DNA of 63,907 bases from Chiloscyllium plagiosum (GCF_004010195.1 NC_057755.1:9676202-9740108), one strand, 5' to 3'; counted from the first letter of the stretch, positions 1 through 63,907 are shown. Translations and numbers: made by a program. The notes: generated from the letters alone by a model not told the origin.

Positions 1-277
1 GGCCAATCCACCCTAACCTACACATCCCTGGGCACTATGGGACAATTTAGCACGGCCAATCCACCCTAACCTGTACATCCCTGGGCACTATGGGACAATT
101 TAGCATGGCCAATCTACCCTAACCTGCATACCTTTGGACTGTGGGAGGAAACCGGAGCACCCGGAGGAGACATGGGGAGAATGAGCAAACTCCACACAGT
201 CACCCGAGGCTGGAATCGAACCTGGGTCACTGGCACCGTGAGGCAGCAGTGCTAACCCACTGAGCCACCGTGCTGCC
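1..277 (-). mobile_element. HE1-type tRNA-derived V-SINE, 3' part cut by window edge, with internal 53-bp tandem units
   Basis: Reverse complement begins GGGCAGCACGGTGGCTCAGTGGGTTAGCACTGCTGCCTCAC (A box), has B box GGTTCGATTCC and V-domain-like CCTCCGGGTGCTCCGGTTTCCTCCCAC; 53-bp units start at 1, 54, 107. Confidence 0.9.
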
Positions 278-279
278 CT

Positions 280-396
280 TTCTCTCGGCCTCTTTAATTC
301 TCTCTATCTCTCTGTGTCTCTGTTTTTCTCTCTCTGTCTTTCTATTTCTCTCAGTGCGCATCTTTCTCTAGGTCTGTCTCTCTCTCTCTCTCTCTG
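280..396. repeat. (TC)n / TCTG-rich microsatellite
   Basis: Direct inspection. Confidence 0.9.
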
Positions 397-1620
397 TCGC
401 CAAGCAACTGACTTTGAGTGTGGCACCAGGTGGGAATGACTGTTGATCTCCAAGGGTTCACTCCAGGTCAGCCTGCAACCTGTACTGATGAAGGGCTGAG
501 TAGTGGGAGCTCACACTGGCCCTAGCGTAATCCCTGCCCCTCTCCAATCATTATTTATGGGGGACCTATCAGCCCGGCATGGGTTTGCAAGGCAAGAAAG
601 GCCCAGGCTCTGCCTCCGGCCTACTGGAGGGCTGGGTGGCACCCTCTCTAGTTGGCCGAAAGTTCGCCCCCGAGGAGCAGGGGGTGGGGCTGGTGTAAGG
701 GATGGGAGTTGTGAAGGGGAGGTGCATGGCGGACACTTGAGCAAGGTTGGGCAATCGATCTGCCTCAGCAGCCAATGTCTGGGCGCCCATTGATACCTGG
801 AGCAGCTTGGCTAGCTTGCGTATTCCTTGGTTACGCACCCGTGTTAGCCTCCTCCAACCCTCCAACCCTGCTTCTTCCGCCCAGGCAAGATAAGCCAGTG
901 AAAAGGGACTGGGCTGGTGTCACCCAAACAGGCGCTCCAGCGCATTTGTGCTTGCGTTTTGATTTTTCCCTTCCCTCTGCGCCTCGCCTCGATCAGAAAG
1001 TACCGGGGCGTCTACGTGGTGCTACTCTCGATCTGGACTGACATCCGCCCGTCCCTGCCCATTACCCCTGAGCAAGCAAAGATAGCGTCTTCATGGCTGA
1101 TTTTTGCAGCCATTTTGAGTAGGCCGCACTTGAGGCCCGAGCTCTCTCTCTTCCAAAATGGACCTTACTTCGGAAGTGAGGAAGATGAAAAGTTGGGGGA
1201 GGGGAGAGTGATCTAATTGAGGTGGTGACGATGAAGGAGTGAGACGCTTTCTCAGTTCTAGGCCTTGGGTTCAAATCATTCCAGAGCCTTTAGCCTAATT
1301 TTGACTCGCCTCTCGCCCACTGACTCCTCCCTGTCTCCCAGCTTCCTCCAGCTCTACGATTTCACACAATCTCCTCTCTTGTTCCTGCTTGCCCTCAACC
1401 TGCCATTTGAGGCCAGACATTCAGCTGCCTTGGGCCAGAGTTCAGGAAATTCTTCCCTCCCTCCCGACTCCGTGAGAAGCTGGAAGTGAAGATGCTGTGA
1501 CCGTTGTGGTTGAGCGCGCAGTGGGCTGCGTCTACTCACTCCCTGTCCTAGCACACTCACGCTCTCTACTCCTCTCTCTCTCTCCCCCACTCCCTCTCCC
1601 CCTCTCCTCTCCCCCCTCCC

Positions 1621-2042
1621 NNNNNNNNNNNNNNNNNNNNNNNNNNNNNNNNNNNNNNNNNNNNNNNNNNNNNNNNNNNNNNNNNNNNNNNNNNNNNNNN
1701 NNNNNNNNNNNNNNNNNNNNNNNNNNNNNNNNNNNNNNNNNNNNNNNNNNNNNNNNNNNNNNNNNNNNNNNNNNNNNNNNNNNNNNNNNNNNNNNNNNNN
1801 NNNNNNNNNNNNNNNNNNNNNNNNNNNNNNNNNNNNNNNNNNNNNNNNNNNNNNNNNNNNNNNNNNNNNNNNNNNNNNNNNNNNNNNNNNNNNNNNNNNN
1901 NNNNNNNNNNNNNNNNNNNNNNNNNNNNNNNNNNNNNNNNNNNNNNNNNNNNNNNNNNNNNNNNNNNNNNNNNNNNNNNNNNNNNNNNNNNNNNNNNNNN
2001 NNNNNNNNNNNNNNNNNNNNNNNNNNNNNNNNNNNNNNNNNN
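1621..2042. other. Assembly gap (422 N)
   Basis: Run of N. Confidence 1.
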
Positions 2043-2379
2043 CCTGGGAGCTGCTGTCTGTGGTTTGAGGACACCATGATGTCATGCTGGAGTCTGGAGT
2101 CATTAAAAATGAATGGGCCGTTGTGTTGAGAGGGCTGCCGGCTGCCTGGAAGCTCTGGCCAGACTCTCCTCCTCGCCTTACTGCGGTGAAACCAGAGCCT
2201 TTTGTTTTTGCAATGTCGGGCTGCGTTTAACCCCCTCGGTGCTGGACGAGCAGGAGCTGCTGTGTAAGCGCACACCCTGCACCCCCCCCCCCCCCCCCCC
2301 CTCCCCCCCCCCGCCACTGCACTGTCTTCCAGAGCAGCCTGGCCCAGGGTGGGAGTCAGGAGGCCATTCACAGAGCCCG

Positions 2380-3225
2380 ACAGCAGGGAAACAGACCCTT
2401 CGGCCCACACTGTCCCTCCATGCCAAGCTCCGTTTCCCTGCACTTGACCCCAGATCCTTTCCAGCGGAAGTGGGGAGTGCAGATGCTGGAGATCATTCCT
2501 TTTGCCCGAAACGTCGATTTTTTTTTTCCCCTGCTCCTCGGATGCTGCCTGACCTGCTGTGCTTTTCCAGCACCTCTCTGATCGTGCCCCATGTCCTTCG
2601 AAACCTTTCCTATCTGTTTATCTGTCCCAATGCCTTTTAAATGTTGTTAGTGTGCCCACCTCAACCAATTCCGCTGGCAACTCATTCCGTATGTGTACCA
2701 CCCTTTGGGTTAAAAAAAACAGTTTCCCCTCAGATCCCCCTTTTATTCTTTCCCCTCTAACCTTCAACTGATGCCCTCTAGTCCTCGATTCCCCAACCTG
2801 GGGAGTGCATTCACCCTACCCATGTCTCTCATGACCTTCGATCAGATTTCCCCCCCACCACAGCCTCCTACACTCGAAAGATAAAAGCCCGAACTTGTCC
2901 AATCTCTGCCCATAACCCATCCCTTGTGAATTCCTTCTGCACTCTTTCCAAGTTAATAACATCCTTCCGATAGCTGGATGACCCAAACTGAACACACTAC
3001 TCCAAATGCAGCCTGACCCACGTCTTGTATACCTGCAATCTAACGTCTAGACTCAATGCCCCGACTGGTGAGGGCTTGTGTGCCGAAAGCCACCTTCACT
3101 GCCCTATCTACCTGTGACTCCCCCATCAGAGAACCCTGCGCCTGTACCTCCAAGCTCCCCCTGTTCCACCGACACTCCCTCAGGCCCTACCATTCAGCAC
3201 AAACCACCTGTTTCATTTGACTTTC
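2380..3225 (-). mobile_element. Degenerate CR1/HER1 LINE 3' fragment, interrupted at ~2470-2575 by a short Penelope-type element lacking the CTGATGA half of the ribozyme core
   Basis: Resembles the reverse complement of the CR1 3' regions at 38300-38778 and 31800-32900; insert has GCCCGAAACGTCGATTTT...GGATGCTGCCTGACCTGCTGTGCTTTTCCAGC. Confidence 0.75.
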
Positions 3226-3231
3226 CAAACT

Positions 3232-3335
3232 GTGCTGAGGGAGTGTCCGCTCCCTCAGCGCTGCCCCTCCGACAGTGCGGCCCTCCCTCAGCACTGACCC
3301 TCCGACAGTGCTGCACTCCCTCAGCACTGACCCTC
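3232..3335. repeat. ~33-bp tandem repeat (CTCCCTCAGCACTGACCCTCCGACAGTGC) x3, probably SINE-derived
   Basis: Three adjacent near-identical units. Confidence 0.75.
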
Positions 3336-4444
3336 TGGAGCTGACTGGATTAGGAGCCCCAAATCTCTGGAGTGGTGCAGGGCAGGGGTTGGGGGGGGGC
3401 CTTGTATTCATGACGCTCTGACTCCCACCGCAAGATCCCATTCGTTCCTCAGCGGGTTAATTTAGTTCAAACAGTAAAACGCAGTCGAAATTCTGAAGCA
3501 GGCACCCTGGTAGAGATCAGGGCGCAGTGGTTGGGAGGGGGGGGAGGCTTGGTTTCTGCGAGTGCGTCAGGCAGAGTCGCAACATGGTGTACTTTGTCCC
3601 AGCTGACCTTCAACTCTCTCAGAGACGAGGACACGGCAGTGCCAGCGAGTGCCCAGTCAGGGCAGGATTGGCATTGGGATCTTGCAATAGCATTCCAGCC
3701 GCCCTCACAGCTTTCTGACCTTGTGCGGGGCTCGCTTGAGGTGTCAAGGAGCATATTAGCAACCCAACAAGCGATTAGGAAAGCTAAAAACATTGTGACT
3801 TCTTGCAAGGGGTGGGGGGGGACAGACTGAGGGTGACTTTCTGTCAGCGGCACGGGCAACTGGAGAGAGACCGTCTCTGGAATCCGGTGTGACTGCAGTT
3901 TACACCAGCTGGCGCGCAGGATGTTTGCACAGGCGACCGTCTCTGGGTGGCTTTTACTGGGACAAATACCCCAAATGGGAGCATCATTTCAGGAGCAAAG
4001 GGGCAGTCAGGCCAGGGCTGTGGCCTCTGGAGTTTAGCAAAGTCAGAGGCGTTTTCACCGAAATGTTTCCGCGTGGAAACAATTCAAATCATCTTTACTT
4101 ATAGGTGCAGGAATCTACTTTATTAGACCTCGTTCTCCGATCTTCCATCAATTCAACGTTGTGTTGTTTCAGCTAAGGTTACTAAGAATGCCCTGCTGTC
4201 TCAATAGTACCACATTTCTGCAGCATGATTACCCTCAGTGTCCACTCAATTCAAAAGAGAGTAGTTGAATGGCCTCCGGTACCGTGATGATTTCGGCACG
4301 AAAAGGATTACATGGTGGTATTGCTTCACGAAGGACTGGCAAAGAGACCAACTTTATTGCTGAGATATGGATGGACTATCGCTTTCCTAACATTTTTAAT
4401 CTTCATCAGGAACAGGGATCTTTAGTTTCAAAAGTTTTATGGGA

Positions 4445-5105
4445 AAATAAATGAAGGAGAGACTGCGTGGCCACTTCACAGAAGATCTCCATTCTGTCCA
4501 CAAAATGGCCATGATCTTTAGTTGGCTTCCAATTTCACACAACAGCCTGTTCCCTGGTTTGCTGCAGTGCCGCAGTGAAGCTCAGCACATTTGGAAGAAC
4601 AGCACCTTATTATCTGTCTGGGGATCCTGCAGCCCTCTGGACTCAATATCGAAGTCAATAGTTCTCAAGTCTGAACTCTGCCATGTTATCGCTCCCTACC
4701 CGACATGTCAAGCCTTGTTATCACACCGTCTTCCTTGACACACGAGGGAACAATTATCAGTTAGCAATTATCAGTTCCCTTAACAGCAATTATCAGTTCC
4801 ATTAACAGCTATTCACCCACACAGACACTCCTTTGACTGTCCAACTCTTTTTCTCTCTTGGAACTGAATCCTGACCTGTCCCTAACTCCTTTTCCTTTTC
4901 CCTGTCTCCCTAGCCTATATTGTGCATTTAAACTGATGCTTTCCTCGCCACTATCAGGTCCTTGGAACGCTTGCCTGATCGAAAACTAGAACTCTGATTT
5001 CTTTTCAATATATTCACTAACCACAGCCGTACCTGCTGAGGTTTTTCAGTAGCTTCCATTTTTATTTCTGATTTTCAGCATCCGTAGTTCATTTGGCTTT
5101 CATTT
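4445..5105 (+). mobile_element. Penelope-like element 3' fragment (C-terminus of GIY-YIG endonuclease plus decayed terminal repeat)
   Basis: Translates (with shifts) as KERLRGHFTEDLHSVHK...GLLQCRSEAQH..EEQHLII.LG.LQPSGLNIEVN, matching the PLE GIY-YIG tail; ends in ...CCTGCTGAGGTTTTTCAGTAGC...CAGCATCCGTAGTTC. Confidence 0.75.
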
Positions 5106-5109
5106 CGGA

Positions 5110-6060
5110 TTATATCAAAGCCAGCACACAGAAGTTGATCAAGAAAATTTGACAGGTGTTCCAAATGCTCTGGTATGTGACTTCAAATCACGAAATTGTC
5201 AATACACAACACATAGGTGGGCAATTTTAACATGACTTAATTGGTTAGTCTTGGAAAAGTCGATGGTGTATCTTTCATAACAAATGACAGCACTGTAAAG
5301 TAGTACAATCCACTCGGTTTCAAGAAAGCCAAAATTTCCTTCACTCTTTTGGATAGAGGTACCTGCCAATAGCCAACGAAAAAGTTCAACTTAAAAATAC
5401 AAGATGCTTTTCCCATCTTTGGAAGACTTTTTTTTAAAATATTGAATAGATGACATTACATTGCTTACAGCATTTAGATTCGATAACATTATTTACAGTG
5501 TGGAAACAGACTCTTCAAATGAGATTAAAAATTGTTTCCACATTCCTCGCATCAAATTGAGGCAATGCTTGAATATATTTAAACAATTTCTCACCAGACC
5601 TTTGGCTCTCTTGGGTTTCCTCATCATGACTGTCTTCCTCACTAAGGATAGCATCAGCCTTCATCTCTATCGTTTTAAGCTATTTTTTATCCCTTTCCAA
5701 GTGCCAACTTCTGCAGTTCAGACTCCCACTATTTCTTGCTTTCTTCGTTCGCCTTTTCTCTCTTTCTCTCCCAGTTTCTCTCTCTTCTGCCTTTCATCGT
5801 AATTCCTTGTCTTTTGATTCTAACTCAAGTCGTTTCATTTTAAATTGAATTTGATTCATCTCTAAAGTGTCCGATGAAATTTCTGGCATATTTACATGCT
5901 GAGCTATTGTTGTAATTATATCTCATTTCCTCACGGAAGGAGGCGGGTCCAACCCCAGTTTGTCTGATATTTCCAGCAGTTTAGGATTAATTACTTTTTG
6001 TAAAACCCTCAACGCCACTTCTTCCACACCACCAAAACCCTTGGTGACCGAAAGAGGCAT
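5110..6060 (-). mobile_element. Gypsy LTR retrotransposon relic: gag N-terminus (ATG at 6060) joined by deletion to decayed RT (~5490-5110)
   Basis: Minus strand MPLSVTKGFGGVEEVALRVLQKVINPKLLEISDKLG (gag); GYWQVPLSKRVKEILAFLKPSGLYYFTVLSFVMKDTPSTFPRL...LCIDNFVI (RT, decayed YIDD). Confidence 0.8.
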
Positions 6061-6183
6061 TGCTATCCGAAGCACCGTTTAAACCAAAGAAATTCAACAC
6101 CAGGAACTAAAGACACTAACAAGTACCATTTGCTGCCTTCCAGTCCAACAACACTCGTCCCAATTCGGAACTATAGAACAAAA

Positions 6184-6203
6184 CCCGCTAAGAGCCCCCA
6201 ATC
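6184..6203 (-). other. Primer-binding site (tRNA-Pro-like) of the Gypsy element
   Basis: Minus strand ...TAACA gat TGGGGGCTCTTAGCGGG directly after the LTR end. Confidence 0.7.
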
Positions 6204-6825
6204 TGTTATGGACAAGGCCAAACTCCTCTAAACACTTCTAAAAAGTAGCCCAGACCTTAACTTTGTTAGTTGCTTTCATTAGGTGTAACACGGATATTCC
6301 AGGAGAGATGCAGTTGGTCAAACCAGGTAGTTTTAATAAAAACAGAATTTATTAACAAGATTCGCGAATGGAATACAAAACAAAAGAGAACAGACTACCG
6401 AATATCTTGACCTATCTGAAAACCTAACGGGTCATCCCAAATTAATGATTGTTTATTTCCCCCCAAATACTGGTAGCAATCCCTATAAACACCCCTTGGC
6501 ACAAGGGTCTTGCAGGAGAGATGTCAGCGAGAAAGGAGGATCAGCCTGGATCTGCGTCTTTGGGTCCAGCTGAGTTTGCAACTGCCTGACGGCTTTCAAT
6601 GAACAGCCAGACCAAAGGAAACCAGAGTAAAGGAGAGGTGGGAGAACTGGCCAAATATACAAATATTTTCTTTTAAAATTGAAAGCCTTTCGTTTAAGAT
6701 GTTATCTGCTGGCTATCATGGAATTGGCCCATAAAAACCCAGAGGTTTTGCAACTTTTGTTTTTCCTCACCCCATTAAAAAAAAAGGACAACATGACCTT
6801 GTTTAACGAAAGTTATCCTCACTCT
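6204..6825 (-). mobile_element. Gypsy LTR
   Basis: Ends in TAACA next to the PBS; homologous to the LTR at 16486-17223 (shared TATGGAC.A.GCCA.AC..CTC start). Confidence 0.75.
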
Positions 6826-6829
6826 ATTT

Positions 6830-7490
6830 TTAAACGTTATGTAGCGAACTCATCAACTCTGTTTAATCTTTCCATAAAATTTGATGCATGGCTCCGAATT
6901 CTGCCTTCCCAAAATCTCCTGAATTACATTCAAAGTATTCTTACCTCATGCCCATGTATTAATTAAAATGGACTGATTTTATTGGAAGGATTAGATGCAA
7001 AATATATGTGCAAATCCTTTATCGAATCCTCTGGATAGTATTCATTGTAAACCCTTAATTTGGTTCTTAATATTGATGCCACTGTTCTAGTGCTCCCTGA
7101 GATTCTGGACGGTATTCACTAGATTTGAATTAATTTGTTCCTAAACTTCACCAAATCACCTTTATGTAAAAGTTGATCCTTGATATAATTGTATCGAATC
7201 GAGGAAATCCTCCACATTTCTTTTTGCAGTTTTGCTGGTTCACCGACGTGCCTCTGGAAATCTGGTAGACAGTTGCATTATGATCAGCAACTACTGATTC
7301 CCATGCTTTATTCGAGATGTAGGTCCCACACATCATTTAAGACTCTTGTAAACGTTTCCTCAAACATGGGAATGAATAGTAACGATGTTAGTATTATCAC
7401 TGCTTACGATTTTACGTATGACATGACCTGCAAACTTCAACCGAATCCTGAAGCAGTCCGGGCCAATATTTTTATTTGTTTTGCTTGAGT
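6830..7490 (-). mobile_element. Decayed Gypsy integrase fragment
   Basis: Minus strand FIPMFEETFTRVLND..G...GNQ*LLIIMQLSTRFPEA...QGSTF...PESQGALEQWHQ..RTKLRVY (rve core). Confidence 0.8.
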
Positions 7491-8034
7491 TTTCCATCTG
7501 AAATGGAGCAGATTAGGAATGCAGCATGTTGTGCCAGAATGAAACATGCTAGGGGATAATTAATTGTCTGCTGGATTGAGCGAATCTACATATGCACGTC
7601 CGACTGTAGACCTCTGCTTATTTTACCAATCTGATAAAGATTTGGATTCGACTGACAGAATATGCAGACAAGATCAAAGGTGCATAATAATGATAGAACG
7701 ATTGTACTGAACAGAGTCTCAATGCCTGAATTTTGAACCTATTCTCAACATGCCCGAACTAGCTACAGTATTGGGTCCATTTATCAATGTCCTTTCTCCC
7801 CCAGCGTTCCGAGCCCTCTACATTACACTTCAGTTCGAGTAAAGTGTCATCTGCACGAGTAACATAAGCCTGCTTTTTCTCTGATGGTGCAACCTCACCA
7901 GTTGCAATTTCCCACATTTTGTTTGTCATAAACCACACACTGTACTCTCGTTTTTGAAGAGACAGAATGATGAGTTAATCTCTTCTCTTTCTATGCTTCA
8001 GCTCTTCAAGATAGCAGATCACCACCTCCTAGAT

Positions 8035-8318
8035 GGCATAGGTTTAGGGTGAGAGGGGAAAGATATAAAAGAGATCTACGGGCCAACGTTTTCACGGAGA
8101 GGATGGGACGGGTATGGGCGAGCTGCCAGAGGAAGTGGTGGAGGCTGGTACAACTGCAATATTTAAGAGGCATTTGGACGGGTATATGAATAGGAAGGGT
8201 TTGAAGGGATATGGGTTGGGTGCTGGCAGGTGGGACAAGATTGGGTTGGGATATCTAGTCGGCATGGACAAGTTGGACAGAAAGATCTGTGTCCATGCTG
8301 TACATCTCTATGATTCTA
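8035..8318 (+). mobile_element. CR1/HER1 LINE 3' end
   Basis: ELPEEVVEAGTTAIFKRHLDGYMNRKGL; tail CTCTATGATTCTA; close match to 38495-38778. Confidence 0.9.
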
Positions 8319-8771
8319 AAAGACAGGAAGTAAATGATGACCTGCCAATGACACTTATATTCCATGAACATTTTTTTGAATAAATCAAGTGTTTCATAAG
8401 GCAAAACTTTCTGTTTTCTAAGATCAAGAATCAAAAGTCCATTTTGAGAACCAAAACCAATAAAAGTCCAGTTGACCCCAAAAAGACAGAAAAGTTTCGA
8501 GGATGTTGAAATCTGCAGAATACTGAGCGGCACAGAGAGAACAGACATGGAGACGATGTTTTCATGGTAGGAGATCCTCACATGGCACCTTCCAAACACA
8601 CAAAAATTTCCATCCAGAAGGATAACTGCAACAAGCATATGGGAATACCATCATTTTCATGTTCCCCTTCAAGTCGCCCTCCACATGACTTGCATATACA
8701 GCACCCTTCCTTCACTGTTACTTGGTCATATTCCTGAACATTCCTCACTAATGGCGTTAGTTAACATAAAA

Positions 8772-8910
8772 TAACACTGGGTTATAATCCAAAACGTTTA
8801 TTTGGAAGCACTAGCTTTCAGACCGCCGCTCTCACCTGATGAAGGAGGGGCGCGTCAAAAACTACTGCTTCCAAATAAACCCGTTGGACTATAATTTGGT
8901 ATTATGCGAT
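8772..8910. mobile_element. Palindromic Penelope-type terminal element with decayed hammerhead core, inserted in an older LINE tail
   Basis: Arms TTATAATCCAAAACGTTTATTTGGAAGCACTAG / CTACTGCTTCCAAATAAACCCGTTGGACTATAA around CTGATGAAGGAG... Confidence 0.7.
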
Positions 8911-9084
8911 ATTTATCTTTGCCCAATACTGACACCTCCAAGTCCTAATAGCATTTTGTGTCAACCCATGGCAGATGCATTGCGGCATTTAAGAATGCAG
9001 CTCACCCCCACCTTCTCAAGAGCAAGTAGAAACGGGCAATAAATGGTGGACAGCCAGAGAACCACACATCCTGCAAACGATTAT

Positions 9085-9765
9085 CTAAAAATATCCTCCA
9101 TGTTTGCCATCGTTGTTGATAAAAAGCTCACAACTGCTGTCAGCCACAAGAGATATAAAATTGCCCGATTGAGTGAAGAGTGAAATAGTGGAGTTCCTGC
9201 GACCTTCCTTCCCTTCCCTTCCCACCTGGCCCTTAGAGCTGTTTTGGCAATTACCATGCATCTGACATTCAAACTAGTTAAAGGGGTATCAAAGAAAATG
9301 AAATTTATGAAACTGAAATGCTATATAACCAGAAGAATGCTGCAACTCGTCGTGAAATTAAAAGATCAAATTAGTGCGACAATCGCACTGAACATGACAA
9401 TAACTTGTTTTGATTTTTATGCAAACCAAAAGGTATGGTCTGATTGTACGGCGGCGATCATTATAATTTAGCAAGCATCCTCACTCTGCAAGATTTTATT
9501 TTTAGATTCTCACAACATATTGCTGCATATCAATCAAATGTGAACATCTCAGTGAATTACACCGCCTTAACAGATTGACAGAGCTCATGCATTCCCATTA
9601 ACATACAAACTCCAGTGAGGAGAAGAAATGTTTATAAATGTGACACACAAATGCATTACTCTGAATACCTTGGTCATAAGTGCTACATGGCACCTGTATA
9701 GGCAGAGTTACAATCAGATTGACCTCAGTTTTCCCGGACAGAATTATCATAATCATCAGGTTTGC
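9085..9765 (-). pseudogene. GPR139-like class A GPCR pseudogene (shark-expanded family), main exon relic
   Basis: ANLMIMIILS (TM1), V*FTEMFTFD*YAAICCENLKIKSCRVR (TM3, FDRF-type motif), LLWLTAVVSFLSTT (TM6); many stops and frameshifts. Confidence 0.8.
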
Positions 9766-10419
9766 AAGGTCAATCAGCAAAAGATTAGAAATGAGATCAC
9801 TCAGAAAAGTATATTTTCTAAAAAAAAATAAAACACCTGAAAAACGTTGTCAGTCACACTTGATTTTTGAGACTTTTTAAAAAGAAATTCCTGTATATAT
9901 TATTTGTAAATACAAGCTTTGAAAATTGCATTATGGAAAAACAAAGCAGTGAATAATCAGTATAGAAGACCTTATTTTTTTTTGTGGTTTCAAGCATACT
10001 CCAGTCAAGTATTTTCAACCAGTACTTCGAACAACGTGCATTGCAGCAGTACTCGTCTTCATAGTTTACAAGTGTCATGACACAGAACTAGCAGGCAAAT
10101 CGGATAAACCACTCATCCATGCGTTCACAACGCTGAATCATAAAATGCAGTGAGCATTCAAATTCACCCTAACATTTCTTAACTTGTCTTTTTAAATAAC
10201 TATTTCCAGACTTTATGAATACCTGATATCAGACATTATTTTCAGAACTCAAACAAGAGACTAAACAATTTCTGAAGAATTCACTAATCTTAACAGACCA
10301 AATTCAGTAAGTTTAACAGACCAAACTTAAACCATGCGTTAAGCCCATAAGATATAGGAGCAGAAATTAGGCAATTCGGCCCATCGAGTCCGCTCTGCCA
10401 TTCAATTAAAATAGCAAGA

Positions 10420-10560
10420 ATTCTCAATGATCTTGACAATTGCTTGTTCTTTTTGCAATGCAAACCACAAGAGTATGCTCTCCGGATACACCTAGGCGAT
10501 AATGATCATTGTAACTACAGCTTCGCCAATGATTTTGCAATGGTGCCATAGATTTAATCA
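10420..10560 (-). pseudogene. Possible further GPR139-like fragment (TM4-ECL2)
   Basis: KIIGEAVVTMIIIA*VYPESILLWFALQKEQ aligns by eye to KTAAAVILINIALVCLENITFWFVFESK of the 36-kb copy. Confidence 0.4.
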
Positions 10561-11611
10561 AATCCTCTTTAACATTGGCCCTCACACAAAGACAAACAGA
10601 CCAACAGAGAATGTAAAGGGATAAATCATACAGAAAAAAATATAAAGGAGTTGGAACTTGCCAATTTACTTTAACTGCTTCCATGCTCCATAATATCACA
10701 GGCACATGGGATTGTATCTTGTTTGGCTTTTTGTGACACTGCTGCATGCAGGTAGCTTCCAGTAGACTCTAAGGGAGTGTCATTTAATTCTTACAACCGA
10801 TATTGCATTTTGTGTGTTTTCAATTGATTGAGAAGACAAACAGAGATCCAACAAACCTATGTCCTGCAGCTTTCCAACAAGAACATAGCGCAAAAACAAT
10901 TTCAAATTCTGGCCTCTTCCTGCCAGACTGACAGCCTATCCACAAGGTCCAACTGCAGCTTCAGCATCTGCAATCTGCTTGGGCTGACTGCCAAACTAAA
11001 ATCGAACGGTCTACAGAGCGGTTAATGGAAGAAACAGCTGACAATTAACTTTCACTCCTGGTCTCAAAAAGGAACGACAGCTTGTTTATTCTCTTTGACT
11101 TTTTTCCCGAAACAAACTGCTGCTCATAGTCCACAGCACACCATTCAGCTCTCAGTTACAGTTAATAACTCCAAACGAAATAAAATAATAAGAAAATAAG
11201 ATAATGATGAATGAACAAGGGTTCCAGCACAAGCAGAACTGTCAAGATGATATTGATGGTAAAATGATTGAAGTTCACTACTTTCATTCAAGAATTGTAC
11301 ACAGCAATCCGAAGATATGCATCTTCTTTTAACTGGTATGTACGATTGACACCACATCCCTATTTTATTCCTGCTTTGGATGATATTTTACACAAAGCCA
11401 TTGCAAGTTGGAGGAATAACGCCTCATTTTTTGTTTGGACCACGATACTAACTGTTCAAATGCACCATTTTCTTTGCAGGCTTTTTTTTAAAAAAATGAC
11501 AAGGCCTCAACAGTGATTTCAGCAACCTCAGAATATGCGACTGCACCTGTACTTTCTTTCGCAGACCTCAGGTATTCGGCCACAGCCGTCAGGTTGTGCT
11601 GTCTCCTGTCT

Positions 11612-12066
11612 NNNNNNNNNNNNNNNNNNNNNNNNNNNNNNNNNNNNNNNNNNNNNNNNNNNNNNNNNNNNNNNNNNNNNNNNNNNNNNNNNNNNNNNNN
11701 NNNNNNNNNNNNNNNNNNNNNNNNNNNNNNNNNNNNNNNNNNNNNNNNNNNNNNNNNNNNNNNNNNNNNNNNNNNNNNNNNNNNNNNNNNNNNNNNNNNN
11801 NNNNNNNNNNNNNNNNNNNNNNNNNNNNNNNNNNNNNNNNNNNNNNNNNNNNNNNNNNNNNNNNNNNNNNNNNNNNNNNNNNNNNNNNNNNNNNNNNNNN
11901 NNNNNNNNNNNNNNNNNNNNNNNNNNNNNNNNNNNNNNNNNNNNNNNNNNNNNNNNNNNNNNNNNNNNNNNNNNNNNNNNNNNNNNNNNNNNNNNNNNNN
12001 NNNNNNNNNNNNNNNNNNNNNNNNNNNNNNNNNNNNNNNNNNNNNNNNNNNNNNNNNNNNNNNNNN
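11612..12066. other. Assembly gap (455 N)
   Basis: Run of N. Confidence 1.
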
Positions 12067-12574
12067 TCATCATGTTGGATTATTTTCAGTTCTGGTGAAC
12101 AACTTAAATCTTAAAGCATTATTTGTACAATTCATTTTTTACAGTAATTTGGCAGTACCATGCATATTTTTCAATTGTCCAGACAATGATCCACAATCTG
12201 TTTTCTCCAACTCGTTTCAACTGAGCAAGTACAAGCAATCCAACAATGTAAAAAAGAAAGAGACATATTCAGAAGATATATAGAAAGTTTATTTCTGGAA
12301 TTTATCGTTACATTTTAAAGTAAAATTATGATAGATCTATTATTTCATAGTATTACTGCTTCATAAAATAGGTTGACAGGTGGTGGTCAACAGACCTTTC
12401 GCAAGGAAGAGATTGACAAGGAGGAGCCTTCATATAAACTTCAACTGGTGTGGGGGTGGACTAGCCCTATTGACAATACTCAGCGTTATGAGCCAGACAA
12501 GCATCATTTCAGAGAAATGTGTCGAAGGTTTGACACTAGGACAGAGTGGGGATAATGAAAATGTACGTTGAAAA

Positions 12575-15500
12575 ATAAATCATGTCTCAATTACTTAATT
12601 GACTTTTTTTGAAGAAGTTCCAAAGAGGATTGATATGGGCAGACGAGTGGACATGATCTGCATGGACTTCAGTAAGGTGTTCAACAAGATACTTAACTGG
12701 GGGATGGAGATTATAATGCTATTAGAATGGAACAGGGACGACTAACTTGGCAACAGATGTTCTCAGGAAAATGCACAACAGAAATGTTGAGGGTGTTTAG
12801 GAAGTACCTGCAGATAGTACTGGATAGGTTTGTCACATAGAGGCAAACAAGGAATGATAGGTTGAAAAAAACTTTTGTGTCATAAGTAATATGGGACATC
12901 TAGTCAAGAGGAAGAGCATAGCTTAACTGGTGTTGAGGAGGCAAGGATCAGACAGGACATGGTTAGAAAATAGCCAGAAAGGAGCAGCAGAATTGCGCAG
13001 GAGAGTTAGAAGGGGACTTGAGAAGCTTTAGCAGGCAGGATTAAGGAAACCCCTAACGTGTTCTACAGTTGTGTGAGGAGCAATGTGATGGCCACGGTGA
13101 GGGTAGGGCCGCGCAGCAATAGTAGAAAGAAGTTTCTCCTGGAGACGGAGGAAGTAGTGCAGGTCCCTAATGAATACTTTGCATTAATTATCACTGCTGA
13201 GAGTGACTTTAACGTTTCTGAGGACAGCATAAAATGGTCCGATCGAACTGTTAGAACAGGCTGGTACTAGGAAGGGGGATGTGCTGAAAACTTTGAAAAA
13301 CTTAAGGAAAGGTAAACACCTGGCCAGGCAGGATGTAGTCTGGGTTACTACTGAAAGCGAGGGAGGAAATAGCTGATTCAATTCGTTGAGGATTTAACAA
13401 AACCCATTGATGAAGGTAGAATAGTAGATGTGTTGCAAATTGATTTTCCAAGGCGTTTATAAGGTTCCCCATGGTAGCCTCATTCAGAAAGTGAGGATGC
13501 ATGGAATACCGGGAAACGTGTCTGCCTAGATAAAGAATTAGCTGGCCCATAGAAGACAGGTGATGACAGAGGAAAGTATTCAGCCTGGATCTTGGTGACC
13601 TGCGGTATTCTGTGGGGATCTATTCTGGGACCTCTTTTTGCTAAGTTTGGGTTCTTAAGTTTCCCGGTACCATTGATGGTTGGGGCAGTTATGGACAATT
13701 GGAGGCCAATTGTAGAATGCAACGAGGTACTGACAGGACGCACAGCTGGGCTGATAACTGGCAGATGGAGTTCAATTCGGAAGCATGCTAAGCCATTCAC
13801 TTTGGAAGTTCGAATTTAAATGCAGAATCGAGGGTAAAAGACACGATTATTGGCAGTGGGGAGGAACAGAGCGGTCTTGGGATCCATGTCCAAACATACA
13901 TCAACATTGCCACTCAGTTTGATAGACTTCTTAAGAAGGTGTATATGTGCTAGCTTTCATTAACTGGGTGATTGAGTTTATGACTCGCGCAGTTATGTTG
14001 GATCTCTGTGCAGTTTTAGTTCGACCATACTTGGAATATTGTGTTAAGTTTTGGTTGTCTCATTATAGGAAAGATGTGGAAGATTTAGAAAGGGTGCAGA
14101 TGTGATTTACAAGGATGCTGCCTGGTCTGAAGGAAAGGTCTTGTGAAAAAATGTTGAGTGAGCTTGGACTTTTCTCGTTGGAGCAAAGAGGGTTTGATGT
14201 AAATTAATAAAGTTGCAGAAGATGATGAGAGGCATGGATAGAATGGATAATTGGAGAGATTTTTCCCAGGGTGAAAACGTGGGGGCAAAATTTTTAGTTG
14301 ATTGAAGGAAGGTTTAGTCAGATGTCAGAGGTAGGTTCTTTACTCAGAGATCGTTGGTGTGTGGAATACACTGCCAGCAATAGGAGTAGAATGCGATACA
14401 TTAAGGACATTCAAGCCAATATCGGATAGGTGCATGGAAGTTAGTACAATGAAGGTTATGTAGGTTAGACTGATGTTAGAGTGTGATAAAAGACTGGAAG
14501 GGCGGATTCGATGTTCTATGTTCTTCAAGATATATTGATTAACAAGGTTACATCTCAACGAATACAAAAAGAGTTAGTTATTTGGATCCAAAATTGGTTC
14601 GAAGGTAGTAAACAAGAGGGTGATCTTGGAGGGTTGTATTTCAGACTGGACGCCTGTGACCAGTGGTGTTTCTCGAGAATCGGTGCTGGCACATCTGCTT
14701 TTCGTCACTTATTTATATGATTCAACAGATGATCATTGAACGTATATTTACAAAGTCTGCAGCTGGCATCAAAATTGGACCTGCAGTTGATAGCGAAGAA
14801 GATTGATTCAGATGACAACACAGTCTTTATCATGTGTGCTGAGAAGTGGCAGATGGATTTTGACTTATTAAAATGTGAGGTTCTGCATTTTGGAAACACA
14901 AATCAGGACAAAACTTATATTCTTAACGGTAATGTTCTGGGGTGTTTTGCTGATTAAAGAGACCGTATTGATACTTGAAACTAGAGTCACATTTAGATAG
15001 GACAGTGAACAAGGAGCTTGGTGTGCTTCCCTTTATTGGTCAGTGCATTGAATATAGCAGTTTGGAGATCATTTTGCAGCTGTCCAGGACATTGGTTAGA
15101 CAGCTATTGAAATATTGTATGCAATACTGGTCTCACTGCTATAGGAGGGATGTTGTGAATCTTGAAAGGTTACAGAGATATTGTACAATGATAATGCCAG
15201 AGTTGAAGAGTTTGAGCTCTGAGGAGAGAGTAAATTGACTGAGGCTCTTTTCGCTGGATTGTCGGAGACTGAGAGGTGACCTTGTAGAGGTTTCAATGTC
15301 AGGAGAAGGATGCACAGGGTAAGTGGGCAAGGTATTCTCCCAAGGGTGGGCGTATCCAAGACTGGATAGCATAATCTGAAAGGGAAAAGATTTAAAAGGG
15401 ACGAAGTGGGCACAATGTTCACGCAACAGGTGGTGCGCACATGGAATAAGTTACCACAGGAAGTCTTGGAGGCTGGTATAAGTACAACATTCGAAGTAAT

Positions 15501-15640
15501 TTGGATGAGTATAAAAATAGGAAGGGTTTAGAGGGATACGAGTCAAATTCTGGCAACTGGGAATAGATTAGTTTAGGATAGCTGTGCGATATGGACAACT
15601 CGGACTGAAAGTTTCCTTGCTGTACTTCTCTATGACTCTC
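12575..15640 (+). mobile_element. Nested decayed CR1 LINEs: inner copy ~12695-14525 inserted in an older RT-region copy
   Basis: Outer copy breaks after MDFSKVFNK (~12690) and resumes at LINKV..IQKELVIWIQNW (~14535); inner copy ends in TGTTCTATGTTCT; outer ends in CTCTATGACTCT. Confidence 0.8.
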
Positions 15641-16299
15641 TGTCTTAAATTTATGTGAGAGAGCTGCAGTAATTTCTTGATTGGGGCTATTGAATCTATA
15701 GAATACTTGACTGAAGAAGGCTGCTGAGGCTGGATCCTTAAGTATATCATAGCTGACATTGACACATGTTGATCAATGGAAGAATAAATGGTGCGCAAGG
15801 TGGGGTCGCGAATTATCAGATAAACCATGATCTCATTGAATGGCAAAGCAGACTCGACTGGTTAAATAACTCGCTTCTACTCCTCTGTTTTTATTTTATG
15901 TGTAACATTTCTTGTAGACAATTCAAAGCAACTGGTCGTTGTTTATAAATTAAGATTCACCTTTGTCTCAATTAGAATAGTTTTTTTTTCCCCTTTTCTC
16001 TCTGTTGCTGATCTACTTGGAAGTTTCTGTTTGAAGATGGTGGATGCAAGGTCATTAATTATTTTTCAGATCAGCGTAGACATCATTAGCAAAAACATAG
16101 AACAGTTATTCGGTGGTAAGGGATGGTAGGACAATGAGACAATTGAAACACAAACAGGGCAGTAATGATCTTAGTGAGTTGCAGGGCATGCTCAATGGGC
16201 CGAATGACCAGGTTCTGCTAATGTTTCCGAAGTTCTATCGTCCATAATATATGTCCAGTACAGCAAATAGTTTTTTTTTGTCTGACTGATAATATACAG

Positions 16300-17570
16300 A
16301 AAAAAAAGCGCTGAAAAGAAGTAGCTCGCCTGAGGAAAACTGTGACTGAGATAACTGCTCTCTGACGTCCACGTTTTATCTGTCAGGTTTGTGACAGCGA
16401 GCAGGAAGTTTCCCAAGATAGTGAAGAGCAAAACAACGGATTTCATTTGATTATTCATATCGGTCTGATTGCCAATTAATTAAACTATGGACTAAGCCAG
16501 ACCACTCAAGACATTCTTAAGCAGACAGCCCCAGACCACAACCTTTCAATTTGTTTTGGTAAGTTGACAGTGAAAATTACCCAGATTAAGTTAGTTGGGT
16601 TGACTACTAGGTTTCAAAACAGACGACATTCATTCGCAACATTGTACAATGAAACACAAAGAAATGGATAAAGAACCCATCCAGAACTCAACCTATCCAA
16701 CTAGACTTGATTATGCTGTTCCGAATATACACAACAGCCCCAATACGCAACCTCTCTTCAAAACCCAGTATAAATGTAGCAGATGCTTACAGGTTGAAGT
16801 TGAAGGGCTGAAGAGAGACAGCGTTTCCACAAAGCTCCCTGTTGAACTTCCTAGTTCAAGACTGAACTAAAACTGCTCAGCCCAACTAGAGAGCTGACCA
16901 CGCCCCTTTCATTATACAGGTCACTTCTACAGGTGGACTCTCCCTCTTTATGGGTATTTAAACGGGCATTCGATAGGCATATGGAGGATAGTGGGCTCGT
17001 GTAGGTTAGGTGGTCTTGGATCAGCGCAACATCGAATGCCAAAGGGCCTGTACTGAGCTGTATTTTTCTATGTTCTATGTTTTATGTAAAACATGACCAC
17101 ATTGGCCTGAAGTCTCATTTGTTTACATATAAACAAAGGGCCTCTAAAAATTCATTTCATCTCTGTGCCAAACCAGACTGCTCTAGCCCGGCCTGGTCAA
17201 TTGCCCCTCTCAAAAAAAAATCAATTACATGAGGACACAGTTCACGGTTAATATTGTGACTGGAATTCTCACAGTACGATACATTGTCTTAAATATTGGA
17301 CAGCAAATTATGATTACATGATCGAAAGTGAAAACGACTGTGAACCAGATTGATGAACTGAGCATAACAGAACCCACGTAAAAATTAAACTTACAATACG
17401 CATATGAAGCAGAAAATAATTTGGAATTTGATACATAACAACCATATTAAAAAATTATATGATTGATTACGACCAGTAAGTCTGCTGTTGCCATGACAAC
17501 CATTAGGCAGAGATACTTTTAGAGAGACTGCAGTTTTCTTGCAGAGGAATTACAATCATCATCATGTTTG
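16300..17570 (-). pseudogene. GPR139-like GPCR pseudogene interrupted by an LTR, with TM4-TM5 largely deleted
   Basis: Acceptor TTTTTCTTATAG at 17571; ANMMMIVIPLQENCSLSKSISA..MVVMATADLLVVI...SIWFTVVFTFDHVIIICCPIFKTMYRTVR; resumes beyond the LTR as DMNNQMKSVVLLFTILGNFLL. Confidence 0.85.
16486..17223 (-). mobile_element. Solo or truncated Gypsy-type LTR containing a CR1 3' tip (~16950-17086, +)
   Basis: Homologous to 6204-6825; embedded CR1 tail TTCTATGTTCTATGTTTTATG. Confidence 0.7.
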
Positions 17571-18624
17571 CTATAAGAAAAATAGAGGAACGGGACACTG
17601 TCACAATTTCATTTAAAAATATCAACGCACAAATGAACCATTAGTGGTTAACCAAGTAACTATACATATGTAAATACCAAAATCTGGATATTCCTGATTT
17701 CATGTATTGTTTAAGAATTAACAATCGCCCTTCACCCCAGTTGACGTATGTTTTACTCAGATTAGTTTCAAGTTCTGATATTGAAAGTGTCAATGAACGT
17801 TATGGAATGAGAGAGGTCTACAGCAGAAAGAAAAGCTCCTCAGTGCATCGAGTGTTCATCAGTCAAAACAAAAACCATATCAAACCATTTTAATCCAATT
17901 TTCTAGCTCTTGGTCCATTGACTTGCATGCGTTGGCATCCGATTATTTCTTAAATATTATGAGTATTTCTGATTGTAACACCTTACTAATAGTGAATTCC
18001 AAAGTCCCACCATGCTTTGTTGATCTTTTCCCCACACTTTAAATCTTAACCTCCTTCCCCTTGACTTTAAACCTATGCATTTTTGCCATTGATCCCTTCA
18101 TTAATTGGAAAGGTTTTCCCTTCTCATCTGTCTACATCATTCATCATCTGATCGACCTTAATCATTTCCCACTAAATCTCCTTTGCTTTGACACTGGAAC
18201 CTCAGTCTATCCAATCTCTATTCCTTTGAAGTCTGGAGCCGAAGCAACAATCTAGTAAATCTGTTTAGTTCTATTCCCAGTGTAACTGTATCCATAACAC
18301 TTTCTGCCACCTCAGTCATATGAATTCTACAACTCCTCACAATATAAAGTTGGTTTGTTCATTTAACTCGCAAGTTAATTTTGGCATGAAAATTCTTCCA
18401 GAGAACATCCTTGAATCATATTAATATTCATTGCTATTCTCTGAGTCCAGCTTCTTATGAGCATTCAATTGACAGAAACACGACTTTTATAAAGAAAGCA
18501 CAGCTCCACATATTATGACATATTTGATCAGGACCCAATGATGTATCATCATTGGCAAAGGAATTATGGAAACCAACATACCTTTTTCCTGCAGATAATT
18601 ATTTTCCTTCCTTTTCACATTCCT

Positions 18625-18955
18625 TCAGCCGCCGAGGGTGACACTGGCTAAGCCAGCATTTAATGCCCATTCATAGTGCCAGTGAGAAGTTAAAGTGTCA
18701 ACCACATTGCTGTAGATCTGGAGTCACATATAGATCAGAGCAGTTTCCTTCCCTAGAGGGCATGAATGCACTATAGGAGTTTTTATAACAGTCAGTCTTA
18801 GGTGCAAAGTGATCACGAGAATCCTAACCCCAGTTTTACATGGGATTCGAAAGCCAATACCCGTCACAGCAAGATTCGAGCCAAGATCTCAGGACTATTA
18901 TTCAAATCTCTGGATTAACAGTGCTGGGCTAATCCCACCAGGCCATCTCCTCGCC
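18625..18955 (-). mobile_element. tRNA-derived SINE (second family); related copy at ~54650-54945
   Basis: Minus-strand head GATGGCCTGGTGG...GGCTCGAATC; both copies share the body CATTGCTGT.G.TC.GGAGTCACAT. Confidence 0.65.
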
Positions 18956-20112
18956 TACAGGTTGGGGAGAGGAACACATCAGTCTGAACATCTGAATCTC
19001 GAATGTACACGAATGTGAACTACATTGCAACACACAAAGATCTGTGAAGAAAAATCAATCAACCCAAAGAAATATCTTCCTGACATATGACTTACCAAAA
19101 TCTTCAGTTTACTAAATTGGAGATGCCTTGCCCTCTCCACCGCAAGACATACGGCAATTTTATGAAGTTAGATATAGAAAGCGAACTGCAACAAAAATGC
19201 AATTTGTTTGAGTGGTCGAAGTATTGGGTGAATACTTATAAACTTTGAAACGATTTATTACTGTAAATCGAACGTCTTATAAGCTTAGTATTATGGGGGT
19301 GAACTGCATAGCAATGATGATTGCGGAGAAGGATGAGTAACTTAAGTCTAAGATGCTTGTGTCCCTACGTTGCTTCTGTACAATTAGTGATAGATTTTGA
19401 CCTAACGCACGGCGAGATATCTGTTACAAGAAAACTGAAAGTAAAATACGTTGGGGACGTTGAGGCGACTTAATTGCTGTCTCCTGCCAATGGCCTTAGT
19501 TTATGGAAGGGACCAGGATAAATATTGATGAAAAGCTCAGAAGGCAGCGCATCTGAGCGAAGGGAATCAAGGGTCAGGAAACCTTTTTCCATTTCTGCTG
19601 ATGTCTACTCATCTGCAATGAATGTGACAGGGACAAATGTATCATCGTCGGGAAACTGTCCAAATGAGGTGACTGTTCACTCAGAGTGCAAAACGGAGGA
19701 CCAAATGAATCTCTGATGAGAGAGAAGACTGTCAACTTGGAACTTTATGAAGCTTGAACAATCTGGTGAAATACAAGCAGAAATAATAATGATTTCTTGA
19801 TTATATAATCACAGATTCATTCTTTAAAAGAAAGATGGAATGTTTGTTTAACAGTTCCAAACGAAAATAAATCAGAATTAAAACTTTGGAAATGTTGGGC
19901 AAAGACAATGGCAAATAAGGTGTCATTAGGTATTCTGCAATGTATTGCCCTGTTAGAAACTGAGAAGTTTTTGAGACGAAAGGGGATCATCTACTCAAGC
20001 TCAAAAATGATATTCTGCGGACGTAGGTGCCTCTAATGGAAGCAGAAACTATTGGTACTTCTCGATAAATTAGTCAGATCTATGGAAATACATTTAATGT
20101 TTAATAAAGTTC

Positions 20113-20457
20113 AAAGTTTGTGCGAAGATTTGTAGCTTGGGTGCTCGTTGTTGTGGCTCTGTTCGACAAGCTGGGAATTTATGTTGCAGATGTTTCGTCC
20201 CCTGTCTAGGTGACATCCTCAGTGCTTGGGAGCCTCCTGTGAAGCGCTTCTGTGATCGTGTCTCCGGCGTTTGTAGTGGTTTGAATCTGCCGCTTCCGGT
20301 TGTCAGTTCCAGCTGTCCGCTGCAGTGGCTGGTATATTGGTTCCAGGTCGATGTGCTTGTTGATTGAATCAGTGGATGAGTGCCATGCCTCTATGAATTC
20401 CCTGGCTGTTCTCTGTTTGGCTTGTCTTATAATAGTAGTGTTGTCCCAGTCAAACTC
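20113..20457 (-). mobile_element. Penelope-like element 3' fragment (GIY-YIG C-terminus plus terminal repeat with hammerhead motif at 20185-20225)
   Basis: Minus strand EFDWDNTTIIRQAKQRTAREFIEAWHSSTDSINKHIDL; GCA CTGAGGA T GTCACC TAGACA GGGGAC GAAA CATC TGC. Confidence 0.85.
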
Positions 20458-20533
20458 TGACTGTCAGTACGTTTTGCACGTAATACAGATGCTCTAGTGT
20501 TTCATTCAGGGTCCTTAGCTATTCAATTCATAC

Positions 20534-20663
20534 AGGGGAAAGTGATGGCTGCAGATGCTGGAGATCAGAGCTGAAAATGTGTTGCTGGAAAAGCGCAGCA
20601 GGTCAGGCAGCATCCAAGGAATAGGAGAATCGACGTTTCGGGCATAAGCCCTTCTTCAGCCCT
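20534..20663 (-). mobile_element. Short non-autonomous Penelope-type element with hammerhead core and 14-bp TSD
   Basis: CTGAAGA A GGGC TTAT GCCC GAAA CGTC; TSD TATTCAATTCATAC at 20520-20533 and 20664-20677. Confidence 0.85.
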
Positions 20664-21979
20664 TATTCAATTCATACTGGCTTATAAAGAGCTTCAAAGG
20701 AAATGAGGGAGAAGTTTCTGAAATTTAATCAGTTAACCTTCGCAGACAAGAATGTTGTCCAAAAGGGGATTATACAGGAATTTGGTAGTAAGGAATGAAT
20801 AAGGGAACTGTTGCGTAGAGTGGTCATCACAGAAATAGATTTCAATTGACAATGATCAGCGCAGGAAACAAACCGAAGAAGGAAGTGCATTGTTCAAAGC
20901 AACTATGACCAATAGAATGATAGAGGCAAATCCGTGAGAAACGCAAAAATATAGTTGCAAAGAATAACTGCGGGGAAAAACGTCATGCATAAAGAACAGC
21001 TGTGTTACTTGCAGATGAGGCACATTCCAATGGCCGGGAATTCAGATAGCAGAAGCCATGTTTCCGTGCGGAATGTGGAGACAAAGGACATAATAAAATG
21101 TTTAACACAGGGCTTGTGGCATGGGGTTTTGTTCTGTTTTAAAACCAAGTCAGGTACAAGAATTTCAGTAAGGGAAATTGGCTTGGATAACAGCATTATC
21201 GATAAGAAAAGGATTTTAAACAGTGACATTAAACTGACTTCTTCATTCCTGTGCTGTCTATTATTTACTTTTCGAGAATGCAATTCTCCATGCTTTGGGC
21301 TGCTGTTGGCAACCAAATTGGGCTTTAGGTGATGATGGGCAGCGACAAACTTGGACTCCACATTTCATGTTGATGAAGCTACTCTCATAAAAGGTTAAGG
21401 AAAGGAATGCAAGAAGGGTCACCAGTGAAAATGAGGGAAACAATATCGATTACACGTAGTTTATTTGTCTCGTGCATGGACTCTACTTCAGGGCAGCTAA
21501 TGTCACCTGCTTAGAAGGTACTGTTTAAGCAAGCCTGATGTGTTGCTATATTGTACCTGCAGATGTTAAGCAATATTGAAATCTTGTATTATTGCATCTG
21601 GGAGAGAATACTCAATCGGGAGTGTAGTGAATTTTTAAGGAATGCGTGAAAGATATTTCCAAGCAACTGAAATAAAGGCCAGAGGTTTTCAAGGGTTTCT
21701 TGTATCTGGTACATGGGTGGTATAAATTATAAAAGGAAAATAACATTCTAAAAAAAATTGGCGTGGCTCAAAACGAAAAAAGTCACTTTATTTTGGGAAC
21801 ACCTATTTATGTTCAGAGTAGGATAATCAAGTCTCAATAAGAGATTATTGAATGAAGATTTAAATGTTTGAAATCCTGTTCTCATAGCAGTATAGGGCCT
21901 TCCCCTAGCAATTCATGAAGTATCGAGATTTCAACACGTCTTTGGATTGTAGAGAGATGAAAATGGTAGTGTGTTTGGT

Positions 21980-22290
21980 CGGCATGGTGGGCCAGTGATC
22001 AATGCTAGTGCTTCATTGTGCTAATGATCTGGGTTTGATCTCAGTCCTCGGGTGACTGCCTGTGTGGAGTTTGCATCTTGTCCCCGTCTCTGCATGGGTT
22101 TCATCCCAGAGACCAACGATGTACAGGTTAATGTGGACTGGCAGTGCTAAATTGCCTGTTGTGTCCAGGGATGTATGGGTTTGAGGGATTAGCCATGTGA
22201 AACGTAGTGAGGTTGGGTGACTCTGGGTGGGATGCTCTTTGGAGAATCGGTGTGGATTTGATGGGCCAAATTGCCTATTTACACATTGTA
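21980..22290 (+). mobile_element. Degenerate HE1 SINE
   Basis: Similar to 37977-38297. Confidence 0.8.
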
Positions 22291-23089
22291 CATCTTATAT
22301 AATGTTTTACTTTAAATACTGAAACGACATTCCAAATTACTTCTGGCTCATATTTTGTCATTGATAGCGTATAAAAATGTGAAAGTATTCGACAAATCGA
22401 AATCAAAATATTGTGGATTGTTCTGTCTCATTCACAATGGACTCGCTTTGAAAGTCAACTGACGACAAGAGCAGGTTAGAGCAGAGACTTACTGCAGAAA
22501 GTTAGCCAGTTACTGACTCCGCAAAACCTGTCCACAATTGGCAAAAATCTTGGATCTCCTCCCTGAGGGCATTGTTGTTCTACCTACAGCACATAGACTG
22601 CAGCGGTTGAAGATGGGAAGGGCAATAAATGTTGGTACAGTGAGTGACAATTACATGCCACGAGTGAAAAAACAAAAAAGGAGGATGCTTGAATACACAA
22701 AAATAGAAAATGCACATGAGTAATGTGACTGACCATTGCACCAGAGTGTAGTTAAGAAGGAAGTAGTGGAAGCTAAATGCATAACTTGGGGGCGGCGGGG
22801 GGGGAGGGGCAGGTGGGGGGGTGAAATGAAATTTACTCCATATAACGTGTATAAGATCGCTACATTTCATGCACTGGAACAAACACTAAGGGTAAATTAA
22901 AATTACCATTAGACTAATTAGGGATTTAATTTCCCATATGTGCATTTGCTGCACTTGTGCTTTTAAAAGACCAGGGCAATAAGACAGTTTTCTTTTCAAA
23001 TCGACATGAGGAATATCTTTTAAAACATTATAATGAGAGCCTTGTCGAGAAAAGGGTCGAAACAGCCGAGAGTTAATCTTTCTGAAAAT

Positions 23090-26000
23090 ATAAGAACTGG
23101 GAGCAGGAGAAAGTCATTTAGCCCCTTGAAACTGTTGTGCCATAGAATGCGATCGTAACTGATCTCATATCAGCGTCAACTTCAATTTGCAGCTCTATTT
23201 CCATAACCTTTCAAACTATTGACGACTTACAAATCTGGCTATTTTCTCCTTAATGTCTTAGTTTCCACCACAGTCTGATGCATTGAATCCCACAGATTCA
23301 TGGTACTTTGGGAAAAGCAATTTGTCCTCACCTATATTTAAAATCTTTCACACCAGTTCAAACCTTACGACTTCTCGATCCAGACTGCCCCACACGAGTA
23401 ACCATCCTGTCCACACCTACTTCCTCAGTTCCTTTTAACACTTTGCAAATCTCGAAAATATGTTAACTTCTGCAAATTCAAAGTTTCAGTAAAAGAAGCA
23501 AAATGTCGATAGACGTTTGATAGGTCTGTACTGGAGACGTCTACCAATGCACTGAATTGAACTGAATTGAATTTATTGTCACGTGTACCGAGGCACAGTG
23601 AAAAGCTTTTCCTTGCGAGCAATGCAGGCAATGGTGAGATCTGAGAAACATCACAATTTTTCAAGATTAGTTTGGAATTGAGAAGCAATTCACACAAATT
23701 GACAATGGAAAGCTAAAACAGGGCTCACCAGGACAACAATGGTTGCAAGAATTGGATAATTAATCTCCTTTTTGAGCAGTATCGTTGGGTGTTCCATTTT
23801 ACTGAGGAGGGATGTAATCTTTTGGACATGAGTAACACAGACAGGTGTTCAGCAGTGCCTGAAGCAGCATCTTCCATTTAACTGCTCTCCCACCCTCAAA
23901 GGAATTGACGACTTCTCTTATGTATGAACAGTGGGTGTAGGGTTTTCACTTTTAAACTCATATGCATGGTATTGTTTTGGTCAATCGCGTGAAGATACAT
24001 TATTCAAATTGTTGATTACTCAAATAATGAAATACGTGAGAGGACAGTTGCGTTGATTAGCAATAAAACCACGTGTCGAGGCTGCAAGAGCAGGTCACTT
24101 GGCTCCTCAAAACATTTCCCAATGCGATAAAGTCACATCTAATCTGACATTCCTCCCGTGCACTTTCCTACCTGTTCCCAAGATCCGATGATTCTCCAAG
24201 TGAACAAGTATCTCTATCAGCCTTAAATGAACAGAAGGTCTTTGCCGTCAGAGTTCTGTGTGACAATGAGTTCCAATTACTCCCAACCATCTGAGAGAAG
24301 AAAGTCCCACTCATTCAACGTTTGAATCGATGCCCCTTAGTTCTGACACGATGCTGTGTGGTCAAAAACTCTTTGATGAAGTAGGTGGGAGGAGGGGAAA
24401 TATCCCATCAGGGCTGATGGTGTAAGTTCGCTTAAGAATCTTGTATGCTTCAATGAGATAACCTTCACAACTCAGTCAGTATATCCCCAACCTCTTTAAC
24501 CCACACAGCAACTCAAATCCAAATCTAAATACTTATTAAATATTATGTGGGTCTTTACTTCTACCACCCTCGCAGACAGAGAGTACCATATTCCCAACAT
24601 CCTTCGGATGAAAAACATATTTCTGCTTATATCTCCTCGAAACATTCAGACCCTTAACTATGATTGATGCCCCCGGATATTGATCTTTCCATGAAGGGCA
24701 ACAAATAATTCTTGCCCACGCTCTCTATGCCTCTCACGTGTTGATACTTCGCGATCCACTCAATCTCCTCTGCCTCTTCAAAAAAACTGTCTAACCTCTC
24801 TTCACATTTGAAACTCTCCAGCCCAGGCAACATCCTGGTCAATATCCTCAGCGCCCTCTCAAGTGCTATCTGTGCTTCCTAAAATGTGGGCTCCAGAACT
24901 GACTACCTTATTCGAGCTCTGGACTCAAAAACATTCTATACAATTTCAGCACAACCTCCCTGCTCTAAATCTCGGCTGATAAGAATATGGATAAGAATAT
25001 CCTTTTTTAAAATCCAACAACAGTATCTACCTGTTCTGTCATCTTAAGAGACCAGTGTACATACAGTGAACTTGTACCAAACTTTCTCAGAACATCGGTG
25101 CTTCTCAGGCTCCATACTTTCATCATGCATTCACTTTTACCACAGATATTGAAAAGAAAAATTAACTTGGTTACTTTCCATGAATGATTGCCTATCTCGA
25201 ACAGAGTCGGTTTGTATTTCGGATCCTTTTCTCACGGGGTTCCAAGCTAGGCAGTGAAGAAGGTAATTTTGCATATGTCCATTTTAAATTTCTCATGGCC
25301 TGTTAAACAATGATATTCCTGGCTCTACCACCATACATTACAACATCACTTCTACAACATTCCTTCATCTTCGGGTACAAATTGCAGTCATTTTTTTAAT
25401 GAATTCATGGGGAATCTGTAAGGCTACCTGCACATTTAAATATGCATACCAACTGCTATATTAGCGGATATTAATAGTTAGGTGATTGGTTTTGACCCAA
25501 CAAATGTATATCTTCAATTACTAATTACATCAAACGTCACTGCCCTCGAGCTCTTGTGGTACAGTGACAGTCTTCCTACGTCTATGCCTGGATTCAACAC
25601 CAACTGGATCCAAGACTGTGCAATAACATCTCTGATTAGAATGATTAGAAACATCTGAAGTCCCAATTGATGCATATTCAAAGTGTCTACAACTGCTTAG
25701 ATTAATTATGTATGAGCATGGTATTATTGTGCTCATGGTAGAGGGTTCTATGAGGAACATACATAGGAACAGAGGTATTCAAAGTGCATGATACCAGGAT
25801 TAATGTGTGAATATTTGCAACATTACAGTGATTGCAGGATTCGAACGTTGATGGGACATCAGTTTTACAATTTCATTCAATGAAGGGGGATCATTCGGCA
25901 CAGCTTCCAGTGGATCAGTACGTCAGCACCAGTTTCAGAGGAACAGAGACTCCTGTGGTGCGACATGGGGTTCCACAAACAGTGGACGTGTTGGGAGTAC

Positions 26001-27400
26001 AAAGAGTGCGTGGAAGACAGCGGAGGGACTTTTAATGCAAGAAATATAGGAGCATAGGAGCAGGCGGATGCCATTCAACACCTTTGAGCCTATTTGGCCA
26101 TTCATTGAGAACATGGCTAGTCTATGGTCTCACTCTATATAGTCGCATTTGCCTCATTTCCACGAATATCTTTGCTGAATAAAAAAAATCATCTCTGATT
26201 TGAAGTTAACAAATGATCCAGTATTGATGCCATTTTCAAAGAAATTTCGACAGAAGTCTTACCCTTTGTGTAGAGAAGTGTTCTTACCATCCCTCTTGAA
26301 CAGTTCAGCACTAGTTCTTCGTTGATGCCTCTTAGTTTGAGAATTTCCAACGGTGGAAACAGTTCATTTTTATATACTTCGCAATTTCCTGTTAATATTT
26401 TGCGTATTTCGTTCTTAAATTGTGAAGACTTCATATGATCACGATTCAACATTCAAAATTCTTGGGAAAACAGGCGTAATGCATACAATCTAACCTCATA
26501 AATTACCCTTGATGTCAACTTATAATTTTCGTTTCCCTACGTTGTACTCCCTCCAAAGTCCAAGCTAGATTGTGATGCCTAGATCTGCTCATACTCTCCA
26601 AGTGGAGTCTAACCAGGGTTTTGTCCAACTGCAGCGTAACTTCTGCATCCATATATCCCACGCTCTCAATATAATGGCCAGGATCTCATTAGCCCCTGGA
26701 TTATTTTCTGCACTGTTTGTGTTATTTTAAAGGTCGAGGCACCTGAAGCATGACCTCTTGTGATTGTGAAATTGCATTTGAACTCTAACAGTGCACAGAT
26801 AGACCATTCAGCCCGTTGTGACTCAACCTCTTCTCTTGGCATGTTGGTAACATGTCAATTTCCAACCTGCTGTCATTTGCCGAATCATTTGATGCCTTAT
26901 TAATATTCCAATTGCAAGCACCTCCAACATACTGACAGGGAATGTATTGAGTTATGCCAAAACACTTGAAGACTACAAGGTCATAAGAAATATGATCACG
27001 TACATCATTCAAGGCGGCTCCAGCGTTCAATCGCATCATGGCTGATATGACTCTTCTTATCTCCATTTTCCTGCATTTTTCGTGTAACATTTGAATTCTC
27101 TGTACTTTGTGTGATTCACTTTCTTCTTCAAACCTTCTTCTAAACGTGCTCTGCACTCTATTTAATGCCTTCGCATTCTTCCAAAATGGAATAAAGATCT
27201 GTAAGTGGTTCTGTAGCTGAGAGTCAATAATACACTCCGTGCTCTTGTAATCCTTACTCCTATCGATACTACATGCGTTTATAAGAAATTTCTTTAACTC
27301 TGTGACGATTTTGAACAATTCACGCGCATATGCATCCAGACCTCTTTGCACATGCATCTCCTTAAGAATTGTAATCGTTACTTAACACAATTTTCCAATG
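23090..27400 (-). mobile_element. Patchwork of old minus-strand CR1-like 3' fragments (~23090-23480, 24080-25130, 26040-27400) with unassigned DNA between
   Basis: Peptides such as MTRMLPGLESFKCEERLD and LQIFIPFWKNAKALNRVQSTFRRR; typical CR1 3' UTR remnants. Confidence 0.55.
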
Positions 27401-28714
27401 CTCATTGGAATGAAATGTTCCACCTCAGACTTATTATACTTTCTGAGGATGTTGCTTTCTTTCCAATCTCGTTCCATTTTCCATTAAACCTGGACGCTGC
27501 TTATATTTGAATATTCATCTCAAGCCCTCTTGGATGCCTCAACCGAAGTTGCCTCGACCACACTCCCAGGCAAAGCTTTATATTTGTGTGTTTGGTTTAA
27601 TTAGCACCAGGGTTCACCGCCATGTCATAACACTTACTGTAACTGAAATTTCCACTCGTATTATCAGCCTTGAGTGTGATTTTAATGCATTCACTCATTT
27701 ACTGAAGTACTCTTTTCCCTGATTTCTCTGACCTTCTGATCAACGTTCTCTGCAAATGTTTCATGTCTACCCTTTTATTAGTAATATGTTCTCGTTGTGT
27801 TAAAAGGTCGCCCTGTAAATAAATACTTCTGAGAGTTGTGATAAATTAAAGCTCCATTTTCCTCCTCAGTTGTATAATTTTCCAGGATAACGATCCTAAA
27901 CAGACTTAACACAAGCCCATTGTAACTAATTTCTTACGATGGCCTGAGGACATTTGGTAATGCACCACGAACCAAAATAAAACTTAATTCAAAGAAGGAA
28001 ACGACTTCTTGTTTGTCTATAGCCTGTCCAAAATAATATAAACAGTCGCCATAATTCTTATTGAATGATCTAAAACAAGAATCTCTCCATTCTATTTATT
28101 CTTCAAACAAGTCATTAACAAATTGTTAAGTGTGCAAACGCAGCTGGTGGTGAAAAAGGAAATGACATAATGTAAATTTAGTCGTTTTTTTTATTATATC
28201 AGTATATTGCAATAGAGTGGGAGGTAGGTAAGAGGAGGCTTAGAGTTATAAATAGTTGTTGCTCAATGTTCACTTTTGTAGGTAAAGAATAAATTGATAC
28301 TTTTAACATTAAAATAGTGGAATTTGGCTAGTTCTCTGCCATCCATACCTTAACAGATTACGAGGCGAGGTGAAATAGGATGCAATTACCTGAACACAGA
28401 TTTTATGCTAGAATTAGGCGAACATTGGTGAGGTTGCACCTAGAATGTCATGTTTGGTCTCCACACATGAGGAGAGGCATTGTCAGCGAAGCATTAGTAG
28501 TCTGATTCCTAATGTGGTCGGACTAACTTGATCAGTTGCAATTAAATTCACTGGGATTTGAGAAAATGAGGATCGAGTCTCGTATCGATCTCTAATATTG
28601 TAACAGAACTGGGTAGAATATATAGAGGAAGGGTGTCCATAATTCCTACCATATCAAAGATCTGTTCTATCTTTTATATGCTAGTGTTGCTCTAATGTGA
28701 AAAACCGAATGCTG

Positions 28715-31700
28715 TTCGTGAGACGTGCGAGGGTTGAGCGAAGGACTTCTGGGAAGATGAGTCTAACTGTTTAAAAACCTTACTTCAGGTGTCGGGGCCT
28801 CCATTTGCTGAGAGTGCGAGGGAGGAGCAAAGGACTTGTGGGAAGACATATATTTATATAGCTGCGTTACTCGAAACAATACTCGGGTAGCGTCTCCAAT
28901 CCATCCTCCTCCTCTAACCAATAAAAAAAGGTTCTGTGCGCCAGGTTGGTAAGGTAACGAGTTTATTTTTTATTCATTATTTTTCAACAGTCTCTTTAGG
29001 AATTTAGAATAGTGGGAATGGAGGTGAGGGCAGTTGACTGTTCCTCCAGCAGAATGTGGGAGGTTAGGGTCACTACTCGTGTCCCTGCTGACTACATCTG
29101 CGGGAGGTGCACCCAACTCCAGCTCCTCGAAAACCGCGTTAGGGAACTAGAGCTACAGCTGGATGAACTTCAGATCATTTGGCAGGCAGAGGGGTTTATT
29201 GAGAGGAGTTGCAAGGACGTCGTCACTTCTCAGGTACAAGAAAAAGGCAGATGGCTTACAGTCATGTGAAGGAACCGAAACCGGCAGGCAGTGCAGGGAT
29301 ACCCTGTGGCCATTCCGCTCAACAATAATTATAGCATTTTGGATACTGTTGATGGGGACGACTTACCAGGGGAAAGCACTGGGGCACAGGGCTCTGGCAC
29401 AGAGTCTGTCCCTGCTGCTCAGAAGGGAAGGGGGAAGAGGAGCTGAGCAGTAGTCATTGGGGACTCTATAGTTAGGGGGACAGATAGGAGGTTCTGTGGC
29501 GACGAGAGAGACTCATGGTTGGTGTGTTGCCTTCCATTTGACAGGGTTCATGATGTCTCTGATCGTGCTTTTGGAATCCTTAAGGGGGAGGGGGAGCAGC
29601 CCCAAGTCGTGGTCCACATAGGCACCAACGACATCGGCAGGAAGAGAGATGGGGATTTAAAGCAGAAATTCTGGCAGCTAGGATGGAAGCTTAGAGCTTG
29701 GAAGAACAGAATTGTTATCTCTGATTTGTTGCCCGTGCCACGTGCTAGTGAGACGAGGAATAAGGAGAGAGAGGTGTTGAACACGTGGCAAGATGGAGGG
29801 TTTTGGATTCTTGGATAATTGGGTCTCTTACTGAGGTAGGTGGGACCTCTACAAACAGGATGGTCTTCATCTGAACCAGAGGGGTCTCAATATCCTAGGC
29901 TGGGGGGTGGGATTCGTTAAGGCTATTGCGGTGAGTTTAAACTAATCCATCAGGGGGCTGGGAACCAAAATTGTAGTACGAGGATAGAAACGGTTGAGAG
30001 TAGGGAGGTCCAAAATCAAGTTTCAGGGACGCAAGATGGCACCGGCAAGCAAGAAGTTGGTTTGAAGTGTGTCTACATCAACGCCAGGAGCATCCAGAAT
30101 AAGGTGGGTGGACTTGCAGCATGGGTTGGAACCTGAGACTTCGATGCTGTGGCCATTTCGGTGACATGGATAGAGCAGGGACAGAAATGGTTGTTGCAGG
30201 TTCCAGGAATTAGATGTTTCAGAAAGAACAGACAAAATGGTTTGAGAGGGGGAGGTGTGGCATTGTTGGTCAAGGACAGTATTACAGTTGCAGAAAGAAT
30301 GTTTGGGGACTCGTCAACTGAGGTAGCATGGGCTGAGGTTATAAACAGGAAAGGAGAGGGTTCTGCTATTGGGAGGTTTCTATCGGCTTCCGAATAGTTT
30401 CAGAGATATAGAGGAAAGGATAGCAAAGATGATTCTCGATAGGAGTGAGAGAGACAGGGTAGTTGTCATGGGGGACTTCAACTTTCCAAATATTGACTGG
30501 GAACACTATAATACGATCAGCTTTTGTCCAGTGTGCGCAGGAGGGCTTCCTGACACAGTATATAGACAGGCCAACAAGGGGCGAAGCCACATTAGATTTG
30601 ATACTGGGTAATGAGCCCGGCCAGGTGTTAGACTTGGACGTAGGTGAGCACTTTGGTGATCACGATCACAATTCTGTGATGTTTACTTTACTGATAGAAA
30701 GGGATAGGTGTATACCACTTGGCAAGAGTTACAACTGGGGAAAGGCATTTACGATGCGATTAGGCAAGATTTAGGAAGCATAGGATGGGGAAGGAAACTG
30801 CAAAGGATGGGCACCTTGGACATGTGGAGCTTATTCAAGGAAAGACTCCTGTGTGTTCTAGATAAGTATGTATCTGTATGGCAGAGAGGAAGCTGTAGAG
30901 CGCAGGAGCCGTGGTTTACGAAGGAAGTTGTATATCTGGTCAAAAGGAAGAAGAAGGCTGATGTTAGGATGAGATGTGAAGGCTCAGTTAGGGCGCTTGA
31001 GGGTTACAAGTTAGATTAGAGTGGTGCTGGAAAAGCACAGCAGTTCAGGTAGCATCCGAGAAGCAGTAAAATTGACGTTTCGGGCAAACGCCCTTCATCA
31101 GGAATACAGCCAGGAATGTAGCCAGGAAAAACTTAAAGATAGAGCTCAGAAGAGGCAGGAGGAGACGTGAGAAGTTGTTGGCGGATTGTATCAGGGTGAA
31201 GGCTAAGGCTTTCTATAGGTATTTAAGGAATAAAGGAATGACGAGACTAAGATTAGGACCAATCAAGGATAATTATGGGACGTTGTGTGTGGAGCCAGAG
31301 GAGATTGGGGAAGCATTAAATTAATATTTTTCGACAGTATACAATCTAGAAATCGACAATGTTGTCGAGTAGAATGCTGAGATACAGACTACTAGACTAG
31401 GTGGGATTGAGATCCACAAGGAAGAGGTATTAGAAATCCGGCAGAGTGTGAAAATAGATAAGTCCCCTGGGCCGGATGGGATTTATCCCAGTATCCTCTG
31501 GGAAGCCAGGGAGGAGATTTCCGAGCCATTGGCATTGATCTTTGAATCGTCAATGTCTACAGGAATAGTGCCAGAAGACTGGAGGATAGCAAATGCGGTT
31601 TTCCTGTTCAAGAAGGGGAGTAGAGACAACCCTTGTAATTATAGACCAGTGAGCCTTTCTTCAGTTGTTGGTAAAGTGCTGGAAAAGGTTATAAGACGTA

Positions 31701-32993
31701 GGATTTATAATCATCTAGAAAAGAATAATTTGATTAGGATTTGTGCAGGGAAGGTCGAGCCTCACAAACCGTATTGAGTTCTTTGGGAAGGTGACCAAAC
31801 AGGTACATGAGAGTAAACCGATTGATGCGGTGTATATCGATTTCGGCAAGGCGTTTGACAAGGTTCCCCACAGTAGACTATTGTACAACATGCGGAAGAA
31901 TGGGATAGTGGGAAGTATAGCAGTTTGGATCAGTAATTGGCTTGCTGAAAGAAGACAGAGGGTGGTGGTTGATGGGAAATATTCATCCTGGAGACCAGTT
32001 ACTAATGGTGTACCGCAAGGGTCGGTGTTGGGTCCACTGCTATTCGTAATTTTTATACACGACCTGGATGAGGGCATAGAAGGTTGGGTTAGTAAATTTG
32101 CAGCTGACACTAATATCGGTGGAGTTGTGGATAGTGACGAAGGATGTTGTAGGTTACAGAGAGACATAGATAAGCTTCAGAGCTGGGCTGAGAGGTGGCA
32201 AATTGAGTTTAATGAGGACAAGTGTGAGGTGATTCACTTTGGTTGGAGTAACCGGAAAGCAAAGTACTGGGCTAATGGTAAGATTCTTGGTAGTGTAGTT
32301 GAGCAGAGAGATCTTGGTGTCCATATACACCGATCCTTGAAAGTTGCCACCCAGGTTGCCAGGGTTGTTAAGAAGGCATACAGTGTTTTAGCTTTTATAA
32401 ATATAGGGATCGAGTTCTGGAACCATGAGGTTATGCTACAGCTGTACAGAACTCTGGTGCAGCCACAATTGGAGCCTTGTGTACAGTTCTGGTCACCGCA
32501 TTGTAAGAAGGATGTGAAAGCTTTGTGAAGGGTGCAGAGGAGATTTACTAAGATGTTGCCTGGTATGGAGGGAAGGTTTTACGAGGAAAGGCTGAGGGAC
32601 TTGAGGCTGTTTTCGTTAGAGAGAAGAAGGTTGAGAGGTGACTTAATAGACACATATAAGATAAGCAGAGGGTTAGATAGGGTGGACAGGGAGAGCCTTT
32701 TACCAAGTATGGTGATGACGAGCACGACGGGGCATAACTTTAAATTGAGGGCTGATAGATATAGGACATATGTCAGAGATAGTTTCTTTACTCAGAGAGT
32801 AGGAAGGGTATGGAATGCTTTGCCTGCAATGATAGTAGATTCGCCAACTTTAAGGACATTTGAGTCAACATTGGACAAGCATATGGACGTATATGAAATA
32901 GTGTAGGTTAGATGGGTTTCAGATTGGTATGACAGGTCGGCACAACACCGAGGGCCGAAGGTCCTGTACTGCGTTGTAATGTTCTATGTTCTA
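28715..32993 (+). mobile_element. Near full-length CR1/HER1 LINE (ORF1 Zn-finger + SGNH esterase; ORF2 APE endonuclease + RT), inactivated
   Basis: ORF1 CSSSRMWE..YICGRCTQLQLLENRVRELE, VVVHIGTNDIG; ORF2 GDFNFPNIDW, TLDLIL, SPGPDG, DFGKAFDKVPH, GVPQGSVLGP, FAADT; tail (GTTCTAT)n; frameshifts and stops. Confidence 0.93.
31016..31103 (-). mobile_element. Short Penelope-type hammerhead element inserted in CR1 ORF2
   Basis: CTGATGA A GGGC GTTT GCCC GAAA CGTC; interrupts CR1 at TACAAGTTAG|CCAGG. Confidence 0.85.
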
Positions 32994-33247
32994 TGACAAG
33001 TGGTTTTCCACATGAATCCGTGTTGGAATCACTTATGTTTGTGGTATGTAAAAATGATCTGCAGGAATGTATAGGTGGTCTGATTTGCAAGTTTGCAGAT
33101 GACACTAAGATTGGTGGAGCAGCAGACTGTGACCGCAACTGTCAGAAATGCAGAAGAATGTCGATAGATTGGAACTTGGGCAAATAAATAGCAGATGTAG
33201 TTCAATCCAACCAAATGGATTTGGCAGATCCAATCCACGAGTGAACT

Positions 33248-34277
33248 TATCGAGTTTTGAGAAGATTTGTAGCTCAAGTTGAGGTTTTGGATGTAGGTTT
33301 GCTCCCTGAGCTGAAAGTTTCGTTTCCAGACGTTCCTTTACCTTACCAGGTCACATCTTCAATGGACGTCATGCGAGGTAATACTGAAAATGTCTGCATT
33401 CTATTTATATGTTTGGATTTCTTTGGGTTGGTGATGTCATTTCCTGTGATGAAGTCACTTCCTCTTCCTTTTCTCAGGGGTGTGGTGGATGGGGTCTAAC
33501 TCGACGTGTTTTTTGATAGAGTTACAGTCGGAATGCCATGCTTCTAGGAATTCTCGTGCGCATCTTTGTTTGGCTTGTCCTAGGATGGATGTATTGTCCC
33601 AGTCGAAGTGGTGTCTTTCCTCATTCTTATGTGAGGATACTAGTGAGATAGGTTATGTCTTTTTATGGCTAGTTGGTGTTCATGTATCCTGGTGGCTAGT
33701 TTTCTGCTTGCTTTTCCAACACACACTAAACACACTAAAACAGCAGCTTGAAAGACTCTATACAGACAATCAGCAAAACTAACGTCATTTTCAAAATACC
33801 GTGCAACGACTGTAGCAAACACTACATTGGACAGGCAGGCAGACAACTAACCACCAGGATACATGAACACCAACTAGCCACAAAAAGACATGACCCTCTC
33901 TTACGAGTATCCTCACATACGGATGAGGAAGGACACCATTTCGACTGGGACTTACATCCATCCTAGGACAGGCCAAAGAAAGACATGCACGAGAATTCCT
34001 AGAAGCATGGCATTCGAACCAGAACTCTATCAACAAACACATCGAGTTATGTCCCATCTACCACCACTTGAGAAAAGGAATAAGAAGTGACTTCAACACA
34101 GGAAATGACATCACGACAGGAAATGATATCACCAACCCAAAGAAACTCAAAGAAATAAATAGAATGCAGGAATTTTCAGCATTGCTTCACATGAGGTCCA
34201 CTGAAGATGTTACCTAGTGAGGTAACGAAACGTCTGGAAATGAACGTTTCAGCTCAGCGAGCAAACCTACATCCAAA
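33248..34277 (+). mobile_element. Penelope-like element: inverted copy (33257-~33720) followed by forward GIY-YIG 3' end (~33725-34277); 11-bp TSD
   Basis: NVIFKIPCNDCSKHYIGQAGRQLTTRIHEHQLATKRHD (GIY-YIG); the two parts are reverse complements; TSD ACGAGTGAACT at 33237-33247 and 34278-34288. Confidence 0.92.
34197..34238 (+). ncRNA. Minimal type I hammerhead ribozyme motif, intact
   Basis: TCCA-CTGAAGA-T-GTTACC(TAGTGA)GGTAAC-GAAA-CGTC^TGGA: 4-bp stem I, 6-bp stem II, palindromic ACGT helix III; predicted cleavage after 34234. Confidence 0.8.
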
Positions 34278-35606
34278 ACGAGTGAACTATATGGTGAATG
34301 GAAAAGCCCTGGAGAAAATTGATGTGCAGAGAGAGCTGGGTGCTCAGGTTCATTGTACCTGAAGGTGGCAACGCAGGTTGATGGATTGGTCAAGATGGCA
34401 TATGGCATGTTTTCCTTCATCGCACGGGGTATTGCGAGAAGTGTAAGCATGTCATGTTATGATTGTATAGCACTTTGGTATGATTACATTTGGAATGCTG
34501 CATCCAGTTCTGGTCGCCACATTACCAAAGGAATATGTTTGCTTTGGAGAGGGAACAGAAAATGTTCACCAGGATCTTGCTTTCTGTGGAGGGCGCTAGC
34601 TGCAAATGATGATTATCTTCATTAGAAGGATGGAGGTTGGGGGAATCTTATTGAGGTCTCCAAAACGTTGAGAGTTTGACTGGGTGGATAGCAAGAAGCT
34701 TTTTTTATTCCAGAGTGAGTGACTCAATTACTAGGAGTCACAAGTTCAAGGTGAGAAGGGAAAACTTTAAGGAAGATATGCGTGGAATGTTCTTGACACA
34801 GAGGTTGATGGGTGCCTGGAATATATTGTCGGCAAAGGTGGTAGGAGTGTGCATGATTTCAGAATTTATGATGTTTCTAAACAGATACAGATCCTCAGAA
34901 AATAGGCGAAAGGTCATGATCGAGCCTTCGTTTCAGCGCAGGCTTGGAATGCTGAAGGGCCTGTTCCTGTTCGATAATTTTCCTTTTTTTGACTCCAGTG
35001 TTCTGAACCTTTTCAATTATGTTGACAAGACCACTGATCTTTGCCTTCCGAGGCACTCCTTTAAGAGGAACAATGCTAACAATTTATCCTTGTTTGTTAT
35101 GTTCAAAGATAATTTGAATTACCTGCTCAATCCTAAAATTCTGCATTTTACTTTTTCTTTTAAGTGAGCCTGAGATATGTCGCATGTTTGTGTAATTTTG
35201 TGGGAACCATCGAATATCAAGTGATCAGGGAACAGGCAATTGATTCAGAGAATGCACTCATGTTAAGTTTCAGAGAAGTTTAGAAATGAATCTTAATTTG
35301 TTTTGAAAGCAAAATTGCAGAAACATCAGCACAGCGCCAGTTTAGGCAGGTATATAGATAGTAACAGAGTGGATTAGTAAACAAGTAAGAGTTTAATGAT
35401 GGTCATGGATTCATTGTCAATTGTTACCTTCCTTGTTTGACTTAATTTGATACAAGTAAGGAATTTATTGCCATTCGTGACAAATAGTACATGACTGAAC
35501 GGTTTGATTCATTCTTTATTGAAGCGTTCTATTTGTGATCGGAGGAAGGAGAACATGAGAAATTTATTTCACCCCATTACAACTTTCTGAGGCAGGTATT
35601 TGCTTT

Positions 35607-36615
35607 TCACTTTATATTTTGAGTAGCCAATATCAGAATAAATGACCAAGAAAATCATAATACTTCATTCATCTCTTGCCTGAATTTGCTTTTCATCTGC
35701 CTGAAAGAACACATTTGTGCATGAATTGAAATAGATCAGCATATAGACGGTTTCAGTGGCGACCTAAGTAGGGGTTGCATAAACACCTTAATAAAGTGTG
35801 ATATTACTTATTCTCCTAGACGAAAAAAAACTCACTGCTGTTGTCGGCCATAGAAGGATAAAACTGCCTGTAACAGAGAAGAATACAATTATGGACTTCC
35901 TTTAGCTCTCCATCTCTGGGTCTGTTTTATTCTCACTATTGAGTCCCTGCACTGACGTGCGGGCTCTGTTGGCTGCTACAATACTTTGTCTTTTGGCTTT
36001 TAAGCAATTAAATAAGAATATCAAAGAAAATGAAAGGCAAAGGACTGAAATACTATGTAACCAGTAGAATGCTACACCTTGTGGCGAAGTGAAAAGGTTC
36101 AAATTGTTGCACAAACCCACTGTAAATGTTCAGTAACTGATTTCGATTCAAATACAAACCAAAAGGTTATGTTCTCCAGGCAAACCAGGGCAATGTTGAT
36201 CAATATAACTGCAGCCGCTGTTTTCACTCTGCAGTACTTTGTTTTCAGCCTCTTACAACATATTGCTACAGATCTATCAACGTAAACATGTCAGTGAACC
36301 ACACCGCCATTAACAGGTTGACTGAGCTCATGTCATTCTCGTTCCTGATGAAGGGCGCTTGCCCGAAACGTCAATTTTCCTGCTCAACGGATGCTGCCTG
36401 AGCTGTTGTGTTTTTGCAGCACCACTCTAATCTTGACTCATGTACTTAACAATCTTGAAAACTCCAGTGGAGAAGAAGAAGGAACACATAAAGTGATAAC
36501 TGAAAATGCGTTGGACAGTTACGTTCGTGATCATGCTCAGAACACCTGTTGTTGCCATGATCACCATGTAGGTAGAGGTACAATCAGAAAGGCTGCAGTT
36601 TCATTTGGCTTGCTT
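35607..36615 (-). pseudogene. GPR139-like GPCR pseudogene, best-preserved copy (TM2-TM7)
   Basis: SDCTSTYMVIMATTGVL; DRSVAICCKRLKTKYCRVKTAAAV; FYWLHSISV..SLIFLFNCL; DPEMES*RKSIIVFFSVTGSFILLW; ATETVYMLIYFNSCTN; SKFRQEM; stops, shifts and an inserted element. Confidence 0.9.
36334..36436 (+). mobile_element. Short Penelope-type hammerhead element inserted in the GPCR pseudogene; 7-bp TSD
   Basis: CTGATGA(36345) A GGGC GCTT GCCC GAAA CGTC; TSD CTCATGT at 36327-36333 and 36437-36443. Confidence 0.85.
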
Positions 36616-37260
36616 GTAGCATCCTCTATTTAAGCGCTTCCAAGGCTTACATAGATCACAGTCAATGCTGGAAGTTTTCCTCAGAATACGTTACATTTGT
36701 TATGATACCATGACTGACTGCCAAATCAAATGAGCCTCCGTATCACTTTATTCACAATACAGTTAAATGAAGATACTCAATGACACTCAACATTGACCTC
36801 ATTGTTTCTTAAATAGACATTTTGATTCACCGGTCACAGAATTTGTCAATAATCCAATATCAGGCATAAGGTTTATAGCTCAAACAAAATAAAAATAATT
36901 TATTAACAATACAGTACCTAATCAGTATCTAAGGTTAAGTATTACATTTTATTTCTGATCCTCTGTAATTATAGCCCCTATTCTTTCACTAAGACAGGCA
37001 GATACACAGACACATTCAGGAATGTATGATAAGGAAAAAAAAGTGACATGAGAGCCTGGTTTACTTAAGCTACTTCTACAACCTATAACATGACTGTCAC
37101 TTGAGATTGTAACTTGCTTAGTTTCTGATACCTTACTGCAGACTCCAAAATATATTAATTTGATTCTCATAACTGAGATTCGATTCTGTGAACTTTCATT
37201 AAGTAGGCAATGAAAGGACAACCAGGGAGCAAACCAACCTTTGTCCCGTAGCTTTCACAA

Positions 37261-38778
37261 GTCATAGGCCTCCAGTCTGAAAAACAACGTTCCACCACCA
37301 CCCTCTGTCTTCTACCTGTGTGCCAGTTCTGTATCCAAATGTCTAATTCTGCCTGTATTCCATGAGATCTAACATTGCTAATCAGTCTTCCACGGGGAAC
37401 CTTGTCGAACGCCTTACAGAAGTCCATATACTGTGACCAGTGGAATGCCACAAAGATCGGTGCTGGGTCCTCTACTTTTTGACATTTACATAAATGATTT
37501 GGTTGCGAGCATAAGAGGTAGAGTTAGTAAGTTTGCAGATGACACCAAAATTGGAGGTGTAGTGGACAGTGAAGAGGGCTACCTGAGATTACAACAGGAT
37601 CTGGACCAGATGGGCCAATGGGTTGAGAAGTGGCAGATGGAGTTTAATTCAGATAAATGCGAGGTGCTGCATTTTGGGAAAGCAAATCTTAGCAGGACTT
37701 ATACATTTAATGGGAAGGTCCTAGGGAGTGTTGCTGAACAAAGAGACCTTGGAGTGCAGGTTCATAGCTCCTTGAAAGTGGAGTCGCAGATAGATAGGAT
37801 AGTGAAGAAGGCATTAGGTATGCTTTCCTTTATTTGTCAGAGTATTGAGTACAAGATTTGTGAGGTCATGTTGCGGTTGTACAGGACATTGGTTAGGCCA
37901 CTGTTGGAATATTGCGTGCAATGCTGGTCTCCTTCCTATCGGAAAGATGTTGTGAAATTTGAAAGGGTTCAGAAATGGGCGGCACGGTAGCACAGTGGTT
38001 AGCACTGCTGCTTCACAGCGCCAGAGACCCGGGTTCAATTCCCGCCTCAGGCGACTCTCTGTGTGGAGTTTGCACATTCTCCCCGTGTCCGCGTGGATTT
38101 CCTCCGGGTGCTCCGGATTCCTCCCACAATCCAAAAATGTGCAGGGGTTAGGTGAATTGGCCATGCTAAATTGCCCGTAGTGTTTGGTGAAGGGGTAAAT
38201 GTAGGAGAATGGGTCTGGGTCGGTTACGCTTCGGCGGGTCGGTGTGGACTTGTTGGGCCGAAGGGCCTGTTTCCACACTGTAAGTAATCTAATCTAAAAC
38301 AAATGATTTACAAGGATGTGGCCAGGGTTGGAGGATTTGAGCTACAGGGAGAGGCTGAACAGGCTGGGGCTGTTTTCCCTGGAGCGTCAGAGGCTGAGGG
38401 GGTGACCTTATAGTAGTTTACAAAATTATGAGAGGCATGGATAGGATAAATAGACAAAGTCTTTTCCCTGGGTTCGGAGAGTCCCGAACTAGAGAGCATA
38501 GATTTACGGTGAGAGGGGAAAGATATAAAAGAGACCTAAGGGGCAACCTTTTCACACAGAGGGTGGTACTTGCATGGAATGAGCTGCCAGAGGAAGTGGT
38601 GATGGCTGGTACAATTGCAACATTTAAGAGGCATTTGGATGGGTATATGAATAGGAAGGGTTTAGATGGATATGGGCTGGGTGCTGGTAGGTGGGACGAG
38701 ATTGGGTTGGGATATCTGGTCGGCATGAAGGGGTTGGACCGAAGGGTCTGTTTCCATGCTTTACATCTCTATGACTCT
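37261..38778 (+). mobile_element. CR1/HER1 LINE 3' part with inverted 5' segment (37261-37431)
   Basis: Forward part TSGMPQRSVLGP..FADDTK..tail CTCTATGACTCTA; minus part YMDFCKAFDKVPRGRL...FSDWRPMT. Confidence 0.9.
37977..38297 (+). mobile_element. Young full-length HE1 SINE inserted in CR1
   Basis: GGGCGGCACGGTAGCACAGTGGTTAGC...GGTTCAATTCC...tail TAATCTAATCTAA; CR1 frame resumes after it. Confidence 0.95.
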
Positions 38779-40774
38779 AAGTGCAATCATTATTGAGAAA
38801 ACACAATTCAAACTCTGGCGACTCCCTGTTTTACTAACTGTTTCCCCGATCTGTCTCAGTTAGCATTCAACATTTGCTGTTGCTACGACCTTTCTGGACT
38901 TGAAGTGTCTATGGAGCATCATCCACCAAGAAATAATCGACAATTCTTTCCATGCATGGTTTCAAAAATCTCTAACTGCTTGTTTGTTTTCTATTTTAAG
39001 AAGAGCTCACAGGTCACATCTCCAAATCGAAAATTACAAAACAATGAATAAAATAAGACAATACCTTTAAAAATCAGCAAGGGCTCTAACAAATGACTTG
39101 TCAATTAAAGGATCCAGAATACTCACACTAGAAAATAGTACTATGAGTGAGATGGCTGATATTTACTGTTTACATGCAAGTATTGTGCACAGGTATCAGA
39201 TGTTCAGTATTTTAGATGCATAGAAACATAGAAGATAGTAGCAGGAAGATACCATTGGGCCATTTGATCCTGCTCTGCCAGTCATCACAATGATGGTCGA
39301 TCATCCAACTCAATAGTCTAATTCTGTTTTCTCCCCATTGCATTTCATCCCATTCGCCCCAAATGATATATGAAGGTGCCCCTTGAACTCATTCAACATT
39401 CTGGCGCCAAGTATAATAATTAAACCCAGGCTCACCTCACATTGGGTGAAGAAATGTCTCCTCATCTCCGTACTAAAATGCTCCACCCCGAATGTGTCAG
39501 ATTTTTAGCTGGTGTGCACAATTGACAACTCATTTGTAAACGTATTCCAATGAAATATGCAAGCTATTCTCCTCATTAAAGAGTATACGTCATTGATCAG
39601 GGTTGATATAACACGTTCCAGTGTCTAACGGTAAAGCCAATTTTATGTTGTGACTCCTTTGAGGGATTCGTTTAGCCAACAGAATCAAAACCTTAATGTG
39701 ATTTTACAAATACAAGAAATTAACAGCTAGTGATAGAATTGAGATGCACAATATTCAGTAAGGTCGCTGATGAACTGGAACAATTGAATTGAAATAAATC
39801 AAATCGACTGAGTAGGCATTTGATTTGTGAATGCAGAATGGTGTTAATGGCTTGTCAGGAGAAGAGGTTATCATGTAGGATTAATCTTCAAAAAATCTCC
39901 CCTCATCTTAGGCAGGGTGATCCACAGGTTAAACGTGACCAGTTCTCTCTCACACTCACACACACACATACACACGCACACACACACGGGCAAAGAGACC
40001 TCATATCCATGTCACAATTAAACCAAAGTTTTATGCAGTCTCAGAGACACAAAGCAATCTCGATTGTATCTCTCTTTGTATATATATAAAATATATGATG
40101 TGTGTATGCGTGTGTGTGGGCGTGTGTCTGGGTGTGTGTACATCTCTATTTCCATTCATTATTTTTAAAAATTAATTTCGTCTAGAAACAACGTCTACAA
40201 TTTAGAATTAATGCAAAGAACAGCAGACAGGAGCAAATTATCCAAGACATTAACATCTGCAGTGCCGGAGGAGGTCACGAGAGGGTGCCAATGCGTCGCA
40301 ATAATCACAAGGGGTCGTCTCTTCAGGACGCTTGGTCCTAACCCTCACCCTATCCTCCCTTCTTCTCGACTCCCCAAACAGTGAAAATGGCTTATCGATC
40401 CTGTCTCTTCCTGTTAATAGCCCTGCTGGCTTTGATTAGGCCATCCTTCAACCTTTTGAATTTCAGTGAAAAAAAGGTGTTATTTGCGTAAACTCTCCTC
40501 ATAACTTTAACTCTGAAATCCAGGTACCATTCTTGTTAACCTACATTGTAATCCCTCCATGGCTGCTCTTTACTTCTTAAGGTGTAGGGCCCAGATCTGC
40601 TCACAGTGCTCCAAGAGGGGTCTAACCGGGGTCTGGAATCACTGCAGCAGAACAGCTGCATTGTCATACTTCAGTCTTCTAGACATAAATGCCAGCATTC
40701 CATTCGCCACCTTGATTACGTTTAACAATGATCAATGCAATTAAACCTCCAAGTTCAGTCAGATATTAAGGGGC

Positions 40775-41340
40775 TATGCAGCATTATTGCCTCACAGCTG
40801 CAGAGGCCTGGATTCGAGTCCACCATCGAGTGACTGTCTGTTTACACACACGCCACATCTATGTGTGGGTATCCTCCCACAGTCTGGTGATGTGCAGGTT
40901 AGGGTGGATTGGCTGTGGTAAATTGTCCCTTAGACTCCAGGGATTTGCAGGTTGGGTGGTTTCACCATGCTAAATTGTCCCACAGTATTCAGATATGTGT
41001 AGGTTCGGTTGGATGGCCATGTTGAGTTGTCCTGTAGTGTCCAGTGATGTGAAATTTATGGTGGTTTGGCCATGTTACATTGTACCAAATTATCCAGGGA
41101 TGTGCAGGTTAGGGTGGATTGGCTGTGTTAAATACTCCTATAGGTGTCTGGGAATGAACAAGTTAAGTGGATTTGCTATGCTATATTGTTTCGTAGAGTC
41201 CAGGGATGTGCAGTCTATGTGGGTTAGTCATGGGAAGCGCAGGGATATGGTGGTTTCTGAGTAGAATGCCCTTCAGAAGGTCGGTTTGCACTTGATGGGT
41301 CCTATGATCTGTTTCAACACTGTAGGGGTTCCATGATCCT
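40775..41340 (+). mobile_element. Old HE1 SINE with ~7 internal ~53-bp tandem units
   Basis: Repeated GATGTGCAGGTTAGGGTGGATTGGC...CCAGG at ~53-bp spacing from 40889. Confidence 0.8.
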
Positions 41341-41761
41341 CTGTGTTTGATTTCATACCATGATGTAATCGACATTATTACACTCCTCTGGTAAACGTGA
41401 CTCTTGCAGCTGGGACTCACTTTCAGAGGTAAGGATACTATCACTTTAGCCCACTTCCCGTCGCCTAGTTTCCTACAACGAGTATTTTCGTGAAGCCTTA
41501 TTCTCTGTCCCCATTGCCTTTTTTTTTGTTGTTTTGGTCGTTACCTTTAAATAGCACTCCTTTTGGAAATGACCTACGACCTGTTGCTAACACCCCCTTT
41601 GGATCCAGCTCTTGTTTGTGTTGCTGCTGGTTGGGGTCAGAGTGGGAGCTGAGCTCGGGGAGGAGAAGGATGAGGCAGAGGGATAGTGGTAGGGGGAGAG
41701 AAGCAAGTGAATGGATTGATGGATGGCCTCACGATACTCATGGACTGAAAAAATTGGCAGG

Positions 41762-41916
41762 ATCCCATGTTTCCGCTGTCACGCTGTGTTTGACCTTTGT
41801 TCAGGGTGCGCCCGGGAGTCGAACTTGAGAGCAAGCATATTCTGGAAAAAAGGCAGAGTAAGTGAAGACGTAACAGGGCAATGATTAAAACTCAGCAAAC
41901 ATGGAGCCAGTGAGAC
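41762..41916 (+). repeat. ~155-bp element, inverted partner of 60013-60166; overlaps the putative NLR promoter / first exon
   Basis: Colinear alignment to the reverse complement of 60013-60166, including 23 identical nt AATGATTAAAACTCAGCAAACAT. Confidence 0.85.
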
Positions 41917-42000
41917 CGGAAAAGATTGACACAGGGAAATAACAGTGATAGCTCGGCCTTCTTTGCATTAATTGTCTGAGGCAACATTCACCAACAGTGG
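41830..42000 (+). other. Putative non-coding first exon of the NLR-like gene (start uncertain)
   Basis: Strong donor TGG|GTAAGG at 42000/42001; matching strong acceptor TTCTCCCCACGCAG| at 43314 upstream of the ATG. Confidence 0.4.
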
Positions 42001-42224
42001 GTAAGGTTGTGGTCATATATTACTGGTGAAATCCCAGGGATTTATTGCTCGGTTGGACAGCCTACAACCATGAGGCTGCTGTATTACACCAACTCGTTCC
42101 ACGTTAGCGTCTCGTGCTTGCTTTTCCGTGTCAGCTTTTGACCACAAACAAGGTCAGAAAGCAGTCAAACCCTGGCAACAGAAACTTATGAGGAAACTCA
42201 GGAGGTCTGGCAGCATTTGTGAAA

Positions 42225-42378
42225 ACAGAGACAGACAGACAGAGAGACAGACAGACAAAGTGACAGAGAGAGAGAAAGAGAGAGAGGGGGGGACAGAGAC
42301 AGACAAACAGACAGACAAACATAGACATAGAGATAGAGAGTGAGAGACACAGAGAGAGCCAGAGAGAGAGAGAGACAG
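42225..42378. repeat. (GA)n/(GACA)n microsatellite
   Basis: Direct inspection. Confidence 0.9.
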
Positions 42379-42380
42379 GG

Positions 42381-42507
42381 AGGAGAAAGTGAGGACTGCA
42401 GATGCTGGGGTTCAGAGCTTAAAAATGTGTTGCTGGAAAAGCACAGCAGGCCAGGCAGCATCAAAGGAGAAGGAGAAGGGACGTTTCGGGCATAAGCCCT
42501 TCTTCAG
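42381..42507 (-). mobile_element. Short Penelope-type hammerhead element
   Basis: CTGAAGA A GGGC TTAT GCCC GAAA CGTC; same family as 20534-20663. Confidence 0.85.
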
Positions 42508-43683
42508 AGAGACGGAGAGACCTAGTTAACGTTTACGAAACATTCCTGGAGAAATTCAGCAGATCTGGCGGTATTGCTAAAAAGACAGAGCCAGAAACAG
42601 GGTTAAAGTGTCACATCTAGTGACCTTTCCTCATAGTCCTGAGACTTTCAGTATACTGATGAAGAGAATCTGGATAAGCTAAGGTTGATTTATTTGGAGG
42701 GGAGAACCCGATAGAGGTGTCTAATAATATGAGAACATTAGGTGGATATTTCTGAAAATGGACAATGATTTGGGATGGTTGTTGGACTCACTAAACATCC
42801 ATCAGTTGGGTTCATAATTGACCATCTGCTTGGGTAGGATTCAGATCCCTGACTGCCTAGCATTCAGCTATCTCTATAGATTCTTTAACCCATTAACTTT
42901 TAATCTGTGTTTCCTGAATGTCGGCTTTTCCATCATTGAGATAGATCTCACGCTGCCTATTATGCCCAGCCTGTTCAGGATATGGAACACCTCCAACGAA
43001 TCCCTCCTCAACCGCCTTATCTTTGAGCAGAAGGATCTGAATATATCTGGTTGACATGCAACTGAAAACTCTGGAAATATTCTTCAATCTTTGCCACCAC
43101 CTGGTGTTACAGTAGGGTCAGCATTATCACATTCGTTGAGTCACTACAGATATTGTTCCTTTATCAACCTCTGTCTACGGCTTCACTTCTCTCAAATTAT
43201 TGCCTAAACAGAAGAAGGAGAACTGGCAGGGGCGAGGGGGGAGGAGGGGGAAGGGGATTGGGGTCCAAATGTCTGTAAAATAAAACCTCTCTTTTGTAAA
43301 TTCTCCCCACGCAGGAAATCAACTTGATTGTGGATGGAATTCCCTCAGGAGGAAATGGAGAAATGAACTTAGGGACGAAGGATTAAAAACTGTTCGCTCT
43401 CCACAATGGTACGCTACTTCACTAGACACATCTCGGCAGTAGGGGGAACTCGAACCCAGCCTCCAACTCATAAGTAGGGACGCTACAACCGCACCACACG
43501 ACCCTCGAAGTGAAGCAACTGCCGAGCTACAGGTGGCGTTAGATGACCCTTCAATGTACATTTGGAATATGAGCTTTTTACCGGGGTGGTGGACAGAATC
43601 CACCAGGCGAAACATAAAGGATTGGATTAAATAGTATCAGAAGAAGGAGTAGGGATTGGACGTCAAATCATTCAGTTGGAAGA

Positions 43684-44056
43684 ATGGCCAACATGGAAGT
43701 AGCGAATAAATCAGACTCTACACACAAGGATGGAGTCTGGAAGAAGCAGAGAGAGCCGTTTGCCACCGGAACTGATAAAGATCTTTGTTGTTTTCGGCGA
43801 TTGTTCAGTTGCCTCTGTTGTCAGTCCCGAAGCATGGATTTGAGAGAAAACGCGTCACTTGTAGCAGTGGAAGACGTCAGTCCCCATTACTGTCTCTCCA
43901 ACCCTGCCTTCACGACTTACCCTCACGATTCCCGTACTGAGGATCATCAAACACCCAGGGTGACCTCACCAATGATGCCGGACATGACAGATTCGGAAGA
44001 TGCAGAGCCACAAGAGGTCAAGCAGGATCAGGCATCGGCTAACGAAGGAAGCACAG
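43684..44056 (+). CDS. NLR-like gene, first coding exon (124 aa, Cys-rich motif, no recognisable CARD/PYD)
   Basis: ATG in good context (AGAATGG); open non-repetitive frame; donor CAG|GTAGAA in phase 1 matches the phase-1 acceptor at 55570. Confidence 0.65.
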
Positions 44057-44323
44057 GTAGAAAGGATTTTGTTAAAATTGAGAAGGTACAGAAACGATTC
44101 ACATGGGTCTGGCCGGGAATATCCTTTTATTTCCATATTTCCATTCAAGGCCAATCTGGCTCACATTGCTATCGTGCATTGTAAAATATCACAATGCGAG
44201 GCCATAGATTGTAGGGCCAAAGGGGAAAAAGTTAAAAGGGACCGAAGAGGGAAATTTCTCGCGCAGAGTTTGGTGCATGTGCAGAATGAGCAGCCAGAGG
44301 AAGTGGTGGAGGTTGGTACAATG

Positions 44324-44531
44324 TTGAAACTTTATTGCTGGAACAGCACAGCAGGTCAGGCAGCATCCAGGGAACAGGAGATTCGACGTTTCGGGCACAG
44401 GCCCTTCTTCAGGAACCTGTGCCCGAAACGTCGAATCTCCTGTTCCCTGGATGCTGCCTGACCTGCTGTGCTGTTCCAGCAATAAAGTTTCAACTTTGAT
44501 CTCCAGCATCTGCAGACCTCACTTTCTCCTC
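44324..44531. mobile_element. Young foldback Penelope-type element (79-bp perfect inverted arms) with 15-bp TSD
   Basis: Arms 44323-44401 and 44416-44494; TSD GAGGTTGGTACAATG at 44309-44323 and 44532-44546. Confidence 0.92.
44380..44417 (-). ncRNA. Minimal type I hammerhead ribozyme motif, intact
   Basis: GGTTC-CTGAAGA-A-GGGC(CTGT)GCCC-GAAA-CGTC^GAATC: 5-bp stem I (one G-U), 4-bp stem II. Confidence 0.75.
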
Positions 44532-45899
44532 GAGGTTGGTACAATGACAACATTGTAAAGGTATCAAGATGGGTATATGAATAGGAAGGGTTTAGATGGA
44601 TATGGGTCAAGTGCTTGCAAATAGCACTCGATTAATTTAGCATATCTGGTCGGCCTGGTCGATTTGAGCAGAAGGGTCTATTTCAGTGCTGTGCTGGACT
44701 CTCTGGCTTGAGTGTAAAACAAAGTCTGTTTATTTTCTCTTCTGCTGATTGGCTCTCACCCAGAAACTGAGCCTGACGTTGTCCTGTACATTTCTTGTTA
44801 CTACTATCCTAACAGTTCTCACTGTGTGAAACTGAAGAACAGTTATACTGGAATTATTGACCTATTCATCTCCTGATGCTACCTGGCTCCGTGTGATCTT
44901 CCAGCCTCCTGTTTGTTTACTGTCTGAAAGTGAAGGCATGTCATTTGTCACCTAGCATTGAAAGCTATATGAATTAAGAATTACATATAACACAGAAAAA
45001 TTGGAGACTAATTTACTTCGTCATTGGTTTGTTATTTCAGCATAAAGAAATGCAAATTGACAACAACTGTTTATGTAATCTGCATGCAGTATGTTTTTAT
45101 CTTCAAACTATTATTTGAGTATAATTATGGCTTACCAAGGTGATCCAGTAAATGGATTTAATTTTAAACAGCCAACATGTGAACATTCCATGTACATACT
45201 GAGGCCTCAATTATGTTGTCCTCAAATGTATGTACATATCGCCTTGTGGTTAGACTCCATTTACAACTCACTGGCTATAATAGAGAACTACCTGAATTAC
45301 ACTACAGACCAACCAGATCACAGGGCTACTGTCTCATTGGAGAGAAAGTTGATGTTCACCAGGCCTCTGCCAAGGAGTGATGTTGAGAATTAATGCATTT
45401 TTGTGGTTACCTCAGCTGATGCAGGAATTGAACCCTCACTGTTGGTCTCATTTCACATCGTCAGCCAGTTGTCTAAACTATCCGCACCCCTGAATCAGTC
45501 ACAGCCCACCTCACAAAAAGCACAAATCATTAGATTACAAAGCAGCAGATATTCCCTCGAGAGAGCCCAAAAGTTTACCATCTCCTATCTCGGCATCATC
45601 GTCCAGTCATGCGCTCACGACCAGCCAGCACTCTCTGTGAACTTGCCTTGCCAAGACATCATTATCAAAACAAGCATAATTGAAGGCATTAGCAAGGGAA
45701 ACCCATCATTATGAAACCTGATACTAACAGCTGGCGTGAGACTTTTCTTAGGATACACTCAAAAACTGAAAGTAGACCGGACTGGGGAAGAGCCCAATAA
45801 TACAAAATAAAAACAACCTCTTCTATCCTCAATGAGTATCCACCTACGTCACAAGTTTTAATGAACCGTTTCAGTACAGGGTGCAAAATTGCAAAGCAA

Positions 45900-46205
45900 G
45901 GTGACACTCTGGTTCAATGGTTAGCACTGCTGTCTCACAGCACCTGGAACCTGGATTCGATTCCAACCTTGGGTGACTGGCTGTGTACAGTTTGCATGTT
46001 CTCCCTGTGTGTGTATGTTTTCTTTGGGTGCTCCGGGTTTCTCCCACAATCTAAACGTGTGCAGTTTTGGGTGGATTGGCCATGGTGACAATGAATGTGA
46101 AGCCAAGGTCAGTTAGTGGTGGGTCTGGATGAGATGCTCCTTGGAGGTTCAGTGAGGACTCGATGGGCTGAATGCCTTCCTTGCACAGCGTAGGAATTCT
46201 GTGAT
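45900..46205 (+). mobile_element. Degenerate HE1 SINE
   Basis: TGGTTCAATGGTTAGCACTGCTGTCTCACAGC...GGATTCGATTCC. Confidence 0.85.
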
Positions 46206-46938
46206 AATATTCAGTCTGATTCATTCCCCAACACTGATAACTGTTTAAACTTACCCACACGTTGTATGCAATGGGAACGTGATGGTCTCATGGAATTATC
46301 GCTGGAATATTAACGCAGAGACAAAGTTCATGGGGGTCCATGGTCACATCCAACTTTGATTTTTTTTTAAGAAGCCTGGAATTAAGAGACTAATGACCAT
46401 AAATCCGTTGTTGATTGTTGGCAGAAATCACTCGGGTGCACTGAGGTCCATTCAGGAAGTAAGCTGCTATCTTACCTGTGGCTACACGTGACTCCAGACC
46501 CACAGGAATGTGGTTGACCCTTAACTGCCCCCTGCGATGAGCATTAAATCCTGGTCTAACCAGCAATGCAAAATTCTGTGAACGACTAGGATATATAATC
46601 ACATATGAAGTTGATTGAGAAGTCATTCTCCAATTTGATTTAAGGCTATGTTTAATGTTTTGTTTGTTCTCCCACCCTGACTTTTGCAACTGAACACATG
46701 CGACATTAATGTGTATTCAGTAGAAGCAGGAGCAGCAGACATTTCCTCAGAATGGGCACAATGGTTACCATTTCCCATTTGATTACCATCATCCAGACAT
46801 ACACCGATAACCAGCCAGCGCTCTCTGTGCATTTGCCTTACCGAGACATTTACGAAACAAGCATAATTGAAGGCATAGGCTAGAGAAATGGATTATTGTG
46901 AAGCCTGTTATTAACAGCTGATGTGTTACTTTTCTTAG

Positions 46939-46995
46939 GCTGCACTCAAGAACTGGAGGTAGACCACACTGGGAAAGAGCCTAATCATCCAGAAG
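46939..46995 (+). CDS. Putative 57-bp symmetrical (phase 1-1) exon of the NLR-like gene, GC donor
   Basis: TTACTTTTCTTAG|GC TGC ACT...CCA GAA G|GCAAGT; encodes (G)CTQELEVDHTGKEPNHPE in frame with the flanking exons. Confidence 0.5.
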
Positions 46996-47246
46996 GCAAG
47001 TAACCTGCGTAATCCACAAATTTAATAACTATCCCTTCAAAAGTTGCAATGCACTGTTCCAGTACAAGGCATTTGAAACTCTCCGCAGTATTAACAATGA
47101 AGAGAAAATAGAAATTCCAACTCATCTCCATTCTGTGTGGTATCACAAATTGGTATCATATACACCAATCACCTTCATTTATTTTTGCACAGGACACAGG
47201 CTGTGAAGTGCCAACTCGGAATCAATCCTCCACAACTTCGAAGTCC

Positions 47247-47640
47247 AACACAGTGTAGAAACAGGGCCTGCGGCCCAACAAGCCTACATTGACTTTCTGA
47301 AGAGTAACCCATGCAGACCCATTCCGCTACTCCATTATCCCCCGAACAATGCAACTCACCTACACAATCCCGACCAACATGGCAATTCAGCATGGGCAGT
47401 TCACCTAACCTAGGCCAAAGTGAGGACTGCAGATGCTGGAGAATAGAGTCAAGGTTATAGTGGTGCTGGAAAAGCACAGATCAGGCAGCATCCAAACAGC
47501 AAGAAAATTGATGTTTCAGGCAAAAGCAAAAGCCCTTCATTGTCGATTTTCCTGCTCCTCGGATGCTGCCTGACCTGCTGTGCTTTTCCAGCACCAAATC
47601 TAATATTGACACCAATCTCCAGCATCTGCAGTACCCACTT
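47247..47640. mobile_element. Partial HE1 SINE (minus, ~47247-47415) abutting a decayed foldback Penelope-type element (~47416-47640)
   Basis: AAAGTGAGGACTGCAGATGCTGGAGA ... TCTCCAGCATCTGCAGTACCCACTT inverted arms. Confidence 0.8.
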
Positions 47641-48269
47641 CTGACTCACGACCGAACTGCCCCAGGCCAGTTTCTTCCAGGCTGGTTGTCGACCACTCAG
47701 TTCCCAGTTGCCCCGCGTACTAACTGGATCACCCTCGGCCACTTTCCTATGAGCAGGTTGTCAATCATTTGGTCTCCGGTCGCCGTGTACTTGCTGTACT
47801 CCCCAGGCCCCCTTTTTCTTCCAGGCCAGGTATCGGCCTCCCGGTTCCCAGACACCCTGCACACTAACTAAACCACCCTCTGGCCTATTTCCTACACAAG
47901 GGCGGTCTGCCTTCCAGCTCCGGGCCACACCATGTAGTCGTGACACTTTTACCTGGTCGCATTCTGACGGACCAGCCATCGATTGTCCAGTTACCAGCCT
48001 TCCTGCATAATTACTGGTCCTCTCCCGGTCGACCTTCCTACGGGCTGCTATCGGCTACCTTCCTCAGCCTCCCCCCTTGCCTGTGAGCACAGTATCAGTT
48101 GCCTGACTTTAACTGCCCCTGTACTGACAGTCTCTTTCTGGACAGCTTTCCTCCAAATTTGTCATCAACCCTGCGGCCTCAAGCTAGATAGTATACTGGC
48201 TGCTCTACCCAGACCAGCTTTCCTATGGGATAACTGTTGGCTACCTGGCCCCAGTCACCCCGTGTGTTA

Positions 48270-48590
48270 GATTAGATTAGATTACATTACATTACAGTGT
48301 GGAAACAGGCCCTTCGGGCCAACAAGTCCACACCGACCCGCCGAAGCGAATCCCACCCATACCCCTACATTTACCCCTTACCTAACACTACGGGCAATTT
48401 AGCATGGCCAATTCACCTGAGCCTGCACATCTTTGGACTGTGGGAGGAAACCGGAGCACCCGGAGGAAACCCACGCAGACACGGGGAGAACGTGCAAACT
48501 CCACACAGTCAGTCGCCTGAGGCGGGAATTGAACCCGGGTCTCAGGCGCTGTGAGGCAACAGTGCTAACCACTATGCCACCGTGCCGCCC
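48270..48590 (-). mobile_element. Young full-length HE1 SINE, probable 7-bp TSD
   Basis: Reverse complement of the 37977-38297 family; TGTGTTA at 48263-48269 and 48593-48599. Confidence 0.95.
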
Positions 48591-48849
48591 ACTGTGTTAA
48601 ACAGACCTCCCGCCAATCTGCTTCACCAAGCCTGTCGTTGACTTTCCAGCCCCTGGCCACCCCACGTATTGACTAGCCCACTGTGGCCCGCATCCCTCTG
48701 GGTCAAATATCGGCTCCTCAACCTCTGGATAACCCCGCGTATTAACTGGCCGTGAGCCAGACTTCTAGTGCATGGGTCGGCTGAGGGCTATTGAGCACCT
48801 AAACCCTCACAATCCCCAACTGGCCTACTAACATCTAGCTATCCAATGC

Positions 48850-51800
48850 CCAAATGTAGAGTACACTTCAGCAGGCAGAGCCCACACCAAAACGCAGAGT
48901 CCACTCCAACAGGCATCAAATGCTCACTTCCCAGCGTCCATACAGGGCTTCAAAACTTTGCAGAGGACTCGTCCACCTCTAGAGGCCCAAATCTACTCAC
49001 AGAGGAAGGGTTTATCTGGAAAGATGCAGTTGACTCAATGGCTTATTCCAAACACCAAAAAGTGAATGTACAAGCAAAAAAAACACAAGGAAGTGAAATT
49101 ACAGAAAAACAGCGTGCAAGGGCTAAACTCGACCACAAAATTAGTGTAGTTCTTTCCTCAAAATAAATCAGAGTGCCACACGGTCTGTAACCAGCCAGTT
49201 AAACAACATTTCCCTCATGAGAACTGAAATACATTTGTAACACACTGACTGTAAAGATCAGCCATCTCAGGAATCAGTTTTAATAAAGGAACAACAGGAA
49301 AACGCATAGTGTGAAAATCAGCTATTTCAGGAATTAGTTCCCCAACAACAAAAACAAACCAACTGCAGCACACGTGGGCTATATGGCCAGCCAACTCGGA
49401 GTCAGTCCCCCTGAACTGACTAGGGTTGAATTCTCCATCTTATGTTATTTTCAGCCAGTTGTCAAGTGAGGAGCATCTAATCTATTTTTATTTGCTAAAA
49501 AAACAACAAAGCAATAAAACAACAACAGCAGTTCACAAAAAAAACTAATTACAGGGAGGATGCAGCAAGGCCAAACACTGCTCTGTGAACAGGGAAAGGA
49601 GGGAAATCCTCAAATCCCAACTTCAGTCATCAAAAAAAAAGAAAACTAAAGTAAAAACACAGAGAAGACAGTTCAATCCAATGAAAAAACAATGCATAGA
49701 ACATTATACCCCGCAGCAACCCAGCAAGCCACAGATCCCTCCCACCTTTTAGCCCCTCAAAGTTACCCTCCCATATGCTCCTTCCAGTTCTCAGTTGCTC
49801 CAAGTGCTTTCTGGCTTCTGAATCCATCCTTGTGCACCTTCCGGCCTGTGCACTGCTCTGACATTCCAGCCACCTGTAGAACAGGCCGCCCCCCTCCCTG
49901 AGGTGACAGCGCACAGGGAAGCCCACACGCCTTCTGACTCTGAGTCACCCCAACACACTTTCCAGCCACCTCTAGGGCCGCTGTCCCACCCTTTCCTCGG
50001 GACGACAGTGCTCAGGATGACCTACACACTTTCCAGCTGTCGTGGCAACCAACATCAGAATGGCCTCCTCACCTTCTGGTTCACAGGACGGACTACCCAC
50101 CCTGCGGCTCTCGGGGTCACAGCTTTCGAGACGAGCTATGGGCCTCCCAGCTCATGGTAAAGCCTGCCTGACCCAGGGACACACAAGACCTTTTTTTGCT
50201 GCTATGCAGAGTCCATTGGCAGACAGAATCCACAACCAAAGGCAGAATCCACTCCAGTATGCACTGTCCACTCCTGATGGTAGCAAATTCATACCCAACA
50301 ACACATACAGGTGTTTAGTCTCCACAGAGGCCTGATACATCCACAGAGGACGAGGCCCACTCACTGAAATACATGTCATTGTAAAGGTGCAGTTAATTCA
50401 TAGGTACTCAGTCCACTCCAGCAAATGCTAACCTCCCAGCATAGAGTGTTTAGAGGCCTAGTCCATGCACAGAGGTCCAGGCCTAACTACAGAGGAACAT
50501 TATATCTGGGAAAATGCAGCTGACACACACGGGCTCAGTCCAAACACCAAAACGTGAAAATACATGCAAAGAAAAAGTGCAGACAATAAAAAACAGAGTT
50601 TAAGGGCTAAGCCCTGCCACAAAAGCAGCAGAGTCCTTTTTTTTTTCAAAATAAAAAGAGGCTGTAACTATCCAGTGAAATAATAGTTTCCTAATAAGAG
50701 CTGAAATGCACCTGTAGCACATCGGCACAGTCAGTCAGTCAGCCAGCCAGTTTAGCAATCAGATCCCCAAAATCAAAACCAACAACAGTACACACTGACT
50801 GTGCCATCCAGTTCATTGTCAGTCAGTTGTCAACTGAGGAGAATCTAATCTCCTGTTCTTTTAATTTTATGAAACGGTTAAAAAAGGACAATCATTTCAC
50901 AATAAACAAGTAGCAGTTCACAAAAAACATCACTCTTTACAAGGGAACGGGCAGCAAGACCATAACCTATACCTCATCATTTAATTAGTTAACAGGGAAA
51001 TGAGGGCGAACTTCAAATCCCATCAGCCATCAAAAAGGAAACAGCATCAAACACTGACAAGACAGTCCAATCCAATGAAAAACAGTACATAGACCACAGA
51101 CCCCAACAACCCCGACCCCTCCCTATTCTGCCCACTCGAAGGTAGCCCACCCTACTTGCCTTCTGGCTGTTAACCCGTGCCCCTTCTGGATTCCCAATTC
51201 ACCTCTACACACCATCTGGTTCTTACCCACCTCGATGTGTCATTTACCCTGTGGACTGCCACCACCTGGTCACCTTTAGGACAGCCAACCTCACCCTTTT
51301 CTCGATACAAAAGCGCTCAGGACCACTTGCCAACCTTTCAGCTCTCGGGGCGGCCAGAATCAGGATGCCTACCCACCTTCCAGCTATTGGGACAGCCTGC
51401 TCACCTTCCTGTTCACAGGATGGCTCTTCACCTGCCAGCAGTCGGGATGATCTATGAACCTGCCAAAATAGGCCTGCCAGAGAAAGGGACACCAAAACAG
51501 TGCAGGTGATAAAACCAAAAAGCTAAAAAAAAGCAGTCAATTACCAAATTCCGAGTCCCCTCTGGTATGCAGAGTCCATTACCAACCACAAGAGTTCACT
51601 TCAGAATGCAGAGTCAATTAACAGTAACAGACTCCACTGCAATATGCAGAGTCCATTGCCAGAAAGAGAGTCCACAAACAAAGGCAGAGCCCATTCCTGA
51701 AGGTTGCAAATGCACACGCCACAACACACATGCAGGTGCTCCGTTTCCGTGGAGACCTGGTCCATTCACAGAGGACTAGGCCCGCTCACATTAATGCAGT

Positions 51801-54560
51801 CCATTACAAATTGTGCCCACTCCAAACAATCAGGGTCCACTCCAGGATGCAGCAAATGCTGTCCATCCAGCACACACACACCTATTCAGTCTTTACCGAT
51901 GCCTAGTCTAAGAACAGAGGACCAGGCCTCTCTACAACACAACAGTTCATCTGGAAAGGTGAATTATCTAACAGGGGCTTAGTCTGAACACCTAAACAAG
52001 TGAAAATACGCAAAAACCAGAGTGCAAGGGCTAAGCCCTGCTACAAAATCATTATGGAATTTCTCAAGGTAAAGGAAAAGAGTAACACAGGCTGGAAACC
52101 ATCGTAAAATAACAGTTCCGTAATGCGAATTGAATTACACCTGTAACACATTTACTCTTCAGGTCAGCCAGTATAGAACTCAGTCCTCACTTAAAAAAGG
52201 AATACCAGTTAACAAACTGGACAGGTAGACCAGCCAATTCAGGAATAGTGTCCCCCAAAACAGAAGCCAACAACAGTACCCACTGGCTGTAGCCAGACAT
52301 CGTGAAGTCAATACCCCTGCACTGAAGTGATTCTAAATCTCCATAGAATACTTTTTTCTGAGTCAGTTGTCAACTGAGGACAATCTAATCTTTTGTTTTT
52401 AGATGTAAACTTGTTTTAATATTTTGGTAAACAATAAGTTAACCATGAAAAGCAGTTTATAAGAAATAGCAATTTACAGGGCAGGACAGCAAAGCCAAAC
52501 ACGCAAACCCCATCATACACAGGGAAAAGAGAAAGAACCTCAAATCCCATTTTATTATGTCAAAAATGTAAAAGCAATCACATACAGACAATCCAATAAG
52601 CCGAACAATAAAACAGAGCATATATCACAGACACCCCTGTCAACCCAAGCAAACTACCCATCCCTTCCACCTTCCAGCCACTCAAAGGCAGCCCACGCCT
52701 TTGCTTTCTGGATCTTGGTCTGGCCCATGTCCCTTCTGGCTCTTGGGCCACCGTGACACACCATCCAGCCACCTCTAGGGCAGCCTCTCTTGTTTCACCA
52801 CCTGTCCCCCCCCCCTCCCCCATTTCAGTACAGCAACGATCAAGACGGTCTATCCACCTTCCATCTTCTCTAACCACCCTCCCAGCCACCTCAAAGGCAG
52901 CCCACTCGAGTACCTGCCTGGTGTGAGGGCACTAAGGTTGGATAATACCCCTTCCAGCTCTTTGTCTTCCCATGCATACTATTTGGCTTTCATCCACACT
53001 GACGTGCCATCCAGCCTGTGGACTGCCCTGACACACCTTTATTCCAACTCGAGGGCAGCCCATTCCTTTTCTTCGGACAACAGCACGTAGGACAGCCAAC
53101 AAGGCTTCCGGATATCAGTTGCCCCTATGCGCCTTCTGGCTGTTGGCTGCTCTGACATACCTTCCAGCCACCTCTAGGTCAACCCGTCCCAAACACCCCT
53201 TCTTCGGGACGACAGTATTTGGAACAGCCTACTCACCCTCTAGCTCTTGGGGCGACCAGCACCGGGGTGGCTTACCCACCTTCCGCTTTGGGGGCAGCCT
53301 ACTAACCTTCCAGTGCACAAGACTGTCAACTCACCCTCTGACTCTCGGGTTTACAGCTTTCTGGATAACATATAAGCCTCCGAGCTCAGAACAAAGCCTG
53401 GCAGGCACAGGGGCACACAAGACAGTGCAGGTAATAATTCCAGCAAGCAACAAGACAGAGCTAATTAGCAGCAAGCGGAATCCCTTCTGGTACAAAAAGC
53501 CCATTACGATACACCGTTCCCTTCAGAATGCAGGATTCATTCACAGGAACAAACTACACTGCAGAATGTAGAGTGCATTGTCAGAGATAGAATACAGAAC
53601 AAAAGGCAGAATCCACTCAAGTGGACAGAGTCCACTCCAGAAGCAAATGCGCACTCCACAGCACAAAGGAGTTCAGTCTCCATAGAGTCCTGGCTGATCA
53701 ATAGAGAACGAGGCCCACTCACAGGAACACAGTACATTGTAAAGGTGCAGTTAACTCATCTTTACAGGTTTCGTTCACTCCCAAGGCAGAGTCAACTCCC
53801 AAACTCCAGGATACAGCAAGTGCTCACCTCCCAGCACACACACAGATGTTCAGTTTGCAGAGGCCTTGTCCAAGGATCAAGCCTACCCACAAGAACAGCT
53901 CATCTGGTCAGATGTATTTTCTCATAAGGGCTCAGTCCAAACACCAAAACGTGGTGAAGACATATTCAAAAAACAAAGAAAACTAGTGTCCAAGGGCTAC
54001 ACCCTGCCACAAAATCAACATTGTCCTTTTCTCAAAGTAAAAGAGTAACACGCAAACTGTAACGAGCCGGTAAAACAACAATTCTGTAATGAGAACTGAG
54101 TTACTTCTGAAACACATTGATTGCGTGGATCAGGCAGTTTAGATATCAGTCCTCAATAATAAAGAAAAAGAATAGCAGTTAACAAAATTGGCTTTGTAAA
54201 CCAGCCAGCTCAGGAATCAGGTTTCCTCCAAAACAGCGGTGACACACTGACTGCAGCACCAGCCAGCACAGAGTCAGTCCCTTGAACTGAGGGGATTCTA
54301 ATCTATTGGTTATATTTTGTTTCTCTCGTTATTTTTTTCCCCTTTTTCTTTTTTCTTTCGTTTTCTGTTGCCCAGCCAGCACAGAGACAGTCCCCTAAAC
54401 TGAGGAGAATGTAAACCTCCTAGTTATCTCTCCAGCCAAGGCTTTCCTGATTGTCTCAGGTTAACAGTAAACACTGACTGTGACCCAGCCACAACAGAGT
54501 CAGTCCCCTAATCTAAGGAGTTTCCACGTATTCTGGTTATATCTATCAGCCAAGGACTTC
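48850..54560. repeat. Diverged tandem array, 3-4 units of ~1.45-1.95 kb, origin unknown
   Basis: Marker GGCTCAGTCCAAACACCAAAACGTG-like at ~49041, 50531, 51975, 53929; AAGGGCTAAGCCCTGCCACAAAA-like at ~49118, 50602, 52026, 53992. Confidence 0.85.
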
Positions 54561-55109
54561 CCGACGAGCACAAGTTAACAACCTGAAACAAGGAGCTGGT
54601 AGTCAATAAGATCAACCTGGTTCCAATCGCTAAACTGTTTAAATTCAGTCACGGGATCTGTCCATCACTAGCCAGGCCTGCATTTAATGTCCATCCCAGA
54701 AGGCAGTTAAGACTCAGCCATATTGCTGTGGGTCCGGAGTCACATTTGGCCAGACCAGGAAAAGACAGCAGTTTCCTCTTCCAATGAACATGGGTGAAAC
54801 AGATGGGCTGTTCCTGATATTTGACAGTGGATTTCAGATTTTCGCTGAATTAAAATTCCACTATTTTCAGTTTTTGTGCCTTTGTCCAGAGAATATTAAC
54901 TGGGTCTCTTGATTAACAGCAATAATCTCTCTGGGCCATCCCTCTCTAATAGTGAGTAGAGAGTCAAAAATCATTAGGACTACCAAAAGCGATCATATAA
55001 ACGTTTATCAGAAAGGCAATTTACTTATTACATCATTGTGGCTTTTGCATTTCAATCTCCAAATCGACAGCTGTTAAAGCTCTCTACAGAGTTACACAGT
55101 ACATAGACC

Positions 55110-55490
55110 TTGTGACAGAGTGGTAGTGTCCTATCTCTGAGCAAGGAGAACCTGGATCGATTCCCGTTTGCTGCAGGCAGTTTGATATAACACATTTGAG
55201 TGCGCTGATTATTGAGAAAATGTGTGCAGCATACAAATCTAGAGCCTTCGTGGTAGAGTCCCAAGCTTTGAATCAGGAGGTGTGAGTTGGAGTTCCTCTT
55301 GCTCCTGAACTGTGTAATAACATTACTGAACAGCTTGATATCTGATAAGCTGATGGGGTTCTGATTGTCCTACTGAGGTAGAAAGCTTTTATGTCGCAGT
55401 GGTGGTGTCCTTTCCTCTGAGCCGAGAGAGCTGGGTTATAGTTCTTTTGCTTCGGTCGTGCATAACAACATTTCTGATCAGGGTATGATA
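55110..55490 (+). repeat. Three tandem decayed tRNA-like SINE heads (~130-145 bp period); related copy on minus strand at ~43420-43500
   Basis: GTGGTAGTGTCC..CTCTGAGC...TAACA..TCTGA repeated at ~55119, 55249, 55399. Confidence 0.6.
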
Positions 55491-55569
55491 AGGAAACTGT
55501 ATAGGATGTAAATCTGGATAATAGAGAGAAATGTTGACAATAATACAAAAATGTTATTGTGATTCCTAG

Positions 55570-56617
55570 ATCCCAATTTGCAGCAACAGCAGGAACAGCT
55601 CCAGGAAACCAGCCCGACATCCCACAATGACAAGAGTCTCCAGGAATTCACTGGGCATGAGAGACGGGAATATTTCGGGGAGTATTCCCGAAGGGCAGAG
55701 CCTGGGGCAGATGCTCCTGGACACACGGAGGAGAGTCGAGATCCCTCCTGCTTGTGTTCTAACCTTTCTCACTGTGAGAGCGCCCTCTCCTCTCTTGGCT
55801 TCTTGCTCACACCTCAGTACGCCTCTGAGGGTAGTTCCCCAATGACGTTCACCCACTTCCTAACCAATCATGTCTTCAGGCCATTCATTGGTCAGGAAAA
55901 GAACTGCGTCCCACTTTTGCAGAAACTCTGTAAATTGGCCTACGAAGGACTTCATCGGGAGACCTCTGTCCTTCAAGAACCTTCCCGCCACCAGAGGCTC
56001 AGTCGATTGCAATTTCGATCCCACATCCCGGCTGAGATCTTGGAAAGGGAAGAATCTGCTAGCGGGGTCATGTATAGATTCCCCCACCCACTAGTACAAG
56101 GTTTCCTGGCGGCAGTGGATCAATTCCTGACCGCTGACCCCAGCAGTCTCCTCGTCGTCCTGGAGAGACATTCTGAAGGGAGAGATGCACGGTCCAGAGC
56201 ATTTCGGCAATGCCTCTTTGGTCTTTGCTCTCCCCCTCTATCCCGGCTGCTGGGCGAGCTCCTGGGTCCTGCCCCGCGTGAAACAATTAGTAGGTTAACA
56301 GCATTTTTGGAGTCGAGGGTCCGAGCGGGAATACAGAGCGTGAACCGTGAGCCAAACACAGCAGAGCTGCTGCAGACCCTGTGCGATATCTATGAAGCTC
56401 AGGACGAAGAGCTAGCCAAGAGGACAGTGGGTTCCGCCAAACAGCTGGCATTTGGAGGGTGGAACCCTGTAAAGCTGAGCCATATGGATTGTGTGGCTAT
56501 CGCCATCGTGTTACAGCTGTGTCCCTCAGTGGAAGACCTCAACCTCAATAGCTGTCACATTGGAGATGAAGGATTGTGTTGCTTAGTCCCTGTCCTCCAT
56601 CGGTGTAAAGTGCTGAG
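55570..56617 (+). CDS. NLR-like gene, large exon: HD1, winged-helix, HD2 and first LRR; NACHT P-loop core absent
   Basis: Acceptor TGATTCCTAG|AT; EFTGHERREYF, LQKLCKLAYEGL, YRFPHPLVQGFLAA, LLQTLCDIYEAQD, LSHMDCVAIAIVL, LNLNSCHIGDEGL; donor GAG|GTATAG phase 2. Confidence 0.92.
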
Positions 56618-56689
56618 GTATAGTGAACTGGTATCATTTCACAGATGGTGACACCAGAAGGGAGGGAGGGATAGATATTACTAAATCAC

Positions 56690-57330
56690 ACACTGCAGAT
56701 AGGACCTGTCGGCCTATCTATTCTATACCACCGAAACTATACGACTACTGACACTAATCCCACACTCCTGCACTGATGTTGATCGATCTGACATTTCAAG
56801 TGCTTGTAAGGTGTAAGATCTCCCACCTCTACTCCCCTCCCAGGCAGTGCATTCCAAACCCGCGGGATGATTTGATTGCCCTCAAATCCCGTCCAACCAT
56901 TCCTGCCTTTAGTTGCCTCACCACCTCGACTCTTTGATGAAAGGAAATGGCTGCCTCTTACCCACTGTTTCTGTACCCCTGATGATCGTACACACCTGCC
57001 ATCAGAATCCTCCCCACTCTGCTCCAACCTGAGCTTATCCCAGCCTCCCCCTTCACTCCCTCACCATCGTCCAAAGGCTCCATCCCAGAGTAACATTCTG
57101 GTGAATCTCCCTCTGCATCCCATCCAGTACAGTCCCCTCTTCCCTCTTGCGCGGGGTTCAGGAACCACACACTGGACTCCAGCTGTGACCTGAAGTATAG
57201 TCTTTTTGCAGCTTCAACATCAGCTCCACGCCCTTACTGTCTGTACCACGACTGATAAAAGTTTGTGTTCCATGTGGCTTCTTATCACACTTTTAACCTA
57301 TCGTGTCCACCCTCAGGGATGTGTGGACAG
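56690..57330 (-). mobile_element. Degenerate CR1 3' fragment in NLR intron
   Basis: RVWNALPGRGVEVGDL on the minus strand. Confidence 0.7.
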
Positions 57331-57500
57331 GCGTCCAGTTTTGGGTGGGGCTGCGGTGGGGATGGCGGTGGAGAAATACCGCAGAATTGGTCAAGTGTCA
57401 AAGTGATACCTGGCACTTGATACCTGTTGCATCGAGATATGGTGATTTTTTTTATGATGGGTATTAATTAAATAATCGTCTCTTTCTATTGAACCTGCAG

Positions 57501-57587
57501 GCTAAACCAGAACAAGTTGAGTGATGCGTCTTCTGAAGGATTGTTTACTGCACTGACCAGGACAGAATGCAAAGTACATACCCTGGA
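57501..57587 (+). CDS. NLR-like gene, 87-bp LRR exon
   Basis: CTGCAG|G; LNQNKLSDASSEGLFTALTRTECKVHTLE; GA|GTAAGG; phase 2-2. Confidence 0.92.
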
Positions 57588-57744
57588 GTAAGGATATCTG
57601 ATCGAAACTAGATACTATGGAATTTCTCAATGGGAATCTGCAAAATGTCCTGGGGTCCCAGGTTCAAATCCTAGTCGATGGTGACATTTGCAATGAAATG
57701 ACAGAATTAAGATGTTAACAATGACAGTGTTGATATATAGAATT

Positions 57745-58492
57745 GCAACAAAAGGCCATTCGGCCAATGGGTCCGCACTGACCCACCGAACAGCATCCCA
57801 CCGACTCCCTCCACCTTATCCATAACACCTAGTGTTTCCTATGGCTGACACACAAACCCTGCACATCCCTGGACACTATGGGAAAATATAGAATGGCCAA
57901 ATCACCCTCGCCTACACACAACTAGGCACTATGGTACAATTTTACACGGCCAATCCAGCCTAACTGACACGTCCTTGGTCAATGTGGGAATATGTAACAC
58001 GGCCAATCCAACCTAATCTGCACATCCCTAGACACTATGGGACTATTTAGCATTGCCAAACAACTTGAACCTTCACATCCCTGGACACGATTGGGACAGT
58101 TTAACACGGTCAATGCATCCTGATCTGCACATCCCTGGGTACAATGGGACAATTTAACGTGACCAATCCACCCTAAGCTGCACATCCCAGAACACTACTG
58201 GACAATTTAACACTGTGAATCCACCCTAACCTACACATTCCGTTGAAGCTAGTGGACAACTTATCATATCCAATCATCCTCACCTGTACATCCCTGGGTA
58301 CTTGGAACAATTTAGCATGGCCACTCCAACCTAACCTGTACATCTTTGGACTGGGTGTGAAAACCAGACCAGATGGAAGAAACCTACGCAGACACTGGTA
58401 GAACGAGAAAATTCCACACAGACAGTCGCCTGAGAGTGGAATTGACCCCGGGTCACTGGCATTATCATACAGGAGTGTTAACCCCTGAACCA
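57745..58492 (-). mobile_element. HE1 SINE with 9-10 diverged internal ~53-bp tandem units
   Basis: Units start at ~57843, 57895, 57948, 58001, 58054, 58108, 58161, 58213, 58268, 58319; SINE head at ~58490. Confidence 0.88.
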
Positions 58493-58674
58493 TTCATTAT
58501 TAAAAACATCTGGTTCACTCATTTTACCGGTTTATGAAGAGTGCCGGTGGATGATGTGCGTTTAAAATGAAGTTTGCTCTTAAATAGGTACAACTGACTA
58601 TGTCGATGTAGGCCTGGCAAGATATTAATATATGTCTTCAGATAATTCATGGAGTGTGTGCTGGACTCTTGCAG

Positions 58675-58845
58675 GTTGTGGGGTAACCATTTGACTGACG
58701 TGTTTGCTGAACACTTTAAGTCAGCGCTCCATGTAAACCGCACGCTAGAAGTATTGGTTTTAAGTCACAACAGTCTGGGTGATTTGGGAGCCAGAGGATT
58801 GACAGCTGCCCTCATGGATCCTGGCTGCAAAATCAAAATATTGAG
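58675..58845 (+). CDS. NLR-like gene, 171-bp two-LRR exon
   Basis: TTGCAG|G; LWGNHLTDVFAEHFKSALHVNRTLEVLVLSHNSLGDLGARGLTAALMDPGCKIKILR; AG|GTACGT; the usual size of RI-type NLR LRR exons. Confidence 0.95.
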
Positions 58846-58899
58846 GTACGTGAATGCTGAACTCACCTCAGTAACAACCGACAACCATATTACCGTGGC

Positions 58900-59135
58900 G
58901 TGGAGAAGTAGAAGTTAAAATAGGGTCTGCCAGCTAGATCTCATAGCATGCGGGTTTCCTAATTGTGGGTGTTAATCCGGTCCAATCAGGGAGCACTGGC
59001 TGACATATCGTAAGTGTGAGTGTCAGTGATACTGACACCCTAGGACCTGAATCTTAATGAGGCAAGTCTAAAGTCATGAATTGTTCATGTAGAAATAAAG
59101 GGAGACTTGGGCTAATGGCCTCTAAGAATTATGTG
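58900..59135 (+). mobile_element. Probable short solo-LTR-like repeat
   Basis: CCAAT box (GGTCCAATCAGGGAGC), then AATAAAGGG near the end; resembles a common shark repeat (from recall). Confidence 0.35.
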
Positions 59136-59228
59136 AGAAACAATTTCCACTGTAGAATGGGTTAATTACATTTTAAGTTAGGAATAGCAATCCCTTAAAT
59201 TATTCTGTGGCTCTGTCACATTCTGCAG

Positions 59229-59396
59229 ATTGGATTGCAACGACCTAACTGACCACTGTGTGCAGGACATTGCTTTTTCCGTTGGTTTCAACTGGTCTTT
59301 GGAGGGGTTGGATTTGGACAGCAATTATTTCAGTGATACATCCATCCCTTCATTCATAAGTCTCATAAAAAAGAACACAGGATTGAAGTGGATCAG
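59229..59396 (+). CDS. NLR-like gene, 168-bp two-LRR exon
   Basis: CTGCAG|A; LDCNDLTDHCVQDIAFSVGFNWSLEGLDLDSNYFSDTSIPSFISLIKKNTGLKWIR; CAG|GTCGGT. Confidence 0.93.
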
Positions 59397-59639
59397 GTCG
59401 GTACCCAATCAGACTCTCATCATTATTCTGCGAGATCTTTATTTGTTGCTGACATCATTATGAAGGAATGCATCTGTGACAACTGAGCAAATTGTGTTAT
59501 TGGGCGATCACAGATACTTAAATGAAGTGTTTCAGCTCGATCATTTGCCTTAATAGCTCTGTGTTATATTATACAGTTCATTTCAATCTCTCTTTGTTTC
59601 GTTCCAACTTTACATTCAATGTTAACTTTCTCTTTACAG

Positions 59640-59727
59640 GTTGGCTGGTAACAAGTTTTCGTTATTTGGCAAAACCCAACTGGGGTCATTGCAACTATAC
59701 AGAAAAGGCTGTGAAGTGTGGGTGTGA
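59640..59727 (+). CDS. NLR-like gene, terminal coding exon
   Basis: CTTTCTCTTTACAG|G; LAGNKFSLFGKTQLGSLQLYRKGCEVWV*; TGA at 59725-59727. Confidence 0.9.
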
Positions 59728-59910
59728 CTTGTAAACTAATATGAGACTTGCAATGAACATGGACCAGTGCTCACAGGGCAAACATACTTCTGTATAAATC
59801 TGTAAAAATCTGTAAAGAATGCAAATGCAATGAACTGTGGCAATTATGTTTGTACTAAAGTCTGTTTGCATAACTATCTTACTTTATTTCCATAATCTAA
59901 TTCATTGCGA

Positions 59911-59916
59911 AATAAA
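59911..59916 (+). terminator. Polyadenylation signal of the NLR-like gene
   Basis: First AATAAA, ~185 bp after the stop codon. Confidence 0.6.
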
Positions 59917-60012
59917 CTGTGGAATTAAAACAACTATAGCTTAATGTATAAACAGCACTTTCAAAAAGAAAAATCACCAATTCCATGAATTTTTGGCGGA
60001 TTCCTAGGTGAA

Positions 60013-60166
60013 GTCTGACTGGTTCAATGTTTGCTGAGTTTTAATCATTTCCCTGTTACACTTTCCCTTACTTTACTCTTTTTAAACTCTGCTTGCTTTT
60101 AAGTTCGATCCCCAGGCGCACCCTGATCAAAGGTCAGCTGCAATGTGCCAGAAGACAACATGGGAT
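60013..60166 (-). repeat. Inverted partner of 41762-41916
   Basis: See partner feature. Confidence 0.85.
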
Positions 60167-60704
60167 ATCTAGTTGAAAACAATAAAGGTGGTGAATTAAA
60201 TGCTGGCTTTCATATCAACAGGACTGGTGTGTAAAAATGCAGACGTTACGCTACAATGATACAAGACTCAGGTTAAAACCCATTTGGGCACTGTGAGCAG
60301 ACCTCGGCCCCACACCTTAGGAAGGAGAAATTGGCCATGGAGGGAGTACGATGTTGGTTAACAAAAATGGCATCTGGACTGCACGGGTTAAGTTATGAGG
60401 ATAAATTGTACAAATCACGCAAGTCTTCAAAGATATTAACAGGAAAAGACGGTTCGATTAACTATTTCCACTGATTGGGGAATCTAGAAAAAGCAGTATA
60501 GTCTGGAAATTTGGGTCAGAGTGGCTTTGTGAATGTCCACGTTGTCTTTTATCTCATGGAGTGACACATTCTAGTGGCCTTCCTGCGCCGTGTCAGATGT
60601 GTATTTCTTGGAGAATTTGATCCTGTCTGCTGTTCAAAATATTATTTCTAAATTGTAGACCCTGTTCCCAGTCCAGATGAATCCAAAAAAAAATAAATGG
60701 AAAT

Positions 60705-60937
60705 ACACACACAGACACGCACACACACACACAAAGAGACACACACACACACAAACACTTTCAGTAATTTCGCTCTGCTAGTTTCTATTATTCATTACTC
60801 ATTCTCTCTCACTCACAAACACACAGACTACGCATACACTCTGTCTCTCATCCACGCGTGCACACACACACCATCAGCAATCTCACTTATAGTTTCCATC
60901 TTTAATCATACACTCTGCCGGTACCACTTACAAATAA

Positions 60938-60970
<33 letters not shown>

Positions 60971-61000
60971 CACACATACACACGCACACACACACACCTT
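60705..61000. repeat. Interrupted (CA)n microsatellites
   Basis: Direct inspection. Confidence 0.9.
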
Positions 61001-61087
61001 CAGCAACCTCACTCTGCTAGTTTCTCTCCCCAGACCGGCTGGGTTTCTCTAACTATTTCATATGCAAATTAGGCTTGTTTGCTCCAG

Positions 61088-63692
61088 GACGTAACATATT
61101 AAGGGCTGACCTGATCAAAGTCTTCGAGATCTGAACAGAAGAAGACAGGGGAGATGGAGATATACTATTCCCACTGCTTGGGGATTTTAATACTAGGAGC
61201 ATATTCTGAGAAGGCGAATGTGGAGATTGCAGATACTGGACATCAGATACTGGAGATCAGTGTGGTGCTGGAAAAGTACAGCACGTCAGGCAGCATCTGA
61301 GGAGCAGGACAATCGACACTTCAGGCATAAGCCCTTCATCAGGAATGAACATAGTCCGAGAATTAGTACCAGACCATTCGAGAGATATGTTAGGATAGGC
61401 TTCTACACAGAAAGGGTTGGCGATATTTAAAATTCTCTTGCACTAATGGCACTTCCAGTTGTTAATTTTAAATCTGAAATAGATTAAGTTTTGTTAAGCA
61501 AATGTCTGGTGGGATATGTGCCAAAGGTAGGCCTACTTCAGATTCCACTTGTTATGTTCTTCTGCTCGGAAGGGGAAAGCTACACCTTGCTTTTGTCTTT
61601 ATTTTTCTCAGCACACCATTTGCCTGACAAAGTGGACACAGCCAATATTTGATGGTGATTTATTATCTTACATGGAATGCAAAAGTTGTTTTGGTCATTC
61701 CCCGTATCTGGAAGTTATCATCTGGCAAAATAATTACTGTATACTTATCCGAAATGTTCAGAGTCCATCAAGCAAAATATTAATTTTGAATCATTTGTGA
61801 AATGGACTATGCGCATATAGATTAGCTAGGGTATTATTCAGATGAAACTGCTTGAAATTCTGATAAAGAAGTTAATAAATAATTCAATAATTGAAACGAT
61901 AAATCAGTTCACTGAGGAGACGTTTACCAAGGACGCACATTCCAACTATCAGCATTTTGTTTTCTCTCGCAATTGCAAGTTAAATTATATTACAGGGCAT
62001 CATGTCAGCACACTGTTCATTCTCTTCTAGAGAAATAAACTCAATGAATCAGCTTGTCATGAAAAGATTTATCCAACTAAGGAGGAAAACTTTCTGTTTG
62101 TGTTGCTGTTTAAAAGAAACAGTCAATTGTCTAAAACTCCCTGGTGATTCCAACCTACTCAGACATTTGAAATAGCCAAACCTTTGAACACAACTTTTTA
62201 AGCTGAAGAATTCCTTAGGCCACGCAGTCACCCTGTGACCCAGTAACCAGTTAGTTATGTTGTGGGTATCTCACGACATGGGTCTGTTAATTCAGCTGCT
62301 AATGCATAAATCTCAGACAAACACATCCTAAAACAATGAGTTAAACTTTATGGCACGTAGCAACCGAAATAAAGGCTCTCAAGTTAAGCCTCAAATGTCA
62401 ACTTGGATATCACCTGGTTAATGATGGGACATGTTCATGCCAATCAGAAATCTTAAATTAATCTAATTCCACTTGCCAGCATTTGGCCCATAGTCCTCTA
62501 AGCTATTGCCATTCATAGACCTATCCAATGCCTTTAAAATGTTGTAATGTTTACCAGCCTCCACCACTTCCTCTGGCAGCTCATTTAATAAACATATCTC
62601 CCTCCCATTGCCCCTCCCACTACTGGAATCACCATGGAGTTTTAGACAATTGATTGTTTCTTTTAAACAGCAACACAAACAGAACGTTTTCCTCATTAGT
62701 TAGGTAAATCTTTTTTATGACAAGCTGAATCATTGAGTTTATTTCTCTAGAAGAGAATGAACAGTGTGCTGACAAGCCCGACATGATGCTTTGTAATATC
62801 TTTTAACTTGCAATTGTGAGGGAAAAAGAAATGCTGACAGTTGGAATATGCGTCCTTGGTAAATGTCTCCTCAGTGAACTGATTTATCAGTTCAATCATT
62901 GAATTATTTATTAACTTCTTTATCATAATTTCAAGCATTTCCATGTGAAGAATACCCTAGCTAATCTATATGTGTATAGTCCATTTCACAAATCATTCAA
63001 AATTAATATTTTGCTTGATGGACTCTGAACATTTCGGATAAGTATACAGGTGATAATTTGCCAGGTGATAACTTCCAGATACGGGGAATGACCAAAACAA
63101 CTTTTGCATTCCATGTAAGATAATCAATCATCATCAAATATTGGCAGTGCCCACTTTGCCAGGCAAAAGCTGTGCTGAGAAAAATGAAGACAAAAGCAAG
63201 GTGTAGCTTTCCCCTTCCGAGCAGAAGAACATAACAAGTGGAATCTGAAGTAGGCCTACATTTGGCACATATCCCACCAGACATTTGCTTAACAAAACTT
63301 AATCTATTTCAGTTTTAAAATTAATAAATGGAACTGCTATCAGTGCAAGAGAATTTTAAATATCGCCAGCCGTTTCTGTGTAGAAGCCTTTCCTAACATA
63401 TCTCTCGAATGGTCTGGCACTAATTCTCGGACTATGTTCATTCTTGATGAAGGGCTTATGCCTGAAGTGTCGATTGTCCTGCTCGTCAGATGCTGCCTGA
63501 CGTGCTGTACTTTTCCAGCACCACACTGTCAACTTGAATCTCCAGTATCTGCAATCTCCACATTCTCCTTCTCAGAATATGCTCCTAGTGTTAAAACCCC
63601 CAAGCAGTGGGAATAGTTTGTCTCTATTTCCCCTGTCTTCTCCTTTCAGGTCTCGACGACTTTGATCAGGTCAGCCCTTAATCTGTTCCGTC
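61088..63692. repeat. Inverted duplication: arms 61088-62152 and 62624-63692, 471-bp spacer
   Basis: Arms are colinear reverse complements and include the same LINE fragment and Penelope-type insert (61215-61345 / 63437-63570). Confidence 0.95.
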
Positions 63693-63907
63693 ATAGAACA
63701 TAGAACATAGAACAATACAGCATAGAACAGGCCCTTCGGCCCACGATGTTGTGCCGAACATTTGTCCTAGCTTAAGCACCCATCCATGCACCTATCCAAT
63801 TGCCGCTTAAAGGTCACCAAAGATTCTGACTCTACCACTCCCACAGGCAGCGCATTCCATGCCCCCAACCACTCTCTGGGTAAAGAACCCACCCCTAACA
63901 TCTCCCC
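63692..63907 (-). mobile_element. Young CR1/HER1 3' end running off the window
   Basis: (ATAGAAC)n tail; minus strand GGFFTQRVV.GAWNALPVGVVES. Confidence 0.9.

Follow-up and report, generated by a model that had tools for sequence, protein, structure and literature searches.

An open shark gene of NLR descent that lacks the nucleotide-binding domain

NLRs are defined by a nucleotide-driven switch. What, then, is to be made of a gene that has the C-terminal half of an NLR and no sign of the switch? Such a gene lies on the plus strand at positions 43684-59727 of a 63,907-nt stretch of the Chiloscyllium plagiosum genome (NC_057755.1:9676202-9740108), referred to here as the window. The domain might have been overlooked, the gene might be decaying, two genes might have been joined, or the protein might have long done without the domain. 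These views are taken up in turn below.

The gene and its surroundings

A search for exons bounded by AG and GT (or GC) gives a single solution, an open gene of seven exons (1992 nt including the stop; Table 1), whose translation is letter for letter that of P0153, a 663-aa RefSeq model of C. plagiosum called 'NLRP3-like'. Every exon junction is in phase 1. Five introns are GT-AG, and one, 3' of the 57-bp exon, has a GC donor. An earlier, sequence-only reading of this DNA proposed six exons without the 57-bp exon, and its sum is right (1935 nt, 644 aa), but seven exons make the better model, because a homologue of the 57-bp exon is present in the models from whale shark and catshark. Its translation runs parallel to the part of the whale-shark model that follows exon 1 and precedes the big exon. 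The gene is present once in the genome, the closest paralog being 33% identical. Its product has seven LxxLxLxxN windows and seven to eight LRRs, and ends in EVWV, invariant in 5/5 aligned orthologues. The lengths of P0002 (616 aa) and P0155 (672 aa) differ by the 56-residue block that corresponds to exon 6. The 11.5-kb intron is rich in repeats.

Table 1. Features of the gene, in window coordinates
Feature	Position	Strand	Remarks
Exon 1 (373 nt)	43684..44056	+	Start codon; residues 1-124; tail unrelated to other NLR N-termini
Cysteine-rich helix motif, ~residues 33-53	43780..43842	+	D-L-C-C-F-R-R-L-F-S-C-L-C-C-Q-S-R-S-M-D-L; candidate S-acylation or membrane-contact site
Exon 2 (57 nt)	46939..46995	+	Residues 125-143; phase 1 at both ends; GC donor (gcaagt); required for P0153
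Exon 3, big exon (1048 bp)	55570..56617	+	Exact model matching P0153
Big-exon start, residues 144-167	55570..55640	+	FISNA-start remnant, then deletion junction; aligns with 7 paralog exon starts (QQKHKETL...)
End-of-NBD motif (..QEFTGHERREYF) and HD1 remnant, ~residues 168-235	55641..55844	+	Approximate boundary; homology to NACHT-bearing NLRs begins here
Winged-helix domain (WHD), ~residues 236-329	55845..56126	+	Conserved F-x-H-x-x-x-Q-x-F-L-A-A helix; partial NOD2_WH Pfam match; confident AF2 fold
HD2 helical domain, ~residues 330-445	56127..56474	+	Pfam NLRC4_HD2 match at residues 316-427
First LRR, big-exon end, residues 446-493	56475..56617	+	LRR_6 match; AF2 strand/helix repeat, pLDDT ~90
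Exon 4 (87 nt)	57501..57587	+	One LRR; tblastn with P0001-P0003 and P0153; exact model
Exon 5 (171 nt)	58675..58845	+	Two LRRs; tblastn, exact model; Pfam LRR_6 on enclosing ORF
Exon 6 (168 nt)	59229..59396	+	Two LRRs; tblastn, exact model; equivalent skipped in catshark isoform X2
Exon 7 (88 nt)	59640..59727	+	Last LRR strand; C-terminal ...EVWV; TGA stop; tblastn, exact model

Perhaps the NACHT domain is there after all, in an exon that was missed, or was removed by a collapse in the assembly. A tblastn search of the window for NACHT-like sequence gave no match at E<=10 in any frame, and none of the 74 NACHT matches in the genome falls within it, the nearest on the contig lying ~0.36 Mb downstream and ~1.9 Mb upstream. 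Runs of N occur in the window only at 1621-2042 and 11612-12066, a long way from the gene, and five other species have gene models with the same junction. An artefact of assembly or annotation is thus scarcely credible.

The sequence-only reading held that Walker motifs are absent from the exons and from the listed ORFs of the large intron. A six-frame regular-expression scan of the whole window bears this out for the exons but turns up, inside the intron, a single string resembling Walker A (GWPGAGKS, minus strand, 48639-48662; a rough estimate puts the chance expectation for such strings at ~0.3 matches). The string lies in a 55-aa ORF that has no Pfam match and no tblastn match to NACHT-bearing relatives. 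The same scan found no Walker B anywhere in the window. Nor could I reproduce the contrast drawn earlier between an NLR frame that was kept and neighboring GPCR genes that decayed. Outside the coding exons, 7tm matches occur in 0/225 ORFs of at least 62 aa (38 scanned at E<=0.01, 150 at E<=0.001 and 37 at E<=0.01), thresholds that more decayed remnants would escape.

How the nucleotide-binding domain was lost

The large exon opens with DPNLQQQQEQLQET and arrives within ~25 codons at SLQEFTGHERREYF, just as had been read. From there on it has relatives. Residue ~25 of the exon matches positions 400-600 of full-length NACHT-bearing NLRs, and homology to these covers exon residues 25-348. The Pfam profiles that matched the exon are NLRC4_HD2, NOD2_WH in part, and LRR_6, with NACHT absent at E<=1, and P0153 has no match to PF05729 NACHT at E<=0.01. 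The NLRC4_HD2 matches are below gathering score in the exon (E 6.6e-07) and in P0153 (1.6e-06) and above it in three orthologues (P0001, P0002, P0003). C-terminal LRRs of the ribonuclease-inhibitor type are present as well, matching Pfam LRR_6, LRR_1, and LRR_8.

What is missing may be judged from seven paralog exons of the same genome. Walker A and Walker B are both found by regular expression in 7/7 of them and in neither case in the window's big exon, which is 227-242 residues shorter. The family's exon start is kept (QQ..E.L in the window, QQHKE in catshark, QQKHKETL in the paralogs), the motif order is the same as in 7/7 paralogs and the DNA similar, and homology resumes at a motif of the ILGFxxxxRxEYF type, which marks the end of the NBD. 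The claim that the NBD was lost in frame within the exon is upheld by this comparison, which supports a single loss that would have taken most of FISNA together with the whole NBD (Walker A, Walker B, and sensor 1). The drift of nucleotide-linked motifs noted earlier is also real: NLSHCE stands in place of NPSYCW (7/7 paralogs) and QGFLAA in place of QEF[VI]AA, and HD1 is the least conserved part of the protein. Within the WHD, F314, H316, F322, and A324 are invariant (22 aligned sequences).

The gene descends from the shark FISNA-NACHT NLR family, whose members are called 'NLRP3-like', 'NLRP6-like', or 'NLRP12-like' (e.g., P0005 of Scyliorhinus canicula, P0023 of Pristiophorus japonicus, P0032 of Carcharodon carcharias, and the same-genome paralogs). 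It shares with them a layout of one large exon and, 3' of it, short LRR exons in phase 1, a type of C-terminal tail, and a homologous HD1-WHD-HD2-LRR region (29-33% identity, E down to 1e-40). Unlike them, it lacks most of FISNA and the entire NBD, has only 7-8 LRRs, and evolves faster. They also share a helical N-terminal domain, CARD-like by eye though matching nothing in Pfam, and this too is absent from the window's gene.

In its place is a unique tail that appears to be disordered. Neither exon 1 nor residues 1-165 of P0153 match any Pfam family, PYD and CARD included. Exon 1 has no further copy in the genome (the next match has E 0.12), and it is collinear in the orthologues of whale shark and catshark. 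AF2 gives residues 1-207 a pLDDT <50, apart from a helix predicted with low confidence at 33-44, and a search of the Atlas for structures resembling the N-terminal region returned none that was usable. The cysteine-rich motif overlies this helix. The three orthologues that bear the N-terminus (P0153, P0001, P0155) agree at C36, L44, C45, R49, S50, D52, and L53, so that only two cysteines are invariant, among three sequences. Acylation of the motif is possible, as judged from its sequence, but I would not bet on it.

The novelty of the tail permits a different history, in which an unrelated gene supplied the 5' end and captured the 3' portion of an NLR exon, with no internal deletion. Exons 1 and 2 indeed have no relative among the NLR genes of the genome, and where the big exon begins it matches the family over a short distance only. 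Against such a capture, the exon begins where exons of the family begin, and homology resumes in the same frame exactly at the end-of-NBD motif. I regard it as improbable. A replaced N-terminus and an internal deletion are compatible with each other.

An old gene under selection

The same architecture without NACHT is found in five further species: C. punctatum, Rhincodon, Mustelus, and two of Scyliorhinus. These five orthologues are computer-predicted models, and the check at the level of DNA applies to the window's gene only. The junction is shared by six species in two shark orders, and it is collinear in the five orthologue sequences that were aligned. NACHT is matched by Pfam in 0/6 proteins of the group (P0153, P0001, P0002, P0003, P0004, P0156). 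Fourteen relatives outside the group were also scanned, giving a full NACHT in 12, a partial one in P0011, and none in P0006.

Then there is the phylogenetic evidence, a tree of 65 rows built from the HD1-HD2 region. In it the six orthologues are united in a single clade with SH-aLRT 100. The clade follows the species tree and is nested, on a long stem and with long branches, among NACHT-bearing vertebrate NLRs, inside the group of shark FISNA-NACHT NLRs. Its sister, weakly supported (SH-aLRT 80), is the pair P0023 and P0032, both of which have NACHT. The loss of the NBD predates the separation of carpet sharks (Orectolobiformes) from ground sharks (Carcharhiniformes).

Could this be a pseudogene, recent or slowly decaying, that merely appears intact? 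HD1 is weakly conserved and poorly modelled, and identity between the orders is 45%, rapid evolution for a shark gene. However, the window's copy has intact splice sites and an open frame, collinear NACHT-less models occur across the two orders, and in a simulation of neutral evolution 0/500 copies remained free of stops, whether at 63% or at 45% amino-acid identity. The distribution of changes also tells against decay. The fraction of positions invariant in 6/6 orthologues rises from HD1 (8/68, 12%) through WHD (22/94) and HD2 (44/116) to the LRRs (112/218). Within the LRRs, 37/87 positions are invariant in the helices, and invariance peaks in the beta-face motif (48/63, 76%), where even the exposed x positions are mostly unchanged (25/35, 71%). 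A pseudogene is very unlikely.

The shared clade, the neutral simulation, and the graded conservation lead to the view that the gene is an old derivative of an NLR, without NBD and without effector domain, and that selection has maintained it in this form, as the sequence-only reading had suggested. My confidence is high that the gene is an NLR derivative that lacks the NBD and is under selection. HD1 appears to be decaying, and so to be a part of the protein under little constraint.

A possible role for an NLR without a switch

What might such a protein do? The AF2 model is confident over WHD-HD2-LRR and has pLDDT mostly <60 in the HD1 region. Its best Foldseek matches are NOD2, NLRP3, and NLRP1, each with probability 1.00, and the structures matched (5irm, 8ej4, 8swk, 8swf, 8sxn, 7wge) all have probability 1.00. 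The resemblance to rabbit NOD2, human and mouse NLRP3, and human NLRP1 extends to the histidine-containing helix of the WHD, but those proteins carry a PYD or CARD together with an ADP- or ATP-binding NBD, and the window's protein possesses neither. Without a P-loop it should not bind or hydrolyze nucleotide nor form an NBD-driven oligomer, and without a death-fold domain it should not recruit ASC or caspases. Taken together, these absences point to a protein that binds independently of nucleotide, probably one whose work is purely binding or regulation.

I propose that the conserved concave face of the LRRs, with HD2, would bind a host partner that is itself conserved (perhaps a cofactor, a signaling complex in its activated state, or a full-length NLR by way of its LRR), that the conserved cysteine-rich helix of the tail may anchor the protein to membranes through S-acylation, and that the protein would most probably serve as a non-signaling competitor or regulator of signaling by full-length NLRs. 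The precedent comes from plants. NRG1C of Arabidopsis, an N-terminally truncated helper NLR, is described as sequestering a partner from its full-length paralogs (PMC12177489; bioRxiv 10.1101/2021.01.27.428547); it has just WHD-LRR left and prevails over full-length NRG1A in competition for activated EDS1-SAG101 (PMC12177489). Like the window's gene, it is, by that account, a naturally truncated NLR that selection has kept, having WHD and LRR and neither NBD nor signaling N-terminus. By this analogy I infer a non-signaling binder or regulator.

The analogy goes only so far. NRG1C belongs to the plant NB-ARC lineage, not to NACHT, so the resemblance is one of convergence rather than homology. 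The window's gene lost its NBD through an internal deletion and carries a new N-terminal tail. NRG1C clusters with NRG1A/B, whereas the shark locus stands apart from its full-length paralogs, which counts against the comparison. I would give the explanation as a whole (an NBD-less NLR derivative that binds independently of nucleotide and competes with or regulates full-length NLRs) an even chance, and the specific role of competitive or negative regulation somewhat less than that.

The chief alternative is that this conserved protein has taken on a new job that has nothing to do with damping NLR signaling, for example as an LRR sensor or adaptor with the novel tail as its signaling part, or as an LRR protein with a structural or housekeeping function, in the manner of ribonuclease inhibitor or of the NLRPs in oocyte lattices. 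The exons at the N-terminus are unique and show partial conservation, and the locus is away from NLR clusters. Among solved structures, ribonuclease inhibitors give the top matches by sequence (E 4.5e-30), with NLRP3 behind them (4.3e-25), and NLRPs of the oocyte cytoplasmic lattices are among the matches by fold. However, the ribonuclease inhibitor RNH1, for all its LRR_RI-type repeats, consists of LRRs only (~15 of them), whereas the window's protein sets NLR-specific WHD and HD2 before its 7-8 repeats. Their retention suggests that the protein still makes NLR-typical contacts. A new job is a serious possibility, less probable than competition with or regulation of full-length NLRs.

The gene offers a testable animal parallel to the 'truncated inhibitor' principle represented in plants by NRG1C. 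Whatever its role, a vertebrate NLR descendant with neither switch nor effector, with WHD-HD2-LRR retained and an LRR face nearly frozen in two shark orders, amounts to a separation-of-function experiment done by nature. It gives a hint of the functions that the C-terminal half of an NLR can perform by itself.

The gene may have been glimpsed before. The whale-shark genome paper (PMC8455134, Supplementary file 12) lists a lone 'NLRP-like sequence without detectable NACHT' and ascribes it to a high rate of false negatives in NACHT detection. It is a long shot that this is the gene described here. If it is, then the sharks' closest counterpart of the NLRP lineage would lack NBD and effector and would possibly be tethered to membranes. 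It would have persisted well beyond 100 million years, acting independently of nucleotide to restrain the expanded FISNA-NACHT NLRs or to draw off their partners, and it would be the first vertebrate counterpart of plant NRG1C. By this putative link to PMC8455134, one or more of the 'NACHT not detected' entries in surveys of shark NLRs may be real biology and not a failure of detection. Literature searches turned up no paper describing the gene, which is represented by automatic RefSeq models alone, and for these the RefSeq names 'NACHT, LRR and PYD domains-containing' are misleading.

Gene model and the missing nucleotide-binding domain

The current annotation of the gene is an automatic name only, and a misleading one. 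Its product, P0153, is the RefSeq model XP_043539114.1/XP_043539115.1, called 'NACHT, LRR and PYD domains-containing protein 3-like [Chiloscyllium plagiosum]', and no published description of the gene was found in the literature searched. The region 43684-59727 (+) holds one gene. When all combinations of AG and GT (or GC) boundaries around the tblastn matches were tried by script, a single combination translated exactly to the 663 residues of P0153. The exons (see the table) sum to 1992 nt, with all junctions in phase 1. GT-AG boundaries are found in five introns; the remaining one, which follows the 57-bp exon, has GC as its donor (CAGAAG/gcaagt, 46995/46996). The sequence-only reading had arrived at 1935 nt and 644 aa, figures that are reproduced if the 57-bp exon is left out, but a model of seven exons is preferable, since the whale-shark and catshark models contain a segment homologous to that exon. 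The gene is single copy in its own genome, its best paralog being 33% identical, and the only runs of N in the window are at 1621-2042 (422 bases) and 11612-12066 (455 bases), each of them a gap in the assembly or a stretch that was withheld.

Exons of the gene and retroelement pieces upstream of it (window positions)
Feature	Position	Strand	Length	Remark
Exon 1	43684-44056	+	373 nt	
Exon 2	46939-46995	+	57 nt	
Exon 3	55570-56617	+	1048 nt	big exon
Exon 4	57501-57587	+	87 nt	
Exon 5	58675-58845	+	171 nt	
Exon 6	59229-59396	+	168 nt	
Exon 7	59640-59727	+	88 nt	TGA included
GDSL-like esterase piece	29447-29815			weak match
Endonuclease piece	30345-30608			
Reverse-transcriptase pieces	31734-32525 and 37382-37987			

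The Pfam families that match the big exon are NLRC4_HD2, NOD2_WH (in part) and LRR_6, and the full protein gives the same result. There is no match to NACHT in the big exon at E<=1 and none in the full protein. The expectation drawn from the sequence had been NOD2_WH, NLRC4_HD2 and LRR_RI without NACHT. Genome-wide there are 74 NACHT matches, none of them inside the window.

An alignment of the big exon with seven paralogs of the same genome, made on the open frames of their own big exons, shows what is missing. All seven begin with the FISNA start, ..QQKHKETLR.QTETL.., and proceed through Walker A (GVPGIGKT), Walker B (LLFIFDGLDE) and the segment ..VLVTSRP.. up to ..AEILGFxxxxRKEYF. The window exon begins DPNLQQQQEQLQET and some ten residues on reads LQEFTGHERREYF; both Walker patterns are absent from it, and it is a net 227-242 residues shorter. 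At its start the window exon resembles the paralogs in DNA sequence as well. In a library-wide HMMER search, the alignments of full-length relatives to the big exon start no earlier than its residue 23-28, and in those relatives they start at positions 400-600, directly behind their NACHT domains.

The whale-shark genome paper ascribes the lack of a NACHT match in an NLRP-like sequence to a high false-negative rate of NACHT detection (PMC8455134), and P0001, the whale-shark orthologue, may be its entry XP_020376766.1 (Supplementary file 12). Here the absence of a NACHT core, first claimed from the sequence, is confirmed by Pfam, by the paralog alignment, by the Walker patterns and by tblastn, in which the FISNA-NACHT parts of two NACHT-bearing relatives have no match at E<=10 over the whole window. 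One Walker-A-like string, GWPGAGKS, does occur on the minus strand at 48639-48662, within a 55-aa ORF that matches no Pfam family and does not resemble NACHT. By a rough estimate, chance alone would give about 0.3 strings of this kind over the six frames, and I treat this one as chance.

Descent and constraint

The sequence-only reading had suggested a search for orthologues with the same deletion in other elasmobranchs. The same collinear, NACHT-less layout is found in proteins of five further shark species: Chiloscyllium punctatum (P0004, 93% identity over the big exon), Rhincodon typus (P0001, 713 aa, 62-63% identity overall), Mustelus asterias (P0156, 607 aa), Scyliorhinus canicula (P0155 and P0002) and S. 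torazame (P0003). The orthologues carry the precomputed Pfam accessions PF27087 and PF27089. NACHT was found in 0/6 proteins scanned from the orthologue group. Among 14 non-orthologous relatives scanned, 12 have a full NACHT match, one (P0011) has a partial match and one (P0006) has none, this last bearing an unrelated C-terminal sequence. The deletion junction has an identical position in five aligned orthologue sequences, with nearby indels of 1-3 residues.

A tree was built from the HD1-HD2 region of 65 sequences: the six orthologues, eight paralog exons from the same genome and 51 representatives, taken from 150 listed by keeping those that match nearly the whole query and excluding partial ones. 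The six orthologues form a single clade (SH-aLRT 100) on a long stem (0.6), divided into (whale shark,(two bamboo sharks)) and (smooth-hound,(two catsharks)). This is the division between carpet and ground sharks that vertical descent would be expected to give. Two NACHT-bearing proteins, one from a sawshark and one from the white shark, pair up as the sister of the clade, with weak support (SH-aLRT 80). One clade with the topology of the species tree puts the loss of the nucleotide-binding domain (NBD) in a single event, before the two orders split. Carpet and ground sharks parted well over 100 million years ago. The available part of PMC3692497 gives no date for the Orectolobiformes-Carcharhiniformes node.

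Could the reading frame have survived so long by luck? Neutral substitution was simulated on the coding sequence down to the observed amino-acid identity, with 500 runs at each level. No copy remained free of stops, either at 63% identity (0/500, mean 12.8 stops) or at 45% (0/500, mean 19.1). The orthologue clade and this simulation support and extend the evolutionary part of the sequence-only reading, an in-frame loss of the NBD that left a selected non-ATPase NLR. By the evidence of its sequence, the gene appears to be a selected NLR derivative, truncated in the ancient past.

Constraint is unevenly spread. With domain limits that are approximate, placed by eye on alignments (the Pfam HD2 match begins at residue 316), the invariant share across the six orthologues climbs domain by domain towards the C-terminus: 8/68 positions in HD1 (12%), 22/94 in WHD (23%), 44/116 in HD2 (38%) and 112/218 in the LRR as a whole (51%). 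In the seven LxxLxLxxN windows of the LRR beta-face, 48/63 positions are invariant, including 25/35 of the exposed x positions; in the convex-side helices the count is 37/87. The drift that had been noticed in nucleotide-linked motifs is borne out by comparison with the paralogs, NPSYCW having become NLSHCE and QEF having become QGF. Drift has struck the part that would have contacted the NBD and the nucleotide, and the concave LRR face is nearly frozen. Such a pattern would fit a conserved host partner for the LRR rather than the fast-changing molecules of pathogens.

As a separate observation, isoform X2 of S. canicula (P0002) differs from P0155 in lacking an LRR block of 56 residues, precisely the counterpart of window exon 6 (59229-59396). 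Since the LRR exons are all in phase 1, exon skipping keeps the frame.

The tail, the fold and a possible role

AlphaFold2, given a 22-row alignment of orthologues, HD1-to-LRR parts of same-genome paralogs and N-terminally short relatives, produced a model of P0153 with pTM 0.65. WHD-HD2-LRR is modelled confidently (pLDDT about 70-98), and among solved structures Foldseek places NOD2, NLRP3 and NLRP1 at the top, each with probability 1.00. A comparison by sequence alone instead ranks ribonuclease inhibitors (E 4.5e-30) and the LRR of NLRP3 highest. Residues 1-207 fall below pLDDT 50, a helix at 33-44 being the only element predicted in the tail.

Exon 1 belongs to no Pfam family and has no second copy genome-wide, the next best match being at E 0.12. 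The tail has no usable feature match in the Atlas, and its structure matches there have TM <=0.26. A word-indexed search with residues 1-165 gave zero matches; it missed even the known orthologues and so says nothing about the tail. In the tail's place, the paralogs and the sister proteins have a common helical N-terminal domain, which has no Pfam match and looks CARD-like by eye. Two islands in the tail are conserved, a Cys-rich helix (C36, L44, C45, R49, S50, D52, L53) and Y-C-L-S-N (residues 69-73). The helix is a possible site of S-acylation or membrane contact, a guess from its motif. The Mustelus protein P0156 has a different first segment, with neither the helix nor the YCLSN island; either its first exon is mis-predicted or the proteins truly differ here.

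P0153 contains neither a P-loop nor a death-fold domain, and its WHD-HD2-LRR is preserved. Lacking the P-loop, it could not be expected to cycle nucleotide or to form an NBD-driven oligomer, so that binding would have to be its mode of action. Among precedents, NRG1C of Arabidopsis, likewise a truncated NLR, is the best documented: it retains only WHD-LRR, outbinds full-length NRG1A for activated EDS1-SAG101 and so damps immunity (PMC12177489; bioRxiv preprint). On the strength of this analogy I tentatively put first a role as competitor or regulator, though at less than even odds. The second candidate, somewhat unlikely, is a neofunctionalised adaptor or a structural LRR protein. A complex prediction with two copies of residues 236-663 scored 0.00, 'no answer', and points neither way.

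Introns and surroundings

The sequence-only reading had set the preserved gene against decayed GPCR genes around it. That contrast was not reproduced, for none of 225 window ORFs scanned matches a 7tm (GPCR) Pfam family. A genome-wide 7tm_1 search, in which 147/4834 candidates were scored, has no bearing on the window.

The NACHT matches nearest to the gene on its contig (C46, of which the window covers 9676202-9740108) lie ~1.9 Mb upstream and ~0.36 Mb downstream, where a 0.7-Mb cluster begins (10.10-10.80 Mb) that holds 10 of the 74. Several of these carry internal stops. More NLR exons occur on the contig at 0.4-4.2 Mb and 7.8 Mb.

Within the gene, the 57-bp exon and about 150 bp on its flanks (46827-47040) recur in diverged form (about 79-85% identity) at 45640-45850, in the same intron and 1.19 kb upstream. 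The copy keeps its acceptor (ttcttag/G) but, having no donor and meeting TAA when read in frame with the exon, is a dead pseudo-exon. With just these two copies in the genome, it is a local duplication and not a transposon. The 8.6-kb intron 46996-55569 contains, at ~49900-53800, three diverged tandem copies of a unit of 1.3-1.9 kb, with segments 60-80% identical, and over this stretch GC skew is negative and AT skew positive. Upstream of the gene, retroelement fragments span 29447-32525 and recur in the last reverse-transcriptase piece of the table.
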